DNA from: a virus
Lineage: Duplodnaviria; Caudoviricetes
DNA: 64,000 nucleotides
IMG/VR virus record: IMGVR_UViG_3300042445_001485
Direction: 5' to 3' (one strand)
This document shows, one piece after another, positions 1 through 64,000 of this stretch. Each line of letters opens with the position of its first letter. The first letter of the stretch is position 1. The position numbers and the translations under genes were made by a program. The notes under the pieces are model-generated. The model had not been told where the DNA came from. It made no database searches and saw only the letters and a program-made list of their open reading frames with translations.

Positions 1-201
1 GATGGATTTGGATTAAACGAAAACTTTGCGGATGGCAAAAACCCTGGCCGCAAAGGACTTGCCAAGCGTTCAGGTGTCGACACCAAAGCAAGTGTAAGCA
101 GTCTAAGAAAAACTGCTAAAAATAGTTCAGGTGAAAAACAACGCATGGCACACTGGTTGGCCAACATGAAGGCTGGCCGTGCAAAGGCCAAGAAAAAATG
201 A
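1..201 (+). CDS. 3' end of a hypothetical, probably virion-associated protein (partial, runs off the window start)
   Basis: Frame 1 is open from base 1 (DGFGLNENFADGKNPGRKG...AKKK) to TGA at 199-201, which overlaps the ATG of the next gene (ATGA). Confidence 0.7.
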   Translation, partial: DGFGLNENFADGKNPGRKGLAKRSGVDTKASVSSLRKTAKNSSGEKQRMAHWLANMKAGRAKAKKK

Positions 202-836
202 AAATCTCCGAAGTCATTATAGAAGATTTAAAGCGTAGAGATTTCCTAGGCGGCACAGCAGCCACACTTGCAGGGTTAGCGACCACTGATGCTGAGGCTG
301 CCAAAAAGAAACCCGCTAAGCCACAAGATAAAAATGCACAAGCAATGAATACCAAGATTGATAGCAAGTATCAATTGTCACCAGGTGAAGACTTACCTGC
401 ATTGAGCAATAATCCTCGTGTGGAGATTGCTGTACAGAAAGCCGCACGGGCACATGGTATCACACACCCAGCAGAACTTGCACAGTTCATGGCACAAACC
501 AATCATGAGTCGTGGGACTTTACCAAACTGTACCAAGTGGGCGACAAACGAGTGTATGGTGGCAAGGGACTTATACAGTTGACTGGAAAACAAAACTATG
601 CCGCAGCCAGTAAATTTGCCGGGGTTGATTTGGTTCGGCATCCCAACGAAGCCGCCAAGTTAGATACTGCACTAAAAATAGCCATATGGTTCTGGAAGAA
701 CGAAGTCAGACGCTATGCTAAGTCTCCGGGGCAGTTTATGGATACTAGATTGATAACACGAATTGTGAACGGCCCGGACATGAATGGTTTAAAAGATCGT
801 CACGAGAAGTTCAAACGGTATCTGGATATACTATAA
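198..836 (+). CDS. Glycoside hydrolase family 19 (lysozyme-like muramidase/endolysin) with twin-arginine-like N-terminus
   Basis: GH19 motifs FMAQTNHES, YGGKGLIQLTGKQNY, AIWFW and ITRIVNG; N-terminus KRRDFLGGTAATLAGLATTDAEA. Confidence 0.85.
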   Translation: MKISEVIIEDLKRRDFLGGTAATLAGLATTDAEAAKKKPAKPQDKNAQAMNTKIDSKYQLSPGEDLPALSNNPRVEIAVQKAARAHGITHPAELAQFMAQTNHESWDFTKLYQVGDKRVYGGKGLIQLTGKQNYAAASKFAGVDLVRHPNEAAKLDTALKIAIWFWKNEVRRYAKSPGQFMDTRLITRIVNGPDMNGLKDRHEKFKRYLDIL

Positions 837-1976
837 TTACCAATAGAAGCTTCTAACAGCTTCTACCACTCGGTCAACTTCTTCGTCAGTCAGCTCAGGA
901 TATATAGGAAGGCTTAGGCATTCCCTGGTAAGGCGAGTTGCTTCCCAAAAACTACCTGTTACAGGATCCGGACCATAACATTCCCCCACCGGGTAATCAA
1001 ACAGGGTCTTGTTGTAATGAATCTTTGTTTCAATTCCGGCAATAGTCAAATGGTTTTGTAACTTACTGCGTTCTTTGCTCCTGATCACATACTTGTGCCA
1101 AGCATGAACAGCACCCGGGGTGGCTGTAGGCACATCGACAAACTTCAATAACTCTGTACTGTAGTATTCAGCAATACGAGTTCTACGCTCTTGCCAAGCA
1201 TCAAAGTATTGAAGTTTAACCAACATCTGAGCACAATCAGCTTCGCTCATTTTGCTATTGGTGCCTGAGTATTCGTGGTCTGATTCTTTGCCATTGTTGC
1301 GTTCGTTGCGTATGTTTGAGGCAACTCCGGCATCGTCAGTTAGAACCATTCCGCCTGATCCATAATTGTTTAGATTCTTAGTGGGATCAAAACTCAACAC
1401 ACTGATGTCACCCATCTTACCACTAGGGATACCTCGATAACTGGCACCAAAACTTTGTGCGGCATCTTCAATGACATTCAATTTCCGGCTAGTGAAGAAC
1501 TCTGTTTGCAGTCTAAATCTATCGTAGTCAATGGTGTTGCCATATAGGTTAACATACATGACAGTAGTGACATTGTCTTCGATGTGCGCCCGTTCTAGTG
1601 ATTCTAAATACATCAATCCCTGTAGATCAACATCGACCATGTGTGTGTTTTTAAATGCAGATTGTGCGGCCACATTTACTGTGGCAACAAAACTGACGGC
1701 AGGAATTATTAAAGCATCGTTGTCATCTTCAAACTCCTCCAATGCAAACTTTAGTCCCTGTGTGCCACTGTTGACTGCAATGGCATAGGTTCTGTCACAT
1801 CTACGGGCAATGGCTTCTTCAAAACGCATGGTGTACATGCCATCTAGTACTTGTCCAGACCGGTACACATCATCCGTGGCAGTCAACAGCTCTTCTCTAT
1901 GCAGAGCATACTGTCGACGAATACCAAAGAAAGGGATTAGATTCGAATTTTCCAATATGGGCTGGCCTTGAACCAT
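837..1976 (-). CDS. DegT/DnrJ/EryC1/StrS family PLP-dependent nucleotide-sugar aminotransferase
   Basis: Motifs NSGTQGL, IEDAAQSFGA and SFDPTKNLNNYGSGG (PLP lysine), ECLSLPIYPEL. The true start may be slightly downstream. Confidence 0.9.
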   Translation of the reverse strand: MVQGQPILENSNLIPFFGIRRQYALHREELLTATDDVYRSGQVLDGMYTMRFEEAIARRCDRTYAIAVNSGTQGLKFALEEFEDDNDALIIPAVSFVATVNVAAQSAFKNTHMVDVDLQGLMYLESLERAHIEDNVTTVMYVNLYGNTIDYDRFRLQTEFFTSRKLNVIEDAAQSFGASYRGIPSGKMGDISVLSFDPTKNLNNYGSGGMVLTDDAGVASNIRNERNNGKESDHEYSGTNSKMSEADCAQMLVKLQYFDAWQERRTRIAEYYSTELLKFVDVPTATPGAVHAWHKYVIRSKERSKLQNHLTIAGIETKIHYNKTLFDYPVGECYGPDPVTGSFWEATRLTRECLSLPIYPELTDEEVDRVVEAVRSFYW

Positions 1977-2905
1977 GCGTGATATCGTCTAAAGCCTTCT
2001 TCAACATCCACAGTGGGAGCGAATCCTAGATCCGTTCTTGCGGCTGTGATGTTCAATGCACCCCTACTAGGGAAATCTGCATCTTTATCGCGCACTTCTA
2101 CAGTACCTCGACCAGCAATCTTGATCGCCATCGTTGCGGCTTCTAACAAGGTGGTGCTGTGACTTTTTGTGATGTTGTAGGTTCGATTTGCAGCCGTAGG
2201 ATTTAGTGTGGCTTGTACAATGCCACGAGCCGCATCTTCCACATAGGTAAAGTCTAGTGTTTCGTTGGCTCCGTTGACTCGTAGTACTTCTCCGCGCATG
2301 GCCGACAGCATGAATTTGCTAACAACTCGGTCTTCAACATCAAGCTCACCGTATACAGCACTGGGGCGAATGATGGTATGTTCGAAGCAGGCACGACGAG
2401 TATAATCTCGAACAAGGTGTTCGCCCATGAGTTTCATGATACCGTATTGGCCTTGTGGACGACATGCATAGTCTTCAGTCACATCGTCATTAAAATCACC
2501 GTACACCATACTGCTACTAATATAAACAAACTTGGGAATTTTAAAGTTCTTTGCGAGTTCTAATAAATTAACTAATGCAGTACCCATGACTTCTGCACCC
2601 CATACCGGATTTGCACTAACAACTTTTTGTCTTGGAAAACTGGCAAGATGTATGACAGCATCACACCCAGTGCCAAATGTTCTAAAGAAGTTTTCTATTT
2701 GTTTATGTTCACGCAAGTCGATATAATGTATACCTGCCTTCATACGGGCCTTGCGTTCTTGTGTCAGGTATTCAAGTTCGGCCTTGTGTACAAATCCGTA
2801 ATTGGTATTGCTGTCCAATACAAAGCACTCGTGTCCCAGTGCTTCTAATTGTCTTACCACATTGTGACCAATAAAACCAGCACCACCTGTTACAATAAAT
2901 CTCAT
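1937..2905 (-). CDS. NAD-dependent epimerase/dehydratase (extended SDR)
   Basis: TGGAGFIG Rossmann motif, YISSSMVYG and the YGIMK catalytic YxxxK. Confidence 0.9.
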   Translation of the reverse strand: MRFIVTGGAGFIGHNVVRQLEALGHECFVLDSNTNYGFVHKAELEYLTQERKARMKAGIHYIDLREHKQIENFFRTFGTGCDAVIHLASFPRQKVVSANPVWGAEVMGTALVNLLELAKNFKIPKFVYISSSMVYGDFNDDVTEDYACRPQGQYGIMKLMGEHLVRDYTRRACFEHTIIRPSAVYGELDVEDRVVSKFMLSAMRGEVLRVNGANETLDFTYVEDAARGIVQATLNPTAANRTYNITKSHSTTLLEAATMAIKIAGRGTVEVRDKDADFPSRGALNITAARTDLGFAPTVDVEEGFRRYHAWFKASPYWKIRI

Positions 2906-3810
2906 ACTGCCATCTCCGCTTGAATAGCACCGTGGCTAGTATAGCCATCAAGTCTGATATCTTGCATGGTAAACCCTGTAATGTCTGTGATATCAGGGTT
3001 GAGCCAAAGAGTTGGTGCAGGTAATGGTTCACGAGTTAATTGTTCTTTTACCTGTTCAACATGATTTAGGTAGATGTGTGCATCGCCGAGTACATGAACG
3101 AACTCACCAACCGCTAGGCCGCACACTTGAGCTATCATCGCCGTAAGTAGCGAGTAACTTGCGATATTAAAAGGGACTCCTAAAAACATGTCACAACTTC
3201 TTTGATACATTTGGCAACTTAATCGTCCGTTGCTTACATAAAATTGAGCAAGCACATGACACGGTGGCAGGGCCATGGCATCTAATTCGCCTGGGTTCCA
3301 TGCAGAAAGTATATGTCGTCGTCCGTGTGGGTCTTGCTGAATACCGTTGATTAAATTGAGTAGTTGGTCAACTTCTTTAAAATGTATGCTACTTTGTCTG
3401 TTATATGTAGTACCAAAATCGTCTTTGAAACTCATTGCTTTGTGCTCAACCGGTGTACGCCAATGACGCCACTGTACTCCGTATACGCGACCTAAGTCAC
3501 CCTCAAACTTTGCCCGGGGCTTCCAGTAAGGAGCCAGAGCATTTGGTGTCCAAATAGTAACTGCACCTTCTCGATCATTATGTGTAATTTCTGCTAGTCT
3601 ACGCTCATCACCTGAGCCTTCAATCATCCATAGCAGTTCGCCCACACAAGCCCGCCAGGCTAATTTTTTAGTTGTTACTGCGGGGAATGATTCCGTAAGA
3701 TCGTAGCGTTGTTGCATACCGAAGAGACTAATAGTGCCTACCCCAGTTCGATCATCTCGGATTGTGCCTTTAGTTAGGACTTCCTTGAGCACGGCCAAAT
3801 ATTGGTTCAT
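2902..3810 (-). CDS. thyA: Thymidylate synthase ThyA
   Basis: DDRTGVGT, ELLWMIEG, GRVYGVQWR, ALPPCH, YQRSCDMFLGVPFNIASY and GDAHIY motifs. Confidence 0.97.
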   Translation of the reverse strand: MNQYLAVLKEVLTKGTIRDDRTGVGTISLFGMQQRYDLTESFPAVTTKKLAWRACVGELLWMIEGSGDERRLAEITHNDREGAVTIWTPNALAPYWKPRAKFEGDLGRVYGVQWRHWRTPVEHKAMSFKDDFGTTYNRQSSIHFKEVDQLLNLINGIQQDPHGRRHILSAWNPGELDAMALPPCHVLAQFYVSNGRLSCQMYQRSCDMFLGVPFNIASYSLLTAMIAQVCGLAVGEFVHVLGDAHIYLNHVEQVKEQLTREPLPAPTLWLNPDITDITGFTMQDIRLDGYTSHGAIQAEMAV

Positions 3811-4276
3811 ATCTAATAAATGTTGATTGTATATCTTCGGCTACACTGGCTGACTCTATAGTAAAGCCAGATAAGAATGATTTTAAGTCTATTCTAGTAT
3901 CTATTTTATACGAACCCTTGAAGTGTGTCAAGTGAATCTCGTCATACAAGTCACGGCATTCGTTCAAAATATCTGCACCACCTGCTATCCATATAGTTTT
4001 CTCAGGGTGCATCTTTTCTAATTTTAAAACTTCTTCTGCAATGTTACCGGATATGCGCCCGGCTGTTACTGGATGATGGGTGGCCACATATACTATGCGA
4101 CCAAGTAGGGGTTTATTTAATGCAGGATCATCCCATGACCGTCGTCCCATGACAACGACATGCCCCATGGTTAATTTTTGAAAATGTGCTAGATCGGCTC
4201 GGTTGTGTGGCCAAGGCAGCCCGCCGTTGTATCCCATTCCGCCAAACTGATCGACGGCAAATACTGCTTTTATCAT
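3770..4276 (-). CDS. folA: Dihydrofolate reductase
   Basis: GMGYNGGLPWP, DLAHFQKLT, VVMGRRSW and WIAGGA motifs; adjacent to thyA. Confidence 0.92.
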   Translation of the reverse strand: MIKAVFAVDQFGGMGYNGGLPWPHNRADLAHFQKLTMGHVVVMGRRSWDDPALNKPLLGRIVYVATHHPVTAGRISGNIAEEVLKLEKMHPEKTIWIAGGADILNECRDLYDEIHLTHFKGSYKIDTRIDLKSFLSGFTIESASVAEDIQSTFIRYEPIFGRAQGSPN

Positions 4277-4277
4277 A

Positions 4278-4619
4278 TTAAAGGTCTCTAAGAATGCTAT
4301 CGGTTATAGGTTGTACAGTTTTTGCCACTGAATCTACACTGATATAAAAATCGACATCGTCGATGATATGGTCAAGAGCTTTTAGTTTGCTGTTAACCAT
4401 ATACTCAACTAACTCGGGGTCTTGCCCGTCTGCTAGTAATTGTTTAATATCTACAATAACACTAGTCCCATCTCGTAAATTAACTTGAATGGATTCTAGA
4501 CAACCAATAGGAACTTCTTTTTTCTCTACATCTTTAAGGATGCGTTCCCATTGTTCTTTTTTGCTGACCTTAAGCCGCTTGCTTCTTGGTTGTCTTGGTT
4601 TTTTTGGTTGTTGTGACAT
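4278..4619 (-). CDS. Hypothetical protein
   Basis: 113 aa ORF in a tightly packed operon. Confidence 0.7.
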   Translation of the reverse strand: MSQQPKKPRQPRSKRLKVSKKEQWERILKDVEKKEVPIGCLESIQVNLRDGTSVIVDIKQLLADGQDPELVEYMVNSKLKALDHIIDDVDFYISVDSVAKTVQPITDSILRDL

Positions 4620-5235
4620 TGTGCGGTGCTAGTGATTGGGCTTCGGTTTCAAGGCGTTTGGCCTCTGCTAATAATTGTTCTGCCTGCTTCTTCATTTGAG
4701 CAGATTGTTCTAACCGTTGTGCGGCAAGATCCGCATCAGTTAGAAAACCGCTTTCAGGAAGAATCACTTCACCTGCACGACTGTTGGGAGGAACTCCAAC
4801 TTCTTTTTCTACTATTGTTTTTCTATTTTGTTTACCTGTTGCACCACGCGACGAATCTAGATCAGACATGCGCTTAACAGCCTCGTCACCTTTAGCCATT
4901 TCAGATAGTAACTTGTTTAGCTCATCTAAACGAATTGTTGTTTTATTATTTGGTGTAACGATAACCTGGTTAGTTGGAACTTTTTTCATCCAACCACTTT
5001 TGTGTAGGTTTGTTAATAATTTTCCACCTTCATTGTCCAGTGTGCGGAATAACACATCTGCCAGATCCGGGGTGTTTTGTCCTTCGGGACTTTCTACAGC
5101 TCTCATTAGATTGTCATGCACAGCACGGGGCAAAGCATCACTGTATACAATGAGTGCCATATGCTCTTCGCTAGGTACGCTACGATATACTACGACAGCT
5201 TTTTGTTGATTGTGTCTGGCGATATGTTTTAACAT
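4570..5235 (-). CDS. Hypothetical protein
   Basis: 221 aa ORF packed between its neighbours, with a C-terminal coiled-coil/basic tail. Confidence 0.75.
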   Translation of the reverse strand: MLKHIARHNQQKAVVVYRSVPSEEHMALIVYSDALPRAVHDNLMRAVESPEGQNTPDLADVLFRTLDNEGGKLLTNLHKSGWMKKVPTNQVIVTPNNKTTIRLDELNKLLSEMAKGDEAVKRMSDLDSSRGATGKQNRKTIVEKEVGVPPNSRAGEVILPESGFLTDADLAAQRLEQSAQMKKQAEQLLAEAKRLETEAQSLAPHNVTTTKKTKTTKKQAA

Positions 5236-5236
5236 A

Positions 5237-5512
5237 TTATTCTCCTTGAGTGTCTGTTATGGGTGCTATGCCATCTTCTTGAACTTCTGGTGTAGTTTCT
5301 TCAGTTGGTTTGAGTGCGCCTGATGCGGTTAAGAAAGCAATGATACGATCATACAAGCCGCCGATGTTGGTCATTTCTTCTGCACGAAATACTCCTCGTT
5401 GTGCCACAACTTGAATAGTTTGTGCAACAAGTAATAAGTCTTGTAAACTTAAATTGGCAGCCGGTGCTGTTGGTTGTTCTACAGTTTGCTCTATAGTTTG
5501 ATTTTCGTCCAT
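5237..5512 (-). CDS. Hypothetical acidic protein
   Basis: 91 aa ORF with GGAG SD upstream and a GTAAATA motif near 5549. Confidence 0.7.
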   Translation of the reverse strand: MDENQTIEQTVEQPTAPAANLSLQDLLLVAQTIQVVAQRGVFRAEEMTNIGGLYDRIIAFLTASGALKPTEETTPEVQEDGIAPITDTQGE

Positions 5513-5581
5513 TTAATTCTCCTAAGTTGAACAGTAATAACTATAGTTATTTACTCCTGTACAATCACTCGAGAATTTTTT

Positions 5582-5869
5582 TTAAAAATCTATAGACTTA
5601 TTAATTTGGTCCAATTGTAAAGCAAAGTAACTGGCTTCGCCAGGAATTTCGAAAGACACACATTTGGACATGAATATAGCATTATCCTCATTGATAGCGT
5701 ATCTGTCACCAATGAAAAATCGACCTTCTGTATTGGAATAAACCCAATCCGAAAGATCTTTTGCACTTACTTTGGAATCAAAAGTTACTTGTATAAAATG
5801 GGGAGGACAGTGATCGACTTTACGCAAGCCAAACACTGCCAGGGGATTAACCTCTCCGTATCGTAACAT
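5582..5869 (-). CDS. Hypothetical protein
   Basis: 95 aa ORF; start overlaps the upstream stop (TAATG). Confidence 0.7.
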   Translation of the reverse strand: MLRYGEVNPLAVFGLRKVDHCPPHFIQVTFDSKVSAKDLSDWVYSNTEGRFFIGDRYAINEDNAIFMSKCVSFEIPGEASYFALQLDQINKSIDF

Positions 5870-6564
5870 TATTCGTCTTTGTTGGGCATGACACCAATTA
5901 ACTGTAACAAGTGAATAAAGATGTTGATGAAATCCATGTACAAAGTCAATGCACCAATTATTTCCACAGGCTCATCACTTTCTACACTAACCATTTCTCG
6001 AATCTGTTGTGTGTCGTATGCAGTCAAGGCCATGAATATCACAATAGCGATGGCACTAATAACAGTTTGGAACACACTTGACCCAATCCAGATATTAATC
6101 AGGCTGGCAATGATGATTGCAATAAGAGCAACGAACATGTACTTGCCAACACTGTCAAGATTTCGTTTGGTAAAATATCCATACAGGCTCAAGGTACCAA
6201 ACAAGACTCCTGCACCCATAAATGCTGTAACAATACTGCCCATACTAAACACCACAAAGATACTGGCAAAACTTAGACCCATCAAGGCTGCAAAGGCATG
6301 TAGTAATGTCACTGCCACTTCTTTAGGCGGGTTGGCATTGAGAGCCATGCTGACTCCAAAGATAGCCACCAAGGGTGCAAAAATAGTTACCCATTTCATT
6401 GCCCCTGTAAAAAAGAATTGCATTAGTGTTGAATCGGTACCTACCCAGTAACTGACCAACATGCTGACAACAACAGCACACATCATGTGAAAGTACACAC
6501 GGCCCATTGCTTGATTAATTGCGGGGGCATCTCGGTAAGTGCCCAGTGTCATAGTATCATACAT
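5869..6564 (-). CDS. yccA: Bax inhibitor-1/YccA family membrane protein
   Basis: About 7 hydrophobic helices, AYDTQQIR and GALTLYMDFINIF signature. Start taken at ATG 6564, which overlaps the upstream stop. Confidence 0.88.
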   Translation of the reverse strand: MYDTMTLGTYRDAPAINQAMGRVYFHMMCAVVVSMLVSYWVGTDSTLMQFFFTGAMKWVTIFAPLVAIFGVSMALNANPPKEVAVTLLHAFAALMGLSFASIFVVFSMGSIVTAFMGAGVLFGTLSLYGYFTKRNLDSVGKYMFVALIAIIIASLINIWIGSSVFQTVISAIAIVIFMALTAYDTQQIREMVSVESDEPVEIIGALTLYMDFINIFIHLLQLIGVMPNKDE

Positions 6565-6889
6565 TTGCTTTTTCCTTTCGTTTTTTCTGTTTTTTTCCAT
6601 TGGTCAAAACAGTAATTTTCATTGGACCATAATCGGGTTGTTCGATTACAATCTTGCTTTGCAAACACTCGTCGGCCTGCGATTTAAAGCCTTCGAGTAT
6701 TTCAAACTGACGAGTAATTTGTGCAATCTCCACTGCCCGACTCAGGTCCTCTAAACGCATTTCCAATTCCATAATACGCTCAATTGCCGAAGGTACATCT
6801 TCGGGTGCATTGTGGTAAGTCGGCTCTGGCAATGCAGGAATGTCTTTCTCATCCACTGCTGTAGTATTTACACTATTGAGTACATTCAT
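6557..6889 (-). CDS. Hypothetical protein
   Basis: Start MNVLN at 6889 lies immediately after the VWA gene stop; 110 aa. Confidence 0.65.
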   Translation of the reverse strand: MNVLNSVNTTAVDEKDIPALPEPTYHNAPEDVPSAIERIMELEMRLEDLSRAVEIAQITRQFEILEGFKSQADECLQSKIVIEQPDYGPMKITVLTNGKKQKKRKEKANV

Positions 6890-6890
6890 T

Positions 6891-8138
6891 TTATTTTCCT
6901 TTTGCGGCTTCTTCGTAATGTGCCCATACACCAAACTCGGGTTCAGCACTGGAGTTACCTTTAATAATCCAAACGGTATCGCAATAGTTTTCAACTGTAC
7001 TAGGCTCCCAACCAAAGAAGCAATAGTCAGTAAACATGATCAACTTCTTGGGTTCAATGTTGTTCTCACGCAGGTACTGCCACACGCACATGGGATCAGT
7101 ACCGCCACCACCCAAGGGATCAAACTCGGTAATGTCTGCCATGTTGTCGCTAGTAAATTCACCAACACCACCAATTTCAGTGTCCCAACCCACAATGTGG
7201 ATCTTGTACTCAGTATAACTATCCATGATGCCTTTGATCTCGCTAAAGAAGATTTTCAAATCCTCTGGGCCAATACTGCCGGATGTGTCAATGCCAATAA
7301 AGATATCAATAGTTTCTCCGGGCTTCATCCCCGGCATGATGGCATCCATGTGCCAACCTTTGCGACTAGGACGGGCAAATGTAAAATCGTTCTTGATAGT
7401 ACTTTGGATTTGTTGTTCCAACAACTCTTTCCAACCAATCATGGGTTCTGTTAGGTCCTTGATCATGCGTCTAACGCCACCGGGCAAGTTGCCTGCACCG
7501 CTTGCTTGAGCGGCTTGTAGTACAGCCTCTTTGATCTCGTCTTTGATGGCTTTCTTTTCTGCATCACTTAGTTTAGGACGACCTTTACCATCCTTGCCCT
7601 CGCCTTCGCCTTCGCCATCCAAGTGTTCGTCTAAAACCATTTGAGTCAATTTGCTGATGTCGATTTTGTTGGCATTCTTCATCAAGTCATCATAGACTTC
7701 TTCCATGCTCCAACCTTTGTACTTGGGATCGTACAACATACCGCATACAGTAATCTTCTCACCAATGCGTTGATCAATCAAGTCTGCGTTTACACAATAG
7801 TCTGCCGCAATATTCATAATTTTTCGATCGCGATCTCCAGTACGACCCATGTGGTCATACACCGCATGTAGTACCTCGTGTCCCACAAGGAACTCCACCT
7901 GTTTGAGTGGCATCTTGTTTACAAATTCTGAATTATAATAAAACTTGCGTCCATCTGTTGCGGCAGTAGGACACCAATCATCTGCATTAACTAATGTCAT
8001 ACGAGTTGCAAGATTACCAAAGAACGGTGCTTTAAGCAAAAGTCCAATACGGGCAGTGATTAGTTTTTCTCGAACTGCGGCATCAGTCTTTGGATTAGTA
8101 ACTGTTACTGCTTTTTCTTTTTCTACTACATCTGACAT
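6891..8138 (-). CDS. Metallopeptidase-like + VWA domain protein (MoxR partner, DUF2201-like)
   Basis: TAATDG, HEVLH (HExxH), C-terminal MIDAS DTSGS, GGGGTD and MFTD. Confidence 0.85.
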   Translation of the reverse strand: MSDVVEKEKAVTVTNPKTDAAVREKLITARIGLLLKAPFFGNLATRMTLVNADDWCPTAATDGRKFYYNSEFVNKMPLKQVEFLVGHEVLHAVYDHMGRTGDRDRKIMNIAADYCVNADLIDQRIGEKITVCGMLYDPKYKGWSMEEVYDDLMKNANKIDISKLTQMVLDEHLDGEGEGEGKDGKGRPKLSDAEKKAIKDEIKEAVLQAAQASGAGNLPGGVRRMIKDLTEPMIGWKELLEQQIQSTIKNDFTFARPSRKGWHMDAIMPGMKPGETIDIFIGIDTSGSIGPEDLKIFFSEIKGIMDSYTEYKIHIVGWDTEIGGVGEFTSDNMADITEFDPLGGGGTDPMCVWQYLRENNIEPKKLIMFTDYCFFGWEPSTVENYCDTVWIIKGNSSAEPEFGVWAHYEEAAKGK

Positions 8139-8142
8139 ACAG

Positions 8143-8193
8143 ACTCCTTAGTTTCTATAATACAATTATACAATTGATATCTTTTTGTGTCAA
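8143..8193 (-). promoter_or_regulatory. Sigma70-type early promoter + conserved leader + SD
   Basis: Minus strand TTGACA-N17-TATAAT-TGTATTATAGAAACTAAGGAG. Confidence 0.85.
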
Positions 8194-8195
8194 TA

Positions 8196-8621
8196 TTATT
8201 CTCGTACAATGTAGGAAGCATTGGCCCTCATCATAATACGATCACCAAGTTTGGTCAATGACTCAGCAAAACATATCCTTCCGGTTTTGATAACATTGGT
8301 CTCAACTTCCAACCAAGCACCAACTGGTGGACTGGCAATAAAGTCTACATTTAAACTCACTGTAACCAACTTAATGCTATTAGCATCTCGTTCGATTCTA
8401 TCTTGCCACAATGTACGACAAACCACATGCCCCATTGCATAATCTGCAAGAGTTGCAGTTACTAGGCCCGCAACAAAACCTTTGCCCCGCACATGACGCT
8501 CAGACGTCATCATGGCAACAATCCATTTGTTATCTCGTTCGGTCAAGTAAAAAGGACCAATTGTTTTGTCAAAGTATGGACTGTTATTTGGGATTACCCA
8601 AAAACCTTCTGGAATAGCCAA
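8196..8621 (-). CDS. PaaI-like hotdog-fold thioesterase
   Basis: RHVRGKGFVAGLVTATLADYAMG, TVSLNVDFIA and KTGRICFAE resemble PaaI. The track ORF probably starts at TTG. Confidence 0.7.
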   Translation of the reverse strand: MAIPEGFWVIPNNSPYFDKTIGPFYLTERDNKWIVAMMTSERHVRGKGFVAGLVTATLADYAMGHVVCRTLWQDRIERDANSIKLVTVSLNVDFIASPPVGAWLEVETNVIKTGRICFAESLTKLGDRIMMRANASYIVRE

Positions 8622-8688
8622 TTTAATCTCCTAATTAAAATTGGGGGACTTATGATTTACATCTGCCCCCGCCCGCGACCAACGGAAC

Positions 8689-9789
8689 TTATTTGCCTGA
8701 CGCCGCGATAATGTACTTACCAAAACGCTTGTGGAACTCGTCAAAGTTCTTCATCTTGCCCGGCACCATGGGCAAGTTGTATGTGGTAAGTGCAACACGA
8801 GCACCCATAACAACCAATTCTGTAGTAAAATTAGCCATCATAAAGCCAAGGAAGTTGTCGGCTTGGGCATGCCAGTCTGCAAGTTTCTCTTTACCCAGCT
8901 TCTTGAAGCTGTCTTGAAGTTCATAACACAGGCTAATTGTCAAACTGTACATGGCACTGATTTCTTTTACCTTCAGGTCCTTGACCTTGCCACTCAAGAT
9001 TTCTTCTGGCTTGGGCATCTGGCCAGCAACCTTGCGGTGTGCCATAAACTTAAGAGCCAGGCCTTCACCCACAGTGCCAGCAATCAAGTCAGCCAATTCA
9101 GCGTCTGTTGCATCCTCGTCGTACAAGAACTGGCTTACAAAAGTCCATGTGCGTGGGGTAGCAAACGCACGACTTGCTGATTTTGGATCAAAGTCGAACA
9201 TGTCTTGTTTGGCAAAGCTGATGTAACCCACAACATCCTTGTGGATTTTTTGTCCCACAGCCCATTGTTGCCAAGACTCAAAGTCCGGACGCACTTCCAA
9301 GTGAACAAAGCGATTGGCCAGTGGACTGGGCATACGATAAGTAACACCCTTGTCGCTTTCACGATTACCTGCCGCAACAATTACAACATTGTCTGGCAAA
9401 TGATACTTGCCCACACGACGGTTCAAAATAAGTTGATAACCTGCGGCCTGTACAGCCGGTGCCGCACTATTCATTTCGTCTAGGAATAGTACAATAATAG
9501 GAAATTGCTTGGCCATCTCTGCATCAGGCAAGTCAATGGGAGGAGCCCAATCCATAACTTCTTTGTTCTTGTTAAAGAACGGGATACCACGAATGTCTGT
9601 GGGTTCCATTTGGCCCAGGCGTAGGTCAATCATGTGTCCACCCAAGTCTTCAGTAATGCCAGCAATCAATTCTGACTTACCAATTCCGGGAGGACCCCAC
9701 AAGAACACAGGACGTTTGTTTTTAAATGCACGAAGCACACGGCTACGGCATTCATTGGGGGTTACACTACGGTTTTCGGTCACGGACAT
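8689..9789 (-). CDS. MoxR-like AAA+ ATPase
   Basis: Walker A GPPGIGKS, Walker B LFLDEMN, AAGNR, PSPLANRF and TPRTW. Confidence 0.9.
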   Translation of the reverse strand: MSVTENRSVTPNECRSRVLRAFKNKRPVFLWGPPGIGKSELIAGITEDLGGHMIDLRLGQMEPTDIRGIPFFNKNKEVMDWAPPIDLPDAEMAKQFPIIVLFLDEMNSAAPAVQAAGYQLILNRRVGKYHLPDNVVIVAAGNRESDKGVTYRMPSPLANRFVHLEVRPDFESWQQWAVGQKIHKDVVGYISFAKQDMFDFDPKSASRAFATPRTWTFVSQFLYDEDATDAELADLIAGTVGEGLALKFMAHRKVAGQMPKPEEILSGKVKDLKVKEISAMYSLTISLCYELQDSFKKLGKEKLADWHAQADNFLGFMMANFTTELVVMGARVALTTYNLPMVPGKMKNFDEFHKRFGKYIIAASGK

Positions 9790-9857
9790 TACTTACTCCT
9801 TAAAAAATGTCGTTGTTACTAACACAGAATCTAGTTTACTAAAGATGTCTTTTGCAG

Positions 9858-10085
9858 TCAAATGTAGAAGGTTGTTTCAAAACCCAAAGCATCGTACACA
9901 ATTTCACGAACCATTGTGTCTGTACACTCACCGTAACCGGACACCGTTTGCAATTTGCAAAGCAGATTATAAGTCTCTGGCCAATTAAGACTGTTGGTCC
10001 GAGCATGTTCTACAATGACAGCAACTTCTTTGTTACCGGCATCTGTGAACATACCAAAATACGGAACTGCATTTACTTCTGACAT
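9858..10085 (-). CDS. Small early hypothetical protein
   Basis: Start MSEVN follows the promoter at 10116-10144. Confidence 0.65.
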   Translation of the reverse strand: MSEVNAVPYFGMFTDAGNKEVAVIVEHARTNSLNWPETYNLLCKLQTVSGYGECTDTMVREIVYDALGFETTFYI

Positions 10086-10115
10086 TTCCAACCCCTTTTT
10101 AGTTTCTATACAAGT

Positions 10116-10144
10116 ATTATACAAAAGATGCCTTTTCGGGTCAA
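10116..10144 (-). promoter_or_regulatory. Sigma70-type early promoter
   Basis: TTGACC-N17-TATAAT followed by ACTTGTATAGAAACTAAAA. Confidence 0.85.
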
Positions 10145-10150
10145 CCGTGT

Positions 10151-10426
10151 TCAACGGCTCAAGTTCATAACACGGGCGTCAAATTCCATAAAGCTGACTT
10201 CGAATGGAACTAAAATTTCTTTGCCAACACGACCGTGTATTTGTTTACCCTCGGTGTCCTCGTCCCAAGAATCATATGTGACTTCAATTACAAAGGCATC
10301 ATATAATTTTGTGTCAATTCGTTTAACAACACCTTCTACAAAACAATCTTCACGGCCTTTCATAGGCTTGAAATCGTATGCACGGATTGTATCTCCAACT
10401 TTAGCAATGTTTGCGAACTTTAACAT
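10151..10426 (-). CDS. Small early hypothetical protein
   Basis: 91 aa ORF with AGGAG SD, downstream of a promoter. Confidence 0.7.
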   Translation of the reverse strand: MLKFANIAKVGDTIRAYDFKPMKGREDCFVEGVVKRIDTKLYDAFVIEVTYDSWDEDTEGKQIHGRVGKEILVPFEVSFMEFDARVMNLSR

Positions 10427-10458
10427 TTTGGCTCCTGTTTATTAGTTTCAATACATGT

Positions 10459-10487
10459 ATTGTAATATAGATGCCATTATGGGTCAA
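10459..10487 (-). promoter_or_regulatory. Sigma70-type early promoter
   Basis: TTGACC-N17-TACAAT followed by ACATGTATTGAAACTAA. Confidence 0.8.
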
Positions 10488-10575
10488 ATTCTGGGCAAAA
10501 TACTTGTTGTTTTTAGGCAACAAAAAAGTAATACTCTAGTACTACTTTTTTTAGGGTATTACAAAGTACTACTTT

Positions 10576-11826
10576 TTACGGCTTTTCGAACAGCCACAAA
10601 TCTTCAAAATTCCCGCCCCGGGTTTTCTTGGCCTGTCTACTACCTGCAATGGCACTCCATTGCACTTTGTAATGTTGCTTCAATGGCATGTGGCGTTGAA
10701 CCACGTGCATCATGTCTTGACTAATGGCAACTTCTTGTTTATCTTTGTTTCTGTAGTTGCTAATTACAAATGCAAAACGGCCACCGGATCGTAAAACCTC
10801 AACTGCAATTTTTACAGTTTCGTTCCAATAACCTTCTAACCAATCTTGGTAGTTGGGAAAGCTGGAGAGGCTTTGTTCCTCACCGGGATATATTTCCAAA
10901 TCATAGTAGGGCGGGCTAAACAACACCGCATCAACTGAGTTGGCATACCTCTCAACAAATTCGTGTCTTGTATCAAGTTGTTCGCTGGGACACAGATACA
11001 GGTCTACTGTCTTGGTATCCATTTCCCATATACCTCGGTCGCTGTATTTTTTCCATTCTTCATGTAACAATCGACCGTTTTCAACTACCTCGGGAATTAC
11101 ATCCGTGGCAATCAGGTGCGTAAACTTACTGCTATAGAAACCAATTTGGTAAGCGTTCCACCCCATGCATGGAGCAAATAGTGTTTCACCTTCAAACAGT
11201 TCATCCACAATGCCACGATAAGTTGCAGGATTAAAAATACTGGCTCTGTTACAGCCAATCATAAAGTCTACCCACACTTGGTTGTAGTTCCCATCTATCT
11301 TGCAGATATGATCAAAGAACGCAGGTGCCGCTAGACTGTTGCGTATTTTAAAGTCCTCAAACATGGTCTTTAATAGGCCAAATGTGTACTCAAAATCGTT
11401 TGAATACAGCTTCTTGGTATTAAAGAAACTGTTGAAGTTGATGTTCTTGCACACACGACCGTATTTACTATTGGTACGACCAGCAAAAGTATTATCTACT
11501 AAAATGTCGGCGTCAGGTATATCAAAGTAAAAATCCAAGGGCTCTTTTAGGTCTGCTGTTTTGTTAAACCATTCTGCCAATGCCACCTCAGGCTCTTCAA
11601 CCAACATCTTGTACAGTTTGCGTTTATAAAGATCTAGTCGAGCTTCTCGATCGTCTCGCTTGGCCACCCGTTTGATAAAGGTATCCAAGTCACTACGCAC
11701 CACAAAGTTGCCAGACCGGTCACTGCCATTTAACACAGACACTTGGCGACTAAAGTCCTCAAATGTGGTATCGTGTTTGAAATCAAATAAGGATAAAAAG
11801 TGTTCTAGTGTATATGTCATGGTCAC
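10576..11826 (-). CDS. Putative amino-methyltransferase (N4-mC/N6-mA DNA MTase-like)
   Basis: SAM-binding-like LFAPCMGWNAY, LIATD, catalytic FSPPYYDLEIY, then LRSGGRFAFVISNY. Confidence 0.65.
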   Translation of the reverse strand: MTMTYTLEHFLSLFDFKHDTTFEDFSRQVSVLNGSDRSGNFVVRSDLDTFIKRVAKRDDREARLDLYKRKLYKMLVEEPEVALAEWFNKTADLKEPLDFYFDIPDADILVDNTFAGRTNSKYGRVCKNINFNSFFNTKKLYSNDFEYTFGLLKTMFEDFKIRNSLAAPAFFDHICKIDGNYNQVWVDFMIGCNRASIFNPATYRGIVDELFEGETLFAPCMGWNAYQIGFYSSKFTHLIATDVIPEVVENGRLLHEEWKKYSDRGIWEMDTKTVDLYLCPSEQLDTRHEFVERYANSVDAVLFSPPYYDLEIYPGEEQSLSSFPNYQDWLEGYWNETVKIAVEVLRSGGRFAFVISNYRNKDKQEVAISQDMMHVVQRHMPLKQHYKVQWSAIAGSRQAKKTRGGNFEDLWLFEKP

Positions 11827-11827
11827 G

Positions 11828-11834
11828 TATTTAT
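11828..11834 (-). promoter_or_regulatory. T4-late-like promoter motif ATAAATA
   Basis: ATAAATA just upstream of the MTase start. The same motif precedes genes at 13680, 28597, 47244, 55848, 58390 and 61424. Confidence 0.5.
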
Positions 11835-11835
11835 G

Positions 11836-12408
11836 TCAAGCTCTAACAACGGTACAATTACTGATGGTGGTAGTTGTTGATTTGGCGATATTACTGCGTA
11901 AAATGGATTCAGGAATAGATATTACATCTCGCTTCATGTACTTTTTATCTTGAGCACACCTCTGTTCCCATTCTGTTCGTTCTTTTAACAAATGTGCCTG
12001 CAATAGTGTTACATTAACGGGGTCACTAATGTCGTACAATTTAACAACTTCTAGCGTTACTTTGTCACGACATACCAAAATGTATCTGGGATAGATTAAA
12101 TCTCCCATGGCATGGAACTGAAATGCGGCTTCTGGATACTCACCAGACCGTTTCTTCTTTTCGATCCTACTGCATTTTTGCTCGATCATAACACCATTGG
12201 ATTCGGCATCTTCACCGTTACGGGCAAAGTTGATATTGTAATTGACATCGTATTGTTTGACAATTTGATATACAGCCAAGGAACTCAGGGTGTCAGTGTC
12301 TAGTACATCAATGCGGTGCTTACGGAAAATCTCTTCTCGTTCAGCAAAAATACGCTTACGCGATTCGTCTAATTCTTCTAATAGGTCTTTGTCAAGATAC
12401 CGGGCCAT
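11836..12408 (-). CDS. Hypothetical protein, possible PD-(D/E)XK endonuclease
   Basis: GEDAESNGVMIEQKC has D...ExK spacing; adjacent to the MTase. Confidence 0.45.
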   Translation of the reverse strand: MARYLDKDLLEELDESRKRIFAEREEIFRKHRIDVLDTDTLSSLAVYQIVKQYDVNYNINFARNGEDAESNGVMIEQKCSRIEKKKRSGEYPEAAFQFHAMGDLIYPRYILVCRDKVTLEVVKLYDISDPVNVTLLQAHLLKERTEWEQRCAQDKKYMKRDVISIPESILRSNIAKSTTTTISNCTVVRA

Positions 12409-12947
12409 TATTCAACTCCAAATAATTTAAAATGTTTTTCCAAGTTCCAGTTGGATGTATCGACTTCGATGCTGTTGTGTGTCTCAAAATTGGATTGTAA
12501 AATTTTATAACGATCAAAAAAGTTCCATACACTTGGTGTAGTAGATACAAGTCCTGCCTGTCTTAATGCACGATCGCCAGCATTGCTAATTTGACAAGTA
12601 GGCATGTTCATTGCCTGCACAGGAGTAAGTACTCCTGCTATCAGCATGTCTCTGATACGACTTGCTGGAACCACATGTTCAAAGATACCTTTTTCTTTTA
12701 ATCCAATTTGGTGATAGTGGGCTCCTATACTGCCTTGTATGGCATAGCCGTGGTACCTACGCAACCAATGGTCGATGGCATCTCGCACCAATCTTAGAGT
12801 TTGAGTGCCACCACCTGCATGATACATAACAACTAGTCTTTCTAGTTCACTGACGGTGATGGTTTCACTTTCAGCGTAACTGTCGGCACCACGGCTTACC
12901 CGTGTGTAGTTTGCAGGCTCGAAATTTTCAATCAACTGTTTAAGCAT
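12408..12947 (-). CDS. Hypothetical protein with HNH-like EHVVP motif
   Basis: IFEHVVPASR motif; translationally coupled to the downstream gene. Confidence 0.45.
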   Translation of the reverse strand: MLKQLIENFEPANYTRVSRGADSYAESETITVSELERLVVMYHAGGGTQTLRLVRDAIDHWLRRYHGYAIQGSIGAHYHQIGLKEKGIFEHVVPASRIRDMLIAGVLTPVQAMNMPTCQISNAGDRALRQAGLVSTTPSVWNFFDRYKILQSNFETHNSIEVDTSNWNLEKHFKLFGVE

Positions 12948-12979
12948 AATACCAATGGTTAGTTATTCAAACAGTTTGT

Positions 12980-13008
12980 ATTATACACGAATTGTTGGGA
13001 TTTGTCAA
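12980..13008 (-). promoter_or_regulatory. Sigma70-type promoter
   Basis: TTGACA-N17-TATAAT. Confidence 0.85.
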
Positions 13009-13015
13009 TTGATAC

Positions 13016-13387
13016 CTAAGTATTACTTTGTAAGTTGTCTAGGTATTGTGCAAGATCTCCGGCGTGTAACTGTAACATGACAGCATCAGTTTCGCTGGCA
13101 ACTATGAGATGTGTTAGATTTCGAATATAGTAAGGTTCTTGTAACAATCGTTCCAACTGTAGCAAGTGTTTGGTACCAATCTTATGAGATAACTTTACTT
13201 CGTGGTAAGGCCATTGGCTATGACGGGTAGTCCATAGATATCCGGTACTAGTTAATCGCATACTGTTGTGATTGGTAGGATTAAACCACCATTGATATTT
13301 TACACCTGTAAAACGCTCAACAGGATATCCGGCCGCGATAATAAATCGTTCTTGGAATTCCTGTTGTTTATGGGTAGATGCGTTCAC
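13016..13387 (-). CDS. Hypothetical protein
   Basis: 123 aa ORF in an operon. Confidence 0.7.
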   Translation of the reverse strand: MNASTHKQQEFQERFIIAAGYPVERFTGVKYQWWFNPTNHNSMRLTSTGYLWTTRHSQWPYHEVKLSHKIGTKHLLQLERLLQEPYYIRNLTHLIVASETDAVMLQLHAGDLAQYLDNLQSNT

Positions 13388-13655
13388 CTTCTTTTAACAA
13401 GACCACGGTGAACTTGTCGGTCTTGAACAGCACATTGAGTTTTTTACACAGGTTAATGGCATGACCTGAATTAGAAAAACTGACTTTTTTATATTTTGGT
13501 CCAGGGTATGCCACTAGTATATTATGAGTCTTTAGATTGATAGGCTTACCTTCGTAATGAACTGCCCAAATTCCGTCGCTGGCCAGCACTTGGTCTGCTT
13601 TATATGTTGTTTTATTAACATGCTCAACGAGCACGGTTGGCTTGGGTCTCGACAT
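13368..13655 (-). CDS. Hypothetical protein
   Basis: 95 aa ORF with an ATAAATA motif at 13680-13686 upstream. Confidence 0.75.
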   Translation of the reverse strand: MSRPKPTVLVEHVNKTTYKADQVLASDGIWAVHYEGKPINLKTHNILVAYPGPKYKKVSFSNSGHAINLCKKLNVLFKTDKFTVVLLKEGERIYP

Positions 13656-13703
13656 TTTTCAATTATTCCTTGATACTATTATTTATCTCAATAACTATGT
13701 AGT

Positions 13704-13922
13704 TTATTTGAAACCACCACCATCCATACTGATTTGAACAATTTGTTCTCCACCTGCTTCTAATTTGGCTGTCATTTCTGTTACCAATGCCAAAACAGCA
13801 AATATATCAGCATGAAGACTTCTTGCATCTTGTGCAGATAATACCAAATCTCTGCTGTGCGTTTGGTTCATTGCTTTAACTCGATCGTTAAAGTTTTTAA
13901 TGTGAATACTAACATTATCCAT
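13704..13922 (-). CDS. Hypothetical protein
   Basis: 72 aa ORF overlapping the upstream stop. Confidence 0.7.
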   Translation of the reverse strand: MDNVSIHIKNFNDRVKAMNQTHSRDLVLSAQDARSLHADIFAVLALVTEMTAKLEAGGEQIVQISMDGGGFK

Positions 13923-14373
13923 TTTGTTTCTCCTGTGCTTCTTGGGCTGTCTTAAACGGTCCCGTGTACTCGTATCTGTTTAGGGTAATTAATTTTGGGC
14001 AAAACTCTGAGACCCAATTGTTACTGTATTTGACAAGATAGTACCCACCACAAAAATAACTACGGCTCTTTGCGGACTTAGAAAAGATTGGCAACTTTCT
14101 GGCCACATCATATACTTGGTTATAACTCTTAGCAGTACATGGATAACCATATACATCATTGGTTGTTTCTGTTTTCAACTTGGATGTTTTATCAAATTTA
14201 ATGTTGTATTTTTTACTCAACATCTTGATGTTAGAAAACTTTTCTCTTTGTTGATCGTGTACATAAACAAAGCCACCTTCTTCAATGGCCTGTATGGTGG
14301 CCACCTTGTTTCCTGAATTTTCTACAATCCAGTATTTGTTTTTGACCACGGGTCTTGCGATTGTTTCACTCAT
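13915..14373 (-). CDS. Hypothetical protein
   Basis: 152 aa ORF in a packed operon. Confidence 0.75.
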   Translation of the reverse strand: MSETIARPVVKNKYWIVENSGNKVATIQAIEEGGFVYVHDQQREKFSNIKMLSKKYNIKFDKTSKLKTETTNDVYGYPCTAKSYNQVYDVARKLPIFSKSAKSRSYFCGGYYLVKYSNNWVSEFCPKLITLNRYEYTGPFKTAQEAQEKQNG

Positions 14374-14683
14374 GTTGTTGTTTCATCCTATGCATTGTAA
14401 TAATTTTACCCAACTCCTTGTCAAAGTCTTCTACACCGTCGGGGATAATGTAGAGATCTTCACGCTCGTAGTTACTGATTGAAATAGAGCCAAGAGTGTT
14501 TTCTCTGCGACTGTCATCAGTGACAGTGATGATACTGCCACCGTTAGCTGATGTGATTTTGAATGTTATGCCTGGTAAGTTCATTTTATTTGTTGAGTTG
14601 AATGTAAGTCCGCCTATGGGAACGGCACCGTAACCGCTTTGCATGCCTTGGCCTTGGAACACGTAGTTGCCACTACTACTCAT
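14366..14683 (-). CDS. Hypothetical protein
   Basis: 105 aa ORF with ATGA overlap. Confidence 0.7.
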   Translation of the reverse strand: MSSSGNYVFQGQGMQSGYGAVPIGGLTFNSTNKMNLPGITFKITSANGGSIITVTDDSRRENTLGSISISNYEREDLYIIPDGVEDFDKELGKIITMHRMKQQHE

Positions 14684-14943
14684 GCTTTCATTAATTCCAT
14701 GGCCACAATTTCCCCAATGCGACGAGCAACATCTTCGTCATCGTGTATCACATGCACAATCTCATTGTTGCGATCCTTTTGACGATCATAGTGTTTTGTG
14801 GTTACCACAATACCGCCTCGAGCAGGAGTGATACTGAGTCTAATGGGTGTATCAAACTCACTGCTGGCTATAGTAGTGTCTTGACGAACCTTAACGGCAT
14901 CATCATTGTGTAACCAATTTCTAAACCAATTCCTAAAACTCAT
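14680..14943 (-). CDS. Hypothetical protein
   Basis: 87 aa ORF; resembles its neighbour in a short beta-rich segment (ITITPARGG vs FKITSANGG). Confidence 0.7.
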   Translation of the reverse strand: MSFRNWFRNWLHNDDAVKVRQDTTIASSEFDTPIRLSITPARGGIVVTTKHYDRQKDRNNEIVHVIHDDEDVARRIGEIVAMELMKA

Positions 14944-15104
14944 ACTTGATCCTTTTTATTTAAATCACAATCACAGGGCAGTCGTCCCTGTTGACAATTG
15001 CCCGAACACCCCGGTCCTGATTTTACCACGGCCATGTAGTATACCCAAACAAAAAATACTGAAATTGAAACAATCATAAAAATTAAATCCCAATCTGGCA
15101 TCAT
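14940..15104 (-). CDS. Small membrane protein with Cys-rich tail (not in the ORF track)
   Basis: MMPDWDLIFMIVSISVFFVWVYYMAVVKSGPGCSGNCQQGRLPCDCDLNKKDQV; ATGA overlaps at both ends. Confidence 0.6.
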   Translation of the reverse strand: MMPDWDLIFMIVSISVFFVWVYYMAVVKSGPGCSGNCQQGRLPCDCDLNKKDQV

Positions 15105-15466
15105 GATTTTTCTTCCTCTACTAGTGCGGTAACAACTTGAAGTCGATCCTCAGCTTGTTGTAAATGTGCCACAGCGTCGGCCACAGCCGGATGTTTTTCA
15201 GCCAACTCTTTAAGACGCAACTCTTTGTGCATTTTCTCTTCGGCCCACATGATAGCACTAACAGCATTGTCAGTCATACTGACCATGGCCTGACCATTAC
15301 CGCCGATGCCATGCCAAGTAGTCCCATCATAAACTTCAAGGTGTCCGTTATTGTAGCGTACTATACCAGCACTGGGCATGGTGGCAGGAATATACGGAGT
15401 ATTGTAACTTGTACCAGTTCCTTCAATCTGTAAGAAAGGACCGTTGGCATAGATGTTTTTAATCAT
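15101..15466 (-). CDS. Hypothetical protein
   Basis: 121 aa ORF with a C-terminal coiled coil. Confidence 0.7.
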   Translation of the reverse strand: MIKNIYANGPFLQIEGTGTSYNTPYIPATMPSAGIVRYNNGHLEVYDGTTWHGIGGNGQAMVSMTDNAVSAIMWAEEKMHKELRLKELAEKHPAVADAVAHLQQAEDRLQVVTALVEEEKS

Positions 15467-15689
15467 ACTTTAATCTATCAAATGTTAGCTCGTAATCGTA
15501 TACATGCGCCACAGGCCGGAGCCAACCATGACCAATACATTCCTGAATCAAACTGCGATAATTTTCCGGACATCGTTGACTAATCTCAATGGCGGCTCTA
15601 GGAACCATGACTATATCGTCATGCAACATGAAATCAGCATCATTATGCCGTATGGTACGCAGACAACTCTGGTGTGTAGTAAAAGACAT
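15459..15689 (-). CDS. Hypothetical protein
   Basis: 76 aa ORF in an operon. Confidence 0.65.
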   Translation of the reverse strand: MSFTTHQSCLRTIRHNDADFMLHDDIVMVPRAAIEISQRCPENYRSLIQECIGHGWLRPVAHVYDYELTFDRLKYD

Positions 15690-15692
15690 TTG

Positions 15693-16277
15693 TTAGCCTA
15701 AACCTGCTACCGATTGTTTCTCTACATTTGCTACCGATTGTTTCCATAGACGCTCTTCGAAACTGTCTGTGTCTTGCGGTTTATCCATTGCTTGTTTTAG
15801 TATCAGTTCAACATATTGGTTAAGAGTAATGTCGCGATCATGTGCTTGCTTCATCATCTCAAACACCAACTCATCCTCTAAATCCAACGGAACATCTACA
15901 CGACTATCATAGTCTAGACCGGCCACAATGGCCTGGGCTTTGTCCAACCAGTCTGCGTCTGTTTCTAGATCAACATAGTCAACATCGTCCCATGCTTCTC
16001 GACGACTAACACCACGCCGCTTGGCTTCTTTTTTGTTGGCTTTGGCATAGTCTGCATTGATCAACCTATATGCTCTATTGTTGACATAGTCGTGTGCTTG
16101 CACTTCGTATACTGCCTGTGTATCAGTATCGAACACAATACTAAAACTATGACCATCTGGCTCACCATTCCATGAATCCAACATGTAGGCATTGGATCCG
16201 TAACATTGCCATCCATACTCACTACCTTCGGTGATACGGTAGTTTACAGTTTCCATAAATTGTTTAAGAGAGATCAT
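15693..16277 (-). CDS. Hypothetical protein, possible C-terminal ribbon-helix-helix
   Basis: 194 aa; the segment VPLDLEDELVFEMMKQAHDRDITLNQYVELIL is RHH-like. Confidence 0.65.
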   Translation of the reverse strand: MISLKQFMETVNYRITEGSEYGWQCYGSNAYMLDSWNGEPDGHSFSIVFDTDTQAVYEVQAHDYVNNRAYRLINADYAKANKKEAKRRGVSRREAWDDVDYVDLETDADWLDKAQAIVAGLDYDSRVDVPLDLEDELVFEMMKQAHDRDITLNQYVELILKQAMDKPQDTDSFEERLWKQSVANVEKQSVAGLG

Positions 16278-16434
16278 TGTTTGTTTCCTTGCGTTGATTT
16301 ACTACAATTTCAAGCCATCCCACTACAGCAATTAGCCATCCTGTGTTACCTAGCTGATCCCAAGTTGCCACAACCATAATAATAGACATTATTAAAATTG
16401 CAATTGATACTATTTCTTTAACTGTTTTCATCAT
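16264..16434 (-). CDS. Small two-TM membrane protein
   Basis: Start MMKTVK; two hydrophobic segments. Confidence 0.55.
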   Translation of the reverse strand: MMKTVKEIVSIAILIMSIIMVVATWDQLGNTGWLIAVVGWLEIVVNQRKETNNDLS

Positions 16435-16831
16435 TGTTCTTTCTGCCGCTATGGGCTTCACATACTGTTTTAATCCAACCACCACCCGTACTCTTACCAG
16501 GGTTACCGCATGTTTCGCAAGTAACACCCGACATAGATTGTGCCATACTAACAAGTCCGTCAATGTAGTCATCACCACCTGTGTAGTAAAAACGTAGTGT
16601 ACCAAACTTTTCTTTAACTTGATCTACAGTTACCTGTGTTACAATCTCACCTTTTCTATTCCGCCAATCAATGTGATGTTGTATATTGCCCATGAGTTGA
16701 TCAATGATATTGTACCAACCATCGCCACATTCAAATCCCCAATACATGGTGGTTTCCATCATGCTCTTGTTACGATTCACCATCATCTTGGGATACTTCT
16801 CACATAACAATGCGTCTAGTTCCAATTTCAT
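16418..16831 (-). CDS. Hypothetical phage protein
   Basis: 137 aa; GFECGDGW, QVKEKFGTLRFY and TCETCG motifs. Confidence 0.75.
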   Translation of the reverse strand: MKLELDALLCEKYPKMMVNRNKSMMETTMYWGFECGDGWYNIIDQLMGNIQHHIDWRNRKGEIVTQVTVDQVKEKFGTLRFYYTGGDDYIDGLVSMAQSMSGVTCETCGNPGKSTGGGWIKTVCEAHSGRKNNDENS

Positions 16832-17103
16832 TCTTCAACTCCGAAATGTTCTTTCATCTTCTTATCTTCCGCCAAGGCGCCAAAGATAATAGATGCAAAT
16901 GTCCAACATACTAATGCAGGTATCATTAACATGAACATTACTGCTAATCTTATGCCTCCTTCGCCGTCTGAGTATTTTAACCCAGTCCATGTTGTATTAG
17001 TCCAAAACCAATAAAACATATCAATAAATGATACCAAAAGGGGTGAGGCAAATAACAATGTAAATGCTGACAATATTGTGGCTAATAGTTTCCAAATCAT
17101 CAT
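16828..17103 (-). CDS. Membrane protein ending in the array junction (HFGVEE)
   Basis: Two hydrophobic helices; C-terminus KEHFGVEE encoded by the shared junction block. Confidence 0.7.
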   Translation of the reverse strand: MMIWKLLATILSAFTLLFASPLLVSFIDMFYWFWTNTTWTGLKYSDGEGGIRLAVMFMLMIPALVCWTFASIIFGALAEDKKMKEHFGVEE

Positions 17104-17312
17104 TCAACTCCAAAATGCGCTTTAATATGTTCATCAGGGGGCATATGATATTGATTATGATTTTTATACCAGTCAGCAGTGACCTCGGTACATTCCCGAA
17201 CAATCAACTCGGCGAACTTTTCTAATTCTTGTGACAATGAATTTCCATAGCGGTCTTGGTGTCCATTTTCAAAGCCGGCCTGTTCAGCAAGTTCTATGAT
17301 TCGTTCGTTCAT
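17100..17312 (-). CDS. MNERI-family array paralog
   Basis: MNERIIELAEQA...EKFAELIVREC...HFGVE. Confidence 0.85.
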   Translation of the reverse strand: MNERIIELAEQAGFENGHQDRYGNSLSQELEKFAELIVRECTEVTADWYKNHNQYHMPPDEHIKAHFGVE

Positions 17313-17608
17313 AGTTCAACTCCGAAATGATGTACAATTTCATTTACGATGGCATCTTCATCGGGAGCAAATCTACATTGTCTGACAATATCACAACATT
17401 CTTTCACAATCAACTCGGCGAACTTTTCCTGGTCTAATGCTTTGATTTCTGTATATCCACCATCAGTATATCCAACAACTTTTTGAGCCTGTAGAGCAAG
17501 TTGTTTAATCCGTTCGTTCATATCTTTTCGTCCTTTATGTACAACAGTGGCAGAATCCTGAATAGCATCAACTAGTATCTTGTGTTCGTCTGGTGTAAGT
17601 TCATTCAT
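17309..17608 (-). CDS. MNERI-family array paralog with a 29 aa N-terminal extension (internal start 17521)
   Basis: MNELTP...MNERIKQLALQA...EKFAELIVKEC...HHFGVEL. Confidence 0.8.
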   Translation of the reverse strand: MNELTPDEHKILVDAIQDSATVVHKGRKDMNERIKQLALQAQKVVGYTDGGYTEIKALDQEKFAELIVKECCDIVRQCRFAPDEDAIVNEIVHHFGVEL

Positions 17609-17865
17609 TCTTCAACTCCGAAACGATATGAGATATCTTCGTAAATAGTTTCTGCCCGTTTATCTGCCGCGGCACTTTCATCCGAGTAACTATAATTGTA
17701 TTCTCCTGCTGGACCGTAAGTATTTGACTTAACAATGCCCAAACATTCCCGCACAATCAACTCGGCGAACTTTTGTTCATCGAAGTCAGCTACCAACAGC
17801 TCACCATTTACTCCGTAAGTTTCAATTCGGCACGGTTCAGCAAGTTCTTTAATTCGTTCATTCAT
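17605..17865 (-). CDS. MNERI-family array paralog
   Basis: MNERIKELAE...QKFAELIVREC...RFGVEE. Confidence 0.85.
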   Translation of the reverse strand: MNERIKELAEPCRIETYGVNGELLVADFDEQKFAELIVRECLGIVKSNTYGPAGEYNYSYSDESAAADKRAETIYEDISYRFGVEE

Positions 17866-18113
17866 TCTTTAACTCCAAAATGTTTTCTAATCTTTCTAAC
17901 CGTATCCTTGTCATGTTCTTTCAACGCACGAACTCGTTCATTGGCAAATGGCTCATGTGGATTTAGTATCATGTACCGTTGATCCACAAACAAGTCGGCA
18001 CATTCTTTCACAATCAACTCGGCGAACTGTTCTACATCGAGTTCTCCATTGGAATACCCACTGGTTCCTAGTGTAAATGCCTGATCATAAAGTTCTTGCA
18101 TTCGTTCGTTCAT
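17862..18113 (-). CDS. MNERI-family array paralog
   Basis: MNERMQEL...EQFAELIVKEC...KHFGVKE. Confidence 0.85.
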   Translation of the reverse strand: MNERMQELYDQAFTLGTSGYSNGELDVEQFAELIVKECADLFVDQRYMILNPHEPFANERVRALKEHDKDTVRKIRKHFGVKE

Positions 18114-18331
18114 AGTTCAACTCCGAAAAAATGTCGCTTGACTGTAGCAAAATCTGGCCAGGGTTGATCGTCTAGTGTGGCATTAAGAATGTAAGCATAT
18201 ACTTCAACTAATACCAACTCAGCGAATTTCAAGTCCACAAATTGTTGATAATGGTCCAGTTTAAGTCCAGCGTTAACGCCGTCAACATAGTCCGTGGCCT
18301 GTTGTTTAAGTTCTTTAATTCGTGTGGTCAT
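18110..18331 (-). CDS. MNERI-family array paralog (divergent)
   Basis: MTTRIKELKQQA...LKFAELVLVEV...HFFGVEL. Confidence 0.8.
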   Translation of the reverse strand: MTTRIKELKQQATDYVDGVNAGLKLDHYQQFVDLKFAELVLVEVYAYILNATLDDQPWPDFATVKRHFFGVEL

Positions 18332-18423
18332 TTCTCTAACCCTTTAACAAAAAGACTGCCTACTATTGCCAACAGGAATAACATTCCAAGAGCAATAGCA
18401 TAAACTATTAAAAATTCAATCAT
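18328..18423 (-). CDS. 31 aa membrane peptide (not in the ORF track)
   Basis: MIEFLIVYAIALGMLFLLAIVGSLFVKGLEK; ATGA overlaps at both ends and a GGAG SD. Confidence 0.6.
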   Translation of the reverse strand: MIEFLIVYAIALGMLFLLAIVGSLFVKGLEK

Positions 18424-18551
18424 TCTTCAACTCCTTTAGTACAAGAGATTTTATCTGGGCTGTACATCAGCACAAAGTTACCAACATTCAATGTGCCCAG
18501 CACAGCCAGCAACACTACAAATCCACCAACCACGGCAAACAGTGTCTTCAT
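18420..18551 (-). CDS. 43 aa membrane peptide ending in GVEE (not in the ORF track)
   Basis: MKTLFAVVGGFVVLLAVLGTLNVGNFVLMYSPDKISCTKGVEE. Confidence 0.65.
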   Translation of the reverse strand: MKTLFAVVGGFVVLLAVLGTLNVGNFVLMYSPDKISCTKGVEE

Positions 18552-18748
18552 TCTTTAACTCCGAAATGTTGTTTAATATCATTTACTGCACTGCGAGCAT
18601 CATAATGATTACCTGCAAGTTCAATACAATCTGCCACAAGCAACTGGGCGAACTTGTTCAGTTCATATCCTGTAACATCTTTCAGTACAGTCCCGTCTTT
18701 GTTAAAGACCTCAGACTGGATCAACAGTTGTTTAATTCGTTCGTTCAT
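18548..18748 (-). CDS. MNERI-family array paralog
   Basis: MNERIKQL...NKFAQLLVADC...QHFGVKE. Confidence 0.85.
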   Translation of the reverse strand: MNERIKQLLIQSEVFNKDGTVLKDVTGYELNKFAQLLVADCIELAGNHYDARSAVNDIKQHFGVKE

Positions 18749-18981
18749 TCTTCAACTCCGAAATGTTTAAAAATTTTTGAACAGCACCAATCGCCATCGG
18801 CTTTCTCTCGGTCAATGATTTCTTCAACACATTCCCGCACAATCAACTCGGCGAACTTTTCGTTATACACTTCCCCAAACTTGATGGCATAATCTTCATC
18901 ACTTAAATCAAGGTAATCTATCATTAAGGTATTGGCGTATTTTGTAGCCTCTACAGCAAGTTCTTTAATTAGTTCGTTCAT
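18745..18981 (-). CDS. MNERI-family array paralog
   Basis: MNELIKELA...EKFAELIVREC...KHFGVEE. Confidence 0.85.
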   Translation of the reverse strand: MNELIKELAVEATKYANTLMIDYLDLSDEDYAIKFGEVYNEKFAELIVRECVEEIIDREKADGDWCCSKIFKHFGVEE

Positions 18982-19108
18982 TCTTCAACTCCTCACTCAA
19001 TTCTTCGATTCGTTCTGCCGCCATCAACAACAGCATCTGGAGGGCAATATTATCAGCCACGCTTTTGGCCGCTGTCTTCATTGTTTCTGATAATTCATAG
19101 TCTGTCAT
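18965..19108 (-). CDS. 47 aa hypothetical peptide reading the junction in another frame (not in the ORF track)
   Basis: MTDYELSETMKTAAKSVADNIALQMLLLMAAERIEELSEELKNERTN. Confidence 0.55.
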   Translation of the reverse strand: MTDYELSETMKTAAKSVADNIALQMLLLMAAERIEELSEELKNERTN

Positions 19109-19308
19109 TCTTTAACTCCGTAATGTTTGTTGAATCGCTCAGAGAAAGGTTCCAAGCCATATCCAGGCACAAAGTCAGCAGAGACCTGAGCACATTCCCG
19201 CACAATCAACTCGGCGAACTTGTGCAGTTCAGGAGTAAGACTACCATCTTCGTTAATAAAGGTGCGAGTATTAGCCTGTCTAACAAGTTGTTTAATTCGT
19301 TCGTTCAT
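19105..19308 (-). CDS. MNERI-family array paralog
   Basis: MNERIKQL...HKFAELIVREC...KHYGVKE; directly downstream of the promoter at 19338. Confidence 0.85.
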   Translation of the reverse strand: MNERIKQLVRQANTRTFINEDGSLTPELHKFAELIVRECAQVSADFVPGYGLEPFSERFNKHYGVKE

Positions 19309-19327
19309 TTTAGGCTCCTTTTAGTTT

Positions 19328-19504
19328 CTATACAAGTATTATAACAAATGGGTAATTATTGGTCAACCGCTTTTGCCCGCACATCTGTGTTGAGTGCAGG
19401 TCAACATTATCGGACAGCATAAGTTGTCCATCAGACAATTCAATGTATCCTTTTTCTAGGGTGGCACCAGCCTGTTTAGCAAGTTCTTTCAATCGTTCGT
19501 TCAT
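19328..19504 (-). pseudogene. Truncated MNERI-family paralog interrupted by a promoter cassette
   Basis: MNERLKELAKQAG...DNVDL lacks the KFAELIV and HFGVEE blocks and runs into the promoter sequence. Confidence 0.65.
19338..19366 (-). promoter_or_regulatory. Sigma70-type early promoter inside the array
   Basis: TTGACC-N17-TATAAT-ACTTGTATAGAAACTAAAAGGAG; nearly identical leader to the promoter at 10116. Confidence 0.85.
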
Positions 19505-19505
19505 G

Positions 19506-19697
19506 TCAATTACCCCAGCCAACGTTTTTGGATGCTTGCACATGATCCGCTGTTTGTTTCTTTTCAAACATGATCTTAGAATAATACTCGCCGGTGTCAC
19601 CTTGGAAACATGGATCGCCCAGTGCGGCATATCTCCATTTAGACAGCAACTGCTCGTATGTTGCGCCGTCAATCCATGCTTTGGTCTGTTCGTTCAT
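19506..19697 (-). CDS. Small hypothetical protein
   Basis: 63 aa ORF with GGAG SD and ATGA overlap. Confidence 0.65.
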   Translation of the reverse strand: MNEQTKAWIDGATYEQLLSKWRYAALGDPCFQGDTGEYYSKIMFEKKQTADHVQASKNVGWGN

Positions 19698-19900
19698 TTT
19701 ACTTCTCCGTGTAGGACTTCGTAATCTGCCACTCGCTGACGCATTTCAGCAATGGCTTTCTCTTGGGCAGCAGGATAACCACCGGCTGGACGATTGCGGT
19801 CAAGACCATCCAGCACTGACTTGTCCGAGGCAATTGTTGCGTGGTTGTTGATGCTGGGGTCAGTGCCACGACCGATAATCTTTAAGTTGAAAAACATCAT
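19694..19900 (-). CDS. Small hypothetical protein
   Basis: Start MMFFN after a GGAG SD, downstream of a promoter. Confidence 0.6.
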   Translation of the reverse strand: MMFFNLKIIGRGTDPSINNHATIASDKSVLDGLDRNRPAGGYPAAQEKAIAEMRQRVADYEVLHGEVK

Positions 19901-19932
19901 TGAACTCCTATTCACTATCAATCAATACATGT

Positions 19933-19961
19933 ATTATATACCCAAAATCATTTTCTGTCAA
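19933..19961 (-). promoter_or_regulatory. Sigma70-type early promoter inside the array
   Basis: TTGACA-N17-TATAAT-ACATGTATTGA. Confidence 0.85.
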
Positions 19962-19975
19962 TTCAGTAGAAAGTA

Positions 19976-20212
19976 TTACTTTTCTTCAACTCCGAAATGT
20001 TTTCCTATCCGCTTAGAACAATCATCTGCCCAAGCACTATATAATCCATCGTGATGTGTTCCTCTGTCAGCACAGACTTTAACACATTCTTCTACAATCA
20101 ACTCGGCGAACTGTTCAATGTCTATGTCTGTCATCAGTTCGATAACTTCACGGTCAGTTGGCCAGAAAACCATTTGAGATTGTTTTGCAAGTTCTTTAAT
20201 TCGTTTGTTCAT
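19976..20212 (-). CDS. MNERI-family array paralog
   Basis: MNKRIKELAKQ...EQFAELIVEEC...KHFGVEEK. Confidence 0.85.
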   Translation of the reverse strand: MNKRIKELAKQSQMVFWPTDREVIELMTDIDIEQFAELIVEECVKVCADRGTHHDGLYSAWADDCSKRIGKHFGVEEK

Positions 20213-20393
20213 TCTTTAACTCCAAATTTTTCCCATCAACCAACATCATATTCATGGCACACTTATGACAGATATAACAGAATTGTGTATCAAGGTCAGC
20301 ATAAGTTTCATACTCATGATTAAATGTATCACAATACGAACACAAAATCTTTACACGATTGTGATGATTAATTTTGACCTTTTCTATTATCAT
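20196..20393 (-). CDS. Small zinc-ribbon-like protein
   Basis: CSYC...CYICHKC; ends ELKNEQTN, which is the junction read in another frame. Confidence 0.6.
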   Translation of the reverse strand: MIIEKVKINHHNRVKILCSYCDTFNHEYETYADLDTQFCYICHKCAMNMMLVDGKNLELKNEQTN

Positions 20394-20519
20394 TCTTCAA
20401 CTCCAAAACAGTTTTTTAACATAACTGAAAATAATCATAAAAATGGTAAAGTAAGCAGCCGCACCCGCCATCAACAGATACACAACAGCCCACCAACCTG
20501 CTCGGTCACCTTCGGTCAT
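20390..20519 (-). CDS. 42 aa membrane peptide ending in FGVEE (not in the ORF track)
   Basis: MTEGDRAGWWAVVYLLMAGAAAYFTIFMIIFSYVKNCFGVEE. Confidence 0.6.
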
Positions 20520-20704
20520 TCTTTAACTCCGAAATGTTTCAACAAAAATTCTAAATCAGGGTGACCTTTATGAAAGGCAGTATCAATACATTCCCGCACA
20601 ATCAACTCGGCGAACCGTTCCATAAACTTTGTCTGTTCTTCCCAAGAATCACTTTGAGTTGTTTTAGCAGCCTCTTCCCAAATTTGTTTAATTCGTTCGT
20701 TCAT
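20516..20704 (-). CDS. MNERI-family array paralog
   Basis: MNERIKQI...ERFAELIVREC...KHFGVKE. Confidence 0.85.
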   Translation of the reverse strand: MNERIKQIWEEAAKTTQSDSWEEQTKFMERFAELIVRECIDTAFHKGHPDLEFLLKHFGVKE

Positions 20705-20961
20705 TCTTCAACTCCAAAATGGTTTTTAAACCTTGTTCGCCACTGATTCAACCATTCAATGTATTCAGTGGGTCTTTCGCTTGGTTCAAAACAATGATAG
20801 GCATCATCTTCGGCCTGTTCCATCATTCCACACATTTCCCTGACAATCAACTCGGCGAACTTTTCCGCTTCTTCTTGATTAAGAGAAAGTCCAACTGAGG
20901 CATCATAGCAAGGAACACCACCTATTGCCCGAATCATAAGTTGTTTGATTCGTTCGTTCAC
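20701..20961 (-). CDS. MNERI-family array paralog
   Basis: MNERIKQL...EKFAELIVREMC...NHFGVEE. Confidence 0.85.
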   Translation of the reverse strand: MNERIKQLMIRAIGGVPCYDASVGLSLNQEEAEKFAELIVREMCGMMEQAEDDAYHCFEPSERPTEYIEWLNQWRTRFKNHFGVEE

Positions 20962-21254
20962 GATTCAACTCCGAAATGTTCTTCCAACATATCCACAGCA
21001 TCTTCCTTCAAACGGTATGCGGCAAACAAAGCACCGCTGGCGTTGTGTGCTTGACCCTGTGGTGGATTACGACTAAACTGCTCCCAACTCTCGCCCGAAT
21101 CTTTTAGTAGTTCACAACATTCCCGCACAATCAACTCGGCGAACTTTGCCAAATTCTCATCAGTGAATGCCAATCCAGTGACGGCTCTCATAGGAGCACG
21201 ACTCCAAGTTTCGGCTCCAGCCTGTTCGGCAAGTTCTCTAATTCGTTCATTCAT
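20958..21254 (-). CDS. MNERI-family array paralog
   Basis: MNERIRELAEQA...AKFAELIVRECC...EHFGVES. Confidence 0.85.
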   Translation of the reverse strand: MNERIRELAEQAGAETWSRAPMRAVTGLAFTDENLAKFAELIVRECCELLKDSGESWEQFSRNPPQGQAHNASGALFAAYRLKEDAVDMLEEHFGVES

Positions 21255-21257
21255 TCT

Positions 21258-21476
21258 TCAACTCCGAAATGTTTTGTGTAGGGCTTCAAGATAATTGTCG
21301 GTGCCCATATGTAAATTGCCATTATCAATCTTATCATAAATTCCAGCACATTCACCGACAATCAACTCGGCGAACTTTTCCTTGAATGTTATTACATAAC
21401 CTACGCCATATAATTCATTTTGTTCATTGGCATATTCAGTAGCCTGTTCAGCAAGTTTTTGAATTCGTTCATTCAT
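21258..21476 (-). CDS. MNERI-family array paralog with the terminal block out of frame
   Basis: MNERIQKLAEQA...EKFAELIVGEC...LHKTFRS; the junction DNA is intact but read in a shifted frame after an A run. Confidence 0.8.
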   Translation of the reverse strand: MNERIQKLAEQATEYANEQNELYGVGYVITFKEKFAELIVGECAGIYDKIDNGNLHMGTDNYLEALHKTFRS

Positions 21477-21576
21477 ATCAAATACCCTATAATAAACGCT
21501 AATGCAAATCCTACTATACAAAAGTATAGAGTACCTATAGAGAATAAAAACGCATCATCCAAAATATCTTTTAGTT

Positions 21577-21789
21577 TCATACTGCACGACCTGTTCGCAT
21601 ATAGAGATATTCATCCAGTTCCCGTTCATAGGGTTTTCCTAGTCTCCGTAATTGAAAGATTTTATCAATCAGCTCATCACTATTACCCATAGTAGGAGAA
21701 TACTTACCACGGCTTTCCAATTCATCAATAAGTTCATCGTCATCAAAATCCGATAACTCAACTTCGACCTCAATCATTTTATATGTCAT
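21577..21789 (-). CDS. Small acidic hypothetical protein
   Basis: 70 aa ORF with ATGA overlap. Confidence 0.65.
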   Translation of the reverse strand: MTYKMIEVEVELSDFDDDELIDELESRGKYSPTMGNSDELIDKIFQLRRLGKPYERELDEYLYMRTGRAV

Positions 21790-22004
21790 TCTTCAGACTC
21801 CTGCATTCCAAAGTATTCCACGATGCTGTTGTAGACTTCATAATTGCCGTCAGCCTTGAGCGCACCGATATCAGCACATTTCTGCACAATCAGTTCGGCG
21901 AACTTCTCAATATCAAAGTGTTTGTCAATCATAAATCTTTTTTGATCATACACTTGATTCCATGCACCGCATTGTAGTGCAAGTTCTTTAAATCGTTTGT
22001 TCAT
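21786..22004 (-). CDS. MNERI-family array paralog
   Basis: MNKRFKELA...EKFAELIVQKC...EYFGMQE. Confidence 0.8.
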   Translation of the reverse strand: MNKRFKELALQCGAWNQVYDQKRFMIDKHFDIEKFAELIVQKCADIGALKADGNYEVYNSIVEYFGMQESEE

Positions 22005-22219
22005 TCTTCAATTCCAAAATGTTTCTTGATATGTTTGGCAACTGTATAGCCTTGCCCTAAAGTCAACTCATCAAATTTGTAAGCAATGTCTGCACATTCC
22101 AACACAATCAATCTAGCAAACTCTTTGTTGTAAGTTTCAATCCATTTGTCTACAGCAAGTATACCTTGTGGTACATTTTCTTTAGCCCGAGTGGCAAGAG
22201 CCTGTGTACGCTCATTCAC
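22001..22219 (-). CDS. MNERI-family array paralog (divergent)
   Basis: MNERTQALA...KEFARLIVLEC...KHFGIEE. Confidence 0.8.
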   Translation of the reverse strand: MNERTQALATRAKENVPQGILAVDKWIETYNKEFARLIVLECADIAYKFDELTLGQGYTVAKHIKKHFGIEE

Positions 22220-23205
22220 TCTGGATAACTCCTAGAAAGAAAGTCCACATGTGACTGTGCCTGTTCGCTGATGCGTTTCAAATCATACTTGCCACAGAAC
22301 TTTAGGAACAGAGTACCAATCTGCGGTATTGACTTGACTACACTATTTGTGGCAATGGTTTCTGCAATGATTGCTTTGATATTATCAGGCTGTGCAGAAA
22401 GATCCACCAACACACGATTGCGTTCATAGTCATCTAGTACACGGTGTTCTGCACCATTATGGTCTACCCAACGTTGCAACATCATATTGTTCCAAGAGAA
22501 ACCTTTATTTTCACGGTCTTGGAAGGCTTCCTCGAGCCCAATTCTTTTCGAAGAGCCCTTAGTGCGGACACCAGGGAATGCCGAGAAGATGTTGTCGGTG
22601 GGATCTCCGCGCATACACTTTTCGAACAGTATCCATTTAGGGTCTGGAATAGTTTTTGCTTCTTTAGTTTTTTTATCTTTAACTGGGGCACCTTTCTTGT
22701 CAAAGATGCCTGTGGTGGTATGGAGCTCATCTGATATTCCGTTATATTGTTTAACATTGTTGGCCAGCAGTTGATAAAAGTCTGTGTCAGAACTTACGAT
22801 TATGTGTTCATCTCCAGGGTGTGCTTGAATCCATCCTGCCACCAGGTCATCCGCTTCGAGTTGGCTGTGCTGGAGAACAGTACAATTGGACTTTTCGTAC
22901 AGGAACGTTTTGAGTTCATCAAAAGCGTCCCAAAATAGTTGATCTTCTTCTTGCTCTTTTTCAGTGAGTGCCGCACGGGCAACTGCTCGATTTTTCTTGT
23001 ACGGCTCATAGTAATCCTTACGCCACGAACGACCTTCTAAACAGAATATGACATGATCAGCCCGCTGATCGCGAAATGCTTTTGCAACACTACTCAGTGT
23101 GACATGGATTGCAAACCCAAGTCTATCCCAAGTGTCGCTCTGACGATGTGCCGCATGACGAGCACGGAAGAAAGTATTTGCGGTGTCTACAATAAGATAT
23201 TTCAT
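22216..23205 (-). CDS. rnh: 5'-3' exonuclease / T4 RNase H-like (FEN family)
   Basis: YLIVDTANTFFR, LEADDLV, IVSSDTDFYQL and GDPTDNIFS acidic clusters. Start at MKYLIVD after a promoter-like site (TTGACT-N17-TATTAT). Confidence 0.88.
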   Translation of the reverse strand: MKYLIVDTANTFFRARHAAHRQSDTWDRLGFAIHVTLSSVAKAFRDQRADHVIFCLEGRSWRKDYYEPYKKNRAVARAALTEKEQEEDQLFWDAFDELKTFLYEKSNCTVLQHSQLEADDLVAGWIQAHPGDEHIIVSSDTDFYQLLANNVKQYNGISDELHTTTGIFDKKGAPVKDKKTKEAKTIPDPKWILFEKCMRGDPTDNIFSAFPGVRTKGSSKRIGLEEAFQDRENKGFSWNNMMLQRWVDHNGAEHRVLDDYERNRVLVDLSAQPDNIKAIIAETIATNSVVKSIPQIGTLFLKFCGKYDLKRISEQAQSHVDFLSRSYPE

Positions 23206-23222
23206 GTAGTTATAATAGCATA

Positions 23223-23960
23223 TTATTCTATTTGAGTCAAATGCGTAACAAGATATTCTGCCCATTTTGCGTGAGCTTCTTTACCATAATGGTAATTTCC
23301 TTCAGCCACTGTTTGGAATCCTAAATTTTCGAGCCAGTAGTAATAAGTGGAATTTTGATTGTAGGGATCTATGTAGTTGTTGTGCCACTCGTACTGGCCC
23401 GGATTGATATGATTGGTTGAGATATGATCACGCTCGATTAGTGCAAAGTTTGAGTAGGTATTAAAAAATAGATGTCTAATTCCGCGAGACTTAAGACTCA
23501 TATGGAATTGGTGTATACGCTTGTGCCATTCAAGCATCTTGCGTTCTCGTTCAACTTCACCCTGCGCTACAACCCACTGTTTGTATTTATCCCGTAATTC
23601 TGGGGGAACTTGGTCCTTGCCACTTGCATTAACTTGATAATAAACATCGTTATGCAACCATTCTTCTCGTTCCCATGTACTCCAACCTATCAATATTACC
23701 AGATCATTGATGCTGGCTGTTTCGAGGAAAATCTCTGTAGTGCGTACGATCCGATCATTGGAACTACCACTTTCAGCTTGATTAATCCAATCCCATCCTA
23801 ATTTTTTAGCCGCAACGACACCAAAAGATGATGGCAAGTTTTGTGCATGACCGTGCCTATGTGGCCTAGCATAATGACGATCGCCATCGTTGGCAAAACT
23901 ATAAGGAACTACTGCTTCTGCCCCGACACTATGACTGTCGCCATTGATGTACAAGATCAT
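23223..23960 (-). CDS. SGNH/GDSL-like hydrolase-fold protein
   Basis: N-terminal NGDSH, GSSND, IGWST and C-terminal HY..EAH; start at MILYIN (ATGA overlap). Confidence 0.55.
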   Translation of the reverse strand: MILYINGDSHSVGAEAVVPYSFANDGDRHYARPHRHGHAQNLPSSFGVVAAKKLGWDWINQAESGSSNDRIVRTTEIFLETASINDLVILIGWSTWEREEWLHNDVYYQVNASGKDQVPPELRDKYKQWVVAQGEVERERKMLEWHKRIHQFHMSLKSRGIRHLFFNTYSNFALIERDHISTNHINPGQYEWHNNYIDPYNQNSTYYYWLENLGFQTVAEGNYHYGKEAHAKWAEYLVTHLTQIE

Positions 23961-24424
23961 TTGATTTCCATCCAAGTGTGGTCGCCCATGTACTTGACCT
24001 GCATTAAGTATTCGTAACTGTCCGGAGCTCCGGTGTTCCAATCCGTGGGACCGGTCATAACCAATAGTGTTTTTTGTTTTCTAGTTTCCCACACCAACCA
24101 ATACAAATTACCCATCACCACTTGGAACTGATACTCTGCGGCATGTACAGCATCTGCAACATCTAGCCTGCGTCGAATATCGTCTGCTTGCTTTTGTAGC
24201 ACAGCGACCAGTTCCATGATACGATCATACTCTTGCTGAGCATACATCCTAGCATGGTTGATCATTAGATCTTTTTGTCGTTCTACAGGCACTAGATCAA
24301 ACTTAGGACCCAGTGTACTGGTGGCGTAGGGAGTTATGTTCCTATTAAAAAAGTTAACTACAGTATTGCCAGTGACAATGTCAAAGCTGTCTCGGCCTTT
24401 GGCGCTGTTTAGTTCGTCGGTCAT
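23957..24424 (-). CDS. DUF2452-like hypothetical protein
   Basis: Coiled coil followed by AAEYQFQVVMGNLYWL...GDHTW. Confidence 0.55.
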   Translation of the reverse strand: MTDELNSAKGRDSFDIVTGNTVVNFFNRNITPYATSTLGPKFDLVPVERQKDLMINHARMYAQQEYDRIMELVAVLQKQADDIRRRLDVADAVHAAEYQFQVVMGNLYWLVWETRKQKTLLVMTGPTDWNTGAPDSYEYLMQVKYMGDHTWMEIK

Positions 24425-24817
24425 TTAACTCACTGAAGTTTTGCCGCCACCGAGGTCTTCTTTGTTATTTGTTCTGCCAGCATTGGGTTGGTTAACTACC
24501 CATTGCTCATAATTTTCTGCTAGAACATTGCGGCAAACATCTTGGAACCATTGGTCTACCATTTGCACATCATCCTTGCCTTTGTAGCCTGCTCGTACCA
24601 AATTGGTAATAAATTTGTCATTCCAATCTAATTCAAATGCACCGTTGCCAATGTTGTCGGGATCTAGTTCCACACTAAGGACACTGACCCAAGGTTCATT
24701 TTTTTCAGTAGCAATATCTTTGGGCGTCTTATCCGCTGGTGCCGATTTGGTTGCAGTTTTCTTGGCCACAGGCTTTTTAGCCACCGTCTTTTTTACTGGT
24801 GTTTTCTTTTCTACCAT
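24425..24817 (-). CDS. Hypothetical protein with Lys/Ala-rich N-terminus
   Basis: 130 aa ORF in an operon. Confidence 0.75.
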   Translation of the reverse strand: MVEKKTPVKKTVAKKPVAKKTATKSAPADKTPKDIATEKNEPWVSVLSVELDPDNIGNGAFELDWNDKFITNLVRAGYKGKDDVQMVDQWFQDVCRNVLAENYEQWVVNQPNAGRTNNKEDLGGGKTSVS

Positions 24818-24818
24818 A

Positions 24819-25070
24819 TCAGTTTCCTTTAATTTTCCAAATAAGATGTTCTATCTTATTGTGCCAACGATGCTCTACAATCGGATCGCCGGGACCTGTT
24901 AATACAGAGGTACCTCGATAGGCAAACTCTAGCCATATGAGATGATTGGTAATATCGCATCGTCTGGGCCAAACGGCAAAACTCAAATACCATCCAAGAC
25001 AATTGCGATAGAACCAATCATCACGACCTTGGGCCATTGCTCGTTTACTGTAGTAACCGGAGCCCATCAC
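24819..25070 (-). CDS. Hypothetical protein
   Basis: 83 aa ORF starting immediately after the queE stop. Confidence 0.6.
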   Translation of the reverse strand: MMGSGYYSKRAMAQGRDDWFYRNCLGWYLSFAVWPRRCDITNHLIWLEFAYRGTSVLTGPGDPIVEHRWHNKIEHLIWKIKGN

Positions 25071-25922
25071 TCAGGTGCCCCATTCGTTCTTGAAGAGTGG
25101 CACTTGTAGTCTATCACTGTACCGCCATCCTTTTCGCATTGCCATTTCTGCCACTGCACGATTGTTAAGGGTATACACCCGCTCAACACCACCGACAGGC
25201 ATGACATACACAGGACCCATAAACCCTGCTGTACGATATTCTTCAACTGCTCGTTCTGCATCTATTAGATCCTGTTCTGTTGCCACCACCAGTTTCAAGT
25301 AAGTATAACCAACTTCTTCGTATGCACATACCACTTCGGGAACGATTGCTTCTTCCCACCGCTCGCCACTGCAAGGAAGTTTGGCACTTACACTGAATGT
25401 CAATGCATTGCGTCCACGCTCTTTATTGCCCAAACTCCAGTTCAACAGATACTGTCTAAACTTTGGATCAAAGGGTTGAGTGCCGTTTGTTTCGAATGTG
25501 ATCTCTTTAAGTCCCTGCATTGTGGGATGATCTAGCAAGTCTGGATAAGCTCGTTGCCAACCTAGTAAGGGTTCACCTCCGGTGATTACGAGATGTTCGT
25601 CGCGCCATTCCTCGTACGGTAACGTATCCATAATACCAAGGGCAATTGAATCGCTAGAAAGAACGGGAGATAGATGGCGAAAGCGAGGATCCCAACTAGC
25701 GTAACTGTCACAACCTGTACTAACAAGAGGAAGGGATTTGTAGTCGGTATAGTTAGCAGGGTCAATATTGGTAGCTTCATTGCTGAGTTCTCCTTGGGGC
25801 ATGCCGAATCCGGCACATTTAAAGTTACATCCAAACACACGCAAGAACACACTGGGTACACCCATGTAGCGTCCTTCGCCTTGTATTGAATAAAATAGTT
25901 CTGCGATTTTAAGTTTTGACAT
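25071..25922 (-). CDS. queE: 7-carboxy-7-deazaguanine synthase QueE (radical SAM)
   Basis: ELFYSIQGEGRYMGVPSVFLRVFGCNFKC...GCDS, VITGGEPLL, FETNGT, VSAKL and RLQVPL. Confidence 0.9.
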   Translation of the reverse strand: MSKLKIAELFYSIQGEGRYMGVPSVFLRVFGCNFKCAGFGMPQGELSNEATNIDPANYTDYKSLPLVSTGCDSYASWDPRFRHLSPVLSSDSIALGIMDTLPYEEWRDEHLVITGGEPLLGWQRAYPDLLDHPTMQGLKEITFETNGTQPFDPKFRQYLLNWSLGNKERGRNALTFSVSAKLPCSGERWEEAIVPEVVCAYEEVGYTYLKLVVATEQDLIDAERAVEEYRTAGFMGPVYVMPVGGVERVYTLNNRAVAEMAMRKGWRYSDRLQVPLFKNEWGT

Positions 25923-25928
25923 AGTTAT

Positions 25929-25957
25929 ATTATAGAGTTATTCAGATGGTTAGTCAA
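25929..25957 (-). promoter_or_regulatory. Sigma70-type promoter for queE
   Basis: TTGACT-N17-TATAAT; transcript would be nearly leaderless. Confidence 0.75.
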
Positions 25958-26754
25958 TTGATTTTAAACCATTTTTTGATTACCCAAGCAGTTAGATCAA
26001 ACTCACCTGGCTTTTTTGCAGTATCATAGTCGAATGGAAATTTATGATGATTATTATGTAGCCCTTCTCCTAAATTCCAGGCCAATATCCAGCGATTGTT
26101 GTGACTGTTGTCGGGGGTATCGTAGTTCCTATATGAGCCGGGAAATTTCATGTGCAGTATTGTGCCAGAAAGTATGCCCGTATTCAGGATGGCAATACCA
26201 GCTGGCATTAGGACAAAGAATAGACAAACTTTCCAAGAGATTAAAAATGAAACTGCAATTAACATATACCAGATGTAAAAGTAGTTTTTATTTATGAACA
26301 TTACCAATGGATCTTTGGTCAAGCGTACAACACCGGATGTGGTGATTTGGATATGTTTTTCTAAAAACCAACGAGTTGGCTTAAAGATAAAACCCAGACT
26401 GCTGTGTAACCAACCATCAACGGTTGGACTGTGTATGTCCTTGGGCTGATCGCTGTATTTGTGATGATGTACATGTGTTTTTGACCATGCCAATGGATCC
26501 CCTTCGCCGCCTATAATACTCATACAGCATAGAAATATATGTCTAAGTTTACCAGTACGAAATTGTCCGTGTGCAAAATATCTATGTAGACCAATTTGTA
26601 TACTGACCAGTGTTACAGCAATTCTAGAATACACAAACCCGCATATAAACCATAGCCACAGATTGTAGTGTATGGTAACTGCAATAGACACAGGAACAGA
26701 TACTACAAATAAAAGTTGTAGAGAGACTCTTTTGAGTCTATCCAAGTTAATCAT
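25954..26754 (-). CDS. Membrane fatty acid (delta-9-like) desaturase
   Basis: His boxes HRYFAH, HVHHH and HNNHH, GEGLHNNHH, TM helices. Confidence 0.88.
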   Translation of the reverse strand: MINLDRLKRVSLQLLFVVSVPVSIAVTIHYNLWLWFICGFVYSRIAVTLVSIQIGLHRYFAHGQFRTGKLRHIFLCCMSIIGGEGDPLAWSKTHVHHHKYSDQPKDIHSPTVDGWLHSSLGFIFKPTRWFLEKHIQITTSGVVRLTKDPLVMFINKNYFYIWYMLIAVSFLISWKVCLFFVLMPAGIAILNTGILSGTILHMKFPGSYRNYDTPDNSHNNRWILAWNLGEGLHNNHHKFPFDYDTAKKPGEFDLTAWVIKKWFKIN

Positions 26755-26758
26755 ATGT

Positions 26759-27046
26759 TTATTCCTTAAAAATATTAGACCAAATTTTTAGTTTGGAAAT
26801 TTTATTATCAGCGGCAATGCTGACCTGCTCACTACCTACCAAGTTAAACTGAATACACAAATCAATCATAGCCTGTAAATCACCTAGTTCTTCTGCCAAA
26901 TGTTCTCTATTTGTTTTAGGTTTGCCGGGTTTAAAATTGTCTAGGCCAAAGCGATAGCACTTACTGATGGCCTGTGTTACTTCTGCACATTCCTCTTGAG
27001 TGATAAGTAGAATTTCATTTTCTCTTGTATTCATATTTAGTTCCAA
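26759..27046 (-). CDS. MazG-like nucleotide pyrophosphohydrolase
   Basis: QEECAEVTQAISK...LAEELGDLQA pattern. Confidence 0.75.
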   Translation of the reverse strand: MELNMNTRENEILLITQEECAEVTQAISKCYRFGLDNFKPGKPKTNREHLAEELGDLQAMIDLCIQFNLVGSEQVSIAADNKISKLKIWSNIFKE

Positions 27047-27225
27047 TGTCTAATAACACCTGCTACGATAAAGCAGTTAGTTACAATATATGTTAACACA
27101 ATCACAGTGCGAATGCAAGCAATACGGTCCGATTCACGATCTGTATCGCCTGACTTTTCGCCCAGGGCCTTGGCCCATAGCCTCCAAATTTGTTTCATGA
27201 ACCACAATCTATACGCCATGGGCAA
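27037..27225 (-). CDS. Small membrane protein
   Basis: WAKALGEK...C-terminal TM segment. Confidence 0.6.
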   Translation of the reverse strand: MPMAYRLWFMKQIWRLWAKALGEKSGDTDRESDRIACIRTVIVLTYIVTNCFIVAGVIRHWN

Positions 27226-27392
27226 TGTACCAGTGTGTCAATGGAGCAGTCATCATCACCAAAACAGGTGGGGGGCGGATTGAATCTTTTCAATCTAATC
27301 ATGGTGTGTATCTGTTTCCGTTCTTCACCGTCGGCTTTGCCTTCATTGGCAAGTATGGCTTCTCTGTTTAATAATTCTTGTATGTGGCTCAT
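27195..27392 (-). CDS. Small hypothetical protein with Cys-rich tail
   Basis: 65 aa ORF with ATGA overlap. Confidence 0.6.
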   Translation of the reverse strand: MSHIQELLNREAILANEGKADGEERKQIHTMIRLKRFNPPPTCFGDDDCSIDTLVHCPWRIDCGS

Positions 27393-28009
27393 CGCACCCC
27401 GGATGCCAACACTATCTTACAGATGTGTTCTAATCGTTCAATGTGTTCAAAAGCTCTCCACGGGCTTGTGTCAATGGCAACAACTCCGTGGCCTTTAATG
27501 CCTACAATATCGTAGGCAATATTACCACGATCATCCAATTCTAATCTATAGTGACACTGGTCAGCAAGTTCTTGACTAATTGGTTTCACATCTCCCACAT
27601 TGGGTGCTACTTTGGTATAGCGACTGAGTTCAGGAAATGCATCAACAATGGTTCCAAGATCAATGCCGGCATGCATGGCCGCAACACAATAAGTAGGATG
27701 CAAATGTACGACCACACGAACATCCGTGCTGTGCTGTCCCATCTTCTTTTGTAGTCCGAAATGCAATGGAATCTCACCGCTGGGCTTTAGATTAGCACTG
27801 ATGTCGGTATAATAGTCCTCTTGCCAAAGTAATCCATGTATGCCGATCTTTTTAAATTGATCAGGTTGCATAGTCTGCTTACGCACACCACTGGGTGTGA
27901 TATAAAAGTGATCACGGTCGTGATGGCGAATACTCACATTGCCATCACGACTGGTAATCCAGTTTCTATTATATGCTTCGACTAAGGTCTCACAAATAGT
28001 TTCTAACAT
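27389..28009 (-). CDS. Class II aldolase/adducin family protein
   Basis: SRDGNVS, ITPSG, KPSGEIPLH, VVHLHP and GHGVV. Confidence 0.85.
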   Translation of the reverse strand: MLETICETLVEAYNRNWITSRDGNVSIRHHDRDHFYITPSGVRKQTMQPDQFKKIGIHGLLWQEDYYTDISANLKPSGEIPLHFGLQKKMGQHSTDVRVVVHLHPTYCVAAMHAGIDLGTIVDAFPELSRYTKVAPNVGDVKPISQELADQCHYRLELDDRGNIAYDIVGIKGHGVVAIDTSPWRAFEHIERLEHICKIVLASGVR

Positions 28010-28515
28010 TATGCAAACAAGTCCTCATTCCATTCACGATGTCCTTCACGGAACGCCATGTTGGCCTGTGTTTCGCGAACTTCTACACGATAGCACCAAA
28101 GTCTTGCGGCCTCACCCGGACCCCACATTTCGGGAATGTAAACACCATTAACATACTTGTACAGCATGTCACTGAGTCCTTCACAACCCAGTCGGGGCAA
28201 TACCACAACCTTGGCCATGTTCCGCTCCTGTAGCAACTTAAATGTTGCCATTTCAGGATCATCTTGTGCCACAATAAGTGTGTGGTCAAATTGATCTTCT
28301 AATGTTTTCTTTAGTTCTTTGAGTCCGCCATAATCGGCGGCCCAGTTACGCACATCCAGTTCGTTAGTTCCAAAATAGAACTTCATTGAGAATGAATATC
28401 CGTGTATCAAATTACAATGGCTATCGCTCCTCCACTGTCTATACGCACATGGAAATGCGTCGTGATACTCTTTGGTACTGGTATATTTGTATACCACGGG
28501 ATTTAATGTTGTCAT
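28009..28515 (-). CDS. queD: 6-carboxy-5,6,7,8-tetrahydropterin synthase QueD
   Basis: SHCNLIHGYS (CxxxHG), DYGGLK, FDHTLIV and VEVRET. Confidence 0.88.
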   Translation of the reverse strand: MTTLNPVVYKYTSTKEYHDAFPCAYRQWRSDSHCNLIHGYSFSMKFYFGTNELDVRNWAADYGGLKELKKTLEDQFDHTLIVAQDDPEMATFKLLQERNMAKVVVLPRLGCEGLSDMLYKYVNGVYIPEMWGPGEAARLWCYRVEVRETQANMAFREGHREWNEDLFA

Positions 28516-28524
28516 GCTGTTTCT

Positions 28525-28585
28525 CCTATGTTAATTATAGCATAGGCTGGCAGAGTTTGTAAAGCGGGATGAAGCCAAGGCCGCC
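28525..28585 (-). ncRNA. Candidate preQ1-I-like pseudoknot riboswitch plus SD-sequestering hairpin in the queD leader
   Basis: P1 GGCGG/CCGCU, loop CCUUGGCUUCAUC, A-rich UUACAAACUCU, P2 UUGGC/GCCAG; then CCUAUG/CAUAGG covering the AGGAGA SD. Confidence 0.5.
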
Positions 28586-28599
28586 GGTTGATTATGTAT

Positions 28600-29112
28600 T
28601 TATCTCCACCATTCTTCCCAGGGAAAAACACACCAAATGTCCTTCTCTAGTTTGTTGATGGAGGTACCTACATAGTCAGCATCTTTGAACGTACTGGCTT
28701 GGTTATTGACCATCACCGCAAAGCGAACATTGCTGTGCCAAATGTCTTGCCAAGCAGGATCACTGGGCATACACGAAGCAGGCCAATCATTTTTGATCCA
28801 TTCAAGTGTGGCACCCGAATCGTTGATGTCATCTACAACTAATATATTTTTACGATGAAACACACGGCCGCCACCATAGGCATCTTCTGCCATACCGCAG
28901 TTACTGGTTGGTCCAACTGTGCTGTCACGCAGGCTGACATCAAGTGTTTGCATGGGCACATTCATGTAATGACTCAACATGGTAGCAGGAATCAATCCAC
29001 CTCGACCAATGCCCACAATGTAGTCGGGTCGCCAGTTGTGTGCGGTCATGTCTCTGATGATGTTGTGTAACCAATACCGAACATCTTCGGGGGTGTAATA
29101 TGCTTTATGCAA
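28600..29112 (-). CDS. Purine phosphoribosyltransferase (Gpt/HPRT-like type I PRTase)
   Basis: IGRGGLIPA, PRPP loop ILVVDDINDSGATL and VFPWE. Confidence 0.85.
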   Translation of the reverse strand: MHKAYYTPEDVRYWLHNIIRDMTAHNWRPDYIVGIGRGGLIPATMLSHYMNVPMQTLDVSLRDSTVGPTSNCGMAEDAYGGGRVFHRKNILVVDDINDSGATLEWIKNDWPASCMPSDPAWQDIWHSNVRFAVMVNNQASTFKDADYVGTSINKLEKDIWCVFPWEEWWR

Positions 29113-29425
29113 AGTGTACCTCTCTTAAATTGTGTTGTTGAACATGTTCCATGAATTTCAATATAAACATACTGGCCGCACTGGCATCATCACCGTGGAA
29201 ATTTAGACGCACACCGCCTGATCCATCCTGTCTATAGTAACTGGGCTTGCCTTGGCCGTATTGCACAACGGGCAAATCAACAGTACTACCGCTTCTGGTC
29301 CATTTGAGCTCACGACCAACCTTGCCGCCGATGATTTCAAACCATTCAACCATTTCTTCGGTCAAACGGTCAATCTCAATAGCAATAAAGTAGTTGACTG
29401 TGACCCCGGGTGGTAGTTGCATCAT
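29105..29425 (-). CDS. Hypothetical protein
   Basis: 106 aa ORF with ATGA overlap. Confidence 0.7.
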   Translation of the reverse strand: MMQLPPGVTVNYFIAIEIDRLTEEMVEWFEIIGGKVGRELKWTRSGSTVDLPVVQYGQGKPSYYRQDGSGGVRLNFHGDDASAASMFILKFMEHVQQHNLREVHFA

Positions 29426-29877
29426 TTAGCGGCCCTGGCATCTAAATACTCGTCATGCGGTATCCAACCCCGGCGGGTCAGGAATCCCCAATCCCGTGTC
29501 TGTGGTCCAGGCATGAACAAGGTCCAACATTCTACACTGGGATCAAGTTCAATACGGTGATAACTGTTGGCACTACAAATACGAAAATGGCCGGGGCCAC
29601 GCCAGTTGGCAATTTCATTGCACTTTTCGCCGGCACTATTAAACTGCGGGATCCATTCCCAATACCCACCTTTAAGAATAACTGTGGCATAGGGCCAAGG
29701 ATGGTCATGCACATCATCTGGATCTGATTTTAAAAACTTGTGTAAAAACACATTAAAGGGAAAACGCTGTCTATCCTTGAGAAAAAGATAGTAGCGTTCC
29801 AAGTAAGGCTCGTTGTTGACACGATCCATAACAATGCGTCGACGACCATACCGTTCCAAAAAATTCAACAACCACAT
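29422..29877 (-). CDS. Cupin-like hypothetical protein
   Basis: HDHPW...GGYWE...YHRIEL...WTLF pattern. Confidence 0.6.
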   Translation of the reverse strand: MWLLNFLERYGRRRIVMDRVNNEPYLERYYLFLKDRQRFPFNVFLHKFLKSDPDDVHDHPWPYATVILKGGYWEWIPQFNSAGEKCNEIANWRGPGHFRICSANSYHRIELDPSVECWTLFMPGPQTRDWGFLTRRGWIPHDEYLDARAAK

Positions 29878-29933
29878 TCTTGCATATCCTTTAACAGATT
29901 AATTATAACACAATGCCAGCATATTTCCTACTC

Positions 29934-30716
29934 TTACGGTAATTTAGATACGATACTTTGTACTGTTTCTGTATAAGCATCGTTATACATGTGATAACCG
30001 CTATAACATGGGTGAGTTGATTGGCTATTCCCACCGGTAATGGTTAAGAAAGTAGTTGGTCCCTGATTAAATGATTTTACTTTGTTGTAGGTGTTTGTTG
30101 CATCTTGATATGTAGTCCACGGCACACATCCGTCCTTTTCGTGATGTACAAATACAATATTAATATCCAGTGGACTTTGAAACTTTACAAGATCGCGTGT
30201 ACCTGACAGTATTATGCCACTAATTTCTTTCATCCTGTTTTCTTTTTGTAATCGTCGAACAAATGCACTGGCTGTAAACGATCCGTTGCTGTGACCCATT
30301 AGCCAGATTGGTAAATTTTGTCCTTGATGATGTTTTAGTACAGAATCTATTCTGTCTAAATGATCACCGGAGTCCCGCATTGCTGGATAACCCGTTGGTC
30401 CAGAATCTTTCAATGGATATGGGCTATCTACAAAAACTACATTATAACCTGCATCAGCAATCATCTGTAGCATACGCGGTTGGTTTCTGCTATGCTTTAT
30501 ATTTTCATTTATTTTAAAACTGCCCTCACCGCCAGGGAAGAATATTATCGTAGCCCGAGCAATTGGGTTACTAAAAGTATAAATGGTAGTGGGATCTTTA
30601 CTACCAAAAAAACTTTTTGGTGCATCGATAAATTGTAAACTGCCACAATGCCCTATGTTACATAGGGTAAACGAAAGTATTACAAAGCCGGTTTTGAGTA
30701 AATTTGTTAAGTTCAT
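29934..30716 (-). CDS. Secreted alpha/beta hydrolase
   Basis: Signal-like N-terminus, nucleophile elbow GHSNG, HHEKDGC and GYHMY; own promoter at 30723-30751. Confidence 0.75.
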   Translation of the reverse strand: MNLTNLLKTGFVILSFTLCNIGHCGSLQFIDAPKSFFGSKDPTTIYTFSNPIARATIIFFPGGEGSFKINENIKHSRNQPRMLQMIADAGYNVVFVDSPYPLKDSGPTGYPAMRDSGDHLDRIDSVLKHHQGQNLPIWLMGHSNGSFTASAFVRRLQKENRMKEISGIILSGTRDLVKFQSPLDINIVFVHHEKDGCVPWTTYQDATNTYNKVKSFNQGPTTFLTITGGNSQSTHPCYSGYHMYNDAYTETVQSIVSKLP

Positions 30717-30722
30717 GCAAGC

Positions 30723-30751
30723 ATTATACTAATGATTGCCTTTTACGCCAA
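30723..30751 (-). promoter_or_regulatory. Sigma70-type promoter
   Basis: TTGGCG-N17-TATAAT. Confidence 0.6.
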
Positions 30752-30752
30752 A

Positions 30753-31487
30753 TTAGCGGGGGGCAAAGTCTTGTTGTAGTTTGATGTTGTCAAAGAATTC
30801 CTTCTTTGTACTTTGGTCTGTTTGGAAAGCGCCATGTAATACTGTGGTTTGGGTCAAACTACTATGAGCCATAATACCCCTGTTCTCACAGCAACCATGT
30901 GTGGCTTGTATGTATACACCAACATCCGACGACCCGGTTGCATACTCAATTTCACGAGCAATGTCCATGCACAGTTCTTCTTGTAAGGTACCTCTACGGG
31001 CACACCATTGTGCAATCCTGGTGTACTTGGAGAGTCCAATTAGTTTTGGTCCTGCAATGATACCAATGTATGCCACCCCCGACACAGGCTGATGATGGTG
31101 ACTACACATTGATTTGAGCTCACTGCGTACTACCAACATGCCCTCATACTTGCCATCTGTATCATTGGGAAAGGCTGTGGCATTTGGACTTGGTTCATAT
31201 CGCCCTGCCATTACTTCATTAAAGTACATTTTGGCCAGGCGTCGTGCTGTATCTTGGCTATTGGGATCTGTTTCACGATCTATTAACAATGCATCAAGTA
31301 CACCTTCGAATGCTTCTGTGGCATCGTCGATTAGTTGTTCTTTGTCAGCTTCACTGACATAGTCACTGATGTTGTCGCCAGCCCAAAATCTTTTGCCGTC
31401 ACGCTTCATTCGAAAACGAATAGCGTCGCCTAGGTAACCTTCTTCATAGCCCTTGTCGTCTATGGTATCAATCCAATTTTCGTTCAA
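30753..31487 (-). CDS. folE: GTP cyclohydrolase I FolE
   Basis: DTARRLAKMY, SMCSHHHQP, GLSKYTRI, LQEEL and ATHGCCENRG. Confidence 0.95.
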   Translation of the reverse strand: MNENWIDTIDDKGYEEGYLGDAIRFRMKRDGKRFWAGDNISDYVSEADKEQLIDDATEAFEGVLDALLIDRETDPNSQDTARRLAKMYFNEVMAGRYEPSPNATAFPNDTDGKYEGMLVVRSELKSMCSHHHQPVSGVAYIGIIAGPKLIGLSKYTRIAQWCARRGTLQEELCMDIAREIEYATGSSDVGVYIQATHGCCENRGIMAHSSLTQTTVLHGAFQTDQSTKKEFFDNIKLQQDFAPR

Positions 31488-31528
31488 TTCTATTCTCCGA
31501 GTTAGTAAGACGAGGATGTCTTTGTTGT

Positions 31529-31557
31529 ATTGTAATATCTTTAACTTGTAAAGTCAA
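31529..31557 (-). promoter_or_regulatory. Sigma70-type promoter for folE
   Basis: TTGACT-N17-TACAAT. Confidence 0.7.
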
Positions 31558-32125
31558 CGGTTCTCAAGTCCGGATATTGATGATATTTAGGTTCCGGGTC
31601 AACCATGGGTAATTTTTCTATGCCCACGGCGCAGGTTTCTAGTGTGGGGCAATAGTGATAACCTTCACCAAAAGTCTGTTGTCGTTCCCATGGCGAGATC
31701 AACAAGTCTCTACCATCGCTACGCATTAGGCTCAGTTCGCGATATTGTGCATACGAGTCTGTTAGGATAGCTCCGGCCCGACCTATGCTCAATGGCTTGC
31801 CATGACCAAAACTCAGACATTGCATCTGTCCTGGTCTATACATGCCCCGACGCAGTAACCTGGCACTATCCCAAATGTTGGTGCCTACAAAATTATACTC
31901 TCCAATAGAGTTCCAATAGTCAGACCTTAAGGTATAGTGTACACCTAGTTGTCGCATTAATTGTGGAATACTGATGTAGGTAAATGCAGAGAACTCACAG
32001 GAAGTAATCCTGTTGAATCTAAAGCATAACTCTATAGCATGAGTGCATCCGTCTGTGACAACCACATAAGGTGCGCCGGTATATTCTGCCAACGCAGATT
32101 CAAATTTAAACAGGTCGTGAAACAT
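31541..32125 (-). CDS. Short DegT-like PLP-dependent aminotransferase homolog
   Basis: TDGCTHAIEL, IWDSA and LSFGHGKPL...GAILTD; only 194 aa. Confidence 0.65.
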   Translation of the reverse strand: MFHDLFKFESALAEYTGAPYVVVTDGCTHAIELCFRFNRITSCEFSAFTYISIPQLMRQLGVHYTLRSDYWNSIGEYNFVGTNIWDSARLLRRGMYRPGQMQCLSFGHGKPLSIGRAGAILTDSYAQYRELSLMRSDGRDLLISPWERQQTFGEGYHYCPTLETCAVGIEKLPMVDPEPKYHQYPDLRTVDFTS

Positions 32126-32951
32126 CGGGGTTTACCTTGATCCAATCTTTGATTGACATCCAATTTTGTGGACCGATAGCCTCGTACAACTTGTTAGTGT
32201 TGGCACAAGTATAGACTTGATAATTGCCTTTTAATACTTCTGGCATATCTATATATTCTATGTTGGCGTGAGTTAGTCTAACAATTTGATCAGCTACATG
32301 TTTGAAACTTACAGCAGTACCAGTACCCACATTCCAGATTCCTGAATTGATTACTTGCTGTATGAATTGTATATGTGTCCAGGCAACATCTTCAACACAA
32401 ACAAAATCTCGCAAATAATAATCACTATTATGAAATAGTTTTATGGTATTTGTAGCATTGGCCTGTAATCTAAATTGGGTGACAGGACTTGCTTGTGATC
32501 CTTTATGTTCTTCATGATTACCATAAACATTAAAGTATCTAAATCCTTGCACAATGATTTTTCCGGTGGGATTTTGTTCTACATGTCGATCAAACAGGTA
32601 CTTGCTCCAAGCATAGGGGTTGCGAGGATCGGGCGGACTATCTTCTCGAAAATCAGATACAAGTCCGTACACACTGGCACTACTGGCATACTGTAAGTTA
32701 ATGCCTTCTTCACAACAGCGTTGATACAGCCAACGACTAAAGTCGTAGTTGGTACGCAGTATGCTATCAACATCACGCTCTACTGTACTTGAGTTTGCCC
32801 CCAAGTGTACGATCCAATCATAATCATTGAACAACAGATCGAGTTCATCTGTACTATCCCATCCGTCAACATGCCAGTCGGTATGTTGTTTAAAATAGGC
32901 AATTAGATTTCGACCAATGAACCCTTGACTGCCGGTGACCATTATTCTCAT
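32106..32951 (-). CDS. hldD: ADP-L-glycero-D-manno-heptose 6-epimerase (HldD/RfaD)-like
   Basis: TGSQGFIG, HLGANSST, YASSASVYG, PRNPYAWSKYLFD and RYFNVYGNHEEHKGSQAS. Confidence 0.85.
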   Translation of the reverse strand: MRIMVTGSQGFIGRNLIAYFKQHTDWHVDGWDSTDELDLLFNDYDWIVHLGANSSTVERDVDSILRTNYDFSRWLYQRCCEEGINLQYASSASVYGLVSDFREDSPPDPRNPYAWSKYLFDRHVEQNPTGKIIVQGFRYFNVYGNHEEHKGSQASPVTQFRLQANATNTIKLFHNSDYYLRDFVCVEDVAWTHIQFIQQVINSGIWNVGTGTAVSFKHVADQIVRLTHANIEYIDMPEVLKGNYQVYTCANTNKLYEAIGPQNWMSIKDWIKVNPDVSRPV

Positions 32952-33718
32952 ACAACCTCATCTACACTGGGTGCATAGTTACCGATGTGTTGTACAGTGA
33001 CAGCACTGGCACGGATGGCAAAGTTTATAGCAGGAGCCATGTTATCTTCTATTAGATATTTGTATGTCAATGCCGCTAAAAATGTATCTCCGGCACCGCA
33101 CACATCGGCAACTTCCACACGCCTAGTAGTAAAATGTATGTCATTCCATACGGCACCTTTATCACCTTGTGTGACAATTAGATCTGTACACCGACTGGTG
33201 ATACGACTCAATTCAAGTTGATTAATTTTTACTATACAGCCTTCAAGTCTTGCTAGATCTGTTTTCTTTGTGTCAACAAAAATAGGTCCTGTAAATCTTT
33301 GTTGTAATTCAGCAATTAACTTGTAAGTCACAGTGCCCTTGTTATAGTCACTGATAACAATAGCATCAAATTTTTCTGGCATGGCATGTAAGAACGCCAA
33401 GTTAAATTCTGGCCAATTTTCAAGTGGTGTACACTTACTATCGCTGTCGATGCGTACAATTTGTTGTTTACTGCGACTGTCAATCAGTCTAGTTTTTGTT
33501 GATTTTTCACAATGCAAGTAAAGAACTTCGCATCCTAGCATTTGTAAGTTTTTTAATACATTACCTGCCATGCCAGGTTTGCGTTCTTCGTGTGTGCATT
33601 CAAACACCGGCACAGGAGCCTCGGGACTGATACGATCCACAGTTCCAAACTGGTAAACATCAACGCAGTCGTCGCCGATTAGTAATATCTTGAATTGTCT
33701 TGGTTGTTGAGTATTCAT
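32948..33718 (-). CDS. Heptose-7-phosphate kinase-like (HldE/RfaE domain I, PfkB family)
   Basis: RISPEAPVPV, PGMAGNV, ISDYNKG and DVCGAGDTF. Confidence 0.88.
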   Translation of the reverse strand: MNTQQPRQFKILLIGDDCVDVYQFGTVDRISPEAPVPVFECTHEERKPGMAGNVLKNLQMLGCEVLYLHCEKSTKTRLIDSRSKQQIVRIDSDSKCTPLENWPEFNLAFLHAMPEKFDAIVISDYNKGTVTYKLIAELQQRFTGPIFVDTKKTDLARLEGCIVKINQLELSRITSRCTDLIVTQGDKGAVWNDIHFTTRRVEVADVCGAGDTFLAALTYKYLIEDNMAPAINFAIRASAVTVQHIGNYAPSVDEVV

Positions 33719-34070
33719 CTTTTAATTTGAAAAATTCTATTTGCTTGCAATATTCTTGTCCAATAATTGGATAGCCTTTGTAGTCACTGCCCTTGACCAT
33801 GATATCAACACCGTACTGCTTGATCGTGTCAACTAATTCTTGATCAGAATCAAAAATACAAACCTTGTCAACATATTTTAAACTCTCTAGCATAAATTGT
33901 CTATCAATTTGGTTATTGATAGGTCTAGCACTACCTTTTAGTTCTTGAACTCGTCTATCTGAGTCTATAGCAACTAATACTTCATCACCAAGACTACAAG
34001 CATATTCTAGCATTTCGAGATGACCTCGATGAACGATATCAAAGGTGCCGTTAACAAATACTCGGGTCAT
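33660..34070 (-). CDS. Heptose-1-phosphate adenylyltransferase-like (HldE/RfaE domain II)
   Basis: NGTFDIVHRGH, KGSARPIN, VKGSDY and YSTTKTI. Confidence 0.88.
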   Translation of the reverse strand: MTRVFVNGTFDIVHRGHLEMLEYACSLGDEVLVAIDSDRRVQELKGSARPINNQIDRQFMLESLKYVDKVCIFDSDQELVDTIKQYGVDIMVKGSDYKGYPIIGQEYCKQIEFFKLKDEYSTTKTIQDITNRRRLR

Positions 34071-34426
34071 CGTTGGCTATCACCTTTGCCCACACGATAG
34101 TTGTCTTCCACACTGTCTGGTGTACTAACTTCGATTACCGTACCAGCTTCAACGCATTCTAGTTGATGCGGCTTGCAAGGTTCATTGTGCCAGACTGCAC
34201 CGTCACGCAATTCTGTTTCGTGTTGTTCAGCGGTGGCAGTATCAATCCACCGAACAATAAATTTACCTGATTGTACATACCAAGTTTCTTCTTTGTCTCT
34301 ATGAAAGTGCATACTGAACTTGGCACCGGTGTTGAAGTTCATGAATTTGCCGCAGTATCGGTCGTTCGTGGCCCAGATAAATTCTGATCCCCAACCTTTT
34401 GGAACTAGGCCTTTTAGTTGTGTCAT
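34067..34426 (-). CDS. Cupin, sugar-phosphate isomerase-like
   Basis: KGWGSEFIWA, SMHFHRDKEETWYV, PHQL and EVST. Confidence 0.75.
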   Translation of the reverse strand: MTQLKGLVPKGWGSEFIWATNDRYCGKFMNFNTGAKFSMHFHRDKEETWYVQSGKFIVRWIDTATAEQHETELRDGAVWHNEPCKPHQLECVEAGTVIEVSTPDSVEDNYRVGKGDSQR

Positions 34427-35394
34427 TTAGTGTACCATTTGTGTGCTGAGTCGATAATAGTTTCGATGTTGCTGTATTTGGGAACCCATCCTAATAGGTT
34501 CTTTGCCTGTGTGGCGTCTGCTACTAGTATATCTGGATCGCCAGGGCGTCTTGTTCCGTAATTGACAAATGGTAGTCCGTATTTGTTAAACACATAATCA
34601 ACAATTTGTTTATTACTTATACCCTCCCGAGTGCCAAGATTTAAAACATAAGCACCTGGTTGCGGATAGTCATCTAACAGGTAGTTGACACCCAATATGT
34701 GCGCTTGTGCCAAATCCCATACGTGTACATAGTCTCGAACACAAGTACCATCATCTGTGTCGTAATCGTCACCGTTGATGGTAAACGCACGATCAGCAAT
34801 GCTGGCTTCTAATGCACGAGCAACAATATGTGTAGCGCCCGGTTCTTGACCTAGATCCGAGTTAAAGGGCTCGGCACCTGCCGCATTGAAGTACCTAAAA
34901 CACATGCTATGAATATCGTATGCTCGGAAGTAATCATCCAGTATGCGTTCAGTCATGGCCTTGGTGGCACCATAGGGACTGATAGGTTGTATGTCACTGC
35001 CTTCATCGGTGGGCCAAGTGTCGGGCACACCATAAACACTGGCACTGCTACTAAACAAGATCACAGGCCGTTTGGACATGTGTCTAACAACATTCAACAA
35101 GGCAATGGTCTTAACTATGTTGTTGGTGTAGTATTCAGCGGGGTCAGTCATGCTGGGTCCAACCAAGCTGGTACCAGCACAATGCACAACAACATCAGGT
35201 TCTAAATTAACAATCAGTGACAATGCCTCGTCACTGGCAAAATCGGCAATCAGATATCCATCAATGTCTTTGAGAGTATGATCTCGTTTGATTTGATCAA
35301 TGATGTTTACAGTATCATTGTTTTGTTTAAATGCTCGCGCAACATGGCTACCTATGTAGCCACATCCACCTGTTACAACAACAGTTCTGTTCAT
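34423..35394 (-). CDS. galE: UDP-glucose 4-epimerase GalE
   Basis: TGGCGYIGSH, YGATK, RYFNAAGA and DGTCVRDYVHVWDLAQAH. Confidence 0.9.
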   Translation of the reverse strand: MNRTVVVTGGCGYIGSHVARAFKQNNDTVNIIDQIKRDHTLKDIDGYLIADFASDEALSLIVNLEPDVVVHCAGTSLVGPSMTDPAEYYTNNIVKTIALLNVVRHMSKRPVILFSSSASVYGVPDTWPTDEGSDIQPISPYGATKAMTERILDDYFRAYDIHSMCFRYFNAAGAEPFNSDLGQEPGATHIVARALEASIADRAFTINGDDYDTDDGTCVRDYVHVWDLAQAHILGVNYLLDDYPQPGAYVLNLGTREGISNKQIVDYVFNKYGLPFVNYGTRRPGDPDILVADATQAKNLLGWVPKYSNIETIIDSAHKWYTK

Positions 35395-35576
35395 TATTTT
35401 GCTTTGGCAGCTACTCTCGCATTTTTAGTTTCGGTAATTTCGTTACGGCGTGCCTTGACTGCTTTACCTAGTTCTACCAGGGCCTTGCGAGCACGAGTGC
35501 CTGCGGCATTGTTACCGGCTTCAAACTTTGCACTCTCTGCTAGATATGCGTCAAAATGTTCTTGTAAATTTGTCAT
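35394..35576 (-). CDS. Small basic histone-like (Hc1-like) protein
   Basis: GNNAAGTRARKALVELGKAVKARR motif. Confidence 0.65.
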   Translation of the reverse strand: MTNLQEHFDAYLAESAKFEAGNNAAGTRARKALVELGKAVKARRNEITETKNARVAAKAK

Positions 35577-35605
35577 TTTATTTTCCTTTGTTAAATGATT
35601 ATTGA

Positions 35606-36112
35606 TCAACTATTCAATACTTTTGCCACTGAATTCATCACACTGGCAATACGGCCGATGTCACGAAGTTGTTCTACTGTGTAGCCTTCTTGCTTCAATG
35701 TTTCATAATGTGCTTTCACACAGAAGTGACACTTGCCCACAATACTTGCTGCCAAACTAAATGCTTCAAAGTTTGACTTGGTAGTTCCACCGTGGCTGGC
35801 AATGGCATTCATGCGTAACTGTGCTGGTAATCCTTTCAATGCTGGATCATCTGCCATCTCAACATAGGGATACCATACATTGTTCTGGGCCATAATACTT
35901 GCGGCGGTCATTGCTGACTCTGCGTGTACCGGAGCATCTGCTAAAATTACACTTAGTATTTTACCGTTACCAGTTGCGGCAAGTGCGGCCACGGCGCAAC
36001 CCATGGCAACATCTGCATCCAATGTGCTACGCAAAAGAACAGCATCAAGATTCAACTTGGTGTCTTTTGCGTAGTCTGGCAACGCCGATTTAACTGCATC
36101 AATGAATGCCAT
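35606..36112 (-). CDS. ahpD: Alkyl hydroperoxide reductase AhpD
   Basis: LPDYAKDTKLNL, MAQNNVWY and GKCHFCVKAH (CxxC). Confidence 0.9.
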   Translation of the reverse strand: MAFIDAVKSALPDYAKDTKLNLDAVLLRSTLDADVAMGCAVAALAATGNGKILSVILADAPVHAESAMTAASIMAQNNVWYPYVEMADDPALKGLPAQLRMNAIASHGGTTKSNFEAFSLAASIVGKCHFCVKAHYETLKQEGYTVEQLRDIGRIASVMNSVAKVLNS

Positions 36113-36669
36113 TATAAAGTCTCACCACCAACGGTGCGGTTACATGCACATAGTTCGCCAGTTTGAAGAGCATCTAAAATACGTAGAGTTTCTTCTGGAT
36201 TACGACCAACATTCAAGTTGTTAACTGTTACATGTTGAATAACATTGTCTGGGTCAACAATAAATGTTGCACGAAGTGCGGCACCTGCTGGAGTATAAAA
36301 TACACCCAACTGTTCAATCAAACTTAGATTTTCATTTGTTTCTGGGTTCCAACGCTGTGTGTCAGCAAATTGGTTGTGTGTGATTTTGATTAGATCACTG
36401 TGACTCTTTTGCCATGCCACCTTGCAGAACTCGTTGTCTGTGCTACCTGTGAGCAATACAGCGTCACGATCCGCAAAGTCACCTGTTAACTTGTCATAGG
36501 CCACAATTTCTGTGGGGCATACAAATGTAAAGTCTTTTGGATAGTAAACGATGATTTTCCACTTGCCTTCAAATGACTCATCTGTGATGTCAAAGAACGC
36601 ATCTTCTGGTTGTCCTGGCTTGACGCCCGTGACTACGAATTTTTCTAACTTATTGCCAACTGTTTTCAT
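36112..36669 (-). CDS. ahpC: Peroxiredoxin AhpC
   Basis: YPKDFTFVCPTE, RATFIVDP, VGRNPEETLRILDALQ and resolving Cys. Confidence 0.93.
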   Translation of the reverse strand: MKTVGNKLEKFVVTGVKPGQPEDAFFDITDESFEGKWKIIVYYPKDFTFVCPTEIVAYDKLTGDFADRDAVLLTGSTDNEFCKVAWQKSHSDLIKITHNQFADTQRWNPETNENLSLIEQLGVFYTPAGAALRATFIVDPDNVIQHVTVNNLNVGRNPEETLRILDALQTGELCACNRTVGGETL

Positions 36670-36695
36670 TATATTTTTTCCTTTATATTAAACGA

Positions 36696-37922
36696 TTAAT
36701 TTTCTTCTAAACTTTGCTCTGTTGCAGTAGCAACGATACGCTCCAATGCCAGAGTAGGATCCCACTCTCGACAATACTTCTTGCGATTAGCACGACCCTT
36801 GGCAGAGTCTGGATCATATTCAATCCAAGTAAACTCGGTACCGTCACAGTCGGGACAATGGTCGTTATAGTCTGCATCGGTATGCCGGTCTTCCCCCATT
36901 CCTACCCAACCACATTTCTTATTATCACACGAAATATCTACAGGTTCTGGTGGTTGGTTGACCCATGAACCGGTGTCCCAGTTGTATCCTGACCAGGTAA
37001 CAATCTCTCCTGTGATAGGATTGAACTTGCCGTATTCCCATTCACCAAACTGTGTGCCATCCCAGTATGCTGTGCCATATGTTGTACCATAGTGTCGCCA
37101 TGTACAACTGTAATAGCCTGGGAGAGTGGGTTGGACTTTTGTAAATTTAAATGTCTCAGACCGTTCCCAAGTGCTGGGACTTGATCCATGTGGAGGATGT
37201 CCCCAGTTTTTTTCTTCGGGTGTATAGGTTTCCCACGAATTACTATCCTTTACAAGATACATTCCAAAGTCGCTACTCTTGCCATCTGTGCTACCACCCC
37301 AGTTATCAATGTCTTCATCGTCGTAAGTAACACCATTGACCAGTTCTTCTCCATCAATTTCATCGTAGCACAAGGTTAATTTGGTAATGTCAAACGGTTG
37401 TGTAAGTTCGATGTGGCCTTCGAAGAATGTGCCTTTTTCGTTACTGCTACCGACAAACACCACAGTACCCACAGGTTTACTACCAATCCATGCTTCGTCA
37501 CCACATGACCATTCAGGGCTGTCGTCACTGCCGCCATCGCAATCGTCTAGACTTTTCTGAAAAACGGTGTCACCTTTTTCATCTTCGATCTGTAGTGTAC
37601 CAGCATTACGGCTAACACCATTGACATGTGCCATGTCATCACATTCATACCACGAACCCGGAGGAAATGGCAGCCGGTCAACATCAAGGTTCATGTCATC
37701 TTGTACAGTTTCCTCATCGCTCCAGGCAATCTCAGACAAGTCAACTTGATGCTCCATGCAGTAGTCCCATACTGATCGGTCCACTGTGCCCATGACTTTT
37801 TCGCCACCGTAGCCCCACATGCTGACTTTGTAGGTTCTTGGTGTGAACTTGAGAGTCGCCATTAACTGCTCATACTCGGCGTTGACTGCTTCCGCTTGTT
37901 GGGTTTTATTCTTCTTTGCCAT
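36696..37922 (-). CDS. Acidic, Trp/Gly-rich hypothetical protein with Cys motifs
   Basis: 408 aa ORF; CDNKKCGW...HCPDC near the C-terminus. Confidence 0.75.
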   Translation of the reverse strand: MAKKNKTQQAEAVNAEYEQLMATLKFTPRTYKVSMWGYGGEKVMGTVDRSVWDYCMEHQVDLSEIAWSDEETVQDDMNLDVDRLPFPPGSWYECDDMAHVNGVSRNAGTLQIEDEKGDTVFQKSLDDCDGGSDDSPEWSCGDEAWIGSKPVGTVVFVGSSNEKGTFFEGHIELTQPFDITKLTLCYDEIDGEELVNGVTYDDEDIDNWGGSTDGKSSDFGMYLVKDSNSWETYTPEEKNWGHPPHGSSPSTWERSETFKFTKVQPTLPGYYSCTWRHYGTTYGTAYWDGTQFGEWEYGKFNPITGEIVTWSGYNWDTGSWVNQPPEPVDISCDNKKCGWVGMGEDRHTDADYNDHCPDCDGTEFTWIEYDPDSAKGRANRKKYCREWDPTLALERIVATATEQSLEEN

Positions 37923-37931
37923 TGTGATTCC

Positions 37932-39128
37932 TTAATACTTTGACTCATGTGTGTATCGGCGATAGTCTGTGCTCATACGCTGCCAAGACTCGCCCCGGCC
38001 TTCCATAATATCGCAGACGCGATCAATAGTGCCATCAGTCCAGTTGCTAATACTACCCATGTTGGCATGCGGCTTGACCAATAATGGCATCAACTTACGG
38101 ATGGCATCGTCTATGCTCCAAGGGACATAAAGTCGGTCAGGATCATTAGCAAAGGTTTCTGGGAAACTACGATAAGCAGGGTAAAGCACATTGCAACCCA
38201 GAGTATCAGCCTCAGATACAGTGTTTGAAACCCAATCTTGTAAAGCACAATTAAATAACACCCTAGTATCGTTAAGTAAAGCATAGTAGTCATTTTTATC
38301 CAAGTCCTCATATAGCGTCAACAGTCCGCGAGCCTGTAGATCTCTTGTACGAGCCATATAACTGTTATTGTTGCTCTTTAGTCGGGCACCCGAGAAGATA
38401 GCAAACTCCACACGATTCGTGGGATCTAGTCCCATTGCATCATGTCTACGATTCCATTCTTCAATCAAGTCCATGTAGAAGTCTGGTTGCTTTTCTTGAT
38501 CCCAGCGGGCCGCAAAGCCCACTCGCATTTTACGGTGATCAAATGATTTCAATTCGCCTGGTACTCTTGCACGGACTTCATCTTTACCGAAAGCTAGTCC
38601 GGAGATGTTGTATATAGGGGCTTCCCAGCCGGCAATTTTCATGTGCATGACCATTTCTTCATTACTGGCCAACACACCAGTTACAAAGCTATCAACCATC
38701 TTTTCATACAAGCCCATCCACTTGCCCATACCCCATACATGAACAAAATCATCAGGATCAATGCTCTGTGCAAGACAACGAACATAAATCCTAGGTCTAA
38801 GATGTTCTGGCACTTGATTAATAATGTACGGTAATGATTCAATGCCTGGCTGAAACATGTCTTCAAAGTACACAACATCTTCATTGGTGACTACCCCTTC
38901 TTTCATCCACTTGATTAGATTCATAAGTTGACTCATACCAAAGTATGTGCGTCCATGTGCGTCCAGAACTTGTCCTGTTACAATGGCTTGATCATTACTT
39001 AATGTATCACCGGGCACCAACACATAGTCGATGCCACGGCGTTCAAAGACTGCTTCATTCCAGTCTTGTAACTGTAGTGTATATCTTGCTTTGTAGGGCT
39101 CTAGGCCCATGTAGAATAACTTACGCAT
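37932..39128 (-). CDS. GT-B fold (family 4-like) glycosyltransferase
   Basis: FAARWDQEKQPD and LFNCALQDWVSNTVSEADTLGCNVLYP (GT4 E-x7-E-like region). Start MRKLFY overlaps the upstream stop (TAATG). Confidence 0.7.
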   Translation of the reverse strand: MRKLFYMGLEPYKARYTLQLQDWNEAVFERRGIDYVLVPGDTLSNDQAIVTGQVLDAHGRTYFGMSQLMNLIKWMKEGVVTNEDVVYFEDMFQPGIESLPYIINQVPEHLRPRIYVRCLAQSIDPDDFVHVWGMGKWMGLYEKMVDSFVTGVLASNEEMVMHMKIAGWEAPIYNISGLAFGKDEVRARVPGELKSFDHRKMRVGFAARWDQEKQPDFYMDLIEEWNRRHDAMGLDPTNRVEFAIFSGARLKSNNNSYMARTRDLQARGLLTLYEDLDKNDYYALLNDTRVLFNCALQDWVSNTVSEADTLGCNVLYPAYRSFPETFANDPDRLYVPWSIDDAIRKLMPLLVKPHANMGSISNWTDGTIDRVCDIMEGRGESWQRMSTDYRRYTHESKY

Positions 39129-39394
39129 TAACGATACTTCCAATTGGTATTGGTATTGCGAGGCTTCCACTCCTTTCGTGGTTCTTTGGGATATGGACTC
39201 CAATTGTCCTTGGGAATCTTGCCTGCTTTGACTCGTTGCCATTCTCCCCATGGAGTCTTCTCGTTACCTAGATGACCTTCATCGTACACATAGCCCTGTT
39301 TCTTACAGAACTCTAAGTACTCATCGAGCTCATTGAAGAGAAAGTCAACTTCGGGTTTCATACGAAGATATTTTTTAAGCCAATCTTGTGACAT
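39128..39394 (-). CDS. Hypothetical protein
   Basis: 88 aa ORF with GGA SD. Confidence 0.7.
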   Translation of the reverse strand: MSQDWLKKYLRMKPEVDFLFNELDEYLEFCKKQGYVYDEGHLGNEKTPWGEWQRVKAGKIPKDNWSPYPKEPRKEWKPRNTNTNWKYR

Positions 39395-39403
39395 TATATT
39401 TCC

Positions 39404-39847
39404 TTAAATTACAATTGAAAGGTTTGGACGGGTAAGGTTGTAGTGTATGACGCATCCGTTTTCACCGTCCTCGGATACTTCAATTGTGACATCACGACTG
39501 GGGTAACGCCCTGCAATTTGTATGTACAAGTCATCAGCAATCATCTCACATGACTTGTGATCTAATGCTAGTATAGCATCTTTATATAAATTTTCCAACC
39601 AGCGTTTGAATTGAATAAACTCAATATCGCGATCATTATGGAACACATCTATGCCTACTCTAAAGTGGAATATATGTCTATGTGGGTTGGCTAAAAACGA
39701 TACATCATATTCATCGCCGGTGGCCAGCATGGGATCGGTTGCGGCAGCAGGATAAAAATGAATGCCTTCCTTTTGAAATGTCACAAATATTGTGCGTTGT
39801 GCGGCCGCTTTGATTCGTTCTACAGTTTCTCTTGCTTCTTGATTCAT
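39404..39847 (-). CDS. T-fold QueD paralog, DpdL-like (putative 7-carboxy-7-deazaguanine decarboxylase)
   Basis: LANPHRHIF (LxxxHRHxF), DRDIEFIQFK, SCEMIA and EVSEDGEN. Confidence 0.6.
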   Translation of the reverse strand: MNQEARETVERIKAAAQRTIFVTFQKEGIHFYPAAATDPMLATGDEYDVSFLANPHRHIFHFRVGIDVFHNDRDIEFIQFKRWLENLYKDAILALDHKSCEMIADDLYIQIAGRYPSRDVTIEVSEDGENGCVIHYNLTRPNLSIVI

Positions 39848-40371
39848 AGTACTTGATCTTTGGTATATTTAGACCAATCAGTAAAAACTTTTCGATCTAA
39901 TAGGTTGTGAAGTTGGTGGCACCAAACTCCGGGGTTGGTTGATTTGAAGTCTCGATCGTCCAGCTTGATTGTAGCATTATATCCCAACTGAAATATATAG
40001 GGCAATTTGACCGAAATCATGGGAATAAAGTTATGGTATTCAACAAAACCTGCTTCAAGCAAGCCTTCCGTACAAGTGACATCAATGTCTAGTGTGCAAA
40101 GGTGTTCCTTCTCCAGGAAGTGATAAATCATCATTTCCCATTTGGCCCATTCAGCACCGTCATTGACTGCTAGGTTAGGGAAACTTTGGTTGGCACCAAA
40201 ATAGATATGTTCCACAGGTTGACTGCCTGAGTCCAGTGCTTGTGCAATATCCGCAACACTTTGTACACCAACAACAAACATTGTGTATTTGCCGTAAGCA
40301 GGTGTATGCTCTACCTCTGTGCCATAGAAAAAGTTAACACCCTTGTGTCCCTCTCTAATCATTTGATTCAT
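39844..40371 (-). CDS. Hypothetical protein in the deazaguanine cluster
   Basis: VEHIYFGANQSF and TNPGVW; start may be MIREG at 40362. Confidence 0.7.
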   Translation of the reverse strand: MNQMIREGHKGVNFFYGTEVEHTPAYGKYTMFVVGVQSVADIAQALDSGSQPVEHIYFGANQSFPNLAVNDGAEWAKWEMMIYHFLEKEHLCTLDIDVTCTEGLLEAGFVEYHNFIPMISVKLPYIFQLGYNATIKLDDRDFKSTNPGVWCHQLHNLLDRKVFTDWSKYTKDQVL

Positions 40372-40540
40372 CCTGAAGTTGTTGCTTTAGTTTAGCAATT
40401 TCGTCTTTGAAATGCAACCTCTTTTTCTTCAATTCAGCAATCTGTTTGTCCGAAAAGTTTCCTGTGCGTTCCATTTGATCAACTTGCTTGTCCAGTGCAT
40501 GGTGCATTTCTTCTAGGTGTGCAATTCGGTTTTTAATCAT
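40355..40540 (-). CDS. DUF465/YdcH-like small coiled-coil protein
   Basis: HHALDKQV...LKKKRLHFKDEI. Confidence 0.7.
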   Translation of the reverse strand: MIKNRIAHLEEMHHALDKQVDQMERTGNFSDKQIAELKKKRLHFKDEIAKLKQQLQDESND

Positions 40541-42144
40541 TGTGATCCTTCCAAGTTGTCTAGTGCTGTTGGGTCAAATTCAATTTCATCATCGTCGGCT
40601 TCTGGTTCGTCCACTGAGAATAATGAGTTAAACATGGTGTTGGAGTTTTTGGCTTTTTTGCCTTTGAATCCACGGGTACCAACAATCTCCATCCAATATG
40701 TATCATACATCTCAATGATGTCTAGAGAATCTTGACGAGTGGGAGCCGCAAAGATTGCATCCACAATGTCTTCAAATTTGGCATAGTCTCCGCCCTGGCG
40801 TTGCATCATACCGGGACGCTCGCCTGCATCAAAGCGTCGATTAGCTTCTTGTACCGCGGTAATGTGCATCCAAACATTGTGTCCCATTAGCAATGCATAC
40901 GAGAAACTATCCCACGATGTCTTGCCCCATTTGCCGTTCTTATTGACATCTGGTAGCACATCATACAGGGCTGGATCTTGGAAATTTTCTTCCGTGAGCA
41001 CAACACCTGCTTTGACCACACCTGGATTGTAGATACAGATGTCTTTCATTTTGAACATGTTGCTTAATGGACTGTCTTCCCAGCGAGGATAGATGCCATC
41101 TGCTACCACGCCGTCACTCCACTTGCGTGTGTCTACTGCATACTTCTTATCATCTGCGCTAGGAGCCATACGATAACTCCATTTGCTTTGATCTTCAAAT
41201 ACATTTTCAAAATATACCTGTCCGTTGGCTGTTGCAAGGAACGGACTGGCACAGTCGAATGAGATAGTAAATTGTGGATTAATGTACTTGCGTACTGCTC
41301 GTTGAATTACTGTGAGTAACACAGCCCACTCTAGTTTACTTGTGCCTAAGAAGTGCATCCAATCGTGTACACCTTCTTGTAATAAATTATCATACCGGAG
41401 TGCAATCAGTCGCCTGAGAATCAAATGCACATCACACATGTTCTGTCCACCCATGCCCCAACCATCAAAGTGGCGTCCTGGATACCGCACAGGATCGCAG
41501 TATTCTTTCATAAGTTCGTACCATGCATCTGCATTGGTATGATTGTCACCTTGTAGCACATTTAAAAATCGAGCACCACCTGCATCTTTACCTTTACGGT
41601 GTTTGATAAAGTATTCATTGTTGAACTTGGTGGCTTCCACGGCTTGATCCAATGTTTTAATTTGACAAGCATCACTGGCTTTTTTATCATGTATAACCCA
41701 GGTGGGAATATCTAATCCCATGCCATAGTTACTGATGCTATCCAGCCAAGTTAAAACAGCTTCCCGTTTCTTCTGTGCCTTCAAGCATCCTGAACCAGCC
41801 TTCCAGTCGCCTTCCCATAATCCTTTGGCAATCTGGAATCCACCAGAGTCACCTAGCATCAGTGTGTTGGGATCACGACCTCGAACCATGTCCTCACTAG
41901 CGTCGGGCTTTGTGAGATCTAGGTTAGCATGGCCGCCGGAGTAAAGCGACCATTTATATGGGAACAGACCCTGTTGACTATTAAGCCAATTCATCTGTTC
42001 CATATCCGTTATGCCCTGCGGAAAGCGGGCAGGGTCTACATAATCATTGTTGACTCGTTGTTTGCCTACAAATGTGGCGTAGAAGCCACTAATAGCAGGC
42101 AAGAATACAGCATAGTCTTTTTGTTTACTGGTTAAATCATCCAC
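40537..42144 (-). CDS. TGT-family guanine transglycosylase, DpdA-like
   Basis: TGT catalytic motifs in order: DSGGFQ, LDIP, VLQG, GWGMGG, HFLG and FDCASP. No CxCxxC zinc site. Confidence 0.8.
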   Translation of the reverse strand: MDDLTSKQKDYAVFLPAISGFYATFVGKQRVNNDYVDPARFPQGITDMEQMNWLNSQQGLFPYKWSLYSGGHANLDLTKPDASEDMVRGRDPNTLMLGDSGGFQIAKGLWEGDWKAGSGCLKAQKKREAVLTWLDSISNYGMGLDIPTWVIHDKKASDACQIKTLDQAVEATKFNNEYFIKHRKGKDAGGARFLNVLQGDNHTNADAWYELMKEYCDPVRYPGRHFDGWGMGGQNMCDVHLILRRLIALRYDNLLQEGVHDWMHFLGTSKLEWAVLLTVIQRAVRKYINPQFTISFDCASPFLATANGQVYFENVFEDQSKWSYRMAPSADDKKYAVDTRKWSDGVVADGIYPRWEDSPLSNMFKMKDICIYNPGVVKAGVVLTEENFQDPALYDVLPDVNKNGKWGKTSWDSFSYALLMGHNVWMHITAVQEANRRFDAGERPGMMQRQGGDYAKFEDIVDAIFAAPTRQDSLDIIEMYDTYWMEIVGTRGFKGKKAKNSNTMFNSLFSVDEPEADDDEIEFDPTALDNLEGSQ

Positions 42145-42781
42145 GCCAAAATTTCACTTTACTTATTAATTTGTAGTCTGGAGCATAATGCTGTTTGATT
42201 TTTTCAAGATAAACAGGATTGTCTACTAGGTGTTTAAATATAGTTTTAAATATACTTCTACGAGTATCACCATCGAGACGATCTTCTGTGGTATGTTGAA
42301 AGTCATAATTTGCATATCTAGCGGCTCCGGGAATACCTTGGTTACGCAAGAACTGACTAAAGTGTAGTCGATAATCTTTATCACACCAAAAGAAAGTTGT
42401 TTTACTGGGATCTAACCCCTCAATAAAGTATACTTGTTTTTCTGTATGATCGTCAAATGTAATTTGTTCTATCAGCAGATCGTAAAATGCTTGAGTAAAC
42501 TGACTAGTATCTATGTCACGGTGATATATTGTGAAGTATTCACATATACCACTAAGCCAACGCTCCACAGGATTTCGTAACACAACCATTACATGTTTGT
42601 GATGGAACTGATCCTGGTGATAATTATAAAATTCCCAGTGTTGATCCAGTAAATTATTTTTAGTCCACGAACTGGCATTCTTAGGTATGTTAACATACAT
42701 AAGGTCGAGATTAGGCTTGCTCATGCAAGTACCGAATACATGACCTCTTGGTTCCCAGTATTGGTGGAAAGAAAATGGCAT
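42137..42781 (-). CDS. Sulfotransferase family protein
   Basis: 5'-PSB YVNIPKNASSWTK, 3'-PB VVLRNPVERWLSG and C-terminal YAPDY. Confidence 0.75.
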   Translation of the reverse strand: MPFSFHQYWEPRGHVFGTCMSKPNLDLMYVNIPKNASSWTKNNLLDQHWEFYNYHQDQFHHKHVMVVLRNPVERWLSGICEYFTIYHRDIDTSQFTQAFYDLLIEQITFDDHTEKQVYFIEGLDPSKTTFFWCDKDYRLHFSQFLRNQGIPGAARYANYDFQHTTEDRLDGDTRRSIFKTIFKHLVDNPVYLEKIKQHYAPDYKLISKVKFWRG

Positions 42782-43512
42782 TACTTGGTCTGTGCTGGTA
42801 ATGTATAGTTCCAAACAGCAACCCCAGAGTCCACAGTAATCTGTGCGGCACCCTCATCACTGATTCTAAATGCCTTGTCTCCGGGCAGGGCCAAGATAGC
42901 CATAACAGCCGAGACTGGCCATGACCATGCCTTGCTCAGTGTGCCTGTGACTCCGGCCTGGAACACAAAGTTACCAGCGTGACTGGCATGATCACCAAAG
43001 AAGAATTTCAAGTCGCCGTTTTCTGTTCGAGCAGTAAAAGTGGTTTCGTCACTGTTAGCACTGGCTTGAAAACGCAGGCGCTGAATGTTTTGTACAGTGG
43101 GCGCAAAGTCCACATTCCATTTAACTGGACGCATCTTTTGATTCTTTAACTTGTCGTTGATGATTTCCGCCGACATAAAACGATAATCGTTTTTAAAGTC
43201 GCCGGCTTTGTTTTCAAAGTGAATACCAACTGGAACCGACTCGCCGTTGCGATCTTGTTTGGTGATTGTGAGCTTGGCATCTTCCTTGTATTCTGGAATA
43301 CCCAATATAGTGTTCAACTTGGCCAAGTTTGGCATACCAAAAGTGCCAACAAAGTCTGGGTGTGCGCCTTTAAATACTGCGTCCACCACAACTGTTTTGT
43401 CTTCGGCCAGAGCAATAACTCGAGTTTCGGCATCTGTGCCTGTGACCTTGACCAAGTCAATAGTGCCTAGTCCGTGTGTGTGCTGTACAATGTCTTTCAA
43501 ATAGTCTTGCAT
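42781..43512 (-). CDS. Probable DNA polymerase sliding clamp (gp45-like)
   Basis: 243 aa with an alternating helix/strand pattern in two halves, near the DNA polymerase. No diagnostic motif. Confidence 0.5.
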   Translation of the reverse strand: MQDYLKDIVQHTHGLGTIDLVKVTGTDAETRVIALAEDKTVVVDAVFKGAHPDFVGTFGMPNLAKLNTILGIPEYKEDAKLTITKQDRNGESVPVGIHFENKAGDFKNDYRFMSAEIINDKLKNQKMRPVKWNVDFAPTVQNIQRLRFQASANSDETTFTARTENGDLKFFFGDHASHAGNFVFQAGVTGTLSKAWSWPVSAVMAILALPGDKAFRISDEGAAQITVDSGVAVWNYTLPAQTK

Positions 43513-43534
43513 TGAGTTTCTCCTGTTAATGTGT

Positions 43535-43564
43535 ATTATAGATGATTGTATTTAGACCTGTCAA
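43535..43564 (-). promoter_or_regulatory. Sigma70-type promoter
   Basis: TTGACA-N18-TATAAT, AGGAG SD. Confidence 0.7.
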
Positions 43565-43565
43565 C

Positions 43566-44498
43566 TTATTTGACAGTTTTTTCTTTGATGATGCCCAGAG
43601 CCTGATGTCCTTTTACAGTAAACAATTCTCCCGGTTTCTTGAGTTCAAGCCAACTAACAGCAGGCTCATAGTCTCGGGCATAAGTTATTTCAAAGCCTAA
43701 TTGTTGACATACCGGCACCAACATACTTTTGGGAACATAACTCATAAAGTAGCTTTCAGCATAGGCCGCACCATCAGGCAAATCGCCGTTGTTGTAACTA
43801 AACATGAAAACACCACCTGGGCGCAGTAAATTGTAAACTTGTCGTAGTATTTTCTTAATTGAATCTAGACTTTTGTAATTAAAATGATTCCATGAAAACA
43901 CAAGATTAAATTGTTTTTGTGGAAGTATGCCATACTCATCATTGGTAATTACATATGGTCGCATTCGGCGTTGATACTCTGCGGCATAATTACCTATGGT
44001 TGCATCCAGGAATTCTTGATGTTCGTCTGCCAAGTATAACGGATCGCTTGCCACTAAGAAGTTAGTCCATTCTCCATCTCTGCAACCGATTTCCAGTGCT
44101 GGGTATTTCCAAGACGAGTATAACGCAATTCTGCTTTCTATCTCTTGTTGTATTTGGCCGGGAATGTACATCACACGAACTTTACGAATACTGGCAGGAC
44201 CGTCGTATTGCAGTTCTAGTTCGTAGTTGTCTAAAAAGAACAATGAGCTTTTGGCATTGATCTCTGCATTGATCTCATCAATGATTTGTTGTACACGCTC
44301 TGTGGGAGCCAATACCGCTGTGCGAATATCTCTATAGTCTTTGATCAACTCGTTGAGCATACCACTATACGTGTCAGATGCACCCTGGCTGGCCAGACCT
44401 ATGTTTAATCGCAGGTTATCAACACTGGCCAGTACAGGGTCCAGAAAGAAAGATGCTTTTAGTCTTTCTCTTAGGGAAACAAGTTCACTTAATTTCAT
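43566..44498 (-). CDS. Class I SAM-dependent methyltransferase with N-terminal coiled coil
   Basis: ALEIGCRDG, FNLVFSWNHF and LLRPGGVFMF; start MKLSEL. Confidence 0.75.
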   Translation of the reverse strand: MKLSELVSLRERLKASFFLDPVLASVDNLRLNIGLASQGASDTYSGMLNELIKDYRDIRTAVLAPTERVQQIIDEINAEINAKSSLFFLDNYELELQYDGPASIRKVRVMYIPGQIQQEIESRIALYSSWKYPALEIGCRDGEWTNFLVASDPLYLADEHQEFLDATIGNYAAEYQRRMRPYVITNDEYGILPQKQFNLVFSWNHFNYKSLDSIKKILRQVYNLLRPGGVFMFSYNNGDLPDGAAYAESYFMSYVPKSMLVPVCQQLGFEITYARDYEPAVSWLELKKPGELFTVKGHQALGIIKEKTVK

Positions 44499-44505
44499 AA
44501 TTGTA

Positions 44506-47169
44506 TTACTCAAATGTAAATAGACTATCAAATGTTGATTTGGTGTCAGTGCTAGATAAAATATCCCAATCCAACACACCCAATAGGTTTTCTATCTTTT
44601 GATCTACAATACCTGTTTCCATCAAGTTCTGATCAAACGGCAAATCTTTAAACCATTGTGGTATGTGTGTTTCATCTGTGGGATAACCAACGCTGGTATA
44701 ACCTAATGGATTATCTTTTAGTTTACACACAACAGTTTTCATTCCATCGATGATTTGCAACGAATAGTTATCCCCGTGCATCCTTCTCAGGTTGTTCCAG
44801 TTCATTGCGGCTCTTACATGTCCCGGCATGTTGGCTCGACCTAATCTAGCTTCTTCTGCTGTATATTTGGTTAAATTGTTTACACGCTTGGGAGTACCCT
44901 TTTCCCAGGCTGGTCTTTCTTGGAACGCATACTTGAATTCTTTAATTTTTTCAATTACTTTTTCTCTGGCATCATCGCTGGTTAGCACATCCATGAGAAT
45001 TTCACTTAGGAACTCTTGTACAATTTTAGGAGTGTCACTGCGTTTCAAATCAAGTCCCATGGCTTTTACTTTGCCCGGTTTACCATTCACATCCAAGCGA
45101 TTGTTTTCCATATCGTAGATCAATACAGCATAACGCTTCTTCTTGATAAACAGGCCTTTGCGAGCCACAAGCTCGCGACCACCCATGATGATTGCACCCA
45201 TTTCTCGGGGGCAATGGCAGGCCCGTTCCATAAACCCCGGAAACGATTCGTTCACACCATCAGCGATGGTGTCGTACAGTTGTACAGCAATGTCTTTGTT
45301 CCATTCCATTGCACCTGCGGCTACTTCCGCTTGGACCGCTGGCCACGCTGTAAAGTATACCGAGTCTGTGTCGCCATAGATAATGCTCGAACCAACGTGG
45401 TCGTAGTTGCCTGTAATTGCTTGGTTAACTGTGGCGTCCATGTGCTTGGCAATGATCCTACCAGTAAGTGTCGTACTTTGGCCAATTCGTTGGTCAAAGA
45501 ACCTGCAATGTGGGTTGAGGATAGCCCCGTAGAGCGAATTAAGATTGATCTTTTTAACGAGTTGGCGTTTATCCCAGAATGCTTTGTCTTCAGTAGCTTC
45601 TGCGGTTTTCTTTTTTGCTTGCATTTCTTGTCTTTCTGCATACCACCTTTCTAGCAGTCCGGGAATAATACCCTTCATGTCATATCTAAATATAGTACCA
45701 TTGGCACTGAGTGTCCACGGCTGATTACCATTGAATATTAATCGCCAAACTTCAGCGGCACTATGAATTGTCTCTTCACCGCTTTCCCAATCTATGGTTA
45801 TTTCTGCGCCAAGTTCATTGGCCATCACGGATTGATATTCCAAGGTACCAAACATGTTTTCCCACGCATCAGCAAAAGATGAACCTGCTGCCATCTTTTC
45901 CTTGATGTAGTGGTCGGTCATTGTGGTCCGGAGTTGACCAACGATGGTTTCTGGGCCCATGTTAAGGGCTCTAATAGCCGAGGGGTAGAGACTGTTGATG
46001 TCGATTGCGCCAATGTATTCATGGACGCCTTTTTTGGGATAAGCAACATAGGCACCTGCGGCTTGCGTTTCTCTTGGATCATCTTTGCTCTTTCTATTAG
46101 GAACAATCATACCACGCTGGTGAGCTTCATTAATGATAGCCTGCTCTGTTACTGCAACCGCACCCATTGTGGTTGGTAACAACACCGTGTTGTCGTGAGC
46201 AAGTTCATTGGCCAAGTCCAGGAAGCGAAGCTTCTTGTCCAGTTTGGCCAATAGCATGGTATCTTGTCTGTTATAGTCAATGAACTTGGGAAAGTCCTTG
46301 TTGTACAATTGATCCAGGGTGCCTTCGTAAGCAACCTTACTACCACATTCTTCATACTCACCAATTGCGTCTAGACTATAACTGTGTCGTTCCTCGTAGG
46401 TGTACTTGCGGTACAGTTGCATATAATCCATATGCACCCGACCAGCCAAGTCAAAAGTCAAATTTTCAGCACCAAAGCGTTCAAAGGTTCTTTGCTTGGG
46501 TAATTGTCCCCATAGACAAAAGCGTCTTGTATCATCCTTGCTGAGCACACGAGTGATACGCATCACAGTATAGGGAATATCAAAACCTTCCGAGTTCCAT
46601 CCGCTAAGGATATCGGCATCTTCGATCAAGTCAAGGAATGTGTTTAACATATCCTCTTCTCTTTCAAACAAATAGCAATTGTCGTATCTGTTGCAAATCT
46701 CTTCGGCGGTTTCCCACGAATAGCTTTTTGGTGGAACTACAAGTGTTACTAACTTGTCCATCCAATCCAAGTATATAGATATTGCTGTCACAGGATTAAA
46801 TGGGTCTTCGGGCTTTGAAAAGCCACGCTGGGGATCAAAGTCTACCTCAATGTCAAAAAATGCAGTCTGTAACTTGGGACTGTTTACACCCGAGTAGTTT
46901 CCTTCAAGGCAACGAAATATGGGATTGATATCACTTTCCCACAGTCTCTTACCTGAATTAATTTTCAACTCTTTTTGGAATTCTTTGCTGTTACGACTAC
47001 TAAACCTGCTGACAGGGGTATCGTAAATTGTACGGAATTTGCCACGCGGATCATCATAGTAAAAAATATAATCAGCCGGGTACTCACGATATACTCGTTC
47101 TCCGTTGACTCGCTCAACTATGTGTATCCGATCTTTTGCTCTATCAAATAGAGCATCTACATAACTCAT
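44506..47169 (-). CDS. Family B DNA polymerase (gp43-like)
   Basis: Exo I FFDIEV, Exo II GWNSEGFDIPY, YNRQD, DINSLYPS, KINLNSLYG, YGDTDS and KKRY. Confidence 0.97.
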   Translation of the reverse strand: MSYVDALFDRAKDRIHIVERVNGERVYREYPADYIFYYDDPRGKFRTIYDTPVSRFSSRNSKEFQKELKINSGKRLWESDINPIFRCLEGNYSGVNSPKLQTAFFDIEVDFDPQRGFSKPEDPFNPVTAISIYLDWMDKLVTLVVPPKSYSWETAEEICNRYDNCYLFEREEDMLNTFLDLIEDADILSGWNSEGFDIPYTVMRITRVLSKDDTRRFCLWGQLPKQRTFERFGAENLTFDLAGRVHMDYMQLYRKYTYEERHSYSLDAIGEYEECGSKVAYEGTLDQLYNKDFPKFIDYNRQDTMLLAKLDKKLRFLDLANELAHDNTVLLPTTMGAVAVTEQAIINEAHQRGMIVPNRKSKDDPRETQAAGAYVAYPKKGVHEYIGAIDINSLYPSAIRALNMGPETIVGQLRTTMTDHYIKEKMAAGSSFADAWENMFGTLEYQSVMANELGAEITIDWESGEETIHSAAEVWRLIFNGNQPWTLSANGTIFRYDMKGIIPGLLERWYAERQEMQAKKKTAEATEDKAFWDKRQLVKKINLNSLYGAILNPHCRFFDQRIGQSTTLTGRIIAKHMDATVNQAITGNYDHVGSSIIYGDTDSVYFTAWPAVQAEVAAGAMEWNKDIAVQLYDTIADGVNESFPGFMERACHCPREMGAIIMGGRELVARKGLFIKKKRYAVLIYDMENNRLDVNGKPGKVKAMGLDLKRSDTPKIVQEFLSEILMDVLTSDDAREKVIEKIKEFKYAFQERPAWEKGTPKRVNNLTKYTAEEARLGRANMPGHVRAAMNWNNLRRMHGDNYSLQIIDGMKTVVCKLKDNPLGYTSVGYPTDETHIPQWFKDLPFDQNLMETGIVDQKIENLLGVLDWDILSSTDTKSTFDSLFTFE

Positions 47170-47252
47170 TCATCTGTCCTTTGTGTAACTTTGAGCTTAC
47201 ACAACTCTGCATGCCGTTTCAAGTCCGGCGAGACTAGTAACAATATTTATCT

Positions 47253-47543
47253 TCATTGAGTGAGCATACGCACAAGTCCAACGGTGTCGATAGTGACTAG
47301 CAGGATATAATTAGCCAGCATACCAAAGGAACGACGACTATAAGCGCACCAAGCATATATAGCACAACCTGTAATCCAAATTGGGTACATGGTGAGAAGG
47401 GGAGGATTAGGCACGGTGAGTGCCATGGTGATACTACACCCAATAGATATAGCCCAAGCTAAAACCTCAAAACAAAAACGAAGTCTATCGCTTTTATAAT
47501 CTTCTCGGATCCAGTTAGCGGTTCCACTAAGGATGGCATTCAT
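47253..47543 (-). CDS. Small membrane protein
   Basis: Three hydrophobic segments; TAATG coupling. Confidence 0.7.
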   Translation of the reverse strand: MNAILSGTANWIREDYKSDRLRFCFEVLAWAISIGCSITMALTVPNPPLLTMYPIWITGCAIYAWCAYSRRSFGMLANYILLVTIDTVGLVRMLTQ

Positions 47544-47809
47544 TACAGCCTTTTGCCAGCAACTTCAAGAATAGTGTTTAGTTCATCGTGATCACGATTT
47601 GTTTCGCCGAGCTTGGCCTTATGTGCAATACGGATTGCCTTCTTTAGTGTGGCCGGTTTGATTTCTAATTCTTCACCAATGGCCTTGATAGTTTCACTAA
47701 GACCAGTGTTGAGATCTTCAACTTCTTGCATGACCTGCATGCCTTCATTGATCAATTGTGTGAGTTTGATTTTGGCCTCGCCGTTGAAGCTACGATTATA
47801 GTCTGACAT
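47543..47809 (-). CDS. DsbA/GapR-like dsDNA-binding protein
   Basis: IKAIGEELEIKPATLKKAIRIAHK pattern; AGGAG SD. Confidence 0.55.
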   Translation of the reverse strand: MSDYNRSFNGEAKIKLTQLINEGMQVMQEVEDLNTGLSETIKAIGEELEIKPATLKKAIRIAHKAKLGETNRDHDELNTILEVAGKRL

Positions 47810-47865
47810 GTTTTCTCCTGATTAAAAAGTTATTATACACTAATTGCTAACAAATGCAACAAGTG

Positions 47866-49047
47866 TTATCCCCTAAATTTTTCTAATTGTAAAATACAAG
47901 ACTCGGTTAGATCTGGATATTCGCTATGATATCCAATCCAATCTTTATCCCACAACAACGGTCTTTTAGTCGAAACATATGCGTTATCATCGTACACTGG
48001 TACACTTTCAATTTTAGTTTTATGAGTTCGGTATGTATCGTTACCATCTAGGTCGTAGATGTAATCTTTGGCCTGTTTTTTATGATTCTTCCTATCATTT
48101 CCGACATGATATGGTAAGTTACTGTAGCTCCATTGCTGAAATCGAGCTGTGTTAAAGAATGAATTTTCACAATAACTTTGTATATTTTCTCTAGTGGTTG
48201 CTGCCAATTCAGATCCATTGGTCTTTCTTCTAAAAAACGGACGCATAAGACTATATTGCCATTTAAAGTTTATGTAATGCCACCACCACCAATCGGCCAC
48301 ATTCTTAATACCGTCGGGGGCTACTTCTTCTAGATTAGCAGTAATTCTTTCCGAATACCATTTACCTATTCCGGGAACATTAAATTGAAGAACTGCTTCC
48401 TTGTTTCTTTCTTCGATTGTTTTTGCAATATAATCTAAATGATTTTTATATGATTCAAGGTGCTTACGATCATGCATTAATGATTCGTACATAGATATGC
48501 TAGGACCGAATAAACAATCTCCAGGATCTCCGTGTAGTATAATATTTTTTTCGAAAAACTCATTTGTAAAATTAACTGTTAACCAAGACACACAATTTAT
48601 TTTTTTAGAAATTTGAGTTTGGAAAAAATTATAATTTTCCATAATGCTGTTTAATGTAAGAACCACTGTGACATTTTGTAAATCAGCGGCACTAAGATTT
48701 TTAATAAACGAAGACACAACTAAGGTACTATCAATACCACCCGACCACATGATCAGTATGCGTTTGTTTTGATCTTTGGCAATTTGATTTAATTCTATTG
48801 CTCTATGATCTACAATATCACTTAGACTATCTGTGATATGAATCAATGGTGGTAATTTAAATAATGGATCAGTTGGTGTATGCCATGGTGTTTCGAATGT
48901 GCCGGACCTGGCTCGTAAATCTGACACGGCCATTACAATATATCGTTGTGCCACCCAAAATCTACCCTTTGGGTTTCTAATTTTGGTATTGGGTTTTATC
49001 ATGATACAGGAGTTATTCTTTATTAATTCAGTAACATCTACGGTCAT
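47866..49047 (-). CDS. Adenine nucleotide alpha-hydrolase / asparagine synthetase-like protein
   Basis: PP-loop WSGGIDST, HGDPGDCLFG, SFFNTARFQQW and KKQAKDYI; AT-rich. Confidence 0.65.
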   Translation of the reverse strand: MTVDVTELIKNNSCIMIKPNTKIRNPKGRFWVAQRYIVMAVSDLRARSGTFETPWHTPTDPLFKLPPLIHITDSLSDIVDHRAIELNQIAKDQNKRILIMWSGGIDSTLVVSSFIKNLSAADLQNVTVVLTLNSIMENYNFFQTQISKKINCVSWLTVNFTNEFFEKNIILHGDPGDCLFGPSISMYESLMHDRKHLESYKNHLDYIAKTIEERNKEAVLQFNVPGIGKWYSERITANLEEVAPDGIKNVADWWWWHYINFKWQYSLMRPFFRRKTNGSELAATTRENIQSYCENSFFNTARFQQWSYSNLPYHVGNDRKNHKKQAKDYIYDLDGNDTYRTHKTKIESVPVYDDNAYVSTKRPLLWDKDWIGYHSEYPDLTESCILQLEKFRG

Positions 49048-49586
49048 AATTTTTCCTTTACCAACTCAGCGGTTAGATGATATGCTGTGGTAGAATAATC
49101 AATGGGATATTGATCTAACTCGTTAAAAAACCAATCGCTTATCTCTTCTACAGATTTGGTGTAGTTTGCGCTTAGTAATTTATTGAAAACAAATGATTTG
49201 TGTGCCTGACAACTGGGTATATGGTTAGTTAAACTATCAAACTCGAGTTTATACAATTCTTCAACAATCAAATTGTTACAACCAACTGTGTCTAAGAAAT
49301 CTTTAGTGATTGTTAATAAGTCCAATTGGAAGTTTGTTAATTCTTTTTTCTCCATTAGAATTTTGATACTAAGCAATTCAGCTTCTACTATATTAAGAAT
49401 CCATTGTAGTTTTCTTTCTATATCTGTGCCCATAGGCCTATGAGTTCTATCAAGCGGACGAACTTCAAACAAAAAATACCGACTTATCAATAGTTGTGTA
49501 AACTTTAATGCTTCTAAATTGGGTGAAGCCAATAGAATTTTGTTAGAAGCCTGGGCCGATAGCCCCCATTTTCGATTATCATTCAT
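49044..49586 (-). CDS. Hypothetical protein (AT-rich), coupled to the PP-loop gene
   Basis: Start MNDNRK after the promoter at 49593-49621 (TTGCTT-N17-TATAAT); ATGA overlap. Confidence 0.65.
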   Translation of the reverse strand: MNDNRKWGLSAQASNKILLASPNLEALKFTQLLISRYFLFEVRPLDRTHRPMGTDIERKLQWILNIVEAELLSIKILMEKKELTNFQLDLLTITKDFLDTVGCNNLIVEELYKLEFDSLTNHIPSCQAHKSFVFNKLLSANYTKSVEEISDWFFNELDQYPIDYSTTAYHLTAELVKEKL

Positions 49587-49644
49587 AGATGTATTATAAC
49601 ATAGTTTAAGTTGAAAAGCAAGATTAAAAATGCTCACTTCACCA

Positions 49645-49728
49645 AATGCTTGATGGGGCACGACTCCCACATTTGGAACCCAGCAGCCGGGTCACCCACG
49701 CAACCTAAGTCGCGGTCCTAAGGGTGTT
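49645..49728 (-). ncRNA. Candidate structured RNA element
   Basis: Hairpin CGCGAC/GUUGCG, then stem GGGU-GAC/GUC-GU-GCCC enclosing CCCGG/CUGGG and UUCC/GGGA hairpins; GC-rich in an AT-rich context. Confidence 0.4.
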
Positions 49729-50428
49729 CTTTTAACTTGACTAGGCCAAGCGATTTAAAAATATTTATATACATCCAGCCTATATCAAATTCATACCAGT
49801 TCTTAGAGAGGCGGGCACTCGCTGGGTCCAGGTGGTGGTTGTTGTGCAACTCTTCACCGCCAATAACAATACCCCAAGGCACAATATTACGACTATGATC
49901 TTTAGTTTCGCCATTTCTATATCCTATCCAATGACCCACACCGTTTATGACTCCTGCCGCCCAGAACGGAATCCATATCATTTGGATGCCCCACATCACG
50001 ATGCCCCACCCGCCAAATATCAAGGTGTTTAACACAAGGAGAGTGCCAATGCCAAGTCTAGAGTGACGAGTGTATATGTTGTGCTCCATCCAATCAGCAG
50101 GAGTACCAGCACCGTATGTATTAACCATGTCCTTATCTTTGCTTGCTTCATGATATAATACTGCTCCTTTGAAGAATACTTGTCCAATTCCGTAAACATG
50201 GGGACTATGTGGGTCACCCTCTTGCTCAGTGAATCTATGATGCTTGCGGTGTACTGCCACCCATTGTTTTGTGACCATTCCGGTTGTTAGCCAAAGCCAG
50301 GCTCGCATAAAGTGACTGAGTATGGGATGAAATATCAATCCTCGATGTGCTTGTCCACGATGTAGGAAAACTGTGACACATATGATAGTGATATGTGTCA
50401 TCACTAGAACATATATTGTTTCAATCAT
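49718..50428 (-). CDS. Membrane fatty acid desaturase (second copy)
   Basis: HRGQAH, HRKHH, GEELHNNHH and FDIGW. Confidence 0.9.
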   Translation of the reverse strand: MIETIYVLVMTHITIICVTVFLHRGQAHRGLIFHPILSHFMRAWLWLTTGMVTKQWVAVHRKHHRFTEQEGDPHSPHVYGIGQVFFKGAVLYHEASKDKDMVNTYGAGTPADWMEHNIYTRHSRLGIGTLLVLNTLIFGGWGIVMWGIQMIWIPFWAAGVINGVGHWIGYRNGETKDHSRNIVPWGIVIGGEELHNNHHLDPASARLSKNWYEFDIGWMYINIFKSLGLVKLKEHP

Positions 50429-50544
50429 ACCGGACTGTATGGATTACGAAATCTATCATATCCATTGTCTTCCGGATATACTGGGTACTCGTTATTTCTT
50501 TCACTCATAATATGCCATGACCTATGTTGTTATGATGGATACCA

Positions 50545-50976
50545 TTATTTTAGACTTGCTCTCAACATCCAACCGTGCTTGCGGTGTGCATCCAGGCGCT
50601 CGGCCAAGAAGTTTGAAAATCCATGCTCACCGGCTTGTTCGGCTGCATCATATGCCATCTTTAGTACCAACAGCATTTTTTCATTGTCTTGCGACAATTC
50701 ATGCAACATGGCACCGGGACTGAGTATGTCGGTCTCGTCGCCGATTTGACTCAGTTGACTGAATCTGGTGTAGCTGGCTGGCACATAACTGCCAATGCCG
50801 CGAATCTTTTCCGCAAAGTCATCAATGGCACCGTATACTTCTTCGTAGATCATGCCAAACAATTGATGATGCTCTAGGAAGTCAGCACCTTCCACATTCC
50901 AGTGAAAGTTGTGCGCTTTCAAGTAGAAGGTGTATTCGCTGGCAAATGCTATTTTTGTAGTTTCTGATAGTGTCAT
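50545..50976 (-). CDS. dps: Dps family ferritin-like protein
   Basis: KAHNFHWNVEG, HHQLF, DDFAEKIR and HRKHGWML. Confidence 0.9.
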   Translation of the reverse strand: MTLSETTKIAFASEYTFYLKAHNFHWNVEGADFLEHHQLFGMIYEEVYGAIDDFAEKIRGIGSYVPASYTRFSQLSQIGDETDILSPGAMLHELSQDNEKMLLVLKMAYDAAEQAGEHGFSNFLAERLDAHRKHGWMLRASLK

Positions 50977-53900
50977 AGATCGTATCCTGCCTTACGCATC
51001 ATATTTAAACGAGTTTCCATCACATCGTTTTCTTTTTCTGCGTGTCTGCGAGCATCATTATCACCTTGGCGAACAGTTGCTCGGTTGATTTTTTTAAAGT
51101 ATTCGTGACCTTTATCAAAGTTGCCTGCTCGATCTGCGGCACTAGCACGGATACCTAGTTCTTTTTTGTAACGACCCAACAACTCATTGCTGAGTTCGCT
51201 GAGTTCAACATCATCATGCACCACACGCATGTGATTGGGATTCTTTGGAAGATCGTTAGTTCTTACATATTTTGCAACTTTTTCATCTTCTTGTTTGCTC
51301 ATGTCTCGTATCTGACTCAATGTAAACTTGGGCTTTTTAACCGCAGGCTTGTCTGGTTCGTTTGACATAAAACCAAATACACCGGCTTCCTCTACTGATT
51401 CAGGATACCAAATGCGTCCCAGGCCAAATGCACGGTCAGCAGTCTGCTGTGCATGTCTGTTGCCTGTACGCAAATACCACTTGCCTGCACGAGTTTGTTT
51501 GAGTCCTAGTTGTTGTGCTAGTTCGGCGTCGTCAACCTTGTAGAAGATCATGCCAGTTTGTCTACGCTGGCGATCATCAAATTCAGGATTGCCTTCGTCA
51601 TCTTTTCTACGACTGCCACCTAGACTGGGTGCTGTAGGATCTGCGAAACCATGTTGGTAGCCACCCTCCGTCATGCCTTTTTTGTCTTTTTGTGCTTTTC
51701 TTTCAGCGGCTCTGCGGGCAGTTTCTTGCGGCGTCACTTTTGAACCGTCGGCGTAATACTTGGCACCGGCACCGTCTTTGGCTTTGTTGATAGCACTTTG
51801 TGCTTTTAAGCCTGCTATGGCGTTTTTGAACTGTCTGGTTGTTTCTATATCATCAGTATAGCCCTCCGCCACACCTTGCTCTTGCCAAGTGTTATTTTTG
51901 ATTCGTTGATTTTTGATTCTTTCGTAATTCATTAAAGAACCACGAATACGATGCTGGTCACCGGTATTTCCTGATAAGAGATGTTTCTTATAATAGTCAA
52001 TCTGACTTTGAACAAACTTGTTTGAGTAACTATCTTCTTCGGAGCCTTCCGCCATGCCTTGTTGCTTTTGCTGATACGCAAGTTCAGTATTGTTGGCCAT
52101 CTGTTGTTTAAAGTTGTCTACTGCACCGCCATCGCCAGAAATTGGGGCGCCTTCCGCCACACCTTGTTCTTTGGTTAAACGATTAACTGCTTTTTCAACA
52201 CCTTTGATGCGATTTTTAAATTCATGTTTCACGGATTTAACAATAGCTGGCGAATCTTTATATTTGCCCGGTCTTGCTTTTATGTCACCTAGCCCATATC
52301 CCAACGTACCAACATCTTTATTTGCTTTATTGATATATGATCCAAGAGTTTTTGGACTTAGTTCATTCAATGATCCTGGATCAAACCACTGGTGCTCACC
52401 AATGTTTACACCTTGTGAAGGATGGAACGGATCGGTGATCTGTCTTTCATCATCCTGTTTAGATTTGCTTTTTGATTTTTCTGTGTAATCGTAATCGCTT
52501 TTCATCTTATTAACCATGGCTCTCATTGGATCAGTTTTTTCCAACTCTTTCTGAGCCCGTAGTTTGTCCATATGGCGATCAAATGCTGCGGAATCAAAGT
52601 CGGAGCCTTCCTCCACACCTTGCTCTTTCTTTGCTTTTTCTATAGCGTCCCACTCGGCACCGGTCTTTTCGCCACGCTTTTTCTTTGCTGGTGGCTTTGA
52701 TGTGCGAACACCAGTGTGACTGTTTTGGTAATCACCGCTTGGTAGTTTAGTCCAGCCTTCCGCCATGCCTTGCTTATTTTCTGATGTGCTTTTAGTTTTT
52801 AACTCTTTTGTATCATGCGTTTTGGGATGATATATTTCTACTCCGATATTACCATCATGATCCTGTTTAAGACCAGCAAGTTCATATCCTGGATATTTTT
52901 TATCAACTATACCTTTAATTCTCATGTAATCACTGTCAGAAATGTCAGCAACATCGGAGTTATCGTCCTCCGCCACACCTTGTTCTTTACTATTGTCTTT
53001 GATAGTGCCACCAAATTTAGCAGCATAGTCTTTGGCCTTTGCCACTGAATCAAAACTCTTTGTCACTTTGCCGTTCTTAACAACAGAATATCTTTGACCT
53101 TCTGAGCCTTCCGCCACACCTTGCTCTTTAACTGGCTCTGCTGGCGAAGCCAGCGTCATCTTGTTCATGCCTATTCCAGACTGTCGCCATACCTTGTACA
53201 TCTTACCATCAGCACCCTTTAGCACCATAGCATTGCCGGGAATACGACTGGAATCATATTGCACAATCATAGCATTTTGTCCACCAACTTGCACATGAGG
53301 TTTTTGGCGATCATAGTGTTGAGCACCGACTGCCATAGCACCTGCTATTACCGGAACGCCAAGCAAGGTTGCAGTATCTTTCCAGCCTTCCTCCACACCT
53401 TGCTTGTTAATCAAATCAATATTACCAAACTGTCGAAGATGTTTTATCGTGTTACCGAGATGATGGTGATAATCTGGATCGTCTTTATTGACACCATTTT
53501 GTGCTAATAATTTTTCAGCATGACGATGTAGTGGCATTTCTTTCTTCAATAGTTCCGGTGCGCCTTCCGCCACACCTTGCTCGCCATGTCTAATGCTGCC
53601 ATCCTTCATCAACTTCAAGTTGAGATTGTATTGTTTATTGTCGTGATTGACTTTATTCATACGACCTTCTTTGAAGCCTTTAGCAAAGTATTGTTTATAC
53701 ATGCCACCATGCTGACTATGCCAGTGGTTAATGGTCATTGCTCGTTCTAGTGTTGCGCCATCAGCGAGGCTTACACCTTTAGTGAAACCATCTTCTTGTG
53801 CCATCTTGGCAATTTCTGGACTGAATCCTTCATCGTCATCACCACCGTTAAATCCGTCTGGTGCAAATTCGTTCAAGCCTTCCGCCACACCTTCATCTGT

Positions 53901-54710
53901 TCCTTTTCTTGAGTCTGGCATATTCATTTGACGATATTCATCAGGCCAATCAAATACAATTTCTTCGTAGCATCTAAAAACCTTCATTAGTTCTGCTGCC
54001 TTGGGATCGTGCTTGGCTGCATCTTCTAGTTCTTCTGCCGCTGGTCTTCCAAAAGGATCTACAAAGTCTTTTGGTCCCCATGGATTGGAGGGATCGACAT
54101 TGTCGCCAAACCATACCAAGGCATCATTTACATTTGTAAATTTATTTCTTCTAGCCCATTGAGCAAAATACTCATGGTAGGGTTTGTTGTTTCTACCTGC
54201 CCACTGTATCAATTCAGAGACGCTTGTGGGCGGCATATCCTGATCAGGATACTTTGGTTCAGCAGTCATTTGGCTCATCATTGAGTCAAACTTTTGATCG
54301 CCTGTGGCTTCATCCAGTTGATCATCTGAGAACTCCATATGGTCATATGGCCCCCATTTTTGTCCTGTGCGACTGTCTATGGTGTCATCGTGATCACCAT
54401 GTTCATAGTAGTCATCACTAAAGATTTCCACACCGTTAAAGTCACTATTGTAATCAATATGCAGTTTACGGGTAACACCATCAGGACAAACAATACCACG
54501 ATTCAACAAGCGTTCTACATCTTGTTGGCTTTTAATGCCTTTTTCGAGACTGCCAGTGTCAAAGGTGCCATTGTACCAGGCACTGGCCAAGGCTTGGAAA
54601 TAATTACCTGAGTCACCACCGCCGTCAGCGGCAAATTCAGCCAGGCGGCTTTCCATGGCTAGTTGTTGTTTTTTCTTTTTGCTAGGTTGAGATAGGTCGT
54701 ATAAGTTCAT
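50973..54710 (-). CDS. Large modular protein with repeated QGVAEG linkers (putative head-internal polyprotein)
   Basis: About 1245 aa from MNLYDL, with 11 G(V/M)(A/E/T)E(G/D) linkers separating unrelated segments. Confidence 0.75.
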   Translation of the reverse strand: MNLYDLSQPSKKKKQQLAMESRLAEFAADGGGDSGNYFQALASAWYNGTFDTGSLEKGIKSQQDVERLLNRGIVCPDGVTRKLHIDYNSDFNGVEIFSDDYYEHGDHDDTIDSRTGQKWGPYDHMEFSDDQLDEATGDQKFDSMMSQMTAEPKYPDQDMPPTSVSELIQWAGRNNKPYHEYFAQWARRNKFTNVNDALVWFGDNVDPSNPWGPKDFVDPFGRPAAEELEDAAKHDPKAAELMKVFRCYEEIVFDWPDEYRQMNMPDSRKGTDEGVAEGLNEFAPDGFNGGDDDEGFSPEIAKMAQEDGFTKGVSLADGATLERAMTINHWHSQHGGMYKQYFAKGFKEGRMNKVNHDNKQYNLNLKLMKDGSIRHGEQGVAEGAPELLKKEMPLHRHAEKLLAQNGVNKDDPDYHHHLGNTIKHLRQFGNIDLINKQGVEEGWKDTATLLGVPVIAGAMAVGAQHYDRQKPHVQVGGQNAMIVQYDSSRIPGNAMVLKGADGKMYKVWRQSGIGMNKMTLASPAEPVKEQGVAEGSEGQRYSVVKNGKVTKSFDSVAKAKDYAAKFGGTIKDNSKEQGVAEDDNSDVADISDSDYMRIKGIVDKKYPGYELAGLKQDHDGNIGVEIYHPKTHDTKELKTKSTSENKQGMAEGWTKLPSGDYQNSHTGVRTSKPPAKKKRGEKTGAEWDAIEKAKKEQGVEEGSDFDSAAFDRHMDKLRAQKELEKTDPMRAMVNKMKSDYDYTEKSKSKSKQDDERQITDPFHPSQGVNIGEHQWFDPGSLNELSPKTLGSYINKANKDVGTLGYGLGDIKARPGKYKDSPAIVKSVKHEFKNRIKGVEKAVNRLTKEQGVAEGAPISGDGGAVDNFKQQMANNTELAYQQKQQGMAEGSEEDSYSNKFVQSQIDYYKKHLLSGNTGDQHRIRGSLMNYERIKNQRIKNNTWQEQGVAEGYTDDIETTRQFKNAIAGLKAQSAINKAKDGAGAKYYADGSKVTPQETARRAAERKAQKDKKGMTEGGYQHGFADPTAPSLGGSRRKDDEGNPEFDDRQRRQTGMIFYKVDDAELAQQLGLKQTRAGKWYLRTGNRHAQQTADRAFGLGRIWYPESVEEAGVFGFMSNEPDKPAVKKPKFTLSQIRDMSKQEDEKVAKYVRTNDLPKNPNHMRVVHDDVELSELSNELLGRYKKELGIRASAADRAGNFDKGHEYFKKINRATVRQGDNDARRHAEKENDVMETRLNMMRKAGYDL
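51660..53895 (-). repeat. Dispersed in-frame repeat encoding (E/K)QGVAEG
   Basis: + strand ccttccgccacaccttg and variants near 51865, 52045, 52150, 52605, 52755, 52968, 53106, 53385, 53562 and 53878. Confidence 0.85.
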
Positions 54711-54711
54711 A

Positions 54712-55338
54712 TTATTTCTGTCCTGGAACTGGTGCGCCAACAGCACCTGCGGGCACGGCAGTCTGTTGTGCTTGTTGTTGTTTCTTTTGCTCGGCATTGG
54801 CCTGTTTGATTAATTCTTGGAATTTGCCTTGTAGCTGTGGGTTGCTCATGATGGGTGCTAATACCGGCGCTAGATCATTGTTTTTGTCATTCATGGTCTG
54901 CATGTCAACATCAGCACCAGCTGATTTTAATTTAGAGATACCTTGTTGCAATGCGGCATCTTGTTTTGTTTTTTGTTGTTGTGCAAGTTTGGCCTGTGCG
55001 GCTAAAATTGCTGGATCTTGATTTGGTTGATTGAGATTGGGATTTTGCTGTTGACCTGCTGGCGCGGGCATCGGAGGAACAGGAGCCTCGTTAACAAAAT
55101 CTCTATACTCACGCATCAAGTCTCTGGCGGGTGTTTCGTGTAGTGCGGCTTCTAAATCACGCAGAATGCTTTCACCACCAACCAGGCGGTTTTGAAATGG
55201 ATGTTGACCTTTTTTACCCACAGCCCGATCTGTACCACGAACTTGATCACCGGGCCGTTGTTTGGGCTCGCCAGCAAACTTGACCTTGGAACCTTCTTCC
55301 AGTGCCGACAGCTGTCTTAGTAGGTCACGCATACTCAT
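54712..55338 (-). CDS. Gln/Pro-rich hypothetical (putative virion) protein
   Basis: 208 aa; N-terminus MSMRDLLRQLSALEE. Confidence 0.7.
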   Translation of the reverse strand: MSMRDLLRQLSALEEGSKVKFAGEPKQRPGDQVRGTDRAVGKKGQHPFQNRLVGGESILRDLEAALHETPARDLMREYRDFVNEAPVPPMPAPAGQQQNPNLNQPNQDPAILAAQAKLAQQQKTKQDAALQQGISKLKSAGADVDMQTMNDKNNDLAPVLAPIMSNPQLQGKFQELIKQANAEQKKQQQAQQTAVPAGAVGAPVPGQK

Positions 55339-55826
55339 TAATAAACGCCTTTACCAATCTTTGGCTGTTTTGTTTTCATTGCATTACCATATTTTTTAAC
55401 AGCGGCTGATTCTTGTTTGATACGGCGTTGCACAGGAGTTGTGGATCCTATTGCACCGATGGCCATACCACCTGCGGTACTGGCACCAACACTGGCAGAC
55501 TCTGCTACAACTTCTTCGAATCGACGATCAGCAGATTCATAAGCAAACGCAGGCATTGCGCCCGATTCTTGTTCTTTATGCTCGTAACTCAAATACTCAT
55601 AAACAGTACGCAAGTAATCATTGGCCAGGGTGATCTTTTCACTAACCCATCCTTCCAGTTGTCCTGTCTCTTTTATACCTTGCAAAATTTTGTGCAGTTT
55701 GATGGCATAGTCTGCGGCATTGTAGCAGTCAGCACGGGCCATTTGTACTTCATGGTCGCCATGCATTTCATTGGCATCTTGTGCTATAAATGGGTTGTGT
55801 TCTACAATAAAATCTGTTGGTTTCAT
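55338..55826 (-). CDS. Hypothetical (putative virion) protein
   Basis: N-terminus MKPTDFIVE; ATAAATA at 55848-55854 upstream. Confidence 0.7.
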   Translation of the reverse strand: MKPTDFIVEHNPFIAQDANEMHGDHEVQMARADCYNAADYAIKLHKILQGIKETGQLEGWVSEKITLANDYLRTVYEYLSYEHKEQESGAMPAFAYESADRRFEEVVAESASVGASTAGGMAIGAIGSTTPVQRRIKQESAAVKKYGNAMKTKQPKIGKGVY

Positions 55827-55855
55827 ATCCTGATCCTGGTTATGCTATATTTATG

Positions 55856-56137
55856 TTATACTATTTCGAATACTGTATTCCCAGCAGGGGTAACCCCGTC
55901 TACCATTATACGATCCACAGTAAATGTACCTAAATGCGGATCTATATTTTCTATCCGTAATTTATGAGTTCCAACCGGTGCTTCTATTATAACTGTTTCT
56001 TCAATGTATTGATCTTCTCGCCAAACAAATGTTCGCTCTGTCATTAAATCATCATCAACATATACTCTATATCTAGGACTTTGATTATCGTAATAGCAAT
56101 GAACATCAAATTTTAATTCGGCATAGCGTAATAACAT
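55856..56137 (-). CDS. Hypothetical beta-rich protein
   Basis: 93 aa; pattern resembles 56792-57265. Confidence 0.65.
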   Translation of the reverse strand: MLLRYAELKFDVHCYYDNQSPRYRVYVDDDLMTERTFVWREDQYIEETVIIEAPVGTHKLRIENIDPHLGTFTVDRIMVDGVTPAGNTVFEIV

Positions 56138-56140
56138 ATA

Positions 56141-56746
56141 TTATCCTAGGTATTTGTCTAGTATTTGATGTGCGGCCCGGGGATTCTTTGGATATAGATC
56201 GTTGACAATTTGAGATTTTTGTTCCGGACTTGCTTTGGGCCACATTGTACGAATTTGCGTAGCACTAGTAACGCCACTGGGACCTGCAGGGAATTCCACT
56301 GTGGGCAAGTAGGCCATATAACCATGCTGACTCATTGGAGCAGGTGTTTTGCTGTAAGGTTGGAGGTATGCTGGATTACCATCCTTCTTAACACCACCGG
56401 CGTATGGTGGTTCATCCTGGTCTTTAACACTACGGGCAAATACTAATACAGTTGTAGCCGGATCGTAATTGGCGGTAATTTCTTTGGCCTGGAATGGACT
56501 TTTAACTTGTACAAATCGTCCTGCAGGAACACCGGCAATTTGTGCTAGCCGTGCCTTATCTGCAATATCAAATGGTCTGTTGGCTTTGTCATTGGTGGCC
56601 GCATAGTAAATATCAGCACCAGGGAACATCTTCTGTGCAGAAGTGTACAGGCTTAGATGCCCGGGATGAAAGGGATGGAACCCACCGGGTAATATAACCA
56701 CAGTCTTTTCGGCTGGTTTTGCTTCAAACAGTTCAAAAATTAACAT
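56141..56746 (-). CDS. HIGH-motif nucleotidyltransferase (cytidylyltransferase-like)
   Basis: PGGFHPFHPGH and SATQIR; start MLIFELFE. Confidence 0.7.
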   Translation of the reverse strand: MLIFELFEAKPAEKTVVILPGGFHPFHPGHLSLYTSAQKMFPGADIYYAATNDKANRPFDIADKARLAQIAGVPAGRFVQVKSPFQAKEITANYDPATTVLVFARSVKDQDEPPYAGGVKKDGNPAYLQPYSKTPAPMSQHGYMAYLPTVEFPAGPSGVTSATQIRTMWPKASPEQKSQIVNDLYPKNPRAAHQILDKYLG

Positions 56747-56768
56747 AGTATTATATTTAGCAGGAAAC

Positions 56769-56788
56769 AAAAAAGGCCCTTGCGGGCC
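56769..56788 (-). terminator. Rho-independent terminator
   Basis: Minus strand GGCCC-GCAA-GGGCC followed by TTTTTT. Confidence 0.8.
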
Positions 56789-56791
56789 AAT

Positions 56792-57265
56792 TTAAATGTT
56801 TTCCAATAGCCAAATGTAAAATGGACTACTAAAAGGCAGTTCGTAAGTACCGTTAAAACCAAGATTTATACAGTTGGCCCATTCTGTGCTATTGGGCTCA
56901 GGCCAATCATGCGGAGTATCGTACTTGAAGGTGCTTTTCATTTGCACCAAGGTGCCCAGTTCAATGTCATCTACTTCAATTTCCTCAATGTTTAACAACA
57001 TGTCCTTGACAATCACATGATTATCGGGATCTGATATATCTGTGACAGTATCGGTTACTTGTTTGTTATCAAGTCTGATACGCAATACATGGGCGGCGTC
57101 TTCGTTGATTTCGCAATCAAATTCTACATACTCCGATTTTCCACTGTCCTTGGAAATTTCAGCATTGATATACTCCGTATCATCAATGCTGATAGTGTAG
57201 TGGGGTCGCTTGTCCCAATAAGTACCGCTTAATTTGATTTTAAAGTGTATTTTTTCTGTAGACAT
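56792..57265 (-). CDS. Hypothetical beta-sandwich-like protein
   Basis: 157 aa ORF; C-terminus FSSPFYIWLLENI. Confidence 0.7.
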   Translation of the reverse strand: MSTEKIHFKIKLSGTYWDKRPHYTISIDDTEYINAEISKDSGKSEYVEFDCEINEDAAHVLRIRLDNKQVTDTVTDISDPDNHVIVKDMLLNIEEIEVDDIELGTLVQMKSTFKYDTPHDWPEPNSTEWANCINLGFNGTYELPFSSPFYIWLLENI

Positions 57266-57274
57266 TTGATCACC

Positions 57275-58180
57275 TTATGTTGCAGTTGCAGTTTCAACTT
57301 TTTGGTTGCCTTTGGCAGCCATGTCAATGGCGTCTCGTAGTGCGGCAGGTGCTCCACCTGGCAATGCGCTACTGGCTTCATTGCCAAATTTTGGCATCTT
57401 GCTCAAGTCTCCGGCAAACTCGTAGTGTCCGATGTGGTTCAACAACACTTTACCGTGTGCCCAAATCTCGCCACCAATGGCAGCCCAGCGTCTGCAGAAC
57501 AACCAATCTTCACTTAGATAGTGTCCGCGAGCATCAATATTACAATCAAAGATACTATACATCATTGGCTCGTATTGTTTGCCCAAGCCAACATCATCTA
57601 CATACTTGCACTCTGGGTGAGCCTCAATTAGTTTCTCGTATACATGACGCTTGAACAACAAGAAGCCTGTACCCATTGTATCAACTGTAAAGATGTCACC
57701 TTGAATCTTAGTTTCTGGACGCAAGTTAATCACATAGTTAACTGGCAGGGCCTTCTTAGGATACAGGCCACCAATGACATCCTTGTCACAGGCAATCATT
57801 TTAAGAATAGCATCTGGTTCAAAGCGAATGTCTGCGTCAATAAACAAGAAATGTGTGGCTTCTTTGTTGGTCATCATCTTGGCCATCAGGTTGTTACGAG
57901 CGCGAGTAACCAAGCTCTCATTAACCATAGTGTCTAAGCTCCAATTTAAGCCTGCCTGTTGTGCCAACAAGATAAAACGCAAAAAGCTGGTCATGGTAGG
58001 TTCACTGACCATACCGCCGTAGCAGGGAATGCCAATGTGCAAATGTGTTTTACTAAAATCAAACGGTGCACCCGGACCTTGTTGTACAGGTGCTTGTGTT
58101 TGTTGCTGTGCCCTAGCGGCCGCGGCTTTTTTGATCAACTCTACAGCGGCAGATTGATTAATCTTTTTTTCTTTACTCAT
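57275..58180 (-). CDS. GT-A fold glycosyltransferase-like protein
   Basis: IGIPCYGG, ESLVTRARN, FIDADI (DxD), GTGFLL and SEDWLFCRRW. Confidence 0.75.
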   Translation of the reverse strand: MSKEKKINQSAAVELIKKAAAARAQQQTQAPVQQGPGAPFDFSKTHLHIGIPCYGGMVSEPTMTSFLRFILLAQQAGLNWSLDTMVNESLVTRARNNLMAKMMTNKEATHFLFIDADIRFEPDAILKMIACDKDVIGGLYPKKALPVNYVINLRPETKIQGDIFTVDTMGTGFLLFKRHVYEKLIEAHPECKYVDDVGLGKQYEPMMYSIFDCNIDARGHYLSEDWLFCRRWAAIGGEIWAHGKVLLNHIGHYEFAGDLSKMPKFGNEASSALPGGAPAALRDAIDMAAKGNQKVETATAT

Positions 58181-58201
58181 TGATTACTTTCTTAGGTTTG
58201 T

Positions 58202-58366
58202 TTATGCTTTGCTAACTTCAACTACCACGCCCGTGCCCAACAGCTCTTCGGCTACTGATGCTAGTGCTACAAGTGTATCTGTATCTACAATATCTTGTGT
58301 TTGTTCATCGTTTTTTACTAATCGACTAACTGTAATGACGATTGCTTCTTCTTGAATTTTAGCCAT
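58202..58366 (-). CDS. 54 aa hypothetical protein (not in the ORF track)
   Basis: MAKIQEEAIVITVSRLVK...VVVEVSKA; GGAG SD and ATAAATA at 58390-58396. Confidence 0.65.
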   Translation of the reverse strand: MAKIQEEAIVITVSRLVKNDEQTQDIVDTDTLVALASVAEELLGTGVVVEVSKA

Positions 58367-58396
58367 TGGGCTTCTCCTTGATATGCAAGTATTTAT

Positions 58397-59113
58397 TTAG
58401 GCAATGACCACTGGATGAATATTTAATACGCAACCCGGATGTATCAGTTCCAAAAAGGTAGTTATCCGCGTATCGTTGGCATAAAACCAAATACTCCAAA
58501 AACCATTATATTTTGAATCTAACATTCGTTTAACACCCGGAGAAACTTTAACTTCGTCTGTGCCCATACTCTCTAAATAGTTAAGAATTTGTTGTTTAGT
58601 AGCAACATCACAGCGACCGTCGCGCAGTACAACTTTATATTGATACCCAAATTCTTTCTTGCGTATAATTACACCGTTTTTAAGCAATTCTTGTGTGGCA
58701 TCATCAGCAGGACCCGACACAGATAATAATATAGTTGAGTACTTTGTTTCAATTTGGTCAACCATGTCTTTTAACTCGGTTTCAGTTTCTGTATAAAACT
58801 GTACTTCGGGTTCTTCAATACGCATCTTAATGTGCGGATTGGCATCTTTTAATTCACGAATAATGTGTAGTAATTCTACATCTATAATATCGTTTAAAGA
58901 AGCACCCTTGCCCCAATAACCTCCGGGATTGAATTGCCGGAAATGCCGTCTTGATTCAACAGCTTCAGCATAGTCTCTGTTTTCGTATATAATACGCCCG
59001 CCAGGCACAGACAATTTTATTCGATATAGATATTTTCCAAAAAACTGTTTGGTAGTTTCTTCGAATTGAATCGAATAGTTTTTATTTTTCCAGTACAATA
59101 TATCCATGCTCAT
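58397..59113 (-). CDS. Hypothetical protein
   Basis: About 238 aa ORF following clpA. Confidence 0.7.
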   Translation of the reverse strand: MSMDILYWKNKNYSIQFEETTKQFFGKYLYRIKLSVPGGRIIYENRDYAEAVESRRHFRQFNPGGYWGKGASLNDIIDVELLHIIRELKDANPHIKMRIEEPEVQFYTETETELKDMVDQIETKYSTILLSVSGPADDATQELLKNGVIIRKKEFGYQYKVVLRDGRCDVATKQQILNYLESMGTDEVKVSPGVKRMLDSKYNGFWSIWFYANDTRITTFLELIHPGCVLNIHPVVIA

Positions 59114-61376
59114 CCACAATAGGGGGTGCTTCGATTACCAGTCTGCTGTCAAAGGTAAATTCTGTTTTGTTCCAGTCTACTGTAATGCTACTGTTGGCAG
59201 GCACACGCTCAAACAAGATCTTTTTACTCAGTGGCACTTTGATCAAATCGTTGATTTTCCTTGCAATAGGTCTAGCACCCATTTTATCATCATATCCAAT
59301 TTCACTCAGATAGTTGATTGCATTTTCTGTAAGTCGTATACGGATATGTTTGTCTTCAAGTAGTTCATTGACTTCGTTAATAAACTTTGCCACCACTTTC
59401 TTAATGCTTAACTTATCTAGTTTATTAAATTTACAGATAGCATCTAGACGATTGCGGAACTCAGGTTTGAAGAAATCTTTAACAGCCTTGTCGTCTTCGT
59501 CTGTTTTATCAACACTACCAAAACCAATTGATTTGCGTTCGTTGTCAGCGGCACCCAAATTACTAGTCAGTATAACAATGCTGTTACGGGCGTCTGCTTT
59601 TTTACCGTTACTACTGGTTACATTACCCTCGTCCATTAATTGTAATAATATATTACTGACATCTGGGTGTGCTTTTTCAATTTCGTCAAACAAAATAACA
59701 GCATTGGGACTCTTTTCTAAATCACTAATTAGCAGTCCGCCACCCAAGTTACTGTCCTCGTAGCCTACATACCCCGGGGGTGCACCGATCAGTTTACTGG
59801 CCGAATGCCGTTCTTGGTACTCACTCATGTCGTATCTTAATAGTTTCATCCCAAGGTTCTCAGCTAACAGTTTAGCAAATTCAGTTTTACCTGTGCCTGT
59901 TGGTCCCAGAAATAAGAAGCTACCAATTGGTTTATTAATGGCTTTTAATCCTGCACGACTGACATAGATTCTTTCTAACACAGAATCTACTACATTATCT
60001 TGTCCGTATAGTTTGGTTTTTACATTGCCTTCTAAGTTATCTAGACTCTTAACTGTCTCTGCACCAATTTGATCTGCTGGTATTTTTGTAAACTTACTAA
60101 TGGTGTTAATAATATCAGCTCTAGTAATAGTCCAATCGTTTTTAATTAATTTAATAGATGCACAGGCAGTATCTATTAAGTCGATTGCTTTATCAGGCAG
60201 TTTTTTATCTGTTTGATATCTAACACTTAGATCAACAGCACTATCTATTGCAGAAGCGTCAATGGTACCACCATGAAACTCTTCAAAGTATTCTTTTAGT
60301 CCACGCAAAATATCTTTGGCAACCGCAGGGGTCGGTTCTTCAACTGTTAATCGATAGAAACGACGCATCAATGCACGATCCTTTTCAAAGCTCTGTGTAT
60401 ATTCAGCCCAAGTTGTGCTGGCAATAACTTTTAATTGTCCTTTGCCCAATGCAGGTTTGATCATGTTGCTAAAATCTACTGAACTTTGTGATCCAGATCC
60501 TGCGCCTTGCATTTGATGAGCTTCGTCAATGAACAAAATACATCGACCTTCTTCAATTAAGGCATCAATGACTTCTCGTACTTTTTCTTCAAACTCGCCG
60601 CGGTACTTACTACCCGCTAGAATAGTTCCTATATCTAGATTATATACTGAATAGTCTTTGAGATAGTTGGGCACTTCACCGTTAACAATGTTTCTTGCCA
60701 GTCCCTCGGCTATTGCAGTTTTACCAACACCAGCATCACCCACCAATAATACATTGCTTTTATTTCGTTTGGCCAATACTTGAGCTATTTCATCTAATTC
60801 AAATTCACGGCCAATGACAGGATCAATTTTGCCCAACTTTGCCAACTCAGTTAAGTTTGTACAATACTCGGCTAATACTCCATTTGATTTAATTTTCCTA
60901 GCCGCTTTCTTCCCATGTGTTTCTTTATAATTTTCGTTATAGAACTCTACTAATGCGTTTCGATCTAAGCCATACTTGATCATAAAATATGCGGCATGGC
61001 TATTTGTTTCAGTGGTCATACTTAAAAATATGTCTACTACTTGTATATGTGTACGACCGCTAAACAATACTTGAGTGAGTGCATGATTAAACATACGCTC
61101 TAGAGCATGTGTTTTTTTAGGCTCACATCCATGTTCTCTACTTATTAGATATTTTTGTGTTTCTAGATAGTTGCCAATATCATCCAGCATTGCATCTATA
61201 TCACAGCCAAATGCCACTAGTAAATCATAAAATGGTTTAAAAGATACCATGCCTTTGAGCAGGTGTTCTAAAGTGACATACTCGTGATTATGTTCTTTGG
61301 CAGAACTAATTGCAGAATTAACAATTACTTCAATTTCGGGATTGGGTTGTATGGTCATCTTGTCGTTGTGAATCAT
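59082..61376 (-). CDS. clpA: ClpA-like Hsp100 AAA+ chaperone
   Basis: HEYVTLEHLL, GKIDPVIGR, GDAGVGKT, FIDEAH, GPTGTGKT, APPGYVGY, LFDEIEKAH and PEFRNRLD; no M-domain. Confidence 0.92.
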   Translation of the reverse strand: MIHNDKMTIQPNPEIEVIVNSAISSAKEHNHEYVTLEHLLKGMVSFKPFYDLLVAFGCDIDAMLDDIGNYLETQKYLISREHGCEPKKTHALERMFNHALTQVLFSGRTHIQVVDIFLSMTTETNSHAAYFMIKYGLDRNALVEFYNENYKETHGKKAARKIKSNGVLAEYCTNLTELAKLGKIDPVIGREFELDEIAQVLAKRNKSNVLLVGDAGVGKTAIAEGLARNIVNGEVPNYLKDYSVYNLDIGTILAGSKYRGEFEEKVREVIDALIEEGRCILFIDEAHQMQGAGSGSQSSVDFSNMIKPALGKGQLKVIASTTWAEYTQSFEKDRALMRRFYRLTVEEPTPAVAKDILRGLKEYFEEFHGGTIDASAIDSAVDLSVRYQTDKKLPDKAIDLIDTACASIKLIKNDWTITRADIINTISKFTKIPADQIGAETVKSLDNLEGNVKTKLYGQDNVVDSVLERIYVSRAGLKAINKPIGSFLFLGPTGTGKTEFAKLLAENLGMKLLRYDMSEYQERHSASKLIGAPPGYVGYEDSNLGGGLLISDLEKSPNAVILFDEIEKAHPDVSNILLQLMDEGNVTSSNGKKADARNSIVILTSNLGAADNERKSIGFGSVDKTDEDDKAVKDFFKPEFRNRLDAICKFNKLDKLSIKKVVAKFINEVNELLEDKHIRIRLTENAINYLSEIGYDDKMGARPIARKINDLIKVPLSKKILFERVPANSSITVDWNKTEFTFDSRLVIEAPPIVDEHGYIVLEK

Positions 61377-61385
61377 TGTAACGCA

Positions 61386-61414
61386 ATTATATAGTGTAAC
61401 CTACATAATTGCAA
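61386..61414 (-). promoter_or_regulatory. Sigma70-type promoter for clpA
   Basis: TTGCAA-N17-TATAAT. Confidence 0.7.
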
Positions 61415-61426
61415 CCTTTAAAATAT

Positions 61427-62281
61427 TTATTGGTTAAGTTGAATTTGTCGGATTAAATCCAACTGCTGATTTGTTAGAGTCTGTGGTATACTAACCGTAA
61501 TTTCTACAAGTAAGTTGCCCCGTATCGTTTGTCCAAGATGATATAGCCCTTGGTCACGCACACGCATCATAGTACCAGGTTGTGTTCCGGCTGGTATTTG
61601 TAGTTCAAACACACGACCATCTAATCCAGTGATTTCAGTAACTCCACCTGTTATGGCATCTAGGCAGTTAATACTAACCTTTGAAATTAAATCAATACCG
61701 TCAATTCTGAATCTAGGATCAGGTGTTACATTAAACACAACATAAAGGTCTCCGCGTTGTAATGTATTAAACATGTTATCGCCAAGTCCTGCATATTTTA
61801 TTTGTGCTCCGTGGTGTATGCCACGCGGCACTGTTACCTCTACTGTTTCTCTATGCCCTGTTGTTGTTTGTACACTGAGTGTTTTCTTTTGCTCTTGCAA
61901 TGCCTCTATCAACGGTATATGCAACTCAACTCTTAGATCTTTGTTCTTTCTAGGATGCCGTTGCCCAAACGGACTACCCTGCCCAAATGCTCCACCAGGA
62001 AAACCAAAGTTTTTTAGTATGTCTTCCATGCCGGGTGGCATACCATTGAAGTCTTGACCGTTAACAGTAAACCTCATGCCTCCAGGATTACGACGCTCTT
62101 GATCATACTGTGCCCGCCGGTTGGGATCTTCCAGCACAGCGTATGCGGCCTGTATTTCTTGGAACCGTTGTGTATCGCCACCTTTGTCTGGGTGATGCTT
62201 GCTCGCGAGACCGCGATATGCTCGTTTGATTTCGTCAGCGGTTGCTGTTTCGGCAACACCTAATGTGGCATAATGAGTCAT
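61427..62281 (-). CDS. dnaJ: DnaJ/CbpA-type co-chaperone (no zinc finger)
   Basis: J domain HYATLG...HHPDKGG; C-terminal GDLYV, IPAGTQPG and GNLLV. Confidence 0.9.
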   Translation of the reverse strand: MTHYATLGVAETATADEIKRAYRGLASKHHPDKGGDTQRFQEIQAAYAVLEDPNRRAQYDQERRNPGGMRFTVNGQDFNGMPPGMEDILKNFGFPGGAFGQGSPFGQRHPRKNKDLRVELHIPLIEALQEQKKTLSVQTTTGHRETVEVTVPRGIHHGAQIKYAGLGDNMFNTLQRGDLYVVFNVTPDPRFRIDGIDLISKVSINCLDAITGGVTEITGLDGRVFELQIPAGTQPGTMMRVRDQGLYHLGQTIRGNLLVEITVSIPQTLTNQQLDLIRQIQLNQ

Positions 62282-62287
62282 TGATAT

Positions 62288-62327
62288 ATTATAAACGAGA
62301 AACCGGACGGAGTCAACCGGTCCGGTT
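62288..62327 (-). terminator. Hairpin terminator overlapping the dnaJ promoter
   Basis: AACCGGAC/GTCCGGTT stem with TTGACT in the loop, then N17-TATAAT. Confidence 0.6.
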
Positions 62328-62343
62328 CGGGCATAGTTCCAAT

Positions 62344-62547
62344 TTACTTGGCAGGAACTTTTTCGCCTTCAACCTTTTTGTGCACCTTGATGGTTTTACA
62401 GGTCTGTTGTGGCTTGCCGTCTTTGCCTGTTATGACTTTACCGGCTTTGTCTTTTTTGTCTTCACATACTTTTTTTTCTTCTCCGCCAGCATATGCAGTT
62501 GATGCCACCGCTAAACATAATCCTGCTACAAATATATAATTTTTCAT
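62344..62547 (-). CDS. Small secreted protein
   Basis: Signal peptide MKNYIFVAGLCLAVASTAYA, then a Lys-rich region with two Cys. Confidence 0.65.
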   Translation of the reverse strand: MKNYIFVAGLCLAVASTAYAGGEEKKVCEDKKDKAGKVITGKDGKPQQTCKTIKVHKKVEGEKVPAK

Positions 62548-62557
62548 ATCAATTTCC

Positions 62558-62770
62558 TTATTTGGCCGCAAACCGTTCGCTGGCTGTGAATCCTAGGCCA
62601 CCAATGACCATGTACATAAGACTGTTGAACAATCCTGCGTCTATCTTTGTGTCAAACCATGAGTTGCTGATAAACCCAGCCGCGCACAATAAAAATGACA
62701 AGAATGTAATTGTGCGTTTACTACTAATTGCACCAGTTTCGTCGCCTAACATACTCTTTAATGCATTCAT
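62558..62770 (-). CDS. Small two-TM holin-like protein
   Basis: SSKR + two TM helices + ERF basic tail. Confidence 0.55.
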   Translation of the reverse strand: MNALKSMLGDETGAISSKRTITFLSFLLCAAGFISNSWFDTKIDAGLFNSLMYMVIGGLGFTASERFAAK

Positions 62771-62772
62771 AA

Positions 62773-62916
62773 TTATCTCCAAAAGAACAATATTGTTTTT
62801 AACTTGTCGATGTACTTTTGCAAGTACCGGGTTTGTATGCTTTTTGCAAACTCAGGTTGTGGGAAATTCCATCCTACAAATGCTCCTACTGCTATCCAAA
62901 ATAATGTTTCTAACAT
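62773..62916 (-). CDS. 47 aa membrane peptide (not in the ORF track)
   Basis: MLETLFWIAVGAFVGWNFPQP...; AGGA SD. Confidence 0.6.
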   Translation of the reverse strand: MLETLFWIAVGAFVGWNFPQPEFAKSIQTRYLQKYIDKLKTILFFWR

Positions 62917-62925
62917 TGTGTTTCC

Positions 62926-63489
62926 TTAAATTAATGGTTGATCAAATCCAGGAACTATTTTTTTTCCCGAAGCTGTTGTTGCAGGTGCGCTTCCAAAGCT
63001 GCCTGAGTCAAAGCCGCCTGGTGCGGATCCAAACGATGCCGCTCCAGTGCTTGGACTGCTGTTAAAGCCTCCTGTTGCAGGTGCGCTAGGCGCTGTAAAT
63101 CCGCTGGGTGTGTTGGTTGTTGCATTTGTTGTTCCTCCAAATCCTGAACCAGCAACAGGTGCTGGTGGTGTATAACTTGTGCCTGCTCCTAGGTTAATGC
63201 CACCGTTGTTGGCACCGCCTAGTTTTTCTTGTGTACGACCGTATGCCGCTAGTCCCAGTACTGCACCCATTGCTATGTGAAATAATCCTGCACCTTGTAG
63301 AGTTAAGGGTTGCCACTGTACATTTACAGCACCCTTGCTCATGGCCTGTAGCAGACTCCATAGCACAGGAAAGCCAACAAAGTCCATGGTACACACCAGC
63401 ATGTACATCCAACCCATCATGGGACGCCACTTGCTGTTCATCCAATCTTCTTTTTTCTGTTCGCTTGCGCTTTTTACTTCTTCACTCAT
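62926..63489 (-). CDS. Holin-like membrane protein with Gly/Ser/Thr-rich tail
   Basis: SKWRPMMGWMY, TM segments and LGLAAYGRTQEK. Confidence 0.6.
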   Translation of the reverse strand: MSEEVKSASEQKKEDWMNSKWRPMMGWMYMLVCTMDFVGFPVLWSLLQAMSKGAVNVQWQPLTLQGAGLFHIAMGAVLGLAAYGRTQEKLGGANNGGINLGAGTSYTPPAPVAGSGFGGTTNATTNTPSGFTAPSAPATGGFNSSPSTGAASFGSAPGGFDSGSFGSAPATTASGKKIVPGFDQPLI

Positions 63490-63521
63490 GTCTGGCTCCT
63501 AAATGATATTGATATTTACCT

Positions 63522-64000
63522 TTAAAACCACAAATATAACCCATTGGCTGACAATAGAATTCCTATGGCCGCTACTGCAAAACTGCCCCAAAACATTGGC
63601 ATACTAACTGCAAGAATACTTGCAGATAACACAACAATGGCTAATTGGTATGCAGTATTGGCATAAGCAATCCATGGTGATCCTTTTTTGGCTTCTTCAC
63701 GGACAGCTTCCATGGCTTTTGCTTTAGTAGCAAGTTCTTTCTTGTCATAGTCCATGCGTTCTTTCTCTGCTATGAACTCTGCTTTAATTTTTGGATCACT
63801 TGCTGTCTTAGCGGCAATCTCATAGCTAACACCACGACCTGCTTTGGCTTGATACTGTGCCCATGTGTTATTAGCACCTAGTGTATTGTTTAATACTGTG
63901 CTGGATAGTTTGCCACCATACCAAGAATTTACTGCCAATAACAGTGCAAACACAGAAATAACCATACCTGCTCGGTCTTTGATCCGTGCTTCACGCTCGG
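63522..64000 (-). CDS. DUF4337-like membrane protein (5' end beyond the window)
   Basis: NNTWAQYQAK and FQ/YQLAIVVLSASIL; the frame stays open to the window edge. Confidence 0.65.
   Translation of the reverse strand, partial: EREARIKDRAGMVISVFALLLAVNSWYGGKLSSTVLNNTLGANNTWAQYQAKAGRGVSYEIAAKTASDPKIKAEFIAEKERMDYDKKELATKAKAMEAVREEAKKGSPWIAYANTAYQLAIVVLSASILAVSMPMFWGSFAVAAIGILLSANGLYLWF

What the first reader, a model, noticed from the sequence alone, without database searches (positions are those of the whole stretch)
37932..42144. 7-deazaguanine DNA modification cluster with an adjacent glycosyltransferase: candidate new hypermodified base
Seen: one operon runs TGT-like, DUF465, unknown, LxxxHRHxF T-fold protein, unknown, GT-B glycosyltransferase; folE, queD and queE lie 7-13 kb away and no queC is in the window. 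Established: FolE, QueD and QueE make CDG; DpdA transglycosylases insert deazaguanines into phage DNA; DpdL has been proposed as the CDG decarboxylase giving dDG, a route needing no QueC. Inference: the DNA carries dDG or dCDG. The coupled GT and two unknown genes may add a further, possibly glycosyl, modification that I do not know to be described.
Basis: partly seen in the sequence, partly recalled or inferred. Interest (0 to 1): 0.75.

Follow-up and report, generated by a model that had tools for sequence, protein, structure and literature searches.

The report
Sugar transferase inside phage deazaguanine operon
A giant lake-water phage carries the gene set for swapping guanine in its DNA for a 7-deazaguanine base; a sugar-adding enzyme is built into that set, as in seven unrelated phage groups, so these DNAs may carry a sugar-bearing purine that no paper I could search describes.

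Summary
On the minus strand, genes that overlap by 1-34 nt or lie 9 nt apart run: clamp-like protein, sulfotransferase-like protein, a 535-aa TGT-fold DpdA-like transglycosylase, DUF465, an orphan 175-aa protein, DpdL (LANPHRHIF), an 88-aa protein, then a GT4-type glycosyltransferase (probably 398 aa, starting at 39128). A perfect sigma-70 promoter precedes the block. FolE, QueD, a phosphoribosyltransferase and QueE lie 6-13 kb away. QueC is absent from the window, from five near-complete relatives and from five cultured carriers.

The glycosyltransferase link is real. Among 50,697 phage records, the full-length family occurs in 18 records (7 lineages: PA5oct-like, ACP17, X1/BUDD, BCSR5, Phosso, BUCT-ZZ01, plus this clade). 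In the seven records I inspected, one per lineage plus BUDD, it lies within about 4 kb of DpdL, although gene order is shuffled. DpdL also occurs without it, as in phiST, where plain dDG was measured.

The DpdA-like tail carries the same F-x-x-L-F peptide that ends the phage's own DNA polymerase, which suggests clamp-tethered base exchange.

What the glycosyltransferase modifies is not shown. I put a sugar-bearing 7-deazaguanine at about 0.4.

This scan has already reported both the glycosyltransferase link and the clamp tail on other DNA. I class it as a new variant of a known kind.

The parts
43535..43564 (-). Sigma-70 consensus promoter (TTGACA-18-TATAAT, 12/12) ahead of the operon
   Evidence: pattern match only, function inferred
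42781..43512 (-). 243-aa clamp-like protein (phrog_12062). Its homologues are annotated PCNA in PAC2 and sliding clamp in Phosso
   Evidence: No PDB sequence hit and the fold was not tested
42137..42814 (-). 225-aa sulfotransferase-like protein (PF03567, 22 bits, exactly at the cut-off)
   Evidence: Present upstream of dpdA in a subset of relatives
40537..42144 (-). 535-aa TGT-fold DpdA-like transglycosylase with a disordered C-terminal tail that carries TMFNSLF
40355..40540 (-). 61-aa DUF465 coiled-coil protein
   Evidence: Found in only a few relatives
39844..40371 (-). 175-aa orphan alpha/beta protein with 20 invariant residues; a homologue precedes dpdA in ACP17
39404..39847 (-). 147-aa DpdL (QueD paralogue, LANPHRHIF), the proposed CDG decarboxylase
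   Evidence: PMC10516641
39128..39394 (-). 88-aa basic protein of unknown function, conserved between DpdL and the GT in freshwater relatives only
37932..39128 (-). 398-aa GT4-type (GT-B) glycosyltransferase with the family motifs EPxxxRYT, RxxxEKQP and D/E-x7-E
30753..31487 (-). FolE (GTP cyclohydrolase I)
   Evidence: E 1e-38
28600..29112 (-). 170-aa purine-type phosphoribosyltransferase, also present inside the clusters of BUCT-ZZ01, PA5oct and many relatives
28009..28515 (-). QueD-like PTPS-family protein (CNLIHGY in place of CxxxHGH)
25071..25922 (-). QueE-like radical-SAM CDG synthase (QGEG, TGGEP, ETNG and SxK motifs; an insertion between the cluster cysteines)
44506..47169 (-). Family B DNA polymerase ending in TFDSLFTFE, the reference for the clamp-type tail

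Best explanation
This is a QueC-independent, replication-linked 7-deazaguanine DNA-modification module with a built-in GT4 glycosyltransferase. FolE, QueD and QueE make the free base CDG. DpdL (proposed by Cui et al., not proven) decarboxylates it to 7-deazaguanine. The 535-aa TGT-fold enzyme exchanges guanine in phage DNA for that base. It probably does so while docked on the phage sliding clamp, through the same F-x-x-L-F peptide that ends the DNA polymerase. The phosphoribosyltransferase most simply salvages the released guanine. The glycosyltransferase then uses a host nucleotide sugar to add a sugar to the deazaguanine, on DNA or on the free base before insertion, giving a sugar-bearing purine. 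Shown: the folds and families, the motifs, the absence of QueC and the co-occurrence. Inferred: every chemical step, clamp binding and the GT's acceptor.
For: TGT fold with invariant DSGG and D297. DpdL motif and homology to the phiST DpdL. FolE, QueD and QueE are present and QueC is absent in the window, five near-complete relatives and five cultured carriers. The GT is a real GT4-type family with conserved nucleotide-sugar motifs. All 18 phage records with the full-length GT are among the 29 DpdL-positive records. In the seven records inspected, the GT lies within about 4 kb of DpdL. Gene order differs: DpdA-GT-DpdL in PA5oct, GT-DpdA-DpdL in X1, DpdL-GT in Phosso, DpdL-p88-GT here. Of 80 IMG/VR DpdL loci, 66 hold the GT within 10 kb, and six of the 14 misses are loci cut within about 1.1 kb after DpdL. 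Tail motif: 31 of 72 family members, against 2.1 in control windows and 5.0 in shuffled tails; 72 of 84 distinct polymerase/DpdA tail pairs share F-x-x-L-F. Literature: PA5oct DNA resists G-containing restriction sites (PMC12191111); ACP17 dpdA plus dpdL gave no dDG in E. coli, and the authors suggested that other enzymes may be needed (PMC10516641); a GT glycosylates a 7-deazapurine base in huimycin biosynthesis (bioRxiv 10.64898/2026.04.15.718813).
Against: 7-deazaguanine has no hydroxyl or carboxyl handle, so the acceptor atom (N2, O6, C7 or C8, or the CDG carboxyl) is a guess. No carrier phage has published nucleoside mass spectrometry. DpdL phages without the GT exist (phiST, RHph_I1_18, Bakedbeans, Ahp1, D479, MA9V-3), and phiST has plain dDG, so the GT is not needed for base replacement. 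None of 68 GT homologues carries the clamp-type tail. The window GT itself has no Pfam hit and its fold was not modelled. The IMG/VR loci are phylogenetically related, so the 66 of 80 count is not independent evidence. The clamp identity of the 243-aa protein rests on two depositors' annotations only.
Confidence: 0.45

Rival explanations
1. The DNA carries plain dDG (or dCDG), as in phiST. The glycosyltransferase belongs to the module but does not decorate the final DNA base. It could glycosylate a pathway intermediate or the free base, as a transient carrier or solubilising group removed at insertion, or it could act as a non-catalytic partner of DpdA or DpdL.
For: dDG lacks a glycosylation handle. 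phiST reaches full G replacement without a GT (PMC10516641). The GT has no clamp-type tail, unlike DpdA. Free-base glycosylation of a 7-deazapurine has a precedent in HuiG (bioRxiv 10.64898/2026.04.15.718813). A phosphoribosyltransferase in the cluster shows that free bases are handled.
Against: The conserved nucleotide-sugar motifs argue for catalysis. No hydrolase that would remove a sugar recurs in the clusters. END nucleases, described as sensors of hypermodified DNA, target PA5oct (PMC12191111), though dDG alone might suffice for that.
Confidence: 0.3
2. The glycosyltransferase modifies something unrelated to deazaguanine, such as another DNA base, a phage or host protein, or a host surface glycan. 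It sits next to DpdL only because both are early replication-region genes.
For: The window holds a separate sugar-nucleotide cluster (31541-35394) typical of surface-glycan auxiliary genes. More distant GT4 relatives in PhiXhv-15 and Ep032 sit beside GlmS-like and BshB-like genes, with no DpdL hit in those records.
Against: All 18 full-length family records are DpdL-positive, and linkage survives rearrangement in 7 lineages from different virus families. The sugar-nucleotide cluster is not conserved next to the GT in ACP17, PA5oct or X1.
Confidence: 0.12
3. The TGT-like enzyme acts on tRNA (queuosine or archaeosine-type modification) rather than on DNA.
For: The fold's closest solved relatives are tRNA-guanine transglycosylases.
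Against: It lies in an operon with the clamp-like gene, next to the polymerase, and carries the polymerase-type tail. It has no Pfam TGT match. The homologue-bearing PA5oct has restriction-resistant G in its DNA (PMC12191111). The route lacks QueC, so preQ0 and preQ1, the tRNA substrates, are not made.
Confidence: 0.03

Closest known systems
DpdL-type dDG system of Cellulophaga phage phiST (FolE, QueD, QueE, DpdL, DpdA3; Cui, Hutinet et al., NAR 2023, PMC10516641)
   Same: It uses FolE, QueD and QueE without QueC. It has a DpdL with the LxxxHRHxF signature (33.6% identity to the phiST protein). A TGT-superfamily enzyme is the presumed inserter.
   Different: The transglycosylase is a different, much larger clade (535 aa against 259 aa, with no detectable sequence similarity) and has a clamp-type tail. 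A GT4 glycosyltransferase, a 175-aa orphan protein and a phosphoribosyltransferase are added. The product is unknown here; phiST has measured dDG.
Pseudomonas jumbo phage PA5oct (Wroclawvirus) locus EST35_0314-0322
   Same: It has the clamp-like protein, a 540-aa DpdA-like enzyme (36% identity), a GT homologue, DpdL, a phosphoribosyltransferase and QueE in one block. Its DNA has a restriction-resistant G (PMC12191111).
   Different: The gene order is DpdA-GT-DpdL. It has no 175-aa, 88-aa or DUF465 homologue. It has a short Rossmann-type (epimerase-like) protein instead. All the relevant genes are annotated as hypothetical.
T4 DNA glucosyltransferases (alpha- and beta-GT) acting on 5-hydroxymethylcytosine
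   Same: These are GT-B fold enzymes that add a sugar from a nucleotide sugar to a non-canonical base in phage DNA after replication (established knowledge).
   Different: They belong to different GT families, I found no sequence relation, the acceptor is a pyrimidine hydroxymethyl group, and they are not linked to deazaguanine genes.
HuiG of huimycin biosynthesis (GT acting on a 7-deazapurine base)
   Same: A glycosyltransferase uses a preQ0-derived 7-deazapurine free base as acceptor with UDP-GlcNAc (bioRxiv 10.64898/2026.04.15.718813).
   Different: It is an actinomycete secondary-metabolite enzyme. Its product is a small molecule, not DNA.
T4/RB69 sliding-clamp clients (gp43 polymerase, gp33, gp55) with C-terminal hydrophobic clamp-binding peptides
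   Same: A short hydrophobic peptide on a disordered C-terminal tail is shared with the phage's own family B polymerase.
   Different: The client here would be a DNA base-exchange enzyme. Binding was not tested and the clamp's identity rests on annotation.

Membership tests
TGT/DpdA superfamily | TGT-type (beta/alpha)8 barrel fold | tested here: met
   AF2 pLDDT 90.2, pTM 0.88. The 50 best Foldseek PDB hits shown are all Z. mobilis TGT entries, E 5e-7 to 6e-6, prob 1.00.
TGT/DpdA superfamily | Catalytic aspartates (the DSGG Asp and a second Asp on a later strand) | tested here: met
   D99, S100, G102 and D297 are invariant in 75 sequences. The profile aligns DSGG with TGT residues 101-106 (not significant as a search hit). 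The role of D297 is inferred from the motif only.
TGT/DpdA superfamily | Match to Pfam TGT (PF01702) or DpdA (PF23859) | tested here: not met
   0 of 75 family members match at E <= 0.01. There are only language-model leads at 0.92 and 0.88.
TGT/DpdA superfamily | Guanine-for-deazaguanine exchange in DNA | not testable with these tools
   Needs a biochemical assay or nucleoside mass spectrometry.
DpdA3 (phiST type) | Sequence similarity to CGPG_00065 | tested here: not met
   phmmer E 0.8-1.0 in both directions.
DpdL | LxxxHRHxF signature replacing the QueD motif CxxxHGH | tested here: met
   LANPHRHIF at residues 52-60. Both His of the HxH core, a third His and two Glu are invariant in 9 homologues; the central Arg is Phe in two of them.
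DpdL | Homology to the phiST and ACP17 DpdL | tested here: met
   tblastn: 57% identity to ACP17 (E 6e-40) and 33.6% to phiST (E 1e-8).
DpdL | Context: FolE, QueD and QueE present, QueC absent | tested here: met
DpdL | CDG decarboxylase activity | not testable with these tools
   Also unproven in the literature (PMC10516641).
GT4 / GT-B glycosyltransferases | Match to Glycos_transf_1 (PF00534) | tested here: inconclusive
   The window protein has no hit. 10 of 32 family members match at E <= 0.01 (best E 5.5e-7), and the BCSR5 member reaches 42 bits against a cut-off of 26.4.
GT4 / GT-B glycosyltransferases | E-x7-E-type motif and a basic phosphate-binding motif in the C-terminal domain | tested here: met
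   R208, K213 and E306 are invariant (RxxxEKQP and D/E-x7-E) in alignments A1 and A5. The reading as GT4 motifs rests on my own knowledge.
GT4 / GT-B glycosyltransferases | Two-Rossmann-domain GT-B fold | not tested
tRNA-queuosine mannosyltransferase (QTMAN) | QTMAN_N domain (PF12038) | tested here: not met
   No Pfam hit. The only sign is a language-model neighbour at ranks 52 and 66.
Sliding-clamp clients of T4-type phages | A C-terminal peptide shared with the phage polymerase, on a disordered tail | tested here: met
   TMFNSLF against the polymerase TFDSLF. Tail pLDDT is below 50. Enrichment and pairing were measured.
Sliding-clamp clients of T4-type phages | Physical binding to the clamp | not tested
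   The complex-prediction machine could not be reached.

The most novel reading that the evidence does not exclude
These phages replace guanine with a sugar-bearing 7-deazaguanine, a glycosylated purine not described in DNA. A clamp-tethered DpdA-like transglycosylase working behind the replication fork and a dedicated GT4 enzyme would make it. Both are abundant in lake and marine viromes and present in cultured phages such as PA5oct and ACP17.
Probability: 0.4. Interest if true: 0.85.

Novelty: new variant of a known kind. Interest (0 to 1): 0.72.

Why it matters
All known glycosylated DNA bases in phages are pyrimidines, such as glucosyl- or arabinosyl-hydroxymethylcytosine and the related modified thymines and uracils. 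All eight known 7-deazaguanine DNA bases lack sugars. A glycosyltransferase wired into the deazaguanine module in seven phage lineages predicts a new class of DNA base. It also offers an explanation for why dpdA plus dpdL from ACP17 failed to give dDG in E. coli.

The protein families are very abundant in metagenomes. More than 6,000 close DpdA-like proteins and nearly 8,000 close GT proteins were scored, with the candidate lists capped. So the modification, whatever it is, would be common in freshwater and marine viromes. It would affect restriction, CRISPR, sequencing chemistry and nanopore basecalling.

A clamp-docked base-exchange enzyme would also explain how post-replicative exchange can approach completeness. 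Cultured hosts exist (P. aeruginosa, Acidovorax, Xanthomonas, Burkholderia, Sinorhizobium, Synechococcus), so the question can be tested directly.

Tried and rejected
1. Direct family searches. The DpdA-like, 175-aa, 88-aa, 408-aa and GT proteins gave nothing in Pfam, NCBIfam or the PDB by sequence, and nothing in PHROGs (PDB by sequence for the DpdA-like protein only).

2. Nearest cultured relative. The 6-kb region has no megablast match in 50,697 phage records, and no genome is held for the window.

3. The 175-aa protein.
- Foldseek against the PDB gave nothing at E <= 0.001.
- AFDB clusters returned only its own unnamed family.
- VIA-align gave a best Z of 6.5 (STAS/RsbS) and three QueE structures at Z 5.1-6.1. 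All are below the tool's stated noise level of 7-8.
- hhalign against a QueE alignment gave probability 0.2%, so I dropped the QueE likeness.
- A PDB profile search gave no hits, and the ESM Atlas gave no usable hit.

4. QueC.
- The weak PF06508 matches in relatives are NAD synthase.
- The window's only PP-loop protein (47866-49047) has a faint Asn-synthase match and no phage homologue. I did not link it to the pathway.

6. Clamp-type tail on the GT.

7. Complex prediction (DpdA with the 175-aa protein, then clamp-like protein with the DpdA tail) could not be reached in six attempts. No result exists.

8. QTMAN kinship of the GT is a language-model lead only, with no PF12038 match.

9. I did not build a tree against DpdA1-4. 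The sequences are too divergent for phmmer to connect, and reference sequences for DpdA1, 2 and 4 were not fetched.

Full report
**What is there**

The window is part of an uncultured freshwater jumbo phage. Relatives in IMG/VR reach 320-354 kb and 92-100% completeness. No whole genome is held for the window.

All genes of the region lie on the minus strand. A 12/12 sigma-70 consensus promoter at 43564-43535 precedes a 243-aa gene. From that gene to the glycosyltransferase, neighbouring genes overlap by 1-34 nt or are 9 nt apart. In order, the genes are:

- a clamp-like protein (42781-43512);
- a sulfotransferase-like protein (42137-42814);
- a 535-aa DpdA-like protein (40537-42144);
- DUF465 (40355-40540);
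- a 175-aa protein (39844-40371);
- DpdL (39404-39847);
- an 88-aa protein (39128-39394);
- the glycosyltransferase (37932-39128).

The family B polymerase lies just upstream (44506-47169). FolE, a purine-type phosphoribosyltransferase, a QueD-like protein and a QueE-like protein lie 6.4-12.9 kb downstream. The one correction is that the glycosyltransferase most likely starts at 39128 (398 aa), as in its 386-403-aa relatives.

**The transglycosylase**

The 535-aa protein matches nothing in Pfam, NCBIfam or the PDB by sequence. None of 75 diverse relatives matches Pfam TGT or DpdA. The family is large: 908 clusters at 50% identity reach E <= 0.001.

An AlphaFold2 model built on 75 sequences is confident (pLDDT 90.2). 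Its 50 best Foldseek matches in the PDB are all Z. mobilis tRNA-guanine transglycosylase entries (E 5e-7 to 6e-6, prob 1.00). D99-S100-G102 (DSGGFQ), H264 and D297 are invariant across the family.

The protein is therefore a TGT-fold enzyme of a clade that no Pfam model covers. It is unrelated at sequence level to the 259-aa DpdA3 of phiST. Homologues occur in PA5oct-like Pseudomonas jumbo phages (36% identity), Sinorhizobium phage Phosso and a Vibrio jumbo phage. ACP17 has a distant one (E 4e-9). ACP17, X1 and BUCT-ZZ01 share a separate group of 416-437-aa proteins carrying DSGG next to their glycosyltransferase; BCSR5 has a 446-aa DSGG protein there that is barely related to them.

**DpdL and the missing QueC**

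The 147-aa protein carries LANPHRHIF, the LxxxHRHxF signature that Cui et al. use to define DpdL (PMC10516641). It is homologous to the DpdL of ACP17 (57% identity) and phiST (33.6%).

QueC is absent from the window. It is also absent, above the Pfam cut-off, from five near-complete relatives and from ACP17, BUCT-ZZ01, X1, BCSR5 and Phosso. The weak QueC-like matches in the relatives are NAD synthase. The pathway therefore stops at CDG and branches through DpdL, as in phiST.

**The glycosyltransferase and its linkage**

The window protein itself has no Pfam hit. However, 10 of 32 family members match Glycos_transf_1 at E <= 0.01, and the BCSR5 member scores 42 bits against a cut-off of 26.4. 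Language-model neighbours are GT4 clusters. The family keeps an RxxxEKQP motif and a D/E-x7-E motif with the second Glu invariant. It also has a family-specific N-terminal EPxxxRYT motif.

The decisive point is distribution.

- In 50,697 phage records, the full-length family occurs in 18 records from 7 lineages: PA5oct-like (11 records), ACP17 (2), X1, BUDD, BCSR5, Phosso and BUCT-ZZ01.
- All 18 are among the 29 DpdL-positive records.
- In the seven records I inspected, one per lineage plus BUDD, the glycosyltransferase lies within about 4 kb of DpdL, in different gene orders.
- Five further records (PhiXhv-12/15/16, Ep026, Ep032) hold only a partial, more distant GT4 match. In PhiXhv-15, the one region I inspected, it sits beside GlmS-like and BshB-like genes.
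- Among 80 DpdL loci from IMG/VR, 66 hold the glycosyltransferase within 10 kb. Six of the 14 misses are cut within about 1.1 kb after DpdL. These loci are related to one another, so they add abundance rather than independence.

The converse does not hold. RHph_I1_18, Bakedbeans, Ahp1, D479 and MA9V-3 have DpdL but lack the glycosyltransferase in the whole genome, and tblastn with three family members found none in any phiST-group record. phiST is the only phage of this kind with measured DNA, which is plain dDG at full replacement (PMC10516641). So the glycosyltransferase is an optional add-on that occurs only where DpdL occurs.

**Other parts**

- The 175-aa protein has 20 invariant residues and often overlaps the dpdA stop codon in relatives. 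It has a homologue just before dpdA in ACP17. Its confident model (pLDDT 90.3) matches no known fold above noise.
- The 88-aa and DUF465 proteins are clade-specific.
- A phosphoribosyltransferase recurs inside the clusters of BUCT-ZZ01, PA5oct and many relatives. Salvage of guanine released by base exchange is the simplest reading. Conversion of the deazapurine base to a nucleotide, as in toyocamycin and tubercidin biosynthesis (my own knowledge), is an alternative.

**Clamp-type tail**

The polymerase ends in TFDSLFTFE. The DpdA-like protein carries TMFNSLF in a tail with pLDDT below 50, followed by an acidic stretch.

- Across the family, 31 of 72 members have a hydrophobic-x-x-[LM]-F peptide in the last 45 residues. 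Control windows of the same proteins average 2.1 (maximum 6) and shuffled tails average 5.0 (maximum 12).
- In relatives that hold both genes, 72 of 84 distinct polymerase/DpdA tail pairs share F-x-x-L-F.

In T4 and RB69, the polymerase's C-terminal peptide binds the sliding clamp (my own knowledge). The gene at the head of this operon is annotated PCNA or sliding clamp in two homologous records. Clamp-tethered base exchange is therefore a reasonable inference. Binding was not tested because the complex-prediction machine could not be reached. None of 68 glycosyltransferase homologues has such a tail.

**Literature**

Full-text searches found no paper that links a glycosyltransferase to 7-deazaguanine in DNA and none that links DpdA to a sliding clamp.

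- PA5oct DNA resists enzymes with G in their sites, and the authors infer a modified G (PMC12191111).
- Cui et al. report that ACP17 dpdA plus dpdL gave no dDG in E. coli, and that other enzymes may be required.
- HuiG glycosylates a 7-deazapurine base in huimycin biosynthesis. This shows the chemistry is possible on the free base.

**Verdict**

- A QueC-independent 7-deazaguanine DNA modification is very likely (about 0.85).
- The glycosyltransferase probably belongs to this pathway (about 0.7).
- That the final DNA base carries a sugar is open (about 0.4), because dDG offers no obvious acceptor and no carrier phage has been analysed by mass spectrometry.

Earlier notes of this scan reached the same reading of the glycosyltransferase link on other DNA (140 notes in at least 98 genomes) and of the clamp tail (21 notes). 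I reached both here from this window's own data before reading those notes.

Noticed in passing
window 42137-42814 (-): A 225-aa protein between the clamp-like gene and dpdA matches the carbohydrate sulfotransferase family PF03567 exactly at its cut-off (22 bits). It recurs upstream of dpdA in a subset of relatives. A sulfotransferase in one operon with a glycosyltransferase could mean a sulfated sugar.
   Followed up: partly
window 47866-49047 (-): A 393-aa protein with a PP-loop motif (SGGIDS) and a faint Asn-synthase match. It has no homologue in 50,697 phage records. It could be an ATP-dependent carboxylate-activating enzyme, but nothing links it to CDG.
   Followed up: partly
window 31541-35394 (-): A sugar-nucleotide gene cluster: a DegT-type aminotransferase fragment, two NAD-dependent epimerase/dehydratases (one like GDP-mannose 4,6-dehydratase), a PfkB-type kinase, a cytidylyltransferase-like protein and a cupin. 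It is a possible donor-sugar supply for the glycosyltransferase, or a surface-glycan auxiliary set.
   Followed up: no
window 28009-28515 (-): The QueD-like protein has CNLIHGY where QueD has CxxxHGH, so the second zinc-binding histidine is replaced by tyrosine.
   Followed up: no
window 36696-37922 (-): A 408-aa acidic, Trp-rich protein with a C-terminal CxxC...CxxC pair lies 9 nt after the glycosyltransferase. It has no family match, and homologues lie near the cluster in only a few relatives.
   Followed up: partly
window 25954-26754, 49718-50428, 50545-50976, 35606-36669 (-): Auxiliary metabolic genes: two fatty-acid desaturases, a ferritin-like protein, a peroxiredoxin (AhpC/TSA) and a carboxymuconolactone-decarboxylase-family protein.
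   Followed up: no
L091:9215-10366 (Vibrio phage Bakedbeans gp176) and L094:9494-10375 (Chryseobacterium phage MA9V-3): In these phages DpdL is the C-terminal domain of a 383-aa or 293-aa protein. The fused N-terminal domain is unidentified.
   Followed up: no
L085:7010-8353 (Synechococcus phage BUCT-ZZ01): A second GT4-like protein (447 aa; Glyco_trans_1_4, E 3e-5) lies between FolE and dpdA. This cluster therefore holds two glycosyltransferases.
   Followed up: no
L178:6747-9981 (Xanthomonas phage PhiXhv-15): A distant GT4 relative sits with a GlmS-like aminotransferase and a BshB-like deacetylase, with no DpdL hit in that record. It may be a different, GlcN-based modification or metabolite pathway in 227-229-kb phages.
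   Followed up: no
L086:9422-9940 (PA5oct EST35_0320) and L089:5843-6376 (X1): Cluster-specific extras: a 172-aa Rossmann protein (epimerase-like) in PA5oct, and a 177-aa PAPS-reductase-type PP-loop protein next to FolE in X1.
   Followed up: no
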